Shown in pieces: positions 1-64,000 of a stretch of DNA of 64,000 nt. This stretch comes from Lytechinus pictus (taxonomy: Eukaryota): the NCBI RefSeq assembly GCF_037042905.1, contig NW_026974140.1, forward strand, positions 16,120,001-16,184,000. Direction: 5' to 3'. The position numbers and the translations under genes are program-made. The notes under the pieces were generated by a model that was given only the letters and a program-made list of their open reading frames with translations, ran no database searches and had not been told where the DNA came from. Positions within the stretch are counted from its first letter, which is position 1, and each line of letters starts with the position of its first letter.

Positions 1-1106
1 AAACGTTGGTTACCAATATTGAAATGCAAATATGTGGTCAATTTTATGGTGAAGAAATATTGTATACTTGTTATTTAAGTCTTTCACTTTAAAAGTCACA
101 CCAGAAGGAGCTTGCTATTTACTTTTAAAAGGTATAGTTCACAAGGAATACTATATGAAATTATGAAGGAAGCTGCATTCCAATTGTGCAAAAAAAATTA
201 ATATGAAATTGTTTTGTACATGCACTTACCAAGTACCTAATTGTTTGTATCAGACAATTTTTTGTTTGGTTTGGGGGGGGGTAGGGAGTACTTTTCCCAA
301 CCTATTGCCTAAATCTGCAACATTTTTTAAGCTTAACATTGTGATGAAGGGGATTTCCAGGGTCCCTTTTTTTAGTTTCTAGGATTCTTTTGAGCATTGC
401 CTCGCTAAAAGTAAATTCCTGGTTTTTATACCTGGTAGTAGTGTGGATGTGTGATGCAATTTTGTTTTTGGTTTACAAGTATAGATGAAAAGTGAAATTT
501 GACAGTTCTGATCAATGTTGCATGGATCTACTAAAACTGTGGGGTTTTTTTCTAATTTACAAATAGTTCAGTTTCAGTTTAGAAGCTGGAGTTTATTTTT
601 TGTTGACAGCTTAAAAAAGAAATTAGCAAAGAAAATGATTAAACAAATTATGAAGAGAATTTAAATCCGACAGATATGAACAAGCTTTGCTTGCACTGAC
701 CAGAATAGAAATCAACAAAACTACATGGCTGCATGAGATTCGGGGGAGGGGTATGTGTAGCCTAGGGGAGGAGACCCTTATTCATTTTGCCTTTTTTGAT
801 GGGAGGGGGAGGTTGGAGAAGGAAAAGGTTTAAAAAGTCGATATAAAACTGATGAATATATTATGGGTGTATAGTCAGAAAAATCCATGTGTACAGTCAA
901 TGCAATATTAAATTACTATAGGAAAACATGTAGCTGCTATGACCCCCCCCCCCCCCCGAGTAAGTAAAACATACATTTCTTATCTTTTGATAATTAAAAA
1001 TGTGAAGTATTATGAAACTTTTATGATTTTAAAAAGCCTTACATATAAGTACCAAGAAAATTATGCCTTTGAAAATCATATAGCACTGGTAAATGTTAAT
1101 GTGTAT

Positions 1107-1728
1107 TGTCAGTTACCGACAAGTAATGATAAAAATGTTCAAATCAAAGAAAGGAATTAAGAAAAAGAAAAAGTTTTTTCATTGAAATGTTCCTAGAAAC
1201 TCTGGTATACTTCCACATCAAGCTCACTTTAATGTGAAGCCCTGCACAGAAGATACAATGCAATGATTCCACACATTTGACTTCCATGTGTTATCTCTAT
1301 GGCAAATTAAGTGTAATGTCAGTTACCGTAATGTCAGTTACCAGCATGGTTGTGGAAAAATTATCATAGCCCCCAAAAGACAAAAACGAATTGTTTAATA
1401 TTTTGACACAAATTAACCTAGTAATGGAGGTATATTTACATATTCAAATTATTACTCTATCTACTCAGGGACATGAGATATTTCAATTTTAATGAACACC
1501 CTGAAATTGCATGTCCTTTTGCGTAATGTCAGTTACCGACACATTTTTGCTTGCTGATGCGTAAAAAAATGTGGTTACATAGGAAAACTTAGTATCAGAG
1601 TATACAGCAAGGTTCACTTTATCAACTCTATCAAAAGCAAACTCCCATCATTTGTTGTTTTAGAGATACACACAATGAAAGGTGTGAAAACATTGTGCTG
1701 TGTAATGTCAGTTACCGTGAAAATGCCC
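1107..1728. repeat. Probable non-autonomous DNA transposon arm with repeated GTAATGTCAGTTACC motif
   Basis: Motif at about 1107 (partial), 1313, 1328, 1523 and 1702, all in the same orientation. Ends in GAAAATGCCC; no matching left terminus seen. Confidence 0.45.
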
Positions 1729-1789
1729 ATATAGACATTCTGTGGTAAGCTCGTTATGATTGCCAATTCCCCTTCAACATTTCACCCAG

Positions 1790-1885
1790 GCTAGAGAATA
1801 CTAGGTCAAGACTGGATACAGAGCGCCGGATGTCAGAAGGAGAGGCTCTGGTCAGCGATGAGTTTACCATTGGACTTAAAAACAG
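1790..1885 (+). CDS. SPATA18: SPATA18 exon ([16 protein letters not shown]...GLKN)
   Basis: cccag acceptor, AG|gtttgt donor, phase 2/2, coiled-coil-like. Confidence 0.8.
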
Positions 1886-4800
1886 GTTTGTGATCACATT
1901 TTAAAAATTTTACATGATAAAAAAGAAATTAGGATACATACATTTATTCATGGATTCATACTGAGATACCCACCCTGGCATTTTTGTCTCACCTGCATAG
2001 CAGAGTGAGACTATAGGCGCCGCTTTTCCGACGGCGACGGCGGCGGCGGCGGCGGCGGCGGCGTCAACACCAAATCTTAACCTGAGGTTAAGTTTTTGAA
2101 ATGACAGCATAACTTAGAAAGTATATGGACCTAGTTCATGAAACTTGGCCATAAGGTTAATCAAGTATTACTGAACATCCTGCCTGAGTTTCATGTCACA
2201 TGACCAAGGTCAAAGGTCATTTAGGGTCAATGAACTTAGACCATGTTGGGGGATTCAACATCAAAATCTCAACCTAAGGTTAAGTTTTTGAAATGTCATC
2301 ATAACTTAGAAAATATATGGACCTAGTTCATGAAACTTATACATAAGGTTAATCAAGTATCACTGAACATCCTGCATGAGTTTCACGTCACATGACCAAG
2401 GTCAAAGGTCATTTAGGGTCAATGAACTTTGGCCGAATTGGGGGTATCTGTTGAATTACCATCATAACTTTGAAAGTTTATGGATCTGATTCATGAAACT
2501 TTAACATAATAGTAATCAAGTATTACTGAACATCCTGTGCAAGTTTCAGGTCACATGATCAAGGTCAAAGGTCATTTAGGGTCAATGAACTTTGGCCAAA
2601 TTGGGGTATTTGTTGAATTACAGCCATAAATTTGAAAGTGTGTTGGTCTAGTTCATAAAACTTGGACATAATAGTAATCAAGTATCACTGAACATCCTGT
2701 GCGAGTTTCAGGTCACATGATCAAGGTCAAAGGTCATGTAAGGTCAAAGAACTTTGGCCACGTTGGGGGTATTTGTTGAATTGCCATCATATCTCTATAA
2801 GTGTATTGGTCTAGTTCATAAAACGTGGAAATAAGAGTAACCAAGTATCACTGAACATCTTGTGCGAGTTATAGTAGTTTTCAAAATCAGCACTGCTGCT
2901 ATATTGAATCGCGTGATGCAGGTGAGACGGCCAGAGGCATTCCACTTGTTTATGTTTGCCTTTGGGACTCAAAAGGATTCCCTTAGATATAGACAGCTAC
3001 CTCATGTGGAATACTGTATCTGCCAAAGTAATCCAGCACTTACATGCACTACCATTTCTCAAACTTTTACAGCTGATATTACCCAGGTCATGCGATTCAT
3101 GTTTGACAGTATCAACACATTCAATATCTTACAGTTGCCTTCAGTTTATAGTAGTCTAATCACATAGAATTAACAAGTCTAGATCATGATTTGAATTATA
3201 CTCTTTCATATTGTCCGTTGATGGAGTAGACCTATAGTAAAGATGTGTGTGATAAAATAAACAAGATCTGATGACTTGCGCAAAGGAATAATCCTGGTTA
3301 TTTCATGTCAACATAGGATTGCAGCCCTTGAAGATGAACTGCGTCTGTATCGTGTCCGGGTAGGCACTGTTGATGATCATGAAATTGAAGTCAGACGTCT
3401 TAAGGATGACATCAATCTTCTCAAAGAAGAAAAGTTCATCCTGACTGGCAGGTTAGTCACTATTTGGTTTGTTTTCTGATTACATTCATAGGTTTATCAG
3501 GAAACAGAGGTATTACAAGTTTTCTCATGTTGTATGATATCTACTGTGATTATAGCATTTTGCTGATAACATGGTGTTTTGTTTTGTTGTGGCATTTCAT
3601 TTTGTTTGAAAGCAAATTACTAATGATCAACAGCTTTGACACTTCTCCTAGGGACATGGTGATGAAGATAAAAGTTGATAGTGCCCAAATACCCATTGGC
3701 ACTTATCTTCAAACCCATGTCCTTGCTTTTTCAATACCTCTGTTCTCTCACTCATTGATTTTGATTTTACTTACCAAGATCAAAGAAACGGATCATGGAA
3801 CATTATTCCCATCACAAGGATTGAATACTTTATCACCTCTTTTGGATAATAGAAGATGTATTGAATGTTAGGCACATGCCTGTAAAGACCTGATATGTGA
3901 TATAGATTCATTCTTTCATTGTCTACTTAGATTTTGTCCTTAGATTCCATGTTAATTAATCAAGAGATGCATATTTCACATTCCATTGTCATATTGCACA
4001 GGAGCGAGTATTTGGCCCCCACACCTAGTCTCTCCACCAGCCTGAAGTCTCCACGCACCTCAGCAAGTAGCGACGTAGTCCAACGTGTTCGTCAAGCTAA
4101 CCTTGTGACCCGATTCAATGATCTGTTTGCTCAGAGTCGCATGGATGCTATGGATATCTTACGCAATCACTGTGATGATCATGAGCTTAATCAGAAGATC
4201 ATTTTTACCTGTGTCCAGGTAGGTAAAGATTTTGATGAGTCCATGCACAAATAGATCCAGGATTTTAGGAAAGATGGGGCATGTGAATCTAAGAACGTAT
4301 TCTGTCACTAAAAAATATATCTCTAAAAGATTGAGTTCTCTTCACAATTTCTGGGATGCATTGAAGGGAGATGAATGTATAGGGCTCTGCCTCTCCAAAA
4401 GATTTTGCGCTTCTGTGGAGCGTTGTGGCCCAGTGGATTAGTCTTCTTACTTTGAAACAGAGGGTCGTGGGTTCGAATCCCAGCCATGGCGTAATTTCCT
4501 TCAGCAAGAAATTTATCCACATTGTGTTGCACTCATCCCAGGTAAGGGTACCCGGCAGGATTAATTCCTTGAATGCATGAGTGCTAGAATGCAGCTCGAG
4601 CTAAAGCCGGGGTAATAATAATAATAACAACACGCCTCGGAATAGAATATTTCTAGATAGATGGCGCTATATAAATGCCTATTATTGTTATTATTATTCT
4701 CTAAAGGTGGGGTGGGGGAAGGGGGCACTGTTGAGCAGAAAGGGAGGGGGTGTGAACTTACATCACTTTTCATATGCTCAAGGAACATCATCTTTTCAAA

Positions 4801-7800
4801 TGATTCCACCATATTTTTTCTCTATTTAAATCTATTCATAACTCCATGCTTGCTGATATCTAGGCCTTCTGCTTTGTCCTTTTAAACCAGTAAAATAAAA
4901 GTTCTCAATACTATGAGATCTTTCCTTATTGCTTTTCATTTCTTTTGTTTTGAGACTATAGTTATCATTTCCATAAGAATGTTTACTTTTTAAAGTCCAC
5001 ATCTGCAAAGCTTCTAGTTTATTAGACATCATATTTCTATATATTGCTATGGATATCTTACGCAATCACTGTGATGATCATGAGCTTAATCAGAAGATCA
5101 TTTTTACCTGTGTCCAGGTAGGTAAAGATTTTGATGAGTCCATGCACAAATAGATCCAGGATTTTAGGAAAGATGGGGCATGTGAATCTAAGAACGTATT
5201 CTGTCACTAAAAAATATATCTCTAAAAGATTGAGTTCTCTTCACAATTTCTGGGATGCATTGAAGGGAGATGAATGTATAGGGCTCTGCCTCTCCAAAAG
5301 ATTTTGCGCTTCTGTGGAGCGTTGTGGCCCAGTGGATTAGTCTTCTTACTTTGAAACAAAGGGTCGTGGGTTCGAATCCCAGCCATGGCGTAATTTCCTT
5401 CAGCAAGAAATTTATCCACATTGTGTTGCACTCATCCCAGGTAAGGGTACCCGGCAGGATTAATTCCTTGAATGCATGAGTGCTAGAATGCAGCTCGAGC
5501 TAAAGCCGGGGTAATAATAATAATAACAACACGCCTCGGAATAGAATATTTCTAGATAGATGGCGCTATATAAATGCCTATTATTGTTATTATTATTCTC
5601 TAAAGGTGGGGTGGGGGAAGGGGGCACTGTTGAGCAGAAAGGGAGGGGGTGTGAACTTACATCACTTTTCATATGCTCAAGGAACATCATCTTTTCAAAT
5701 GATTCCACCATATTTTTTCTCTATTTAAATCTATTCATAACTCCATGCTTGCTGATATCTAGGCCTTCTGCTTTGTCCTTTTAAACCAGTAAAATAAAAG
5801 TTCTCAATACTATGAGATCTTTCCTTATTGCTTTTCATTTCTTTTGTTTTGAGACTATAGTTATCATTTCCATAAGAATGTTTACTTTTTAAAGTCCACA
5901 TCTGCAAAGCTTCTAGTTTATTAGACATCATATTTCTATATATTATATAAATGGTGTACTTGTGAGTTCATTTGAAATCTTATATCTTTTCAGGAATGTT
6001 TCCATGCTGCTAAGATGGCTTTCCATCGTTACCGTAGCAAGGTACAGACCCTATTGGCTGACACACACACTGGACTGGAACCACTCTCAGAGGCAGTTCA
6101 GAATTACATTAATAAGAATGGAACCCTACTGGATGTACATACCATAGTCGAGGTAAATTTACTTATAATAATAATAATAATATAGAGTATTTATAAAGCG
6201 CCAAATCCACATTGATTATGTGCTCAATTATTGCAGAAATATCTTACAAAAATTGATATATTAATAGAATGATGAAGCATTATTCTTTTATGGGAATATG
6301 ATGGGGGAGGGGGGGGGCAGTTGCCCCTTCCTGAGAATTTCGAAAACTAAATTTTTTACTGAAAATTTTCACAGAATTCACCCAAAGTCTGCACAAATTT
6401 CACTTTAGAAAATTCTTAAGTACCCTCATATCAAGCTCAGTTCCTTGGTTCCCTCACATTTTATTTTCATCTCTACATTTTGTAAGTTAAAGATGTTTTT
6501 TTCCTTCCCTCCATGAATTTTTGCTTTAATATGCAGAATTTTTCCTCCTTTGAAAAAAAACTCTTCTCCATCTATTCCACAGGATGTATTGTTGGCAATG
6601 AACCGTCATCCATCTATCTCGTTCCCTGCTGAGGTGGATTTCCGTGTTTTGACTCTCTTCATACGGGAGATGGTCAAGGTTGCATGGTCAATGAGTGCTC
6701 TACCTTCTTCTCTGGACATTACTGGGGCTAGGGATGGAGAACTATTTGATGACCTCAAGTAAGTGGCAGGTTTTCTCCAGTTTATTTATCAATTTTGTCC
6801 CAATATATTTTGTACTAAGATATAATTACTTTCACATATTTCCTTTGAAGGTATAGCTCATTTTGGCTTTGTAATTTTATAAATTTGTCATATTTTGTGA
6901 CTAACTAATTTTTTATAACTGATTTATCAATTGATTACCTCACAAAGTTAATTATTGTTTATTGAAATACCTTTCGCTAAGAGACATGTATCAATAATTT
7001 TACATACTATTTGCTATTAATAGCTTATTGTTTCTCTTTCACCTTATGAATAAAGAGAAGCCTTTTTGTCCTCCACTCATTTCATCACTCCTGTGCATTT
7101 TTTGTTTGTACTTAATCACATAGGTTGAACATCTCACCAAGTATTTCAGTTATTTTTAGTTGCAAATTGATGTAGTTTTTTTTTTACTTTAAATTTATAA
7201 ATAAATGAAATCAAACACTGCTTGGTGCTGACCATTCAATCAGGGATAACAGTATCACATGTCACATTAGTCAATAGTGTGATCATTGCCTAATGGATCA
7301 GGTGGCCCATATATACAAAGCCTGTTAAAATGATAGAATTCAGAAGTCAGCAAGTCAATATTTTAATTGAAATACAAAACATTTTTTGGATAGCTTACTG
7401 ATACAAATTTATTTATTTTAGCTTCAATTTTATTCTGTATCAAATTTCTATGTTTCCTGTAGGTATCGTCGAAGCTATGACTCGGAATACTCTGCTCCAC
7501 TGGTCAGTCATTATATCTGGCCATCCTTGGTGGATGTAGCTGGACGGGTCATTCTCAAGGGTGAAGCGGTCACTCGCAGAGGTGGATCATTGGTGAGTCA
7601 ACACATTCTTTATATTGTATGAAATATATTTCAATTTAATTTTAGAGGGGTGATATCTAATCTTAATTGAAATTTGAATTACATGAATCTTCTACAAGTC
7701 ACTATTCTTTTATGGCAAGGCCAATATTGGAAACTAAAATTTCAGGATTTTGAAATTTGTCAGTTATATGTAGCATGCTTTTCTAGGAACCATTTTTGAA

Positions 7801-10800
7801 ACACATGAGCATTTCAGATTTGATAAATGTGTTGTGGTCCAAGTTTATAGTTTTGATGAACATCTATTGATTGTCACCTCTTGATTAACATCTTGATGAA
7901 TATCTATTACAGGCCAAGGGATGGTAAACAAATATTCTAGTAGAGGTTATCAACAGATTTCAACAACTACAGTACTGTAGAAACCTGTCAGTGAACTTTT
8001 CTGCTGGACTTCGTAATTCCGTATTTCATACAGTTCAGCATAATGCTTTATCTTGAAATATGATGATTGTTGATTACATATTTATTTGTATTTGTATTTG
8101 TTTATCTATTTTTTAATCAATTTATTAGTTAATTTTTTTACATGATTCTTCTTGTACATGACACACAACTAATTTGGAACAACTATTGATTATCTAGGCA
8201 TCTCCAAGACGTAGCCGAAGTCCATCAAGGGCTAGTAGCCCATCCAGGGCCAGATCTCCTAGTCCAAGACGTAACCTGAACAGTTCCTTCAGTACAACAT
8301 CAGGTAAGAAAATGATGAATTTCAATATACCTCTCACAAGGCTGGTACAGTTATGATGCAATAGTAATTAGCCAGAGCTGAATACATTAATGATCTTAAT
8401 AAACCTTTAGCAGATGAATATTTATTAGTCCTGTATTTATCATATACTTGCCCTCATACAATGTGTGCACATAGTTTAGTCTCTTGGAAATATGCCATCC
8501 ATTATATTTTATACAATACAGATTTGAAAATTACTATCTTACTGTCTGCATCCTAACAATTACAAATTTAACACTTAAAGGAGAGATTAGCAATCTCAAT
8601 GAATATCTTGTTTGAAGATGCTAATACCATGGTAGGGTTGAATCCTGCGCTTAGTGATCCATACTACAATTACCTATCCACAAGACTAAATAATCTACAT
8701 CGGTAATCCTGCTACAAATGCATTACAAATAAATGCATCTGTTAAAAAAAAAACTATATTGACTTCATGACTCTTAACTCTTGGCTATGTATCTAACTGT
8801 GTCACTGAAATTGGATATGCTCAACAGCCTAAACATTTTACAATTTACCTGAGTGTAAAAAGTGATATCTGATGTTTTCATGGCATAGATAAACAAAATA
8901 AAAATTATCAGTGCTAAATTGTTTTGTGGCCAATTTTTATGTACTAAATCTGCACCATGGTTTCTCCTTTTCATACAAGATTGGCTGTGAGTGTAGAAGA
9001 TACATCTCAAAAGATGTGTTGGTGAGAATCAGTTTGTATTTAAGTCGTTGATCAAAATATATTTTTATTTCTGATTTAGCCTAATCATGTTGAAATTTGA
9101 GGTAAGCCTTCTGTGTTCAAAGAGGGTCATTTTGTTTGACTAAATGTGATCCTTAACCTTAGAATGACCAATGAAAGTAAAACTGTTATTTTTAACATTT
9201 AGAAACCGGACAGATGGTATGGATGGGTATTTAATATTTGAAACATGCAAAAAGTAGCAAAATTACTCAGTTATTTGTCATGTATTTGGGGTAGGAATGG
9301 TATAGAATCAGGATAATAGAATTAAACTTTACTTTGCTTTAAAGTGTTTGATAAAACAAAAAATTATGTAAGTCTTTAATTTCAGCAACAGAGATAATAC
9401 TGTAGTATTCATTGCTATATGCAGATTCAGACACTGTTTATCTAATAATCTTATCACCACCTTTGATTCAACCTGTCTTGTAATGTGAATTAAAGGCAAA
9501 GGTCACATTTGTAGAAATCCCTTTTGTAAAACAAGGCTTCAACATTTTCAGGAAAATAACACATTTTCTATTCTTTCTGATATTTTCAGGGGATGTCAAG
9601 AGTATTTGAAGGGATTTTTTATTTTCAAATATAGCAAACTATGTATCACTATTAAAGGTCTAGCTCATTGGTCAGTTTGGTGCAGAGGATCATTTTGGTG
9701 CTTTTAGTGATCTTTAAATTCATGTTGAACTTTTGCTACTCTTTCCTCTTATATTATACTCTAACTGCTTTTATTTTTGGATTGTTGGATTATACTTCTA
9801 CGGCATTCTACCAGATCACTTCCAAACGAAGCATTTTTTTTTAAAAGAAATCAATGCTTCATTTAGTCAGTATGCCTAACTCATTGATCCACTTTACCTC
9901 TGTATAAAACTACACACAACCAAGCAGTTAGTATGTGTTTGCTAAATGTATTTTTTGTTTTGTTTGACAAGCATAGGTCTATAACGTACGTATGGTGGTA
10001 CAATCAGCTGTGCTTTAATTGAATTGCAAAATTTGAGTAGTAATTATACTTTATCTTGATAATTTCCATTCTGAAAGGAGTACTAGTACATGCAGTTATT
10101 TTCATGGTTCACTTTGTTTGTTTGTTTTCTTTAAACAAATTTGAGCTTTTGTACATTAACAACCAGTTTTTTGTGTGATCTATTTAATGATTAACTCCAT
10201 CATATTTATTTCTTTACAGTTGATTTGTAGTTTTTTTTTTAAGGTTTTAACTTTCATTTGAAGTTGTTTGTTAACTTTGTTATTGATCTAAAGTTCATTC
10301 TTTGTATTCATGACATGCATATTTGGTGGGATTTCTTTCATTGGAAGTCATATCCAGCTAAGAACTGGCATTGTACTCAACCAAATTCTTAAATCAGTAA
10401 AGCAAATCTACATTGTTCGTGGAATTGCCTTGCCAATTGATAATTAGCTACCCTTTAAAAGAATACTGGATAAACTGAATATTTTTGTGTTGGTCTTGTT
10501 TTAAAGATTTTGCAACTGATCAACAGCAAAAAAAAATCTGGCATTCTACATGTACAGTTGAGCCCAAAAGTTTACATACACCCATGGAATTCAGTGAAAT
10601 TTGTTCGCTTGCCAAGCATCGTAAAATTAACTATATCTTCAAAAATATAAATACTACCATGGCGAATTTGGTATCAAACGAAAGAGTGTATAAAGCTCTT
10701 TCACATGATTGGGATGCCGTTGGGATTAAAGTATATTTCAGGTGGAATTTTCTTTAAAGAATAAAAAGTAATATTCATGCCAAATGTTTCTATTGTTTGA

Positions 10801-12271
10801 TATTATATTTTCAAACATCATTTCATAGAAATATATGAATGTCAAATCTATGATTTGTATTACATTTTCTATCATGATATGTCACCACTGAAAAAAAGGT
10901 GTAATCTTAAATGCTTGTGTTGAGAACACTAGGTCAAATATGAAATGTTCTTGTCAAGGTTTTATTTCTAATTTTTTTTTAATGTTAAAGACCCTGACCG
11001 GTGTAAAAACAGTCATATATCAAAATAAAGGTAATGATTCATACAATACAAATATACCAAAAATATTACATATATCTCCTTCCATTTCTGACAAATATTA
11101 AATAAAAATCAAAGAAACTGCTCCTCCAAAGTACGCTTCGATTGAGCACCCCCACGTCGCCTGGAAATGATGACGTCACGTTGTGTCAGGAGGGTTGTGA
11201 TTCCATAGGTTTGTGTACAAAAGCATTGGGTATTTTCTTCCATTTCCATGTTATGAATCCATATTTTTTTTTCGTTTTCAGATGAAAATGGCACTCAAAA
11301 TTATTCACTGTTCAAATTGTTGTAAACCTACAACTATTCACTACCTTTTTTGTGATTTCTTTGTTTGGCTCTTATTGGGCCTAAATTGCTATGTCAGGAA
11401 AAGTTGTTATACATAATCTAAATGCAGATAGAATTGAAATCTGCGCCAAATAAGCAGGAAATAAAATATGGCAAAAACTAGTTCAAAACTGTAGATTTCA
11501 TAAATTCAAGCTTGTGGGTAAAAATATATGTGATATCCCTCTGTGATAGAAGTGAAGAGAATGAAATGCGTTATCTGGAAAGCAAAAAATCACCCAGTTT
11601 TTCTGTGTACAAACCTATGGAATCACGACGCTTCTTACACAACGTGACGTCACGGTCTCGAGGCAGGTGAAAAGCACAATAAAGCCTATTTTCTAAGCGG
11701 GGTTCGAAGCCCGATAATTGGAATATTCACAAGCAAAATACTCAGCTGGGAAGCGGTGAAAATGCATAAAGCATACCTTGCTGTATTTAGTAGCTTATAA
11801 GCTTTCGATTGGTATATAATTTATTAATTTCATTTTCGGGACCGGTCTGGATCTTTAAGGTTTTGGGGGGAAAAATTACACCTAAATATTTTTCAGCGGA
11901 TGACAAAGCAATGTGATGAGGGGGCATGACATACTCATTTGTGTGATATCAAATTCGTCATGATAGCACAAATATTTTATAAGATACAGTTAATTTATGG
12001 CAATTGTCAACTTTTCTTTGAATTTCCTGAGTGTATATAAACTTCTGGCCTCAACTGTACACGCAAAAAAATGAAAAAAATATAGTAAGATATGAACAAA
12101 CACACTCTTATGAATTTCCATTTTTGAGCAAAATTCTGAAATATTATTTTATGAAATACATGGATTTTTTTATATATTGATACAGGTTCTCGTCCGACCA
12201 GTAGCCTGTCAATGAGGAGCACCTCTCCAAGACCTAGCAGTTCACTCTCTCTCTCACTCTCTAATATTTGA
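1790..12271 (+). CDS. SPATA18: Mitochondria-eating protein (Mieap/SPATA18) orthologue, 5'-partial, 8 coding exons in window
   Basis: Exons 1790-1885, 3317-3451, 4002-4218, 5994-6152, 6583-6758, 7463-7592, 8198-8303 and 12186-12271 are all AG/GT-bounded and phase-consistent. A coiled-coil part is followed by the MIEAP domain; [25 protein letters not shown]...[11 protein letters not shown] matches the recalled vertebrate SPATA18 motif YRRSYDSDFTAPLV..VWPAL...[10 protein letters not shown] Ser/Arg/Pro-rich tail ends at TGA 12269-12271. Confidence 0.92.
1981..2950 (+). mobile_element. HINE/DINE-1/Tsp-like non-autonomous (Helentron-associated) element
   Basis: Sub-terminal inverted repeats GTCTCACCTGCA (1986-1997) and TGCAGGTGAGAC (2917-2928), 5' stem-loop, (GGC)n microsatellite, about five core repeats of 162-192 bp, T-run flanks. 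Confidence 0.8.
3317..3451 (+). CDS. SPATA18: SPATA18 exon ([11 protein letters not shown]...EKFILTG)
   Basis: catag acceptor, gttagt donor, phase 2/2, coiled coil. Confidence 0.88.
4002..4218 (+). CDS. SPATA18: SPATA18 exon (SEYLAPT...[17 protein letters not shown]...CVQ)
   Basis: cacag acceptor, gtaggt donor; start of MIEAP domain. Confidence 0.9.
4417..4698 (+). mobile_element. tRNA-derived SINE, copy 1
   Basis: A box TGGCCCAGTGG, B box GGTTCGAATCC, central CCCAGGT..GGGTACCCGG core, GCGCTATATAAAT plus (ATT)n tail. Confidence 0.88.
5316..5597 (+). mobile_element. tRNA-derived SINE, copy 2 (inside the duplication)
   Basis: Same sequence as 4417-4698 at +899. Confidence 0.88.
5994..6152 (+). 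CDS. SPATA18: SPATA18 exon ([10 protein letters not shown]...HTIVE)
   Basis: ttttcag acceptor, gtaaat donor, phase 0/0. Confidence 0.9.
6583..6758 (+). CDS. SPATA18: SPATA18 exon ([20 protein letters not shown]...FDDL)
   Basis: ccacag acceptor, gtaagt donor. Confidence 0.9.
7463..7592 (+). CDS. SPATA18: SPATA18 exon (YRRSYDSEY...[12 protein letters not shown])
   Basis: ctgtag acceptor, gtgagt donor; hallmark Mieap motif. Confidence 0.93.
8198..8303 (+). CDS. SPATA18: SPATA18 exon ([11 protein letters not shown]...STTS)
   Basis: tctag acceptor, gtaaga donor; RS/SP-rich tail as in Mieap. Confidence 0.85.
10555..12057. mobile_element. Non-autonomous Tc1/mariner-like element
   Basis: TA|CAGTTGAGCCCAAAAGTTTACATACAC ... 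GTGTATATAAACTTCTGGCCTCAACTG|TA; Tc1-type TIR with TA target duplication; no transposase. Confidence 0.85.
10989..11854. mobile_element. Kolobok-like non-autonomous element nested in the Tc1-like element
   Basis: TTAA|AGACCCTGACCGGT ... ACCGGTCTGGATCT|TTAA (12/14 TIR match, TTAA TSD); internal inverted repeat 11171-11220 / 11603-11652. Confidence 0.7.
12186..12271 (+). CDS. SPATA18: SPATA18 last coding exon ([28 protein letters not shown])
   Basis: tacag acceptor, phase 1 compatible, same Ser/Pro/Arg composition, TGA stop. Confidence 0.75.
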
Positions 12272-15200
12272 TGATACACACTGTATTCCTCAGCTATTTA
12301 TGCTCACTCTCTAATATTTTGAGATACCCTGTACCTTGATTGGTATGTCCCAGCAGCTTTCTGTCACTCTTCAATCATTTTTGAGAGGCCCCATTCTTAA
12401 AACATCTTTTAAGCAGCCACCTAATTGTAACCAGTCACCTCAAAACCACCAAAGTGTTTTTTTTTTTGGGGGGGGGGTGTTAGGTAGCAAGTTTTGTAAG
12501 AGCAGATTGTCACAGAAGGAGAGTTAGCTCGTTGGATAGTTTTTTCTTACTGGTATGAAGAATATAATACCCAGTCCCAAATAATACCTTTTTTTTAGGT
12601 CATAGGGTGTAGAGTTTGCATTCTATTCAAGCACTCTTTTTATAAGTATTGTGCAAGGTAACAAAGCCAGGTGGATTAGAACTCAATGTAACTTCTATTA
12701 AGGGCTTGTTTGATTATCTTGGCACCCCAGTTAGCCATAGCCTGTTCATTATGATTTATTGATTTTAAAGTCTAGAACTTATTGCAGGTTTATTTTCTAA
12801 GAGGATTAAGTGAATAATATTTTTTTATGGGTGTAAGCAAAAATAACATTGGATTAAGAAGAAATACAGAACTGATTAACTCCGTCCACATTCATACCTT
12901 CAAAATATATTTTACAAAATATATACTGGTAGTCTGATCTCCATGATATAGAAGAAAAAAAAGACAATCTTCACCTTGTCAACTAAGAATACCTCTAATG
13001 AGCTGCAACTGATATCACAGTGTGACTTATTGGTGGTTTTGTGACGCCAGGTCACATTTTATGATACACCTTGTAATTAAATGATCACATGCTTATCTCT
13101 CTTGCTTTCTATGTTATTATGACATGACCTGTACCTTGATGAACAAACAATCCCAGTATTCAATCATTCCATCCGTTGTAGTGAATAGTTATTTTATTGG
13201 ATGTCTGATGTCACTTCAATCTATCTTCATAAGCTCATTAGATTTTAAGTGCAGTTATGAACCACACAGTTGTGTCTTATCAATCCGAGATCTGCAGTGC
13301 ATTTTGAATTGCAATTGAGTGGAAATGTGCAGTGGATTGCATTATTGACAGTATTCATTTGCAATGAACAATATTTGGTTGATAATCTGTAGTGAAATTT
13401 ATTATTAACTAGGCCGTACTGCAGAGATAAGAATACAAAATTGATAAATCCAGATGACTAATTGCTGTTATAATTCGTAGATTGAATCGCTGATTGATAA
13501 ATTGCAGTTAGAATTGTTTTTAAGTGGTGTATAGTATTAAGAATTGTATTTGGCAAAATTGGCAGACTGACTGAGGTAGAATTATTGATTCATGATTGAA
13601 ATGGAAAGTGTGAGGTGTAGTTACAGATTTGAAGATTTGTGAACATATCCAGTATAATTCTTGTTAACAGAGTTTTGACTTTCTGGATTAGGAATCGGAG
13701 ATATAGCTCTCTATTTATACTGATACATGGTTACTCTATTCAATAAATTGCAGTTAAAACATATATCTGCCAATATTTTTATGCTAGCAGGTGGCTGATT
13801 TCAAAACATTTCCTAAAGAAGTAAAATAAGTTGCTTTTTATTGAAAAAAGGAAGATGATATTTGATGATGTCTCCTTTTACTCACTGTTTGTTGAGAATT
13901 GCTGTTAAAATGTTTGGTAATTTTTTCCAATCCTATTGTAAGAATATGGACCAAATCTGTATTTGATATTGGCCTAAGTGGATCCCAATATCCCTCCCAC
14001 CTTTATAAGTTTAACTAAGATTGCTAATTTGGAAGTATTAACAACCAGCAGTATTCAGAAATTCAGGGGATGTTTTAAGTTGTAATTTTGATGATTTGGT
14101 GCAGTTATATTACGACTATCTTTTCAAGTATGAAACTGAAATTGATTTTTAAGAACATTCCATGGATGTTGAATATTGTGAAATTTTGTCATTTGATACA
14201 ATTATTTTACTGTATTTATGTAGAGTTATAGATGATAACTATATGCACCGTTATAGGGGAAGGGGTAGATATCCCCTAAAATCTCATGAAAGAATTACAG
14301 TGTACATGTATTGTATTTTTACAGCTTTAACTTTATATGTGAATATTCTGCCGAATATATTAATACTGAAATTAATTATTTTTTTTAACCCTATCCAAAA
14401 CTTCAGTCACTTCAGAATTTGAGGTTCATAAATCACTGTCTCTTATGTGCCCTATTACATTTGTATGACATTTTTTACTGGCACAATCCTTCAAAATATG
14501 ATTAATCAAATGATAAGCAGTTTGATTTAAGTTCCGGAAACAACAATACTAGTGACATTGGAATGTATCAAGATCTTGTATACACTGTGCAGATATTTGA
14601 ATGACATGTGAATATGTAGAAGTACACGTTTTTATTATTACCGGTAGTTTGTGAAGAAGAAAACTGCATAGACTGAATATTTAAAAAATTGAATAATAAA
14701 TAATAATTTGAGCAAATCTTTATAGAGATAGATGACAAGATATGTAAAATTGGAGCGAACCTGAACAAAAAATAAAAATGCTGCAAACCACACTTGCAAA
14801 TATTATATACACAATTATTTATGTTTAGATATTCATAGAATCTGTCAGAAATAAGCTCTAAACAAAGAGTGTATATGTTGTGAGTTATAAAGTTTGTTGT
14901 CTTATGCCTATTCAGAAGCGAAAGTACAGAGTAATCTTTTAACAGTAAATGATGTTTTATGATTATTTAAATAATTGGACAATAGTTTTATGTGTGCTTG
15001 ATGTGACATTAGTAAGTGTTATAGCTGGTCTGATGTGCAGATTGCAGTTAAGTAGAAATTGGCTGGCTTTCATGTGATTTGTTTTAAAGTATTTATCAAG
15101 AATCCTTGATAGCAATAATCCTGTCATCTTGAATATATGGAGTGATTAGAAATTATTCATGTGTGCACAATTTCTGTATTTAAATCTAATTGTGAATTCT

Positions 15201-16420
15201 ATTTCTGTAAAAAGTACTTGTGTATATCTACAATTTTGTAATTTATGTTTGTACGTCTTTTACGTCTAGTTCATTTATGTCAGGTCTAGTTTGCCAAATT
15301 CTTCTCTGATTTACCTTGAAAATTGTGAATCGATGTTGATTAATTTATTTTGATTATTTTAGACCTATTCTGCAATTAGCCAAATCAGGGTAGTTGAAGA
15401 AAATATCCAATAACTGTAATATTGTTTATAATGTGTAGTAAGTGAATATGGTCAATATGCTGTGCTTCTTTGGTGTTGTCTTTTAAAACTTCACCAAATT
15501 CTCTTAGAGAAAACAAAGTGCTATTTTGTTGTGTGCAGTGTTTTTGTGTAAGCATATAAATCTATACCAATACATATTTGAAAATATAATCAGAAGAATG
15601 TATTCATTATATGGTTATTGTTGTCTGGTACAATTACATTGGCTAAAAATTTCTACATTTCAGAATAATATTCAGGGATGATTCTTCTGCATATTTTAAA
15701 TGCTGTAAATTCTGTTCATAATTTCTTAATGAATATTTTCTATTCAAATGATGAAATATGATAAAACAAAAGCCCTTTTCAGAGAGTCAACTGTTTGACA
15801 TAAATAGTGATGCTCAAAAGTTAGTACAACCCACCAGAAAATGAACTTATTTAACATGTTCAAGTTCAGCAATGTTTTTGATATTTAATTGTGAAGTCAG
15901 GTGATAAAATATATTCAATGAAGTTCGTTTCTCTGGGGCTTGCTGAACATTGTAGTGTTGTTGTCTACATTCAACACTCAGCATGGAGGAGAGCACTTTG
16001 TGGTGGGGTTCACTAGCTTTTCAGCACAACTTTAAAAACAATATATATATACAATATCCCTGAAGGATTGTTAAGTCAAAATGTGAGAAAAATTTGCATG
16101 ACATACTACGAAGCACATAGACTTTGTATTCACACATCAATGATACCTAATTTTGAAGTATTCATCTTTGACATATTTGGGTTTATTTTTCTTTATTGAT
16201 TTATTCAATTTCATGTCATATGGTGTTACCATAAGTGACCTTGTTTCAATGTAGAAATATCAAAGTGCTGGATATATACTAAATATGTATTATATTACAA
16301 TCTATGCAGAAGAGTATTATTTTGCGTGTGCCTTCAAGATGTAGATATATAATAATCACTTTTTTTCTGTCTTTCTAAATTGTTGATGAAATAAACCTGT
16401 CCACTGACGTAATGAAGTAT
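12272..16420 (+). other. Probable long 3' UTR of SPATA18 with candidate polyadenylation signal
   Basis: Repeat-poor, T-rich, CpG-poor stretch. AATAAA at 16390-16395 is followed by a GT/T-rich tract (about 16417-16446), after which composition changes. Earlier AATAAA hexamers also exist. Confidence 0.4.
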
Positions 16421-16667
16421 GTTTGAATGAGTTTTTTTTTGTGTGATTTATTATATTCCAATGTGAGGAAGAATGCATGAATGTATTGAAACATCAGGCA
16501 TGAATATTTTCAGCTGATTTCACTTAAAAAATAATTAATTGTACAATTTTTTATATAGCATTTTGGGGGTTAACTCGGCCTAATCTAAATAAATTCGACC
16601 CCTTTTGTTTTCTTAGGACAATTTTCATGGCGGATAATATTTGGCATGAGTATAGTTTATATTCATT

Positions 16668-16980
16668 GGCCCGTATTCTGAAGTTGGGTTTAATTTTAAC
16701 TCTGGTTTTAAGTTGTGATTTAACTATGAATAGTCCATTGTGAGTTAATTCATCTCTAACGGCGCATGTTTATACGCTCATTTGGCCATCAAATAATGAA
16801 TAATTATCTGTAAATAATAGCTATTAAACAGTTGTCTTAATCATTAAAGCATGATGAAAGAGCACAGTAAACCTAAGAAAAATACAATGTAAACATTTTT
16901 TATTTTATTTCCGGTCTCCCATAGTTTTAGCCCAAAAGTAGACCATGGCGTAAATTAAATCGGACTTCAGAATACGGGCC
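16668..16980. mobile_element. PIF/Harbinger-like MITE
   Basis: TIR GGCCCGTATTCTGAAGT / ACTTCAGAATACGGGCC, flanked by ATT on both sides. Confidence 0.8.
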
Positions 16981-19245
16981 ATTACGATCAGAACATTCCA
17001 TATGTGTCAAGAGAGCGACGCGCGTTATATTTTTTTCAACTATGACATCACAATGGACATGCGCATAAACGACTACTGAGTATTAATTAGTTTTTCTGGA
17101 TTCTGACATTTCCTGGAACCCCAAACTATTTGATATCTTTTAATAATTTGTAATTCTTCCGACTGGGGGGGGGGGGTGTCATCCTTTCAATTCCGGTAAT
17201 TCAAAAAGTTATTATCGACACTACTGTATTGATCTTGACGTGACATGTTGACATATTAATATCCACATCAAATTCAGAAGGCCGGCCCGCATCCAGGAAC
17301 CCCATGCACTACATCATTATTACAACAACACAAGCAACAATACAAAAAGCAAAGAAACAAAAGAAACTTGAAAACGAGCAAGAAAACTACGTGAAATTTA
17401 CAAAATGGCCTGAAATTATATCATACCAACCAATGTTCCTGAACTAAAGGAGGAAAAATAATGAGCATCGCGGGTAAAACTGGACACACTTTGGCGTTTA
17501 TGCCAACATTCATCATAAAAAGTTTGGGGAAATCTCAATAATGCCGAAGGGGAAGAGGAAATCCAAAAAGCGGGGTAAGAGAATCAAAATTGTATGAATC
17601 ATTTTTCCCGTTATTATTTTTTTGAGGTGTGAAATGAGAATAGTATATCTTTTAAAATTGTTACTGCATAATAATATTGAAGATGAGTCGAAATGCTTGG
17701 CAAATGGTAACTTTAGTCGCGACTTCTGCTACAATTTTAAAGAGTAATAAAAAAGAGAAGGATTTTGGCTTAACTCTAGGTATGATTATTATCGTCATCA
17801 TCATCATTACTACATGTATCCTTATCGCTTCCAACAACTTCAGCATCATTATTTTATTAGACCGTATTATCATTATCGCCATGACGATGATGTTAATTCT
17901 AAAATGTAGAAATGCAACTGACAACATGAATATTTAAGTCTATCTGAAAATAGTTCTAAGAAATAATGAAAGAACAGTGGTATTATGTTAATACGGCTGA
18001 AATGGGCAATCCTCCATATTTTATTTGACGATTTTTCTTTTTTAATTTGATCATGTATATATTTTGTTTTATAGGGAAATAAATACAAACAAACAATAAA
18101 TGAATAATCTAAAGAGCAAAAGAGAGTCAGCATATAATGCATCTTGACATTTAGATTTGAATAATGGCCAATACGCATTTTTTTCTCAAAAACAATGACC
18201 AGGAACCAAACAAATTTGTTCATTCATTCTTTCTTATCCGTCGTACACCTTGTGTCGATTATTGACATTTCTTTGATATCTATATATTAGTTATGTAATA
18301 CGTGTACAAGGAAAAAGAATTCAAGGGCGAAGGCGGGGGTGCAATGGGTGCACTGTGCACCCTCCCGCTGAGGCAGAGGAGTTCCGACACTAGCAAGCAA
18401 GACGAAATTTGTACCCCTTCTTCTGCTTTCAACAGCTGATTTTCCCAATTTTAGTTCCACCTCTCCAAGATAATGTGCACCGCCATACCACTTTAGTTCC
18501 ACCTCCCAGGCTCAAACCAGCCTACCTCATTGAAGATCATCCATTAAAATAGTAATAATTGAACCACGATCGAGTATATAATTGCATTTTGATAGTTTGA
18601 ATACAATTCCCTTCACTCGATGTCAACAATATCCTTTTATCCCTATGCGTTCAATGGCACTATAGATAAGAGTGCTCGACTAGTATTTTCTTTGTAATGA
18701 TACTGTATAAAAAATAAAGATCAAAGCCTTATCTGAGACTATATATGCATGTTGAATTCCCTACGAGAGAGAGAGAGAGAGGGGGGGGGGGGAGGGTAGA
18801 TAGAAGAGGGAGAGAGACAGAGAGGGGGGAGTACATTAAAAAAAAACGATTTTCTCAAATTTGAATAAACATGTATCAGCTGGCACTCATAGAAATCGGA
18901 CAAAAGACACGAACAGATTGATGAAGGGAAAAATTGTATTTCAATAAAGATAATCTATTCATTTTGACAGGAATGATTTCCATAATAATTTCGGTGGTGC
19001 CCCTTTCAAAACAGTACGCCATTAATGTGGTGCAGTATGACTGAAAATCCCTAACAGGAGAATAAACGAATATGCTTCAAACTTAAAAGGTATCGTAATT
19101 CCTAATTAGTATTAATTTTGAATCCCTTTCGAGTACTGTATATGGAAGTTGCTTCGTCTGTGCAGGGATGTGGCAACCCTATGTTAACCTTGGACGACGG
19201 AGGACGTCGAGCATCGTTGAACAATCATGTGCCCTTGAGAAATTG

Positions 19246-19259
19246 GTTACCATGGAAAC
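19246..19259. promoter_or_regulatory. RFX X-box motif
   Basis: GTTACCATGGAAAC fits the GTTNCCATGGNAAC consensus and is followed by forkhead-like AAACAAA repeats; function unproven. Confidence 0.45.
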
Positions 19260-20862
19260 AAAAACAAACTCAATAAAGACAAAATAAAAACTGATTAAAA
19301 TCGGGGTCGACAGATTATTTTATTTTAAAGAAGAACATAAAGATTCACCCATTTTTATTTATTATTATTATTTTTTTTTACTAAAGAAGGGTGAACATAA
19401 TCGGGGGCCGGGGGGGGGGGGGGTAGTCACATAGTGATAGACGGACATGTTCCGGGGACATATTCCCCGCTAACCTAATAAAGTGGTAATCGTAATAATA
19501 GGTGGGTTTTTCAAGCACAAAACACAAACACAAAATGACTTATTAAATCCGATGATCGGGGAAATAATAAATCTGTAAGCACTGAAATATGGACAATATC
19601 TTTAGCACAATGTAAAGAAGCGGTTTATTATATTGATCATATTAGATAAAATTGACTAACGAACTATGTTTCCACCAATTCCTTTACACAAATTGTTCTG
19701 GATTTGTACATTTTAGCAGCAATGTCCCATTCCGAAATGAAGAAAACATCACTTTAGAAATGTGTGGGTCCTTATTTTAATTGTTGTGAATATAATTATG
19801 AAAATTAATTAATGCTATAGTATCAGTGAATAAATTAATGATACAATTTGTAGTTTATATCAATATTTTATTCATTGTCATTTTATCATTAAATGTCTAA
19901 ATATTTGTGTATTTATGTTAATAAGTATATTGCCTAAATATTGACTCAAATCAAGATTTTATTTACAACTACGATATCGATGTTATTTATTGTAATCGTG
20001 AATAAGTTTTCATCAGGTCATTGATGAAAAACAGCTTTTGCTGATCTTTTGTAGCTGAATATATATGTCAAATTCGTCCGTTACATTATCATATATATAT
20101 TTTATTTTACATATTTTGGGCGAGTGCAGGTGGCTCTTCTTGCTGTTCTCTCGTTTTCTTCCCCCCTTTTTTTTGGGGGGGGGGGTAGTCCCGGGGGGTA
20201 GTATATGTTTGATGGACAATGATAAATACGATACTACACTGTACTCATGACGAACGCGCTCTCTCAGTCAGATAGTCGCGTGTTCGTGATGATGATTTAA
20301 TGATTGATCAGAAGCAATACGATAGAGGTCAATCCATGCCATCACACTGACTCATCTCATCCAGGCTCTAATTGGTCAATTTGTAATCCCATAGATGCGA
20401 TAGTGCATTTGCAGCACGAATGTTGAACTCTGACAGATATAGGAATGCAATAAGGGTGCGCAAAAGACCCCCCCCCCCCCATAAAATTACCATCTTTAGA
20501 AAATAATCGAATATGATTTTTCCCTTTATATTCCCACCTCTGCTAATTCCGATATACAGATAATCATAGAAACAGTTACGTAGTGAACATTAGGAAGGGT
20601 CAGAAAATGGAGCATGGGGATAAATTTTTGGATAGTCTTGAACGAGCCAAAAGAAATCGACTTTTTGAAAAATTAAAATCTAATTATGTGATAGATTAGT
20701 ATGATATCTTCATTATGATTTCATGAAATTACGCTTTTTTTATTTCGGTCATGGAAATTTAGGGAACGAAGCCCCCCCCCCCCCCCGTCATGTCATAATT
20801 ATCTCTTTAAAAAAAAATCTTTAAAATATAGAGAACGGGATGAAAAACGTATTCAGAAGAAG

Positions 20863-21001
20863 NNNNNNNNNNNNNNNNNNNNNNNNNNNNNNNNNNNNNN
20901 NNNNNNNNNNNNNNNNNNNNNNNNNNNNNNNNNNNNNNNNNNNNNNNNNNNNNNNNNNNNNNNNNNNNNNNNNNNNNNNNNNNNNNNNNNNNNNNNNNNN
21001 N
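20863..21001. other. Assembly gap
   Basis: Run of N. Confidence 1.
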
Positions 21002-21473
21002 CCAAGTTGAGAAGCACTGTGTCTATAATTATGCTTATAGCAATGCACGAACCTACCCTCTAGAGTCTTTCGATTCGTAGAATGAGGAAGGGCCAAAGGA
21101 TATATGAACTGATATTAGACATGATTCCGGATGGAATTATTGATCATCATAGAACTTTGACCTGAGCTAAAATTAGCTCCTGGAAACGGAATCATCTCTC
21201 AGAATAACTTGTTAATCAGAGAAGGAGATAAGTATTTGAAATGTGTCTGTAGTCAGGATATTATCCTCGTCATGGTTGTTCATAGAATAAAGTTCAATTT
21301 CAAGTTAGATTTATTAAAAAACCAGACATATAAGTACAACTAAATGAACAGATAATACAAAAAGATAAATAAAATATATGAAAGGTTTTCGAGGACCACT
21401 AAAAAACAGAGCTTGTGAGTGGGGCCCTACAATAAAGGAGATGTAAACAATGAAGGAACATACTGTACATTAA

Positions 21474-22330
21474 CAGTTGCGTAACTACGGGGGGGCATGG
21501 GGGGCACGTCCCCCCCATCTGCTGGCAAAAAAAAAACGAAAGAAAAGGGAAAAAGAAAAGGGAAAAGTAAAAAGAAACGTAGTGGGAGAAGAAGAAATTA
21601 TTGGATATTGTATTATATCATTTAGATATATTATACCATATCACACCAGATTTGTTCATAACTTTATGAAACATTATTGCTTAGGGCCTATGTGTTCATC
21701 TTTCCTGGAGTTCGCATTGTCTATTCAATCAATCCTGTTGTACTACAAAACATCCCGTTTTCACGTCAATATATATCAAATATATATCCTCGCACTTCGA
21801 TTATTATTGATTTTTGTCGTGACATATGCTTTTTTTCATGACTACTAAAAGTGATTGCCCCTTTTAAGGTCTGAATATAAAACATTTCCAGTCCGTTTAC
21901 GTTCGCATTAGCCCATTGGTGATATTTGTCTACTCTTTATGAATTCCTAAAAATAGTCATTAAATGCCCCTTTTTCTGGTCTGAATATCAAGAAATTTAG
22001 CTTGCGCTTCGCGCTCGCATCGTTTGGTTAATGAAATACGTATGGTATTAATGAATTCTTAAAAACATGCCTTAGAATGCCCCTCTTCAAGTCTGAATTT
22101 CAAAAATTTTCAGCTCACGCTTCGCGCTCGCAATGTTTGAGATGCATACCACGTTCATGATTACAATGACTACAATAAGTGCTTCATGTGTTTCGTTTTA
22201 TTTCTAACAAAATCAGCACTATGGTGAAATTATGGGATAAGTATGCTCCTAAAATAAATAGTCCTTAAAATAACCCTGTTTGGGGTCATTAATATTTCAG
22301 CTCGCGCTTCGCGCTCGAATTATGAGATAC
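21474..22330 (+). repeat. Interspersed non-autonomous DNA element with repeated CGCTTCGCGCTCG motif
   Basis: CAGTTGCGTAACTACGGGGGG-type terminus; degenerate ~110-bp repeats carrying CGCTTCGCGCTCG near 22006, 22118 and 22306; related inverted fragment near 35047. Confidence 0.55.
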
Positions 22331-25300
22331 ATATCCGGATAATGGCACCGACATTATCCTCATCATGTCAACTGAGAAATTGCATAAAAATATGTATGAG
22401 AGGAATGAATTCGTAAAAAAAAGTTCCAGCATTGGTATACGGAAAAAGAAGAAACTCAAGAACTTTGAGAGTTTCCTTAATCACCCCCCTCCAAAAAAAA
22501 GCTTTCAATTGAATAACAGGATATCGATATTTCAGAATGATCTTGCTCATGAGCACATCAAAGTATAATAAGTAAATGATATACGCTGGACTTTGTATCA
22601 TTTCACAGCCCACCTTTATACCCACTTTTGGTGAAATTGGAAGCACATTCAACACTTACCATATAATTATGTATGCATATTCAAGCAATAATGAGACGAA
22701 AGCTAACAGATAGCGAGCAAATACAACCACATAGGCAGATGACATCAAATATGAATAACTAAATAAAGATGAAGATGGAACGTTTGCAGACAATATTGAT
22801 CGTAGTATATTCCTCATGACATGCAGCGCAGGGACTCTCCCTCATTATGTCGTCACAGCCATACCAATGAGACAGACTCCAAACAAACTAGATGTATATA
22901 TTAACATAAAAGCTCTGGTCGAAATAGAGTCGGTTTCCATCGGTGTTTATCTATGCGCAACTAGATCATGGGATGAGCTGATTTTGCAATGAAAAAAGTT
23001 CATAAGATTATTAAAAAAAAGAGCTCCCAAATGGCAGAATGTGGGGCAAAAGAACTCCTCAAATTTCCAAAATGTTGCCTCATTATCAAATAATTTTCCT
23101 TTCTTATTTTGATGACAATCTATCACATCGGGGGGGGGGGGGGATGGGTGATTGGGGGTGAACTTTTCTATTCATCCTCTTTCATGCACCAGTACAAGGA
23201 AGTATAAAGCAATGTAACCTCCACCCAATAACAAACATTGAAATAAAAACACTCTTTAATAGTCACTTTCATGTGATGTCAATCCCTATACATTCTCAAC
23301 ATGAATCCACCCACTATACAAACGAGGAAGATATCTTCTCGTACTTGGCCAAAATAAATTTTGATGTAAGGTTACAAATACAAATCAAAGAAAGAATGGT
23401 GGCAGTCATTCTTATATCAACTTTAAGTCGGTACTTTCTTCCTTGTTAGAGAGCAATGATCTTAGAATTTCGTGCTGTTACGAGGAGGAAATTAGAATGA
23501 GGAGGAGGAAAATATATCGTGACTGAAGCCATGATTGTCAAAAAAAAAATCATGGCCGCACCCACTCCTCAACGTTAGTTCAGGTAACACACAGCTAATT
23601 ATTTCTTCATAGGTATTTGCCATTCTCCATTAAATGAGGTCTGATAAAATCATTAAAAATAAGTGTTCATAATAAATAATATAGCGCTTATTACAGTAGT
23701 TTCTAATAATGGCACAATTCATAACCGAGAAAAAAAATGCTGAAAAACTCATCTTTATATTTTCCGGATGATATTGGATGATAAGCCATTATTGACACTT
23801 TTTTTTTTTCAAATGGATTTTCACATCTCATGTTAAACCATGGACCAAGTTGTAGGTCCATTGTTTAACACAACTTGGAGATATGAGAGGCGTGTGATAA
23901 AGCCATATGTTATGGTGACATCCATTATCTTTTCATTAATTTTCAACCAGCGTTTCGCTTTGTTTAATATCACCATGGTTAGGCCTATATATTTCAACCC
24001 CCGGTTTTAACCTCTTCTTCAAAATAGTATACCACCAGTTATAGTGGATAATAGCCCCACTTTCACCCAACCATGCATCCAAGTATAATAGCATACATCT
24101 ACATAGCAGGAATTTTCACCTACAAATGACAAAAGTATAGAAACAGCAACATAAGTAAAATATTATAGAACAGTAATGTAGCATAATGGAAGACGTACTA
24201 TTGACATCGTCGAGTATATTATAGGCCTAAGCATTACGATCCAGAAAACAATTACAGCAACCATTTCCTTTCAACGATTTTTTATTCAACAGTCGTTCAA
24301 AAAGAATGCAGCAGTATCTTTAGCATACTTTTAACTTAATTCCCTGCATGCTGATTCTTAACATAGCTCTTGTTTGAAGCACTTAAATCAAGATCCTAGC
24401 TTGGTTTCTAATTCATGTTTACCAATAATACTAACGAACCACTTGTTACTCGAATCTCTGGCCAACATTATAGTTTTGAAGAAAAAAGCGGATAAGATAC
24501 GCATGAATAGTAATTTTTGAATGGGTGTATAGATTAGGCATAGGCCTACTTTAATGACGAGGATTAATTAAAGTGGTGTATCCCCTTATCGCACCCGTCG
24601 CTGGTAGGCTATCAATTTGTATAGATCTTGACGCATCAGTGTAAACTTGAGTCTGGGATCATCCGCAAGGGATGATTGTCAGCTGATACATTCTATTCGC
24701 GCGCGTAAATGCCCCGTCACAAATAAACAGTTTCCACAAACGTCTGTCTGCTTCAGCTTTGTGGATGTGCTGTTGAATGTAATGGTAACACGTTTCATAA
24801 GGAAAGAAGACCCGACTGTGATCCCGCCTCTCACCAAGCACCACTAAAGATCTTCTTCTTTAGGCAATCGTTCGTCTTTGATAACAAAGTGATGATTGCC
24901 AATTTAATGGTGATCGATACCAAGGTTTGTCTCAGATTTTATTCCGCATCACTCCCCGCGGCCGCTTGAAAGCCGAACATTTTCTTCCGAGGTTTGCGCC
25001 GTTCTGAAATCAGCTGCACTCGTTTCCTTGTGCGAATAAAACGCATCTTCTTATTATCTTTCCTCAAAGCTCAACATCGGCTGATATTTGTCTCTCGCTT
25101 TGGCCATAATTGTTTTCTGATATTGATTCAAATTCAAGACCATGGGAGAAACATGCAACTTAGAAATGTTTTCCCAATTTTCTGAAGGCTACAAAAGGAG
25201 GAAGAGGACTGGAATATTTTGATAACGCACCATTTCCCAAAAGTGCAACTACTATCGCATCAGTGATTATTGTGGTTTCCTTCATGAACTACACCAAAAA

Positions 25301-25622
25301 TAAGCAGATGATTACCCTATTTAACGGATACTCTGCTATTTTGTTTCATTGCCGTGGTTGTTGAAAATATCCATGTTAATGATTATCTAAGATTTTCCAG
25401 TGAACAGTACAGCTGCGTTGATAGTTAGTGGATAATGTACAGAGGACTCATTCGTCATATCACCCGTGACTTCCGTACCTATCCCTATTTATCCGGGCGA
25501 GCTCTGGGGACCAGCGTCTGTTTAAATTCATTTCAGGCTGTCTAATAAAAAAGCTTGAGTGGAAATATTTTCCAGGATTAAAATCAATAATGTGACTTAT
25601 CAATTTGAACTATCTCGCGATA

Positions 25623-25650
25623 ATGGAAGCTGAAACAGAACGAAGAGAAG
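25623..25650 (+). CDS. ADCY10: ADCY10-like exon 1 (MEAETERRE)
   Basis: ataATGg Kozak context and strong AAG|gtaaga donor. Phase 1 fits the exon at 40364 and gives an N-terminus of normal sAC length. Implies a 14.7 kb intron; the link is inferred. Confidence 0.6.
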
Positions 25651-28600
25651 GTAAGATTTAACTTATTTAACCAACTTGATCAATCATAATGGAATGATAT
25701 ATCAATACCATCTTTTATTTGTTTTAATGCATGAAATTGATATTGAAGTTGATTTATATGAAGCGATTGTACTGTTTGAAATATTTCTATACACGTTTAA
25801 AGTGCTCAACAACATCATTGTGTTATCTGACAGATGTTTGCTACCTATACTATGTTGTCTTAAGATAACACGATTAATAATTATACAAGTAGCAAACATT
25901 CTTTATGATGTTCTTTAAAGCCCCTTTGGTCTATATACATTGACATCGTGTCTCACTTGCTTTTGCAAAAATCTGCAGTCTGGATTCAAATAAATGTTAT
26001 AAAAATCCCAAATCATCTGCATAGCCCAATTCAGCCCTTCAATATTAATTAACAATTTGGCATTGAGGTGTCAAGATTTTGATTCTCATTTTCCGGGCCA
26101 TCGATCAAAATAGGGTTTGAATGAGTCACGTTAACGCTTGGTACTCTTTATATGCATATCTTTTTATTAAATTTGCCAGTTAGTGATTCACATCTCCACT
26201 GTTGATATTCCTATAAGATAATCTTCGCCGACATACATGTACATGGGTTCAAGTTCCAAATTTGTATTAGTAAATGGGCATTCTTGTTTAATAACGCATC
26301 CTCTTCATACAAAATATGTTCATCATAACCATGATAACCTGCCGGAAAGCTTGCCAGACATTATATTGAGGGTAATGGCTTGCAATTGACCCAGAACGTA
26401 TACATCACCAAAATGCATGAAAATGATGAAAACTCGTGTCCATAAAGGCCCTCGGCTAATTATATGAATATATTTGCAAACTTAATATCGATACTTTTTT
26501 CGACTCATCTACAATTGTATCCCTGACATGACTGCGACTAAAAGGCTATCTCGATCAAACTAATAAGACTGCCAGATAGATCTTCGTAATTTAGACTCGC
26601 TTATTCTGAATGTAATGCCTTTATAATGAGCTGCAGTAAATTGTAAGTGTATATCATTCATCTGGTCACAAAATTATAATGAAAGGTGGAATACATGACA
26701 TGTTTCATATTTTTTCAATGATTAATGGATATCATTAGCCGTCAGAGGCATCATGCAAAGGTGCAATTTGATACTCAAGCCAAAGAAGGGCGGATTGTGT
26801 ACCTGTAAGGGTTTATAGCTATTTATATCCTATTGAGTTTTAACTTCCAAGGAAGTGGTAAATTAATACCCTTCTTTAAATGCAAAACTTTCTGCACCCT
26901 TGATCATATTAAATTCAATGGTGCATTATGATTTCAGGTGCAAGTCGGCCTACTAAATGCATCTCTGCACTTTCATAGAAGAGGGATATTTATAAGCATG
27001 CACCCCTGCACTCTAACAAAAAATCTGTCAAAAATTACGAGTTATTAGGGTCAGATGGGTGCAACTGTTATTCTAGTCATATTTGACTATTTTCTCGTCG
27101 TATTTTACTAGAACATAGTTATTTCTGACTAGAATTTATGTCAGAAATGTGACAAGACATATCAGTTGCACCCAGCTGACTACTTGCCTAGTCATTTTGA
27201 CTAATTTGTTTTAAGGATGTGGCTAAAATTGATACTTATTATATGTCAAAATGCATGGAAAGAGAATGAAAGGGGTTTTATAATTTTTTTTTGATTATTT
27301 TTTATACATTTAGACGTAAGAATAGAATGTTTTTGATTTGACCCTTTTTTGTCTTTAACTATTTATATGAAAGTCCTGAATAAATCTAAATTACACTGGA
27401 GCGATTTTATACTTATAAGATTTTAAATAGATTAGCAATTATTCATATCGACTTTCATTTTAAGCGGGGAGGGAATATGAGATTGCCCGAGGTTCTCCCT
27501 ACCTATACTATACAAGTACATGTCTTTTCTCGACATCACTCTGGATCCTAATGATAAAAATCCTCACTACATTTTAGATGCATGACAAATATTCACAAGG
27601 GGTGAATATAGCATTTTAGATGCATGACTCTTATCTCGAGTCCCCGATGTCAACATCATATCGCCCGAGGTTTAGCAGATCAAAATTATTCCAAGTCTGA
27701 GCAAACCTCTATTTTTATTCAAGGCGAATAGTCATTAGGATTATTATCCTATATGCGATTGTCATTGACAAAAAAATGTGGTTATTGCAGAGAGCTCACG
27801 AAATTAGGAAAATAGTTGTCTCATAACCGACTTCCTAAACCACAAAAATGACCGTAGTTCAATTCTAATAAATTGAAACAACTTATAGTGATACTCCAAA
27901 TATATATATATATTTTTTAATAGGTGTCATGGTTGGATACATGACTGCACCATGGTAGGTATAGATTCAGGATTTTTAGTGGTGGAGGTCGAAGTGTTGC
28001 AATTGGGGTATCAAAGTCTTGATTAAAATCATTAAGTAAATATGCAAAATACTCTCTGCGATAAACAAAACTGAAACAAAAATACGGAGATCAATACAAA
28101 ATTTACATCTATAATTTTTTGTTATATAATGTTATTGGTTTTATCGATAGACAACCAATTCACTATGAGTTTCAAGTTCCTGATCACGATGACAGCATTA
28201 TACATGTACATCAAAATTCTTAGAAACAGGACATGGCACATGGATTCTTTATGTCAATAGATTGAAAAAAATGAAAGTGATCACACCTGCTATTGAATAG
28301 ATTTACTTAGTAGAAGCATGGACCATGGTAGAAGGGGAGAAATGGAGGATAGCAAGAGGGCGAGTGGGTGGCGGAAAGAATTTAAAGTAAAAAGATAAGA
28401 ATAAAAAATTAAGAATGAAAGTGCTTTCTTTACCAGATGAGAGTACATCTCATTTATTTCAGTCGCATCTTTAGATTAACCCCAATTGCAATTTGTGAAA
28501 GCTCTTATGTAGCGCACGATCAATAGTGATATTTTTTTTTAATTCAAGTCACGTCGAGGTGTTCAAAAGCGGCTGTAAGAATAATTATTAGGTATTCCTG

Positions 28601-31600
28601 AATAAAGCGAACTGCTGAGGGTTTAAGGAGTCTAAAATATCCCCTTTTAATCCCAATCTGATGATTCATGCACAGTTGATTCTCTAGAAAATCAATTAGA
28701 TCTATTTATGTACATGTATATTTAGAATGACAAAATTGTGGTTTGTCTTTTCGTACTGAACTTGAAAGCGGTTGTATATAACGCCAGGCAGATCCTATGC
28801 CACTGAGTAATAATGTGCATTATGACGGCCACTTTTAAGGAGTTCATTGTTTTTTAAGGGTTGTTTCCGACAGTTATTTTAATAGTCATGTTGATATCGA
28901 CACTGTGGTCTGCATTTTTAATACGATGTATTTTCATCGTATTTCACAAAAGTATATACATTAAAAACACTGTTTGAAATATTTATACAACGCTCTTTGC
29001 TGTGTAGTTGTTGAACAGTTTAATTAGATTTTAAAATCTTAAACAACAAAGTTTAGTTTTTAATATTCAATCTTCAATAAATTAAGCACGTTTTTTATGT
29101 TGTAAACAATGTTGCATAAAAAGCGCTGTATAATTATTAATACACATGCTGAGACGATTTTTGTTGTTGTTAGAACATCGTCAATATCTTGAAAAAAATC
29201 TGGAGCCCCCACCCCCCATCCTGCTATCATTCTAAACACGACGTTGAGTTGTTGTGCAAGAGCATTTTAATGGTGCATTCTGTACAGTTGTTGATGTCCT
29301 TGTCATGCTTGTAGCGCTCTTTAAAACCAGTCATCAGGTCATGGCTAGCATAAAGAGGCAGCGTATCCCATCGATATATTCTATTCCATGTACATTAATG
29401 TGTGTTCATAACGGTAATGATGATATTTATGACGGCAATGATAATGGCAATGGTAACTGTAGCAATGTAATGACAACGACAACGACGATGATGATAACAA
29501 TCATTATAAAAGAATGATAATGAAAATGATGGTTATTATCAATTATCATTAAGAATGATAGAATCCAAAAAATAAAGGTAATAAAAATGATAATCATCAT
29601 CATCATCATCCCCATGTACCAGTACTACCCTCATTATCGTCATTAGCCGTCATCCTTCATTTCTCTTTTCTTTATGTTTTAATTTGTTTGTATGTTTCCA
29701 CCCTGAATGACTTCATTACTTTTACTTTATCTATTTATTTCATATGGATGTATCCGCTATGATGTTTCGTATTTGATTGTAAATTCATGAACATCGTTAT
29801 CTTATATATAATTTTTTTTTAAATTATTTTTCATTTGTGTTTAATGTGTTTTATTTCGTGTCATTTTATGTTCCACTTTTTTACTGTATAAAATGTACAT
29901 TGACCTTTTAAAATGTTAGCTCTGAGTCAGTAGAAAGTGACATTTTCCTGATGTCTGGAAGTAAATACATTACAGATAGCTATCCAGCACTCTAAATCCA
30001 AGTCAAGTGGACTAGTTAAGAACCAATCGAATTATGGATTTAGTTTGAATCCTGCAAACTTATTTCTAAATCTTTAGGGATTTGAATGGAAATTCTTTGA
30101 GATTAAAAACTAATAATCATTAGGATTAAAACTTAATTCAGAATTTGATTGGTTCCTAACTCAGTTTTCTTGGATATACTTTTAATCCCTGCGATTTAAA
30201 GTAAAAACCTTTTTTAAGAATTCAACCGTACGTTGCCTAGATATCATTGTTTCAAACCCATCTTTGCTATAGAGAGTTAATGCAGACAAAGTAATTAAAT
30301 AATGAACATATTATACATTTATCAATCTCAAATCTATATCTGAGACAATAACTGTACATATCAATGCCTGGATTTTAACAATGTTACTGTGTTAATAAAT
30401 TTTGAAGCAATAGCAAACAAACATTATGAATTGTTTATCATAGGTTTTACTTGATTGTATGTAGTGGTCTATACAGTTATTTGGAACATTCGATTTCAAT
30501 TTTTTTTAATCTCAACTAAACAACTTTACAGTTGATAAGTTTACTAAACAACAGCACAACCAGTGTTGAGAAGTTTAATCAACTGTTCGTAAAATATATA
30601 TTGTTAATAAACTTTCTGTTTCAAGTATTTGAAACCTATATATCACTAAGAGGGAAAAACTCAATGAGACAAAAACGAGAGAGGCGGATATAACTATATT
30701 AGATTGCGACATTTTGTGACCACAAAATCGAATTGGAAATCCATTTTTAGACGTCGGATAAAGTGTCCACTTTCGACGTTTCCTAATCGTTCAATAGCTA
30801 TAAAGGAAAGTCCACTCAACACATTCAACACGTTTGAGTCAAACAGATTGCACTTCGATCTGATGTGATGAGATATTTTAAGGGAAAATATAATGGACAA
30901 TAACAATTGGGGCACCATTATGTTGGTGCCCCAATACTTTTGGGGGCACCTTTGTTTAAGGGATGCCCTTGATGCACCCGGTTCACACGATACACCACCG
31001 CCTGGATCACCCTGTGTCTGTCTTTCATTGAACGTGCATTAGAAGAAATAAGAAGTGTCAGGCGAGATGTAAGGGCTAATTACAGTCCAGACAACTCTCA
31101 CATCCCACCTCAGAGTTCAGCTGATATCCCTTTCATAAACCATAGAGGTCCATGCATAAACAAAGGTTATTAATACATCTAGGATGCCAAGGTGATCTAA
31201 ATAAAGGACCAACACCTAGTTCTATCTATCATAGATATATGAGATGCCTGTAAGTAAGGTATCACAACATAACCCTGATTAGTACAGTCTTAACTGGGAC
31301 ATTGAGGGATAGTATTCACAGGTACCCTCTTATTCAAGGTATATGCGTCAGTCACATCAATGAAACCGACTCCAAACCGACCGATGGTCTGACATTGGTA
31401 TTAATGTAATAACTTTGATTGGTCTGGAGTCGGTTTCACCAGTGTGACTGCTTGTTGGCGGACTGGGGTGGACGTGAATAGGTGAATCTGAATTTTAGTT
31501 TTGAACTTAGAGTAGAGTAGATCTTTCGTTCTATATGAAAAGGTAAATTTACCTATATGACGAAAGATAAGGGGCATTTATTTTTCATGTTTGTAATGGG

Positions 31601-34600
31601 AAATCAATTGCTTATATAACTTTATAAACACGTAAATGAAAAGGAATAATGATGAATACATATATGAATAGATGAATGAATCATAAAACAACAAACACGA
31701 ACCAATTTATTAATGGATAATATATAATTAAAATGAATAAGCAAACAAGATAAGCCTAATAAGTAAAAAAAAACAATCAGTCAATTTGTCTTCCCTTTTA
31801 TCTGAATCGGGCTGATAGTGACAGTTTTAAATCTGTTGAAGGAATGGTTTGGATGATTTAATTCTGCAAATTAAGTATTATGTTCTATGACATTCGTGCT
31901 GATGACCATATTCCAGTGTGATACGGTATACATATACCTTACTGCATGGAGGATATAAAGTGTGTTACAGGAAATGGGGGAAAAAGCATACATTTCAAAC
32001 AAAATATACAAGACTAAAAATGTGTCAAGGATGAGTCAAACACGATATACTTTCGTTTCCTTTATTTTCCATTGAATAAAATTGTAAGAAGCGAAGCATG
32101 GATGGAATCATATACGAAATATTCCGAATGGTTAATTTGATCTATTTTAACGCAAGCACACGCCTTTGTGAATTATTTGGATACATACTATTTTTTTTCG
32201 CCTATTCATGAATAATTTGATTTCAGTGATCAGAATGTTGAATGTAACGTGCCGTACGGTAGGACTATTGACGGTGTAAGTTTTATTTATTTCCAAAATT
32301 ACATTCTAACATGGATGATTTACACGTCAATATGTTTTGTTATCTCTTCTATAAAAAAACACCTCTGAAATAATACATTTTTATTATACGCCCGTCCTAC
32401 GGGACGTATTATGGTATCACACTCGGTGTCCGTCCGTCTGTATGTCTGTCCATCTGTTAACCTTTCCTTTTAAACGCGATAACTTCAGTTTAACTTTATC
32501 TAAGCTCATATTATTTGGTGTGTATGATACAAGTATAAATCTCAGGAAGCCTATTGATTTTGAGGTCAGAAAGTGACAGGTGAAGTCGCCACCTTCCACT
32601 TTTCTGACCAATAACCTTAGCGACACTCTTGTCAACGCTTGAACGAGCACTGTCTGTTTTTGTCAATTAAAAAAATGTAATTTCCACTGAAATATAAAGG
32701 AGAGGGTGAGATATTGGGGGGGGGGGTACACCGACTCAGTCAAAAATAATGTTGATTTGTGTTTTCTTCGAAGGTATACTAAATAATAAATACTCAAATA
32801 CTCTTTTCATACAAACAATCCATATAACCATAGGGTTACAGACATGTGAAATTGTATATCTACAACCAGTATTATGCAAATGTATTCATTGAATTTGACT
32901 CAAATCAAACAAAAATGAAATAATATCTTTATCGCAAGACGAGAAAAAATTGGACAGCAATCGACAAAAACAATTAATTTGGTAGCAATATAAAAAAAGA
33001 AAACATCAAAATCAACGGATGGCTCTCGAAAGAAAATGAATTTATTGAAAAATATTTGGTCCGCAAATACTGCTTACATTGTAGGCATATATACATGTAG
33101 CTTATAATATTTCGATAAATACGATTATACAATTTTAAGTATATAAGAGACGAAAAAAAATCCGCACTTTTATACAATTATTCAAAATAGATAGTCGGGC
33201 TTACCGAGGGAAAAGTATCATTCAATCTTAAATTCAAATAAGTTTCGGAAGTAACTCCGGGGGACTATATCGCAGACAGTTCGATTTATTGCAATCCAAG
33301 CCCCAAGCACTGGCAAGCCGTCGCCTTGCTACTGAATTCATATTAATATTGTAATCGAATCTTCTAAACAATAGCTGTGAGACCATCACTTATGGAATGT
33401 TAGGTGATTGAAGATTGAGGCCTTCAAACACCCTGACGCCATCTTGAATTACGCTAGGACAGAGATATTCGTGTAAATTTCATGTAACTAATCAATATGA
33501 AAATGTAGTCGTTAAAACAGACTCATCTTCCGGGCTCATCTTTCATCATTATCATGTTGTCTACAATGTTATAAGCACATTTCATATTTCATTTTCAAGT
33601 AAGTGATTGTAAAACGGATTGGGAAATCAACAAAAATAGAAAGCCCAGACTTTATCAGTCATAAATTTACATAAAGCTTTGAAATCTTTCTATATTTCAC
33701 AGACTTGCATGTAACCTCTGATGGCACATGAGGAAGAACAGTAGACCTAAATATACAAAATGCGCATTTTATGACAATATCTTTAATAAATACAATAAAG
33801 AGTATTTATATAAGGTTTGTCCTCAAAGTGCAGGTGAATATACTAAACTGATACCACTCCAAATTATTAACCAAATTTACGGTTTTATACAACGATTACC
33901 TCAAACATAAGGCTTTTTAGTAATCATTAACATTATTATGATTATCAATCATAAACTAACGGGTTTATGGATTTATAGTTTCTATCGTTCACTCTTTTCC
34001 CCTTTTGTGTAAGATGAAGCGCAGTTATGAGCCATGATTTAGGTAAGACCTACATGATTGTAATCCCCAATTCATCATTTTATTCAGCATTTGTAATTTC
34101 CTCATTCATAAGATTGGCGATGTATAGAATAACACATGCATTGTGCAAATGTGTAAAGAAGCGTCCAAAACTGATAAACAAGAAACATGTCTTATTATGA
34201 AAATACATTTCTCTGACTGTTTGCATTTCTTGTTGACTTGTTATGTTGTCCTTTTACAAGTGGGATGAGCATCGTTCCCTTTAAGCCACTTGCGACCAGC
34301 TTGGATGATCGATGATAGAGGTGTGATGTATCTTGGTTGAATAGCTGGGCTACTTCACATGTCATTCTATCAGTCTCATGTCTTAGTCTCCTGATACAGA
34401 CACTAATCATTCATAGCATGTTATCTGGGTCTGAGGAGTGAGACTTTAGGAGGTTCCTCCGTGGAAGAAACCACACTCCTCAGATCCTGGAGGCCTACTC
34501 ATTATCAAGATTAATCAAACAAGAATAATTAATTTTGTTGAAACCTGTGTGATAGGGTCAGTTGACTTAGACTAATCTCAGGCGGAAAGACCAGTCAGAT

Positions 34601-37600
34601 TCATAAAGTGGTCACTTCAAAATTTGAAATACAAGTTCATATTGATATTTCAATAATGGATTTGCCATCCACATGGTTCTTCTTCGAAGTTTTTGTTGAG
34701 CGTGTCAATATCAATATAATTCCTATTATGGCATATAATTTTTTTTTCTAAGAAAAAAGGTAGCACAAACATCATTTGGCTCAGAATATGATAATTATAA
34801 AACAAACCAAATTTTCTGACATTGCAACGAGTAATTTTTGTAGACTGAATGGACTTGTTTTCTAACAGAGGTCTATATACATTAAAAACAATTCTTGTTT
34901 CCTTGTCAACCTGAAAATGAATCAGCCCCACCAACATGACTGTATAATAGCTCCATGATGCAATCATGGTAATCAGTGACATACTGTAAGTGACCTAAAA
35001 AATTGAGGGGGCAGATACTGACAGATGGAGGAAAGTTCTAAAAAGATGCGAGCGAGCGGAGCGACCAAAAGTTTTGACATTTTTAATACAAATATATAAA
35101 TTTAGGATAGATTTTGACGTAACGATCAGAAAATAATATTGAACTCTTCCCCTTTCCCTTTTTTGGTCATTTTCTCCTCTTTGGGGCATGACCCACAAGC
35201 GTGCCCACAAACCCCCTCCCCCATCTACGCCAGTTATTTGTAGCCAAACTGGCTTAGTCTTAATACTGCATTCATTGTGATAGGTTTACAGAGTAATCTC
35301 ATGTACTAGGTTCAGAATGAAAGAGATGTCTATGAATTTTAAAAGCTTATTAAACATGTGCTTTCTTTTCACTTTATTTTTGTTATGAAGTAGACAGAAT
35401 TACTCGATGCATCTATTTTGAGAGTCGGAAATTGTGGTAACCTTGGTTGTCACCTCAATTATTACCATATCACTAGAATGCAATCTGGGTCCCGCAACAC
35501 AAAGGTTAGCGATTATACGCGTGGTTTTCACTGCAATCAATCGTAGAAGAATATTGCTAAGTTCTGTGTTACGGGCCCTAGCACTGGAATGGGGGGGGGG
35601 GGTTCGATTTGTCGATTATATTACATTCGAAGCTATGTTTAATTTGTGACATTATAAGCAGTATATTCACTTTTAAAATAATAACAATTTCCTACGATAT
35701 CGCTATCCTATGGCTTCTTGTTGTATAATAGGAAAATATGAGTTTTATTTGCCACGTCACTGACGTGAATATTTAGTCTTTATGACAATTACAAAAAAAT
35801 GGTTTCGTCTGCGAGCATCAATAATTCTTGTTTTCAAGTGAAATTATGCAGTATTTGAAAGAATCAGTAAAGCGTAATCTTATTTATTAAAATTGCTAAT
35901 CTTCCCTGAGGTTTGTCCCTATAACTATATGATTTACAATGAATTTCTAATCTAAGAATTTTAGAGTGTGCAACAAGATTTATGATTATTCTTATTAATA
36001 TTTCTTGATAAGTGCAACCTTAGACATGTCAAAGCTTGCTTTCTGCTTGCTAGACGGAGAAAAGTTATGTATGACTCAAGTTTTTTAAATCAATTACTCA
36101 AAGAAACATCCATTTATTTTTATTACAGTATAAGAAACATCATGTCTGCTCCATAACTGCTACAAATTAGCGATTAACAAGATTATATAGGCTTAACTAT
36201 CATGTCTTCAATCTTCAATGCATTGTAAATATAATGTCTTAATCTCTTGTCGTTACCAATTACCATACCTGTTCAAAGTTTATTTAATTACGTGGATACC
36301 ACTTCAGAACACATTGGAAAACATGTGCACAATTCCTCTCTTTAATTCCCTTTCACGTTTTTATGTATAGGACATAGATAATTGCATTTTGGAGTACAAG
36401 TATTTCAACGATCTTGATATCTTAACTTTTAGTCGATTTGACAGTCCCATAGGCTCAGTACACCAACCTAGAAATGTTCTTTCCGATGAAGTTTTTTTCT
36501 TGATTCATGTTCCTATGGGGTCCTAGAACAAATTCAGCTTGGTTGCCCAAACGGCAACTTTGGGCAATTTTGCTAATTTGCATAAATCCAAAATGGCCGC
36601 CAGATACCAACTTAAAAACTTAACTTTGGAGCCCCTTGCACGAAAATGATGAGGAATACCTCTTTTTAGGGGTTTTGTGGTGTGAAGAATCCATATCTAT
36701 TATCAATTTTGCTATACAAGGTAATCTTCAGGTCAAATTCAAGATGGCCGCCGCCAGACGCACTCTTGAACAATTAAATGTGAACCCGTTGCCCCAGAAT
36801 GATGAGTAATACTTCTTTTTAGGGGTTTTGTGGTGTGAAGAATCCATTTCTATTATCAATTTTGCTATATAAGGTCATCTTAATGTCAAATCCAAGATGG
36901 CCGTCAGATCGACGCCATTTTAGGAAATAAATTTTAGAACCCTTTGCCCCAGAATGATGAGCAATACCTCTTTTTAGAGGTTTTGGGGTGTGTAGAATCC
37001 ATTTATGTTATAACTTTTACAATATAGGATCATCTTCAGGTCTTATTCAAGATGGCTACCAGGTGTCATCTGGAAAGCTTGAGCTTATGACCACTCTTCC
37101 CAGACTAATATATAGCAGCTCACTATAAGATGTTTCAGTGATGTGTAGTATTCCTCTCGAATAAGTTCGATCAAGGTCGAGAAGTTTACTCGATTTCCAC
37201 TCGACCTCAATGTATTCAGGGATATCTTCTTCCTCGTTGTCTTTACCATCCTGATCTAAACAATGCTCAAAGACCTCTCCCTTGATATTCTCCATCTCGA
37301 CACTTCCATTATTTCCCCATGGTGGCACTTCCTTAGATCTCATCTCACTTTCCCAAGGACATTTGAGTCACTATACAGATGGAAGAAATAAGAGTGCTCT
37401 TTTCGACGTGTACAATAACATTTCTGTCAAGGATTATGAGAGAATACCAAGAGCTGGTGAAGTTATCATAGACCATAAGTTCTCCATCAGTGATCACCAG
37501 TAACCTGCCTACGAGAGATATCATGAGGAGCAAGAACAACAAACGGAGGCTGGCAAGCTTGTTGAGTATGCCTACCATCAGTCTAGGCATGGATCTAGTG

Positions 37601-40600
37601 GTATGTCCATGGTCTAGGGTAGCACACAACAACGGAGATACTTGCTGATGGTGTGCTTGCTCATGATGAGGTAGATATCACCTTGATCTCATATGTCTTG
37701 CAGCAAGCTGTGGTCAGAAGGTGCTTTGTGTGCTTATAGCGATGACACATACATTTTTGTCCTGCTTGACTATTGGGTTAATCAGGCGGAGCTATAGTGC
37801 AATGTACAAATCGAACGGTGAGATGGTACAGTACTGGATATCAATACAATCTGTGTTGACCTGGGACCAAAATGTTTGCAATTGCTTGGTGTTCATGCCC
37901 TCAGTGGATGCGACAAGAAATCATCCATACAGCAAAGGCAAGATAAGTGCACTCAACACACTATACTTGCCAGGGATTGTCAAGGTTTGGCTAAGATACT
38001 TGGAAAGGTAGGGACCACTCTCACAGATCTGATGGGAGCAGCAAAACCCTTCTGTCGTGCTATGTATGGCCATCAACCACCAGACGAGTCAGCTCGCTTC
38101 CCTCTCTTCATCAAGAAGAAAAAGAATCCTAAAGTAATGGCCCTACCTCCAACATCTAATAACATGTTGCTGCATGCGCTTCGAGCTCTTTTGATAGCTG
38201 TAGATCAGTACCAGCCCCTTGATGAGCCCGGGGATATAGCTCAATTTGGATGGGAGATCCGAGATGAAATCCCCATTGCTGTCATTGCTCTAGGTGTCCC
38301 TACTCCACCTGAACTGATTGATGTAATTCGCTGTCAATGTACATGATGTAGGTCAGAGGGTAAGAGATGCAGCACTGAGATATGTGGATGCCACAAAGAG
38401 CATTTGTCATGTACGACATTCTACAGTTCAGGTAAAGTGGAATTCTGCAATCCATCCACTATCGTTCACAATCATGACAATGTCAAAACTGGAAATGACG
38501 AAAGTGTCGTGATGGAGGATGTCGAGGAGGAGATTTTGAGCCTTGTTTAGATCGGGATAGTGAAGACCGTGAGGAAGCTTAGATGATATCCCTGAATACC
38601 TTAGGGGCGAGTTGAATTAAGAATGATCAAGTTAGCTTCCCGAACTTGTTCAAATTAGGAATATGTTTTGTTTTTTGCTCAAAGGCTGTACAAAATTAAT
38701 ATGTAATTTCGTGACAGATGTTCAACAAATTTTGAGCGACAAAAAGTCACGAGGAAGTGTTTACCGCTGTTTGAACCCTTCCAAAGAGGTCCTATCAGTC
38801 TCCGAAAAGTGATTTCAGTAATATTTTTTAGCTTAGGTCTGTCAGCCATCTTACTTTACGTTATAGGCCATTTACCCTGCAGCAGACCATCTTTTGAAAA
38901 AGAGAAAAACTTACAGAAACACCACCTAAACCCCTTATTATAAGTTGTTATATAGTACTCTGGGATTAGTGATTCAAAAGCTCAAGTTTCCAAAATGACA
39001 TCTCGTGGCCATCTTGAATTAAACCTGAAGATGATCCTATAATCAAAAAATTATAAAATTAATGGATTCTACACACACCAAAACCCCTAAAAAGAGGTAT
39101 TGATCATCATTCTGGAGCGAAGGGTTCAAAAGTTAATTTCTCAAAATGGCGTCGACCTGGCGGCCATCTTGGATTTAACCTGAAGATGACTTTATATTGC
39201 AAAATAGATAACATAAATGGATTCTACACACCCCAAAACGCCTAAAAAGAGGTATTACTCATCATTCTGGTGCAAGGGGTTCAACTCTAATTTTTCAAGA
39301 TGGCGTCTGGCGGCCATCTTGGAGTTAGCCTGAAGATCACCTTATGTAGCAAAATTGATATTAAAAATGGATTCTACGCACACCAAAACCCATAAAAAGC
39401 GGTATTCCTCATCATTCTGCTGCAAGGGATTCAAAAATTCAGTTTTTAAGTTGGTATCTGGCGGCCATTTTGGATTTATGCAAATTAGCAAAATTGCCCA
39501 AAGTTGCCGTTTGGGCAACCAAGCTGAATTTGTTCTAGGACCCCATAGGAACACGAATCAAGAAAAAAAACTTCATCGGAAAGAACATTTCTAGGTTCGA
39601 AAAATGTCTAATCGACAATTTTTAACTAGCGCGTGGAGGAATCATGTATGCTTTGATGTACTGAAACTTTGTAATAATCTGATTTGGTCGTGTTATGTAT
39701 GTTTTTGTATTTCGTTAAATCTCATGAAAAAGGAACAGAACACAAATCTTATTCTAAATCTAAATGAATAGATGTGTCCACATGGTCGAATACTCTCTTT
39801 TCCCTCCAACACGCCTCTCATTCCATATTCGCCCCATTTTCATTTTCACTTGCGTATGAAGAAGAAGCGTGTTTTTTTAGGGGGGGGGGTAGTGGTATCT
39901 CAATGAAATTTAGAAAAAGGAGGGGTTTTTAAAATCTTTTTCTTCAGTCTACGCATCTTTTGTACCGATTTTCCTTGCATATTCGGCTGATTGGGTTTAC
40001 CTTTCTATGTTTTTTATCATGTCATTTCAATAAAGGAGGGAAGTATCCCATTTTCCTCTACAAGATATTTTTATGTTCCTGCACTATATTATGCTTGTTT
40101 GCAAGTCTTCAGGAAATTTGTTCTTTATCTAGAACAACAACTTCCTTAAGCTGCTTGGCTGATATTGCTGCAATTGTTCATTTATTTATATATTTCCCAT
40201 CCTCTTTTGTCTTACTCTTTCCTCACTACATCCCCCATCACACACTCTCTCTCTCTCTCCATCTACCTTTGTTCTCCCTATCTTTCTTCATTCTCCATCA
40301 CCATGTCTTCCATTCTCTGATGTCTATTTATTTCTTCTCATCTCTCTTTTCATTCCGAAGCAGATGACATCTTAGAGCTAGCTGCGCATCTCCCTGACCT
40401 TGTCCTCCAAGCTAGTAACAGCATCCAAGATTACCCTGCCGTTCAGCATGTTGAGAGTGTTGTCATGTTCCTGGATATCTGGGGTAAGTTTTTAACTCTT
40501 TCTGATTCCATGAAGTTGGCTCCTGCAAATGTTTCTCTTATATATCAAATATAACGTCAAACATATAACTTATCCTAGCCTTGACCCATCACATGATTAA

Positions 40601-43600
40601 GCCAAACCATGTCACCATTCTACCCTTCAGATGGGGGCAGTGATTTTTGTTTGACGAGTCTATGATATTTACTTATTTTGGTTGATGTTTTTACGTTGGT
40701 GTTGATGATGTTTTTACTATTCTTAGTTTTCTTTCAACTTCACCTTCTCCGTCTTATTCCCCTTTTCCTTCTTCTTGTTCTTCATTCCTCCTNNNNNNNN
40801 NNNNNNNNNNNNNNNNNNNNNNNNNNNNNNNNNNNNNNNNNNNNNNNNNNNNNNNNNNNNNNNNNNNNNNNNNNNNNNNNNNNNNNNNNNNNNNNNNNNN
40901 NNNNNNNNNNNNNNNNNNNNNNNNNNNNNNNNNNNNNNNNNNNNNNNNNNNNNNNNNNNNNNNNNNNNNNNNNNNNNNNNNNNNNNNNNNNNNNNNNNNN
41001 NNNNNNNNNNNNNNNNNNNNNNNNNNNNTGTAACATACCCTTGGTTATTTGTGTCATTACAATGATTTGACTATAATTATGTTAAGCCAGTTCATTGGTT
41101 AGTTATAGTTTTGTATGTATTTTTATTGGTATTAATTTTTATTCTCAAAATAATGGGACAATGCAAGAAGCCCTTGTCGGACATTATCTACCATCTTAGT
41201 GAAATGCAAGCCAATGAACACATACATGACATATAGCTCCAGAATGATCGAACTTTGTTCCAAATATACCCCTCCCGATGCCCCTGGGCTAAAATAGAAC
41301 GAACAACAATAACATCCCAGCAACAGTTGCTTTACAGTTGACATGTTGTGTATTGAAATCATCTCAGAATAGAAACGTATAACGACAGAGGTTAAAAAGC
41401 TATAAGAGTTAAAAGAAAATATACTTCTATTCCTGGATATTTTGTGGTGCCTCTGTCGCCAAGCTGTTGCTTACGATAAAATGCATTTGGCGGAAATGTA
41501 GAAAGACGAGACGATAAGATAGAAGAGGTCCTCTGAAGGGGAAAAGCACACCAGTCCATGGGTAGGCCCACTGGCGGATCCGGGGGGGGGGGGGGGTGGC
41601 AAAGCTGGTTCGTGCCCCCCCCCCCCATTTTGAGAGGTAAAATTAGAATTTGTAATGTAAAAATGCCGTTAAAACGGAAGTGTGCCCCCCTTTTAAAGTG
41701 AAGACCTTCTTTTTTATTTTGCTTGTAAAATTTTTTCGTGGACGAAATGTCCTTATATTTTTTGTTGAAAACCTTTTTTTTTGTTTTGCTTGTCATTTTG
41801 TTTTCCTCGGGAAAATGTGCCCCCTTTTTGGAAAATCCTGGATCCGCCCCTGGGTAGGCCTACCCCTCCTCGGTGTCAATGGAAATATGTTGTAACTTGA
41901 AGAAGGTCTACATCTAAATTACATCCTTTTGTAAACCATGAGAAGTTTCAATAGTTGCATTTTGGTATCGAAAATTAATTATGCGTTTAATTCAACTCAG
42001 AAATCAAACTTGTTTGGAATTAGATATATTCAGGCAGAGAATGTCAGATTAAACGAAATCGTTGATAACCGCTATTAATAATCCTTTTCTTTGCCGTGAA
42101 ACGATTTTACCTTTCTTTTCCCTCCATTTTGATCTTTATTTGAATGGCATATTTTAATCTTGATATTTGTCCTCGAAGTGATATTTAGGAAAGATGACAT
42201 TGGGATCTTCTATTTGGCAGAATGTATTAGCTTGCCAAATTAAAGATATAGGTCTTAAGGGGGAAAAAAATCAAGGATATATACAGGACAATTAGAAAGG
42301 GGTGCAATACAAACTAAAGGTGACGTCACTTTCGTTCTCAAAATGAATAACGGAGTACTAACCAGGCCTCTCTTTTTGTATACTTCTTTCTTCTTCGCTC
42401 CCTTTTCTTCCTATTTAATTTCTTTTCTCCTCTGATTCCTTATTCACGCATTAGTGAGGTAAAACAATTGAAAGAAAAGATACCAAAAAGTCATTTTCTG
42501 AGGGGGAAGGGGTATCTGAATTTCAAACAAAAAATATCACATGTCCAAAAAGTACAATATCTGATCTTTACTTTGATACCTCAATCACAGAAAATGGTAA
42601 AGAAATAAGAAAGTTCTGTTTCTTTGAAATAAGGCTTGTATTTTACATAATTTCATTTAAAAAATATGTTATCCCAGATTCCCTATTGTACCTGTAGCAC
42701 AGTTAACAAAAGACTTTGTGCATGGCTGATCGTCAACAAAACGGATAGCTAATTAAGTGCGACAGCTAGCCTGTAAAACGTTTACATTTTATAAAATTGT
42801 TAAAATTCAAGCATTATTTTAAATGAACAGAACTCTGTTATTTCTGGACTTTTTTCTGTGATTGAGGTAGCAATTTAAAGAACAGATATTGTACTTTAAG
42901 ATATGTGATTTTCTTTTTGAAAGACAAATTACTTCTTGTTATCCTTTCTACAGAGTGTTTTACTCACGCTCGCGTGAATAGAGATTCTTGTGAGTGATAC
43001 CAGGTAAAATACTAAATTTTAAGTTTTACAATAATATGTGATTTGTCTGTTGTATTTGTGATAACTCGTGTTTAAATCGTCGACAATTTTCGTTTTCTTT
43101 TTTTTTCTGGGACGCACTGTATAGTCAAGCGTTGGTGCGAGCGTTGGTGATCCGAGCATTGGTCCATATCTGTCATCATGTGCATTAAGTTCACCGAGTT
43201 AATTATCTGACAGACTAAAATAAGGAGAAGTGACCATGAAGGCGTTTAATCAACATTTAACAACTTACAAGTTGTCAGATCTAACTATTTTCCTTCTTTT
43301 TATTGGTTGAGAAGCGCAGGTGTCTTGCTGTTACTATGGTAACTGTGGGTAATGACTAGTCAGTGCTGATGAATTTCATAAACAGTTTCCTGGAATTGTA
43401 GACCAACACTTTCTTTCTATACTTTTTAAATGATGACGATGATGATGGTGTTGCTGTTGTTATTGATGATGATGATGATGATGGTGGTGATAATGATGAT
43501 GGTGGTGATGGTGATGCTGTTGATGATGCTGATGATGATGACGACGACGACAACGACGACGACAATGATGATATGTATTCAGAAACAGAACTGAAACATG

Positions 43601-46600
43601 ATTATGATTATCTCTATCCATTAATCTCTTGCTAATTCTTGCTTTTACTTATTTCCTTGATAATCATCCAGGTTTTACCTCACTTTGTGAGAGACATACA
43701 AAGCTCAATCTTGGAGTTGATATCCTGACCAAAACCCTCAATGACTATCTAGGTCTCATCGAGAATGCTATCCTCAAGAACGGTGGCGATGTCGTCGAGT
43801 TTGCAGGTAAGAAAACGTTCGTAACCTTGTCCTAATAATGTTCCTTCTTAAATAAAACATGGGGGTGGGTCGTGTGGCTATATGAGTGCTAGTGATTGCA
43901 TAAAGACTGTAGGTTACTAATTTTTATACGATAAAGTTGTTCATGTCAACTTTACCGAAGTGCAGCGGATAAAAAAACAAGGACCATATTCAACATTTTT
44001 AAATATGATATTTAATCAATTAATTAATTAATTAGATTATGAACAGCTCAGTGATTGTACTCCAAGGGGGGGGGGGCATGCAGGGGCATCCCTCAGTGTG
44101 AAATCCCTTGTACTATGAGCACATGTATCATTTGAATATAGTATTGAGAGATGTATGATTTGAACTTTAACATCAGTGATGTTTATTGGTATTAAACTAA
44201 TGATGCCCATCACTCGAATGCTGCACGCGAAATAATACTAAGTGTAATATTAGAGAATTGTATCAATTAAAAATGAAAACAGTTCCGAGCACGTCCTGTT
44301 GACATTTTAAAGCGAGTGTTTGTTCTCGAAAAGAAAAATCACGATTGGTTGTTTATCTGACTGTTCTACAAGGATGTTATGGAAAGCATTATAATAGATC
44401 ACATAACAGTCGTGTTTCAAAACGAACACATCTAAACCATCAAAATAAAGAGTGCAAATGTTTACATTATAATAGGCCTACATCATCATTCTTAAGGTCT
44501 ATCAATGTAATTCTTTGTAGGCGTGTCTGCAATAAATTGGTCATTTGTGAAATATTTTTCGAATTATTTTATTGATTAGTTCTAATCACTTTGTGTTTAA
44601 GGCGTGCCTAGAAGATAAGTTATAAATGCTGTTATCTCTTTAGTTATTATTGTAGCTCCTGTAGACTGTATAAATTTAGTTTAATGTATTTCATTGTAAA
44701 GCGCTCAGAGAATCAAGTAATTATTATTATGCGCTTAGTAAAACTAACATTTTTATTATTACTAATTATTAACAAAATATTTTAATATTCAATTATTTCC
44801 TAAAATTCACAATGTCATTATTAATTATTTTGTGTGTAATTCATAATTTTGCCACATTGGCTTGCTCATATTTTGCTATAATTACTAGCAATGTATTGTT
44901 ATTGCTTTATTTTGTACTTATTATTTTTTTAAATTAATTTTAGAAGGCACAAATATCAATCAAGAAACGATGAAAGTAAAAGTATGTGTAAACTGTAATC
45001 ATTATTGTAAGCTATGTGAGTTAGTGATAAAAAAGACAATTATTTTGGTAAAACTGAAAAGGTCGAAGTCTATTTAGATTTGGATCATTAATATTGTTGG
45101 CGAACAACCAGAACAGGCTTATATATTAGACAACGTGGAACAAACGCATATTATGTTGATATTTTAAATATTGAGGCAAGAATGGCAAAGGATTTTATTG
45201 TAACAAGACACAACGTCAAATAAAATGAATAAAGGGGAATTCCCATTGCATTTTGTGTCTCGTTATATCGGAAAAAGGATTATCGGCTTTCATGTCATTA
45301 CGTCTATTTGTACATTTTCTGTTTGAAAACATGTCCTTGTACTTTTTTTTTTCTAAAGGAAGATCTTATCTTCTTCTTATCAGTTATTAGTATAGCAAGT
45401 CCCTTATTATCATTCTGTGCAAATTGTACAAATCTATTCATTTTGTTTTGATGATGATTGGCATAATGCCTTGCCTGCCTACCTGTTTATATCTCGACAT
45501 AGTAATGACCAATTAAGGACTCATTATTGGTTGGAAAAGTTCATGGGGTATGGTAGATATGTGATGATCCTAATAATATTTCTTGATATAAGAGCGTCTT
45601 TTGTATGTATTCAGATTATGTTGTCAAACTAATGTAAATGTCAAATAAAAGTCATTTAACTGATCAAATTAGCGTGATGCATGACAGTTCCTACATCAGA
45701 AGAGGGAGAGAAGTAGAGAATGGGGAAGAAAGAGAGGGAGAGACACACACACACACATAGAGAGAGAGAGAGGGAGAGAGAGTGGTGGTAAGATAAGGGG
45801 ACAAGATAGAAGAGAAGACATTGATAAAAAAAAACAAGAATATGACTATTGACATGCAAATAATTTTATGACTATTTTGAAATTATTACATTTCCATTAG
45901 ACTTCATTATGCTTGCATACATGCATTGCAAGACATGAGTCTTTGAGGAAAGGTCATTTTTACAGTGGATATTACTATACTGGCAGGTGTTTTACCAAAA
46001 GAAGATGCACGTTTGAAAGAACCAATTTCGTATTTCATGGCCCTAAAAGAATTGTACGGCTATATTGTAGCATAACGAGGTGATGTGTAGAATTATAATT
46101 ATCATCGTTCACCTTCTTTTATCCTCACTCCCTTTCTTTCTTTCTTTCACTCTCTCTCTCTCTCTCTCTCTCGCTTTCCTCCCTGTCACCCCCCTCTCTA
46201 CCCCACTCTCTCTATCTCCCTCCTCAACATTTACCTTTCATTCTTACAGGTGATGCCTTACTGGTAGTATGGGATGTTGATTTATATGGCCAGAGAGCGG
46301 CCATGGCTCGTGCTATACGATGTGCAAGACAGATACAGAGGAAATGCCATGATTGGACAACAGACTCGGGCATCTCATTGGCCCTCAAGATAGGTAAGGG
46401 TAGCGTTTCATGAATAGTCTGTGATTTTTGATTGGCCAAGAGAAAATACGTCTGTGAAAATCACTCACAAAACTCTTCATGAAAATAATGATCCAATTAT
46501 TAGTCTTAAATCGATGCTAAATCAAAACCTTTGTATGACCTTTCATTTTATGATGTGTGCTTTCATTATTTTTCTATCTAAATGTCAATGGTAATGGAAA

Positions 46601-49600
46601 TCGAATAAAAAATTCAGGTTATAAAGTTTAATCTGAATCCTCAATAGTTCAGGCACGCCGTTGACCTCCTTATAAATCCGATTATGATATCAATTAAGGA
46701 AATTTACGATTTTGTTATCTGAAATTGATATACATTTGAAATAGAATATCAAAGGCGTAGATCATTGTGGGTGTTTCCCCCAGATGAAAATGAAAGCAAA
46801 AATTTTCAATTAACAAATTTATAAATTTACATACCAAAATCTCAAACTCGATGCTAAATTCTTTTTATACCTCTATGTTATATATCTGTCAAACATTTGG
46901 ATCCACCAAGTATACGATCTATCGAGAATAACTAATCCTAATGTTTACTTTTTTGGTACACTTTGGAAATTAAAAACGTTACATAAATTATACTTCGGAT
47001 AAAAAGCAGATCTCCAACATATTCTTTGTGGTAACACCTAGCTGTGTAATTATACAAAATTAACTTAGGAATGGCGTTACCTCTGCGTTAATCGCTTTAC
47101 CATGCATGGCGGCGCCCATTTCATTTGAGGATCGGAATAATGTTTTGAAGGGGGGGGGGACTTTTCCTTCACCAATCTCAATACTCGCACATCATTAATC
47201 ATTATCTCTTTTTCTGTAATGTGTTTCCTGCTTGTTTATCTATACACTTCCCATCTTATTTTTCTTTCCTCTTCCGCACAGCTCTGGCAGTAGGTCAAAG
47301 TTTCATCACTTACGTTGGATGTCGCTCGTGTCGTCATTACAGCACTAGTGGGCCAGCCGTGAATGAAGCTAATAGAACAGAGAAGAGATGTAGTAGAGGA
47401 AGTATAGTCCTAAGTCAGCAAGCATGGGAGGCCTGTCCCGACAGAACAGCTATGAGTGTGGAAGAATTACCCGAAGGAGAAATAAAAGTATGATGATTTC
47501 ATGTCCACAGAGGGTCTTTTTCAAAATTGTTATGAATATTAAGTTGTACGAATACTTACTCACCCCCATCAAACCGAAGAAAATCGTATAGCATTCTTTT
47601 AAAATGTTTAAAACATTTTAAGTAGACTATACTTTTCTCCCTTTGTTTTTATTGTTATGAATGATAATCCCACCGCGGTCTATAGCGTCCTCTGGCAAGG
47701 CGTTAATCCACACTTTGTCACTCTCGACCCAGGTGCTAAATGGGTACCCGGTAGGATGCGAAAGATAATGTATGTTTGAATTTTTTCCAGCGCCATAATG
47801 AGGAATGCTCCCCAGGGAGTGGAAATTGTGCACTTTTCGTGCTGGATTGAAATGAATCCAATGACCGGGTAATAATATGCTGTAACGCGCTTTGAGCCAA
47901 TCTGGGAAAAGCGCTTTATAAAAAAAATTGGATATTATTATAACGCTTTTAATAAACATGAAAAAAAATAGTTTTATTTTCAAACGATGTTGGGACTACA
48001 ATGAAACCTATCTTTTTAATAAAAAAAAACACGATAATGTAATGTATAGCCTGTTAACGTATACGCATAATGGGAAATGATTATCACGATCTGTAAAACA
48101 CTTTATATTTATTTTTTGATTAAAATAATTTGCAATTTTGAGATGGGTTTGTCTAAATAACTAATTTATTAGTGAATATCTATTTGTGCAACCTAAAATA
48201 TACCTCGAGTTTGACGAACATGAATCAAAATTTTTCCAAATTATTGTTTAAAATTGACTATTTTTTAGAATGCATATTCACCAACACATTGATGATTTTG
48301 ATCATGCTTTCTTATTATAGGGGCATTTCAAATTTATAATTGTTTTGATTTCATTTCCCAGCTTTTGTCTGTCGAGAAAGAATGGGCTGAAACAGAACTT
48401 GATCCAGGTATATATGTATTATTATTTTTTATATTGTATATAAAGATTTATTCTCGATTTTGATTTGCTATTCCTACCATAAAATTTGCTATTTTTGGCA
48501 ATTTATACAAAGAAATGATCTTTCGTAATTTCCTTGCGATTCGAAAATTATTAAAGGAAGGTGGAGGGGGGAGGTTAAAAACCGTCTTTGGAAATTCAAT
48601 TCCCAAATTCACTTAAAATATACTATCCTTCAATAAGTTCAATGTCAATTAAAGAATTTTCGAAAATGTCTCCGTATTCAATTTGATCTCTTCGTTCCCT
48701 CACTTCATTATGTTTTTATACAATTCATTAATTTTGCCCCCCCAGAAATTTCCTGCGTACAGTCGTTTGTAGCATTATATTTATCTGCATGATTATTATG
48801 CCAACTTTGCATCAAAATCAAATTTATATATCACCTATTTATGAAAACGTAGCATCGTACTTTTTCTCAGAAACATCGAGGTAAAATTTTTAACTTAATA
48901 AGTGACGTCAACACGATCCATTTGCAAAACAATAAATAGTTATAGGAATGAACTTTTGTACTTTTAGACTATATAGGTTCGGTTTTCTTTTCTCTATTTT
49001 AGTCCGAAAAGATTTTCAGACGCTCCATGATGCCTTGAAACAGGGACAGGTAATGAACTTATTCCTCTTTTAAACACTTTCTATATCCCTTCTCCGAAAA
49101 CATCAGCTTCTGCTCAATTTATTTCCAATATACCCTAATCGATTGAAACGCGTTTTATTGATACAAATTTCTCCGCCCCTAATGAAGCGAGATGTCTTCT
49201 TTGAATTGCCGATATATTGGATCCCTCTGGTAAATGTATCGACCAAAATCTCATTGAAATAATGTACTTTTTATGAAATAACTGTATGTTCACGATTTAT
49301 ACAGAAAAACACACAAAATTATGGCATGTTTATCAAATTAGGATGTTACATTTTTAATGTTAAAACAGAAGAACGATCGATTTTAGAAATCGTGATTCAG
49401 CTTATGATATTTTGCTTATTATGTTATGTCAAATCTTTCTCTTGGCTTACAATACCGATATGTCAGTTTAGCCTACAATCTTGGTTTAGGGAGTGGTTTT
49501 ACGAAGAGCTGTGAAATTAATAACGGGGCCAAGAATTGATAAAGAAAATATACCTCAGTTTATATTAGATCCATAAGATTTACATCATTCTCATTTCTTT

Positions 49601-52600
49601 ATTCATCTTTTTGGACATAATTCACATATTTTTCAACTCGGATCATTATACACCACGTACCTACAAAAGATACCCTTTTTCGGAATTCTACGAATCAATG
49701 ACGTATATGATAGGAAACGGCATGAATTTAACGGTATTGTTGTTATGCAATTTCCAACGGACAGTTCTCATATTCAGCAAGCTTTATTTAAATAATTCTT
49801 CATAGATGCTTTACATTCTAGAAGACGTTATCGTGTATGATGTTATTTTGATCGTAATATTTTTCTATAGAAACTAGAGCGTGAGCCTCGGATTCGGAAG
49901 ATTAATTTCAAATCTGTTCATCGATCCAAGATGCGTCCCTTCATTGCACCTCCAGTTCTTAGCAAGGTATATTAATATCCTAAAATGATAATCATTGGAA
50001 GGAGATTCGGGGTGAGATGAAAGAAAGAAACACAAAAAGAGGAAGGGTGTGTGTGTTAAAGAAGTAAATAGGAAGGAGAACAAGAGAGAGAGAGAGAGAG
50101 CTTAATTAAATAAATTCATTTTTTGTACACTTATACAAGTCTTGACTATGAATTTTATCCATCATAATATGAAAAAAATATTGTATGGAATGAAGACGCC
50201 CGCTTTGCTTCAGACTTAATTGAAAAAAATTGAGTTAATGCTATATTGCTATCTTCAGTAGATATTAAGTTATTATGAGCGATCTTTTTAATTGTATTCA
50301 ATCATAAAATCGCCTGGGCCTTATCAAAATTTCTTTTAAAAAGTTTAAAGCAAATGAAGACTCCTTATTTATTCTTAATAATATTGCAAGGACAGATTAT
50401 TTTTTTTGACAATATTTCGCAAGATGTGAGATCACTTTTGACCCGACGAGACTGTTATCAATTTTCTGGTATTTTAGTTATGGAACATCATGCTTTTCAC
50501 TTTCAGTTTGATGAGAACCAGTCTCTTGACTACCTATGTGAGATGCGTGAAGTGACAGTCGTGTTCATCAATCTTCACATGGACTCTGCGCATGACCATT
50601 CTACGTGTCTACAATCAGTATATGATAAGATACATACATCAGTATCACAGTTTCAAGGTACATACGAGTCTATTCATGCCATGTATCATTGTATGTCTGT
50701 CTCTCTTCCGCATCTCCTTTTTATGTCTTTCAACTACGTTCCTTATAAATATGCACAACGTTCAAGTAAACGCACAGTTCTCTCATTTGCCTATACATCT
50801 CTCTCTGACCTTTCCATCTTTTGATTGTTCCCTCCTATTCTCTTATTCTCGTTCTTCTTCTTAGCATTGTTATCATAATAATCATCATAACCATCATCAT
50901 CATCATTCTCATCATCATCATCATCATCATCCTCATTATTATTGTTATTGCCGTAATTATTTTTATTGTTCTCATAATTGTGATAATCATTATTATCTTT
51001 TTTATTCTTATGGTGATGATGATGAGTATTATAAATCCATTATTATTTTTTAGAATTATCTTGGATTTTGTTATTATCATTCCTCATCATTCATAATCAT
51101 CATGGTCATCATTATATTCTCTCTTTTTTATTTCAGTGCTTTCATCTTAGTTGCTTTCATATAAACTAGAGATGTTCTTTTTATGAATACAATGAATAGA
51201 AATTGTTTCCGTTTGTTTATCTTTCCAGGAATGATCAACAAGATCTTTGAGTTTGACAAGGTTAGTAAAAAACATTCAAAATTTCAGAAGTCACATTTTT
51301 ATTAATAATTCGGAACGCAAAATGACAGAAATAAGCCAATTAGATTATAAAACACAAAAAATAATGTCGTCTCAGAAGGATCAGTTCTCTTGCTCATAAA
51401 TGCTGAAAGTTATCATTTACTATCATGAAGGTAAAGCATAAATTCCAAACGTGTAAATTGTGTTTGAATCTACTACTTTCTTTATTACAGTATATTCAGT
51501 CCACAAGTCTTCTTATCCATGTTATCACTCTCATATCGATGCTTGCCTCTAAGTCCCTTGATAATGTTCATATCAGGCACCTTCTCGCCTTGTAAACACT
51601 CTCTCCATGACTCTTGGCAAATAAAGTCACTCTACATCACAGTCTGGCCTTGCCTTGGCTATCACTTTCACCAACCTCTATACACAACCAACATAAAGAC
51701 ATTCTATTCTTAAATGACGACCAAAATTAGAAATTCGATTTATTGAAATGTGATTTATCGGTGCAAACGTGCTTGCTTTCATCGCGAGCACGGCTACACG
51801 CGACCAATCGTTTGCTCCGAACTCGACCTAAATTATAAGAAGCGCCATTTCAGGTCTGAGTGTATTCGGAGGGTAGATTGAGTGAAAGCGAGATAGAAAA
51901 ATTGGCAAGATGTGGTAAGCTATGACGTCAATTGACAATACCCAATCTCAAGATCCCGAGATCCATATTGCTTGAATATGTCTCCGTCTTTTTATTAAAA
52001 GCGGGGATTTAACAAAAATTCCCCAACCGTCATCTGGATGAAATAGATAAACACTAAAAAGCGCGCGGAAATAAAGTACAGCCAATCTTAATATAGATTC
52101 TCGTCTGCGCCGTGTCTTTTTTATTAAGCTCTCACAATAAGGATTTATTTTTGTCAGGTTGATGGATGTAGTGGAGGCACTTTTCTGTATTTCTTTCAGG
52201 GTACGAGTTTCTTGGTATTATTTGGTCTACCAGGGTTTAAACACGAACATGAAGCTTGCCATGCTGTTCAATGTGCAGGTCAAATCAAAGATGTTGTCAG
52301 TTCAATGATTGAAGTCAAGTAAGTTGACCGTCGTATCATCAGTCTTTCTTCCCCCTCCTCCTATATCATATTATTTCTATCCCTACTGCTCTCTGTAACA
52401 TACATAGCATATACATTGTGGGATGCTGTTTAAATCATAATTTTTCAAAACTCACAAGAAAAGGTTTCCCTGAATCTTTGGTTCTCGTAATTAATGAAAC
52501 AATGAGTCAACTCGTGTTATAAACGGTACGTAGAACACAAAAATACAAGGACGGATAAAACTCCCTCAACAGTAGCCCCCCGTAAAAATAAAATTATCCT

Positions 52601-55600
52601 GAATCCACCATTTATCTTTATGAAAGTGTTGTTTGCAATATCATTACCATTTCGAACATAATTTCAAACTCCACGTTAGATGGGTTGAAGTGATGAAAAC
52701 GAAAAATAAATATAGAAACATGAAAAGACAAAATTTATCAAAGATGTTTTTGTATGTGCTAAAAATAAAATTTATCATTCTTTTTGCTGTTTTAATTTGC
52801 CTCTTTTCTAACAGGCAAATCTCTATAGGTGTAACTACTGGTAAAGTGTTCTGTGGAGTCGTGGGCCACAATGAAAGACACGAATATACAGGTGAGTGGG
52901 ACAGAGGTTCAATACTTTAGGAAGCAACCTAGAGTTAGATTAAGTAAAGTCATCATGGACACGGGATGGTCGCGTACTGATACTGGACAGACAAAATAGG
53001 AAACATCTAATAAAAAACAAACATTGACCTTGATACTCTTAAAGTGTGAAAGAATATATCTCCTGGTTGCAACTTCGGCTATGAATGAAATTTATTTTGA
53101 ACTGAATCTGAACTTGAAATAATGTTCTACTTGTATTCATTTTTTTTTAATGTAGTTTTGTTGTTAAAGTTTCTCTTTATTAATGTATTGTAGTATATGT
53201 CCTCCTTTAGTGAAGACCCAGTCGAATATCTGTAAACAATATCATGTTGAATACTGTGTAACTTGCAATGCCTCAACAGATGTATGTATATGCTTCCTTG
53301 AAAAATTTGTTTCTTATTATGATAAAAACTTTTTAGTAAAATATAATTCGCATAAAAAACATGGAATTCTTAAGAAGCCTTGGATGACAACAAAAGTCTT
53401 AAAAATAGTTAATAAAAAGAACAGAATGTATAAATTATATTGTAAACATCCTTCAAATAAAAATAAAATGAACTATAATAGATGTCGAAATAGTGTAAAA
53501 AATACATAAAAGAAGTCAAAAGATCTTATTGTTTCAATGATTTCAATAAACATAAAGGTAACATGAGAAAAACTTGGAATGTTATTCAAAATATTCTTGG
53601 TAAATTTAAAAACAAAACACCTGCTAGTTTCAGTGTAAATGGGCATGATATATGTGATAATAAAGATATTTCTAATTCTTTTAATAACTTTTTCATAAAT
53701 ATCGGCCCATCTATGTCTAATAATACTGCTCCAGCTGAAGGTAGTGAACTTTATCAGTCGTTTTTACCAACTCCATGTGTAAATACATTGTACTTTAAGC
53801 CTGTTACCGAAAATGAATTGATTAATATTGTGAGTAAAATTAAGAAGAGTAAAAGCACTGGTGTTGATAATATAAGCTCTATTGTTGTAAAGAAAGTCAT
53901 ATTTTACATTGTAAAACCCTTACTTTATATTTTCAATCTTTCTCTTTCAACTGGGGTAGTTCCTACAAAACTTAAAATAGCAAAAGTAATTCCAGTGTAT
54001 AAGAAAGGAGACAATCGAAATATATTGAATTACAGACCTATTTCTATTCTACCAATATTCTCAAAGATATTAGAAAAGATTGTATTTACACGTGTTAATG
54101 ATTTTCTTGATAAAAATGCAATTTTAAGTTCATGTCAATATGGATTTATGAAAAATAGATCAACTGAAATGGCATTAATTGATTTGCATAATTATTTGAT
54201 TTCCTGTATTGCAGAAAAAAATCACACAATAGGAGTATTTTTAGATTTAAGCAAGGCTTTCGACACAATTGATTATAGTATAATGCTTTATAAACTGAAA
54301 AATTATGGATTTCGTGGTCTTATTCTAAACTGGTTTGAGAATTATTTAACAAACAGAAGTCAAATGGTATTTTTTAATGATGTTAATTCAAGATCAATGA
54401 AAATTCTATGTGGAGTACCACAAGGTTCAATTCTAGGTCCGCTTCTTTTTCTACTTTATATAAATGATCTCTCCAACTGTTCATCTCTTCTCAAATTTGT
54501 ACTTTTTGCCGATGATACAAATATTTTGATTAGTCACCATAATATTATAAATTTACAGCTTAAATGTATCTAAATGGTTTAATTCAAATAAACTATCTAT
54601 AAATGTAGAAAAATCTGTATACATGTATTTCAACAACTCTAAAAATAACAGTCATGTGGATAATCTGCTAGTTCAGATCAATGGACTTGATATAAACCAT
54701 GTTACTTCTACCAAGTTTTTAGGCGTGATCATTGATCAAAATTTGACTTGGGATAGCCAAATTCTTGCCGTAACTAAAAGGACTTCAAAAAATATTGGTA
54801 TCATCGGCAAACTACGTTTTCTCTTACCTAGGAATATTCTTATTTTGCTGTATAATACACTTGTCTTGCCTTATTTAAGTTATGGAAACATTGTCTGGGG
54901 AAATACATATCCATCAAAGTTAGACAAACTTCTAAAACTACAAAAGAGAGTAGTTAGATACTGTACTTTATCTGATTTTCATGCCCACTCTAAACCTTTG
55001 TTTCTCAAATTGAATGTACTTGATATATATAAGCTTAATAAATTTCTAATAGGATTAATCCTCTTCAGATATGTAAACACATCTTTACCTGAAAATATTC
55101 AATTATTATTATCATTCAATAATGAGATCCATAATTACAATACTCGTCATAAAGAGAAATTTCATATATTCAGATGTACTAAAACATTTGTTTCATTTAC
55201 TTTTAAACATACTGCACCCCTATTTGGAACGCACTTCCTCAAGAGATACGTCAAACTAGTAATTTCAATGGTTATAAAAGAAGATTAAAGTCATATCTGT
55301 TAAAGTTAACACATACCTAATCCCTATTTATATACTTTTTCATACGATGATAATTCAACTTTTCACTCCCTCTTCACTTCACTTTATGTTTATTTTGTAA
55401 AATTCCTTATTTTTGTATTGTTTTTTATAATTATTTACCTTAAACTATCCATTGCAACAATGTTTAATTCCAGTTTGGGACACAGCCTTGACAAGTTCAA
55501 GTCCCTTTTTGAACTTTTGCAGTGACCCATTTCCATTTGATTTTTTTCTGTATATGTGAAATCAATACCATTTCTGTGTTTGTATAAATTGTATTGTATC

Positions 55601-58600
55601 CAAATGTAAATCTTGTAAATTTGTATGTAAATCTTGTAAATTTGTAAATTTGTATGTATGAATTGTATCTTTTTATCGAATGGAATGAATAAATCTTGAA
55701 TCTTGAAATTGATTTCAAGCTTTAGGGTGAGGATTGTTAGAGGGATGATGGAACGAATATATGGGATTACTATTTTCTATATATTAAATTTTGCAAACAG
55801 GGCCCATAGGACCTAGCGAATGCATAGTATATAATGATTTAGTATTATATTTTTCTGTTTGAAATGAATACAAAGGCATTTGGATTTCAATTGTAATAGG
55901 CGTGATGATAATGTTGTACTGCATGTGAATCTATTTCACATAAATATTAATTGGCTATGAAATAGCTTTCATTTATTTAGAATCATATTCTTGTTGGAAA
56001 TGATGCAAAGATATTTGAATTTGAATTGTAATCGGGGTCAAGAAAATGTTTTATTGCACGTAAATGTTAATATTTGACATAAATATATTAATTGCTTATG
56101 AATTGGATTGAAGTTATAATGTCTTTAATTATTCAGGAAGTGGGAGATCGAGAATGTAATTGAAAAAGACAATTTGCTATCCATATATTTATATCGCAAT
56201 CATAAAGCATTTTTATTTGATTCATTCCCATTTATTAATGCAAATATTTTAAACTGTGAAACGGACAACTTATCCTATTACTCCCAAACGTCATCTCTTG
56301 CCTATCTATCATGTCGCACTTCATCTTATCTTCCTTAACGCCATTCTTAATCCATCTTCATTAGTGATCGGACCTAAAGTCAACATGGCCGCTCGTCTGA
56401 TGATGCATTATATCGGGAAGGTCACGTGTGATGAAGTTACCAAGAAACGATCAAGGAATGACTCTAGAGGGTTCATCAGGGTTGCTAACAAGGAACTCAA
56501 AGGCATCAATGATCCAGGAATGGTTTGGGAGTACACAGGAGCAGGGTGAGGGATGAATGCATTTTATGATAAAAAAGATATAGAATAGGAGAAGACTATA
56601 ACTATAAGATAAAAGTATGTTGTATAAGATGGTTATAATAATGATCAAGTCTGCAAATGCTCAATAGATAGTAGCTAGTGATACAAATTATGTGCTATAC
56701 AAAATAAATTAGTATAATGAAAGTTCTTTCCGAAAATTAAATTGTCGCTGCAAAGGAATCAGATAATAGTGGGCAAAGTTAAAGGATACATATATTAATT
56801 CATAAGAGAAAGGATTTATGTTAATGTTGACGTAAATGATGAAGAATTCGGATACCATATTTCAAAAATGAATATAAATATATCTTTTTATATTATAAAG
56901 CAGCTATTTCTATTTATATGAGATTCTACTTGTTATCATTATTATTTCTTTCAGGAATGTTGACAACTCTATTCCAGAGTATGGACATCCTTTACTATGT
57001 AAGTTCAACCATTTCCTTAAGCAATTCAAAATTTTCAGACTCGTTCACAGCAATTTTTCAACTTTGTAAAAGAAGAGGGATTTTTTTTATAAGTTCAGTC
57101 ACGTTTCAAAGTTGTATTGCTATACAGGGGCGGTGATACTGGCAGAAAGGCGAGGAGAGAGTGTCCCAACAGTAGATTTTTAAACATAAATTGAAGAAAA
57201 ATTGGAAGAACATTTAAAATGTGGAAAGGAAGGATTTGAGAAGAGATGGCTTGTTTATGTAACTACGCAATACATGGTTGTTTTTGTTTAAAAAAAACAA
57301 ATCAAGCACTACCAATGTGTTATCTTGCAACCCTCTTTTTAAAATATTCTCGCGCCACCCCCGTGGTTATAATATCTGTACAATTTTAAATCACATTTTT
57401 TGTTTCGAACAATGTTATCAATGTGATAAAATTGAATAATGTATGCTACTGAAATTGGTATATTTGTTGTATAAGAACATGTTGTTTTTCTTCATCAGCA
57501 TATGTGGAGGAATTTGAGCAGTGCTGGAAGTCACTATGGAGAATGGCTTCCCTAGCAACGAATTCATCGAGTACTATCCATCAACCAGCTAGGTTTATAG
57601 TCATTGGGGGAGACCCTGGGGTCGGGAAGACAAGACTACTACGATCTGTCATGGATACAGCGAAGGGAATGAATATGGCGTAAGTATAATGATGAATGAA
57701 TACATATAAATCTGTTAATTTCTCTCTTGATGATTTTGGTGAATTACCTCAGATTTTATATGCCTTAGAGGAAATAGATCAAACTCGTCTTAAAAAACAA
57801 GATTAAAAAGATATCATAAAAAAGGGAAAACTATGAGGTAGATTTTATCAAGCAAAATCATTTTGCCCACGTTTTGCACTACCCCATCACCGTGTGATGC
57901 GGTCTCTCTCAGCACCACCCGCATGCAATACAAACTTATTTAATCCTTTACTCGAAACATATAGGCCGCTAGCAAATTATCATACATGAGTATAATAATT
58001 TTGATATAATAATTTTATATAAACTATAAATCAGTGAACTTGTGAAACAAAGCCATAATCAAAATACTTTGAAACAACCTTAAAAAAGTCTTAAGCTCGA
58101 TACAATTCTTGAAGATCTTTTCCTCCCAACTTTTTACAGAGTATACACATGTCGACCTAGCGTTGGTCAGTCAAGTACACCCTACCATACAATCTGCTCT
58201 GTAGTACTCCAACTCCTTGATCTCCAGGATATAGGGAGCCCTCAGGAGAGGGAGCATAGGCTCCAGGAGAGATTTGAAGACACAGAGCTTTTCTGGCATC
58301 TTTGTCTTCTTAATGACCTACTTGGAATCCAGGTATTATGACACAAAGTTTATATCGATATTCCAGAATTTAATTTTAAGTAATATAGTAAAGGTCTGTG
58401 AGTCATGTTTCTAATACTATAATACTTTCTCACCATTAAAGAAAATACACCACAAGGTATATACTTCAGTAAACTCCCAGATGTTTTCATGCCACATTTT
58501 GAAAACTGATCCTGAAACTCCATGTCTCTTTACATGTCTATGCCAGTTGTTTGAAGACATCACTATTCTTGTGTTTATCTATATAATTACTTTACAAAAT

Positions 58601-61600
58601 GATTCTCATTAAACTTCCTCAGATCCCAGTAACAGATGAGATCGCTGATCTATCTCAACGAGAGCGGACTCAGGCTCGTCATGCCGTCCTTGCCTACATC
58701 GTATCAGAGGCAAGGAATAGAGATAGCGCAGGAACCCTCATTGCCATCGACGACGCACACTACATTGACCAAGATTCATGGACTTACTTAGAGGCACTGC
58801 CATCCAAATACTGCCTGGTTGCTTTAGGTAGGCCTTCCTTTAGGAGCTAGAAAACTATGTTATCCTCTCACAACATTAACTTTAAAATTTTTACGGTGTA
58901 TGTCGTTTGATTACTCTTTGAATCAGGTATTTTCTCCAATAAATCTGGGACTCGGGTCTGGGACAATCAATATTGTCAGCTTCAGATTTTCAATCGCCAA
59001 CAGACCCCCCAAAATCGTTTTCTTTTATTATTGAATATTTCACATTCTTCACCCTTCCAGGTGATGCTCTTTTTTACAATTTTAATTTAATCAAATTTAT
59101 CAAAGTTGATTGTCTCGGCACCTTACTTTGGCTCAATTGGCCATGACTCTATATAATTTGAATGATTGTGAATGCCAGGGTTAAAAACAGTTATATTCAA
59201 AACGAAAGAAAAGGACTTATCATTACAAATGATAAAAACGTCATATTTGCTAGCTTTCCTTCAAGGTTCTTGATTTCTTTGATAAAGAACATGTGAGGAT
59301 AGGTGAACAGAGCTCCTTATATTCATGGTTTTGAAAGAAGCATTGCCGACAATGTCTAATCACGTTTCTTTTCTTTGTTCTCCTTCTTTTTCTTCAGCTA
59401 TGGGAAGTTTCAGACGTGATGCAGAGGTACCTATCGCAGCCTCCAGGATCCTTCAAGCCAGGAGCACCCTCCATATCAAGCTCCAGGGCTTGGAGCCACA
59501 GTGCATGGAGCCTTTACTGTGTCAGCTCCTGGAGATGAATAGTGTTCCAAGAGAACTTACCATGTAAGTAGACTATTATATCAAGGGCTTCACTTTAGTG
59601 TACAGTATATGATTCTTGGACCTCGATGAAGAAACAGAGCCATTATATTGATAGCTCTTAATAGAATGTTTCATTGACAGGTATTCCTTTCAAGTCATGA
59701 TATTCATGTTTTTGTTTAAATTTTTATTATGGTAAATTAAATCACATAGAAGGAAAAGAAATATAACCTCTCTGTTAGGCCATTATTTGGCTATTCTCAA
59801 ACTATGATATTCGGAAATAAATTATACATTTACTTTGCAAGTGGCCACAATATTTGTAGGAAAACCTGTCCAGTTGTGAAACATTACTTTCCAAATCAAC
59901 ATGAAGACGTATTGGATCTGTTTTCTTCAGATGTTCTTATTGGATACTTTTGCATATAACTTTGATGTATTATTGTAATTATTGGGTTGACTAGTTTAAG
60001 CATTTGATGATAATTTAAACATCATTTTATAGTATTCATCCTAGGATATTATTATATGATTCCTTTAAAAAATATTCACAATTACATGATAAATAATTTT
60101 CAACGAATTCATCTTTAAAAAAAATAAATTTCAGCATGCTAACCTCCCACCAGCCCAATCGTATCAACCCATCTTGGGTAAACCAATGTGTATTCAACAT
60201 GCTTCATCATCAACAATTAGAGCTATACACTGAAGGAGAGAGAACAGTCTGTCGGGTAGCTAAGGGGGTCAGGCTTATGGAACTGGATATCCCACCTTCT
60301 CTTAGAGGTAGGTCTTTTCATTTATCATTCTTTGCATGAACAGGTACCGTAGCTTGTAAATTAATTTTAAGAAAAATGGGAGTGATTCATCAACATTTTC
60401 ATCCATGTTGTCAGATCTGACTTTTCTTGATTTTGATTTGCCAAGAATCCCTGTTACTAAGGTAACTGTCACATAAATTGGACTTGTCAGATAAAACATC
60501 TGACAAGTCGTTTTATAAAACGCTCCCCAGATCGCTTAAAAGTTTATTTTCATTGATTTAAATTCTTGAATAGAATACTTCCTATCATATTTTTAATGCA
60601 GAAAGAAATATATTATAATGTTTTCAAATGAAAAATAACACATTTTTGTTCGTTTATAGGCTGTATGATAGCATTCATTGACCGTCTACCCGAGCTACAA
60701 CGAACCACAGTCAAGATCATATCCGTGGTCGGAACATCCTTCACGGCGAACATCATAGCCCACCTCATGCCCAACGTCATCCAAGAGAAGATAAACCCTA
60801 CCATCGGATCACTCCAATCTGCTGGCATCCTGGTCTTCGGCAGCGGCGGAGCGTTGCCGACGGTGACGAAATCAACGACGATGACAGCAGGGTCACTTAG
60901 GTTCCAGTCTGTGACACTCCAGGAGACAGCTTATGCACTCCTGCTGGAGAAACAAAGAAGAAAGCTCCATGAAAGATATGCTACCTACCTGGAGAATAAT
61001 CATCTATCTGGTAGGAAGGGGGAGATCAGTTCTCCTGGTGGTCTCTCTCCTGCTGGTATCAAGAAACTACTTGGTAGGTCATGTTTCTTACAATATGATA
61101 GCATAAAGGCATTGTTCCTCAAAATATCAATTGTCCTGAAAACTGTGCTCTATCAAAATAAGTGTAAAGGCTATAAAGGAGAGTATAATAATATGATGCG
61201 GACAGATAAGTATTCCTGGGGATCGTATCGTCAAAATTTTTAATCTGACAACTTTTCAGATCTGACTACTTTCTTTGAATTTGTTTGGCTGAGTGCTATT
61301 CCTGTGGTAACTGTCAGATTCAGCAAGACTTGGTTGGATAAAATATCCAGCAAAGTCCTTTCATGAAATCCTCTCCTGTAATCCACACATACAAATTTGA
61401 GAAAGAAAAAAAAACCGAGAGTGGAAACGTCATGGACGAAACATCACATTACATTTTTGGCAAGCTGAGCAATTTAAAACCCGGTGACATTACAATATCT
61501 AGATATTTTAGAGAGAGTGGTTTTAACAGAGGATTTAATTGACATCTGATTTTTCCATATTGTATGAAAACATGATATATAAATTATATAAATGTTATCT

Positions 61601-64000
61601 GATTGCCCCTTTGCAGGAATAAAGACCGACTCTAAACAAAAAGATGACAACAGTAACAAGTAAGTAATCTAGGGTTCTGATTTTAAAGGTGAAAATAATG
61701 AAATTGTATGAAATGTTCCCATTTCAGTATTAATATCAGGCATTTGCTTTGTAAAAATGCAGTAGGTGAGGGTCAAAGAGTTTGATATCAAAACACTTTC
61801 CTCTGCGACAATTAGGAAAATATATTTTCCCTTTGAATGGGCAAGATATTGCATTCCTGGATTTCCCCTTGCTAAAAGTTTCACCAAGTTTTCACAAAGT
61901 TTTTTTCCCCACAATTTGAAGTAGTCAATATTTCTTTACTTCTCAAGAACTTCAGTGTTTAAGCATAGACCCGATCTCTTGCAGAGAGATCAGATGTATT
62001 CTAAATATAAATAACTATTATCGCTTTAAATAGGAAAGATGACATTCATGAATCACAAGACGTCTTTTCAGACGGCATGTAATACTTCATTTCAATTGAG
62101 GCTATTTGAATCAAAGACGCACTTTTTTTTACAAATGTATATCTATCTTGAAATAGCTTTTAACAACTTGAACTTCTAAAACGCAATCTTTATTTTCACT
62201 TTCAGCATACTTTGTAAGAATGACGAACAATCCTTACAGTCTGTATATCCACAACTAGTTACACATTGGAAGAAGGCTAACAATCTACAGAAAGCTATTC
62301 AATACATGGTCTATGGAGCAGAGTCGGCTGTGGCACTCGGATACAACATGCAGGTAAACTGAAAATAAAACTTTTCGAATCCAGATTTCAAATTATGCTC
62401 CAAGATATTTAATTTCAGTAAAGGTTTTATGCTATATCCCTCAAAATCAATAGTTAGGTAATATGATAAGCAGTTGAAAAAAGTATGACAACTTTTATCA
62501 GGAAATGACATGAAGCATCAGGATTTGTATCTTTGTTTTTCTCCTGCTAGCTTCTTTGATGAAAAAAAATCCATATATTTTGGGGGGTTCTAGATGAGAA
62601 TTTATACTGTCAAAGAATAAAGCATTAGTGTTTGTTACTCTACACATCATAATATGGTCAGTTTTCTTTTTGTGACAGAGACAACATATCTGCCGAGGCA
62701 ACACCTCCATGACTCACCTTCATAACTCACCTTTATGATTGATTAATTATATTATTTTGTTTTATTTCAGGCAATATCATTCATCTTTCAAGCTAAAAAG
62801 TTAAACCCATCACCAGTGCAACTGCGACGATTGGATGAACTAGCTACCAAGGTATTTATTTATCTGTCCAAATCTGATTTTAAGTTTTAGGGGTATTACC
62901 GAGCCATTTTGCACGAGCATCATTGTGTTGAAAATGGGAGAAATATTCTCACTTTTTAAAGAGGAATGTCAAATCATTTCAGCCATTAGGAAATTTTCAT
63001 ATTTGACAGTTGGGTTGGACTTCAGTTTGTGGTGTAATAGTTAGTTACATACGCCTATAATAAAACTTTCATTCGTCTTGCAAACCACCCAGGATGTCCA
63101 TTATGCACTGTCTTGAGAAAATAACAGAAACTTTAAAATGTCATATGTTTATAATTTTACAACCAATATTATGTGTTTATGATTATTTGATTTTTTTATC
63201 ATTTATCTCTTTTATTAAACTAAACTTATTGCAGGGGGTAACTTGTCATTGAATAATAATTTTACATCAATGTCTCTTTTTTCCCGAACAGGCCACTGCA
63301 AGTCTCCTCTTCACCAAGAGAAGGCGCTCTTCATCTCCTGGTGTAAGTATATATTGATGATCGTAGGGATATGAAAAAAAGTTTTTGTGTTATCAACTGG
63401 GGTAAACATATTCACCAAATGTATCCCATCTTTCTATTTCTAATTGCTGTTTCAAACAAGAAAATATGGATTTTCATTTTTTTTTTCTCGATTCGTAGGT
63501 ATTTTTTATTTTCATAGTTTATTTATATGAACTTGTCAGCATACATTATTCAAGTAACAGTCCAAACCAGAATCAGCATTTACATTGAAATATATTGTTT
63601 TCCCTATAAAAAAAATTGTTATTGCACAACAAAGTCATAATGACAACACAAAAATAGAATAGTAACTAGTGGAAAGAAAGATATAACATTCAGTTGAGAA
63701 ATGATCACATTCTGGTCACTTCTTAATCTCTGAATTTCCATGATTTGGTAAAAATACAATTTCCTTTTTGTCATACAGGGAGCAAAATTCAAGTGGAGGA
63801 ACATGGCTGTGAAAGCAAGAAACTTTGAACGTTCACTCTCAGTTGAGGAAGAAGAAACAGACGACAAGGTCGATGTCGGAGGAGTGGGCATCGTTGACGT
63901 CTCTCCTGAAGAGGAAATCATCCCGTCTGATCGCTATCAAACCATCATGAAGTCTGCACGCCCTGAATTCACCGAGGAACCTCCACCACCACCACCCAGC
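25623..64000 (+). CDS. ADCY10: Soluble adenylyl cyclase (ADCY10/sAC)-like protein, 3'-partial: C1 and C2 class III cyclase domains, STAND P-loop NTPase, short helical region, low-complexity segment
   Basis: 25 phase-consistent GT-AG exons totalling 3303 nt (1101 codons) with no stop. Motifs: LAAHLPDL, FLDIWGFT, GGDVVEFAGDALL, REVTVVFINL, INKIFEFDKG, FGLPG, GVTTGKVFCGVVGH..RHEYTVIGPKVNMAARLMM, Walker A GDPGVGKT, Walker B IAIDDAH. It may be a paralogue rather than the 1:1 orthologue. Confidence 0.92.
31345..31452. repeat. Small foldback/MITE-like inverted repeat
   Basis: CAGTCACA...TGAAACCGACTCCA / TGGAGTCGGTTTCA...TGTGACTG; degenerate relative at about 22852-22945. Confidence 0.55.
32378..32585 (+). 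mobile_element. 3'-truncated HINE/DINE-like element
   Basis: TTTTATTATACGCCCGTC..GGGACGTATTAT 5' stem-loop, (GTCC/GTCT)n microsatellite, ...CCTATTGATTTTGAGGTCA core. Confidence 0.6.
35488..35578. repeat. Short MITE-like inverted repeat
   Basis: GGGTCCCGCAACACAAAGGTTAGC / GCTAAGTTCTGTGTTACGGGCCC. Confidence 0.5.
36430..39618 (+). mobile_element. Defective Academ (XPG-type) DNA transposon with long TIRs
   Basis: TTT|TAGTCGATTTGACA ... TGTCTAATCGACAA|TTT termini. Near-perfect inverted match from 36466 and 39597 inward, then ~120-bp tandem units with CAAGATGGCCGCC. Internal decayed XPG/FEN1-like and Cys-rich coding sequence. Confidence 0.8.
37340..38620 (+). pseudogene. Frameshifted remnant of Academ protein C-terminus (XPG/PIN-like nuclease plus Cys-rich finger)
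   Basis: Motifs across frames: HDEVDITLISYVL, SDDTYIFVLL, LLGVHALSGCD, LPPTS...LHALRA, GWE, IRCQC...RCSTEICGCHKEHLSCTTF; multiple stops and frameshifts. Confidence 0.75.
40364..40483 (+). CDS. ADCY10: ADCY10-like exon 2 (DDILELAAHLPDL...MFLDIW)
   Basis: Long pyrimidine tract, NAGNAG acceptor (40361 or 40364), gtaagt donor; first metal-binding Asp. Confidence 0.9.
40793..41028. other. Assembly gap
   Basis: Run of N. Confidence 1.
41569..41852. mobile_element. hAT-like MITE with intact 8-bp TSD
   Basis: GGTAGGCC|CACTGGCGGATCC ... GGATCCGCCCCTG|GGTAGGCC. Confidence 0.85.
42520..43119. mobile_element. Truncated Tc1/mariner-like non-autonomous element
   Basis: Right end TTTTTCTGGGACGCACTG|TA; internal inverted repeat about 42530-42600 / 42846-42912; left TIR not found. 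Confidence 0.5.
43234..43393 (+). mobile_element. ~155-bp MITE family copy carrying an X-box
   Basis: Similar to 60377-60530 and 61215-61379 (TGTCAGATCT, ATTGG, GTTACTATGGTAAC). Confidence 0.55.
43430..43572. repeat. (GAT/GAC/GGT)n trinucleotide microsatellite
   Basis: Seen directly; similar tracts at about 29415-29650 and 50865-51112. Confidence 0.9.
43672..43806 (+). CDS. ADCY10: ADCY10-like exon 3 (GFTSLCER...GGDVVEFA)
   Basis: ccag acceptor, gtaaga donor, phase 1/1. Confidence 0.92.
46250..46393 (+). CDS. ADCY10: ADCY10-like exon 4 (GDALLVVW...LALKI)
   Basis: ttacag acceptor, gtaagg donor; second metal-binding Asp. Confidence 0.92.
47282..47487 (+). CDS. ADCY10: ADCY10-like exon 5 (ALAVG...GPAVNEANR...GEIK)
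   Basis: cacag acceptor, gtatga donor; end of C1. Confidence 0.9.
47668..47943 (+). mobile_element. 5'-truncated SINE related to 4417-4698
   Basis: Shared core ATCCACA..CACTC..CCCAGGT..GGGTACCCGG.AGGAT, CCGGGTAATAAT, and AGCGCTTTATAAA..TATTATTA tail. Confidence 0.75.
48362..48407 (+). CDS. ADCY10: ADCY10-like exon 6 (LLSVEKEWAETELDP)
   Basis: cccag acceptor, gtatat donor, phase 0/1. Confidence 0.7.
49003..49049 (+). CDS. ADCY10: ADCY10-like exon 7 (VRKDFQTLHDALKQGQ)
   Basis: ttttag acceptor, gtaatg donor, phase 1/0. Confidence 0.7.
49871..49966 (+). CDS. ADCY10: ADCY10-like exon 8 (KLERE...MRPFIAPPVLSK)
   Basis: tatag acceptor, gtatat donor; C1-C2 linker. Confidence 0.82.
50507..50657 (+). 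CDS. ADCY10: ADCY10-like exon 9 (FDENQSLDYLCEMREVTVVFINL...FQ)
   Basis: tttcag acceptor, gtacat donor; start of C2. Confidence 0.92.
50865..51112. repeat. (ATC/ATT)n trinucleotide microsatellite
   Basis: Seen directly; source of the spurious poly-Ile/Met ORFs. Confidence 0.9.
51229..51260 (+). CDS. ADCY10: ADCY10-like exon 10 (GMINKIFEFDK)
   Basis: ttccag acceptor, gttagt donor; adenine-specifying Lys. Confidence 0.9.
52200..52318 (+). CDS. ADCY10: ADCY10-like exon 11 (GTSFLVLFGLPGFKHE...)
   Basis: tttcag acceptor, gtaagt donor. Confidence 0.92.
52815..52891 (+). CDS. ADCY10: ADCY10-like exon 12 (QISIGVTTGKVFCGVVGHNERHEYT)
   Basis: aacag acceptor, gtgagt donor; sAC-type Thr. Confidence 0.93.
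53230..55708 (+). mobile_element. 5'-truncated CR1/L2-group LINE (ORF2 reverse transcriptase, frameshifted)
   Basis: ORF pieces 53183-53509 (KPWMT), 53563-54573 (YRPISILP, DLSKAFD, GVPQGSILGPLLFLLYIND, FADD) and 54623-55288 (KFLGVIID, HNYNTR). 3' end AATAAA plus (TCTTGAA)n tail. The 5' boundary is approximate. Confidence 0.93.
56365..56545 (+). CDS. ADCY10: ADCY10-like exon 13 (VIGPKVNMAARLMM...WEYTGA)
   Basis: ttag acceptor, gtgagg donor; transition-state Asn/Arg. Confidence 0.93.
56955..56998 (+). CDS. ADCY10: ADCY10-like exon 14 (NVDNSIPEYGHPLL)
   Basis: tttcag acceptor, gtaagt donor, phase 2/1. Confidence 0.82.
57499..57679 (+). CDS. ADCY10: ADCY10-like exon 15 (Walker A GDPGVGKT)
   Basis: catcag acceptor, gtaagt donor; P-loop at 57609-57632. 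Confidence 0.9.
58140..58332 (+). CDS. ADCY10: ADCY10-like exon 16 (VYTCRP...LCLLNDLLGIQ)
   Basis: ttacag acceptor, gtatta donor; CLLND motif. Confidence 0.9.
58623..58827 (+). CDS. ADCY10: ADCY10-like exon 17 (Walker B IAIDDAHYIDQDSW)
   Basis: cctcag acceptor, gtaggc donor. Confidence 0.9.
59398..59563 (+). CDS. ADCY10: ADCY10-like exon 18 (...IKLQGLEP...SVPRELT)
   Basis: cttcag acceptor, gtaagt donor. Confidence 0.88.
60135..60307 (+). CDS. ADCY10: ADCY10-like exon 19 (...INPSW...DIPPSLR)
   Basis: ttcag acceptor, gtaggt donor. Confidence 0.88.
60377..60530 (+). mobile_element. ~155-bp MITE family copy
   Basis: TGGGAGTGATTCAT ... ATAAAACGCTCCCCAG termini; GTTACTAAGGTAAC at 60453-60466. 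Confidence 0.6.
60660..61073 (+). CDS. ADCY10: ADCY10-like exon 20 (IDRLP...QETAYALLLEKQRRKLHERYATYLE...)
   Basis: tatag acceptor, gtaggt donor at 61074; a same-phase alternative donor is possible at 61011. Confidence 0.88.
61215..61379 (+). mobile_element. ~155-bp MITE family copy
   Basis: CCTGGGGATCGTATC ... TTCATGAAATCCTCTCCTG; same internal order of motifs. Confidence 0.55.
61617..61659 (+). CDS. ADCY10: ADCY10-like exon 21 (GIKTDSKQKDDNSN)
   Basis: ttgcag acceptor, gtaagt donor, phase 1/2 bridges its neighbours. Confidence 0.75.
62206..62353 (+). CDS. ADCY10: ADCY10-like exon 22 (...YPQLVTHWKKANN...YNMQ)
   Basis: tttcag acceptor, gtaaac donor; helical/TPR-like segment. Confidence 0.88.
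62771..62851 (+). CDS. ADCY10: ADCY10-like exon 23 (AISFIFQAKK...LATK)
   Basis: tttcag acceptor, gtattt donor, phase 0/0. Confidence 0.8.
63292..63342 (+). CDS. ADCY10: ADCY10-like exon 24 (ATASLLFTKRRRSSSPG)
   Basis: aacag acceptor, gtaagt donor, phase 0/0. Confidence 0.72.
63779..64000 (+). CDS. ADCY10: ADCY10-like exon 25, partial (GAKFKWRN...EEEE...PPPPPS)
   Basis: tacag acceptor; open frame to the window end; coding-like GC content. Confidence 0.75.

Follow-up and report, generated by a model that had tools for sequence, protein, structure and literature searches.

A short second soluble adenylyl cyclase gene in Lytechinus pictus with an acidic bicarbonate pocket and a predicted tail anchor, conserved across the echinoderm classes

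The window analysed here, 64,000 nucleotides of the Lytechinus pictus genome, holds 25 stop-free coding exons of a short paralogue of the soluble adenylyl cyclase (sAC, ADCY10-like) on the plus strand; the stop codon of the last exon lies 213 nt beyond the window end. To build the gene model, we mapped the protein annotated in this genome back onto the DNA by exact match and added exon 1 by homology. The rebuilt model agrees with the first-pass annotation of this DNA, which had read 25 exons and about 1101 codons as a single open frame. Both annotated L. pictus protein models lack coding exon 1 and have wrong N-termini; the exon sits in a 990-nt block that is 92% identical to L. variegatus, with an identical coding portion. 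Two runs of N (20863-21001 and 40793-41028) are both intronic. The features of the locus are:

25623-64000, plus strand: short sAC paralogue gene (exact mapping of the annotated proteins P0174 and P0176; for exon 1, homology with locus L010 of L. variegatus)
25623-25650, plus strand: coding exon 1, MEAETERRE, with a phase-1 donor GTAAG (L. variegatus homology)
40364-40483, plus strand: exon 2, start of C1, ending in ...VVMFLDIW, with the metal-binding Asp47 as GAT at 40474-40476 (mapping)
43672-43806, plus strand: exon 3, helix and strand beta2 of C1, GFTSLCERHTK...GGDVVEFAG (mapping, RNA joint)
43797-43799, plus strand: Glu codon GAG where human sAC has Lys95, the lysine that docks bicarbonate (alignment, RNA, conservation)
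46250-46393, plus strand: exon 4, with Asp99 as GAT at 46252-46254 and Lys144 at 46387-46389 (RNA joints on both sides)
47282-47487, plus strand: exon 5, containing HYSTSGPAVNEANR and encoding ...HYSTSGPAVNEANRTEK (mapping, RNA joints)
Within exon 5, plus strand: Ser166 at 47341-47343, Thr167 at 47344-47346, Asn176 at 47371-47373 and Arg177 at 47374-47376
50507-50659, plus strand: exon 9, start of C2, …EVTVVFINL… (mapping, alignment)
51230-51260, plus strand: exon 10, (G)MINKIFEFDK, with Lys334 as AAG at 51240-51242 and GAG in place of human Met337 at 51249-51251
52200-52890, plus strand: exons 11 and 12, C2, with Thr405 at 52888-52890 (mapping, alignment)
56364-56546, plus strand: exon 13, VIGPKVNMAAR, with Asn412 at 56382-56384 and Arg416 at 56394-56396 (mapping, alignment)
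57501-59561, plus strand: exons of the STAND/AAA_16 P-loop NTPase, Walker A GDPGVGKT (Pfam PF13191, mapping)
63779-64000, plus strand: start of the last exon, which continues past the window with the predicted hydrophobic tail anchor, YYIYAVCSVIVAFWAYLIL, and ends in the stop codon

This intact gene is transcribed and spliced, and it evolves under strong purifying selection. Spliced, stranded RNA reads span exons 3-7, with joints at 43806>46250 (GT..AG, seen in two runs each of contigs and raw reads), 46393>47282, and 47487>48362. RNA contigs and raw reads carry the Glu codon at 43797-43799 without any difference, and the only variants in the exons covered by RNA, at 46374 and 47352, are both synonymous. 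L. variegatus shares the Glu codons. Against this species, dN/dS is 0.055 (0.072 for the catalytic core; dS 0.11), which excludes the value near 1 that had been named as a sign of decay.

The encoded protein is a member of the sAC/ADCY10 family with the tandem C1-C2 arrangement of a class III cyclase. Its near-identical L. variegatus orthologue, used for the alignment of the whole C1-C2 core to the human enzyme, matches human residues 9-465 (phmmer E 1.6e-81), and Pfam recognizes two stretches of Guanylate_cyc (PF00211) and, after the cyclase core, the STAND/AAA_16 domain (PF13191, E 3.2e-13 on P0174 residues 460-617). In agreement, the top 24 PDB matches of an AlphaFold2 model (pLDDT 87, pTM 0.87) are all human sAC, with TM scores of 0.81-0.84. 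All the catalytic residues that had been reported as kept (D47, D99, K144, K334, T405, N412, and R416) are present, and the seven are invariant across the short clade; judged from these alignments, the short sAC keeps every residue required for ATP-to-cAMP catalysis at its single C1-C2 active site. Since C2 has Asn in place of a second metal-binding Asp, the pseudo-site would be catalytically dead, as it is, to our knowledge, in all sACs. Pfam detected no TPR region in the protein, which ends at about 1170 aa.

The residues that distinguish the protein line the second, degenerate site. We assigned human positions by HMMER alignment to the human sAC chains (4clf numbering), aligning single exons as well. 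Human sAC holds bicarbonate through the side chain of K95, the guanidinium of R176, and the backbone of V167 and M337 (PMC4506562). The first-pass annotation, working by manual alignment, had proposed five substitutions in this pocket, K95E, L166S, V167T, R176N, and M337E. HMMER reproduces every one of them, the motif HYSTSGPAVNEANR giving L166S, V167T, and R176N, and the GAG codons at 43797-43799 and 51249-51251 agree to the base. Also borne out is the reading that two cationic ligands are lost (K95E, R176N) and two glutamates gained (K95E, M337E). Thus, in place of the Lys95 and Arg176 pair of the mammalian type there are Glu and Asn; compared with the Arbacia-type pair of a K95-equivalent Lys and N176, the Asn is present and the Lys has become Glu. 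Arg is found at position 177, directly after Asn176, in the Lytechinus short sAC, and the new Glu337 is located on the C2 beta2'-beta3' loop. V167 and M337 do contact bicarbonate, as had been assumed, but through their backbone rather than their side chains (PMC4506562); because of this backbone contact at M337, an E337 carboxylate turned into the pocket can only be inferred. Besides these, the only core changes both invariant in the clade and specific to it are V46L, V83E (the brittle star has Gln), C342T, T343S, and R409P, the last placing Pro where other sACs have Arg or Gln. The clade-specific changes thus offer no charge compensation for the pocket, and the region is about five charges more negative.

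The Lytechinus genome carries two sAC genes: the short copy in the window, of about 1170 aa in 25 coding exons, and, on a different contig (C7), a long copy of the canonical type (P0070; 1858 aa, K95/N176/M337, with a weak TPR_12 match). All ten short-paralogue sequences have E95, N176, and E337 without exception; they come from asteroids, crinoids, echinoids, one ophiuroid, and one holothuroid, and thus from all five echinoderm classes. Altogether, the short-copy residues were seen across 11 echinoderm species, Strongylocentrotus purpuratus being represented by fragments. L166S does not extend to the whole clade, with V or I in crinoids. No acidic residue at position 95 or 337, and hence no E95/N176/E337 set, occurs among the roughly 110 other sACs examined, and hemichordate sister proteins read K/R/M. 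The proposal that K95E was the diagnostic change holds for its acidic character, which is unique; the loss of K95 as such occurs elsewhere. At position 95, N is found in cartilaginous and ray-finned fishes, a coelacanth, frogs, crocodilians, turtles, and a single long copy of a hemichordate, and barnacles have Q (our comparison and PMC12867704). Molluscs (E167) and cnidarians (D166) have acidic residues nearby but retain K95.

The expectation that K95E and M337E mark a conserved paralogous clade beside a canonical K95 copy is supported by both conservation and phylogeny. The echinoderm short clade is recovered with support of 100/100 and joins the hemichordate short proteins with 100/95, separate from the long ambulacrarian clade (87/92). 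Since the hemichordate sister proteins are still K/R/M, the E95/N176/E337 changes date to the echinoderm stem and, by sequence comparison, have stayed the same through the divergence of the five classes. E95 and E337 have a single origin on one branch; finding them together is therefore no statistical evidence of physical coupling. Whole-protein conservation of the short copy (98.3%) is similar to that of the long copy (98.6%). In the catalytic core, however, the branches that separate the two Lytechinus species are longer for the short copy (0.028, versus 0.004 for the long), a point against the reading favoured below.

The short clade has a second shared feature, at its C-terminus. The Kyte-Doolittle 19-residue maximum (1.97) falls at residues 1099-1117 of 1128, which corresponds to the layout of a tail anchor: a single hydrophobic segment of about 19-22 residues, at most about 30 residues from the C-terminus, with no other TM segment. 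A similar segment is found in eight further short-clade proteins; every full-length member of the clade has it, hemichordates included, and by the same measure it is absent from the long sAC copies compared. This predicted, conserved anchor is a new observation.

Taken together, the short sAC probably makes cAMP under a different control than the human enzyme. We favour, as somewhat better than an even bet for the whole, an active, membrane-tethered cyclase with non-mammalian bicarbonate handling, in which the acidic pair serves as a proton or divalent-cation switch. Such an enzyme would be unable to bind bicarbonate in the mammalian manner. It also lacks the lysine (K117 of Arbacia) on which the long urchin sAC depends for activation by alkaline pH with Mg2+ (PMC12867704). 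E95 and E337 would form an acidic pair adjoining the conserved D339 and the D99 loop, and our best guess is that this pair acts at the C1/C2 interface as a switch responding to protons or divalent cations; the outcome would be a differently regulated, membrane-tethered source of cAMP. An active enzyme that is bicarbonate-insensitive or senses another ligand, as first suggested for this gene, would be consistent with the natural K/N (urchin) and N/R (salmon) sACs, which are pH-responsive and show no bicarbonate stimulation (PMC12867704). A broader proposal, whose chances we put a fair way short of even, is the existence of a third regulatory class of sAC in echinoderms, tail-anchored and sensing protons, Ca2+, Mg2+, or Mn2+ directly through a carboxylate cluster (E95, E337, D339), alongside the Lys-dependent, pH-regulated sperm sAC.

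Bicarbonate is itself carboxylate-like and is bound by K95, R176, and backbone amides (PMC4506562), and the E95 carboxylate might therefore take its place as a built-in anion, accepting the backbone NH bonds of V167 and M337 and making the enzyme constitutive. The pocket would then be a fixed structural plug, and control would be left to membrane tethering, to the NTPase domain, or to the level of substrate. The clade's tail anchor offers such an alternative mode of control, and N176 cannot form the R176-D99 pair that is autoinhibitory in human sAC (PMC12250328), leaving no salt bridge to release. However, N176 is also found in the long paralogue, which is pH-regulated nonetheless (PMC12867704), and a plug leaves unexplained why V83E and M337E, the latter needing two nucleotide changes from ATG, became fixed alongside the loss of R409; we give this reading perhaps one chance in five.

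A weak or inactive scaffold is about half as probable as that. Here, fold and motifs would be retained, but the charge reversal beside the D99 loop would cripple turnover, and the protein would act mainly through its NTPase domain and membrane anchor. Neutral substitutions of human K95 and Arbacia K117 lower activity, about 20-fold with Mn2+ (PMC12867704), so Glu95 could mean a weak enzyme unless compensated, and the basic residue at 409, near the active site, is lost as well. Invariance of the seven catalytic residues in all five echinoderm classes, together with the low dN/dS of the core, is hard to explain without catalysis.

Among class III cyclases, Glu at the purine-specifying Lys position is a signature of guanylyl cyclases, and Lytechinus combines Glu95 with N173 and R177; Glu95/Ser166 with Asn173...Arg177 might thus let the pseudo-site bind GTP or make cGMP. 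We consider this very improbable, as conservation contradicts it: the N-x-x-x-R motif differs even among urchins (173/177 are S/K in S. purpuratus and I/R in Diadema, and further R/E in Patiria and I or S/K in crinoids), and with S166 replaced in crinoids, only Glu95 of the motif residues is conserved. Moreover, C2 lacks the metal-binding Asp pair (…VVFINL…, with Asn for the first Asp), and the M337-G341 loop, which occludes the second site for nucleotides in human sAC (PMC4506562), is retained as EFDKG. Nothing was found in favour of a decaying duplicate, an assembly error, or a sequencing error, which the 25 open exons, the dN/dS, the matching codons in transcripts, and the 11 echinoderm species reduce to a negligible chance.

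The regulation of sAC outside mammals has recently been reopened by the finding that the long urchin and the salmon enzymes are pH-responsive, with the pocket lysine central (PNAS 2026). That work already describes K95/R176 loss and bicarbonate insensitivity in non-mammalian sACs, so the latter is no longer a new idea; its survey covers the long urchin gene only, gives echinoderms as K/N, and reports no acidic residue (PNAS 2026). Every echinoderm class holds a second, equally constrained sAC with Lys changed to Glu, a second Glu, and a predicted membrane anchor. Cyclic AMP measurements, inhibitor effects, and knock-downs credited to "the" urchin sAC may therefore reflect two enzymes. L. pictus is a genetically tractable urchin.

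Like human ADCY10 (4CLF, 4CLL, 4OYZ), the short sAC is a tandem C1-C2 pseudo-heterodimer with seven identical catalytic residues, a degenerate second site that the FDKG loop closes off, and a STAND NTPase domain next in order. It differs in the five pocket substitutions and in its length (human ADCY10, ~1610-1850 aa), in lacking a detected TPR, and in its tail anchor. The long urchin sperm sACs (Arbacia ApsAC, S. purpuratus susAC, and L. pictus P0070) share about 41% core identity and N176 with it, but belong to a separate clade and have K95 (K117), M337, V83, R409, a long C-terminal region, and no tail anchor; both urchin enzymes are expected to be bicarbonate-insensitive. The K95N sACs of fish, K95Q of barnacles, and R176N of many invertebrates have likewise lost at least one bicarbonate ligand, but by neutral substitutions, unlike the acidic residues at 95 and 337 of the echinoderm short sAC. 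The closest relatives are the hemichordate short sACs (Glandiceps P0067, Ptychodera P0015; 1110-1143 aa), a sister clade that shares the domain order and the C-terminal tail anchor but retains V83, C342, and R409 along with a "mammalian" pocket of K95/R176/M337. With this pocket kept, they represent the state before the charge reversal on the echinoderm stem, and hemichordate K/R/M versus echinoderm E/N/E is thus a natural, evolutionarily polarised experiment on the role of the pocket.

The plus-strand sAC (ADCY10-like) gene of the window, referred to here as the short copy, encodes an sAC paralogue that is intact, transcribed and under selective constraint. The protein has every catalytic residue, a pocket made acidic without compensating basic changes, and an apparent tail anchor. 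Exact mapping of its own protein models, P0174 and P0176, which were retrieved from the 90% cluster containing the Lytechinus variegatus protein, places 24 coding exons within 40364-64000. The exons that bear on the analysis are:

25623-25650, plus strand: ATG exon (MEAETERRE), coding part identical to that of L. variegatus
43672-43806, plus strand: exon 3, ends in GGDVVEFAG, with the GAG codon of E95 at 43797-43799
47282-47487, plus strand: exon 5, contains HYSTSGPAVNEANR
51230-51260, plus strand: exon 10, (G)MINKIFEFDK, with the GAG codon of E337 at 51249-51251
end at 61075, plus strand: exon placed by mapping of the gene's own protein
last exon, plus strand: continues 213 nt past the window end to the stop codon
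64001-64213 in window-equivalent numbering (L011:301-513, the locus past the window end), plus strand: continuation of the last exon, with a hydrophobic segment

Both N runs in the window are intronic. The two public models have wrong N-termini, and neither uses the ATG exon at 25623-25650: one begins at the internal Met of MFLDIW, and the other is joined to an unrelated ORF at 38136-38337, which has no Pfam match. In a representative search, one exon matched echinoderm proteins annotated as 'adenylate cyclase type 10-like', and ~120 sACs were listed by a word-based search that used the Diadema orthologue as query. In the short copy, Pfam recognizes an AAA_16/STAND NTPase and cyclase matches in two stretches, and the same search found no TPR. 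For the core, an AlphaFold2 model (pLDDT 87, pTM 0.87) ranks 24 human sAC structures ahead of any other protein, with TM scores of 0.81-0.84.

Bicarbonate in human sAC is contacted by the Lys95 amino group, both terminal Arg176 nitrogens, the Val167 backbone NH and CO, and the Met337 backbone NH (PMC4506562). The three motifs that the first-pass annotation had read across this site lie exactly where it placed them, and HMMER alignments to human sAC chains, numbered by the 4clf chain index (equal to native human sAC numbering), reproduced the changes it had proposed, namely K95E, L166S, V167T, R176N (with Arg at 177) and M337E. As the E-values of single-exon PDB searches were weak (0.8 and 0.003), the residue alignment is secured by the full C1-C2 core of the L. 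variegatus orthologue, which is 98% identical and aligns with human residues 9-465 at E 1.6e-81. In this alignment, the catalytic residues D47, D99, K144, K334, T405, N412 and R416 are all in place, also as first claimed.

Analyzing the short clade (Lytechinus x2, Diadema, Asterias, Acanthaster, Patiria, Amphiura, Holothuria, Antedon and Anneissia), we found E95, N176 and E337 in 10/10 aligned sequences, and likewise in two Strongylocentrotus purpuratus fragments. These three pocket residues of the first-pass annotation are thus clade-wide; S166 and T167 are not, as crinoids have V or I at position 166 and two starfish have S at position 167. Within the clade, N173 and R177 are freely variable. 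Neither E95 nor E337 occurs among ~110 other sACs, which have K, N or Q at position 95 and M, L, A, S, G, F or T at position 337. The hemichordate sister proteins carry K95, R176 and M337, and both glutamates would, by parsimony, have arisen on the echinoderm stem. Under the genetic code, Lys to Glu takes one nucleotide change and Met (ATG) to Glu takes two. Scanning for changes fixed in at least 9 of the 10 short proteins, near-absent elsewhere and at otherwise conserved positions, we obtained only V46L, V83E, K95E, M337E, C342T, T343S and R409P; two columns were left out, a Cys also present in the hemichordate sister proteins and a column made up mostly of gaps, neither of which marks the echinoderm clade. 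Among these fixed changes there is no compensating new basic residue, so the short-clade core is shifted by a net of about five negative charges. Acidic pocket residues also occur in other phyla with K95 kept, as Glu167 in bivalves and a gastropod and as Asp166 in corals and hydrozoans.

Searched in six frames with exons 3 and 5, the 812-Mb genome yielded a single additional sAC gene. This gene, on contig C7, encodes GDVLKFAG (K95) and HFVLSGPAVLEANIAEK (V166, L167, N176) and is that of P0070, the canonical urchin sAC, a long protein of 1858 aa. The first-pass annotation had predicted a paralogous E95/E337 clade beside such a K95 copy. In agreement, a maximum-likelihood tree of 44 catalytic cores groups the ten echinoderm short proteins in one clade (support 100/100), with a hemichordate pair of 1110-1143 aa as its sister (100/95), and places the long ambulacrarian sACs in a clade of their own (87/92). 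In the alignment, the short and long ambulacrarian clades share a one-residue insertion (C-P-D/E) near human residues 197-198 that other sACs lack, which hints at a duplication within the ambulacrarian lineage.

The short copy is under strong constraint. Compared codon by codon with the L. variegatus locus (L010, 1054 codons), it has dS 0.11, dN 0.006 and dN/dS 0.055, with dN/dS 0.072 in the cyclase core; across the whole protein, the two Lytechinus species are 98.3% identical in the short copy and 98.6% in the long one. Spliced RNA contigs of 4771 and 4081 nt were recovered from two assembled runs. In two stranded RNA-seq runs from this species, reads fall on exons 3-7 only, with GT..AG joints at 43806>46250, 46393>47282, 47487>48362 and 48407>49003; all first mates are minus-strand, which by the usual stranded-library convention makes the transcript plus-strand RNA. 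The open exon mapping, the dN/dS of 0.055 and the spliced transcripts rule out a pseudogene, and the decay that a ratio near 1 would have signalled is not seen. Of the two GAG codons singled out for checking in RNA, that of E95 is confirmed, with no variant in the RNA data; E337, whose exon lies outside the read-covered region, is supported by the genome and 11 species. Two transcript polymorphisms, 46374 C/A (ATC/ATA, Ile) and 47352 G/A (GGG/GGA, Gly, within HYSTSG), are both synonymous.

The introns contain several further features. A repeat at 47650-47930 (intron 5) reaches an RNA depth >1000x versus ~10x over the exons, and loose read ends upstream of it resemble a tRNA 3' half (…GGTTCGAATCC-like); the element is probably a SINE of tRNA origin with many expressed copies, and ARAGORN found no tRNA gene in this copy. 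Open frames of 359 and 245 aa at 53494-55285 (intron 12) belong to a retroelement in gene-sense orientation with a reverse transcriptase domain (PF00078, E 1.9e-28), probably a non-LTR retrotransposon. A GAT/GAC-rich simple repeat at 43402-43600 (intron 2) creates a long poly-Asp frame directly upstream of exon 3 and lies outside the transcript.

The last exon encodes a hydrophobic C-terminal segment, YYIYAVCSVIVAFWAYLIL, 11 residues ahead of the stop codon. All full-length proteins of the short clade, hemichordates included, end in a similar tail, which the long sACs lack. Judged from these sequences, the short 'soluble' cyclase looks membrane tail-anchored.

We infer that the short copy makes cAMP. 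With both cationic ligands gone and an acidic side chain that would repel the anion, it should be unable to bind bicarbonate in the mammalian manner, and the pH mechanism that depends on Lys in the long copy is likewise expected to be unavailable to it. Since both positions touch bicarbonate, a small anion, in the human structure, E95 (C1 beta2) and residue 337 (C2 beta2'-beta3' loop) would lie close together, with D339 next along the loop of residue 337 and the pocket communicating with the D99 loop. Two or three adjacent carboxylates usually have a raised pKa or bind a metal ion. In E95, E337 and D339, either property would favour a proton- or cation-sensitive switch at the acidic pocket, the reading that we prefer with modest confidence. 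Its main rival is a built-in anion, in which the E95 carboxylate would sit in bicarbonate's place and render the short copy constitutive. The invariance of the catalytic residues makes a weak enzyme or a pseudo-enzyme less probable. A GC-like second site fails on conservation, absent metal-binding Asp residues and site occlusion, the human second site being shut to nucleotides by the Met337-Gly341 loop (PMC4506562). Overall, the functional reading of the first-pass annotation, an active cyclase that is bicarbonate-insensitive or senses another ligand, appears plausible.

In human sAC, bicarbonate releases an inhibitory Arg176-Asp99 salt bridge (PMC12250328). Across 13 phyla, neutral residues replace K95 and/or R176 in non-mammalian sACs (Kendall et al., PNAS 2026, PMC12867704). 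Bicarbonate insensitivity is now expected for these enzymes, and that part of the reading is hence not new. In Arbacia sAC, K117, the K95 equivalent, is critical to the pH response with Mg2+, K214 is dispensable and H222 marginal (PMC12867704); the K214/H222-type residues differ in the short copy, from which nothing can thus be concluded. The residue key of Kendall et al. holds no Glu, their supplementary table lists echinoderms as K/N only and Saccoglossus as K/R, and a second sAC gene goes unmentioned (PMC12867704); nor did the literature searched, in one library, yield an earlier description of a second echinoderm sAC. The short hemichordate paralogues of Glandiceps (P0067) and Ptychodera (P0015) carry the 'mammalian' K95/R176, whereas the Glandiceps long copy is N/N, so the published Saccoglossus call may refer to the short, tail-anchored paralogue. 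What is new relative to these systems is a conserved acidic pocket in an unstudied, apparently tail-anchored second echinoderm sAC.
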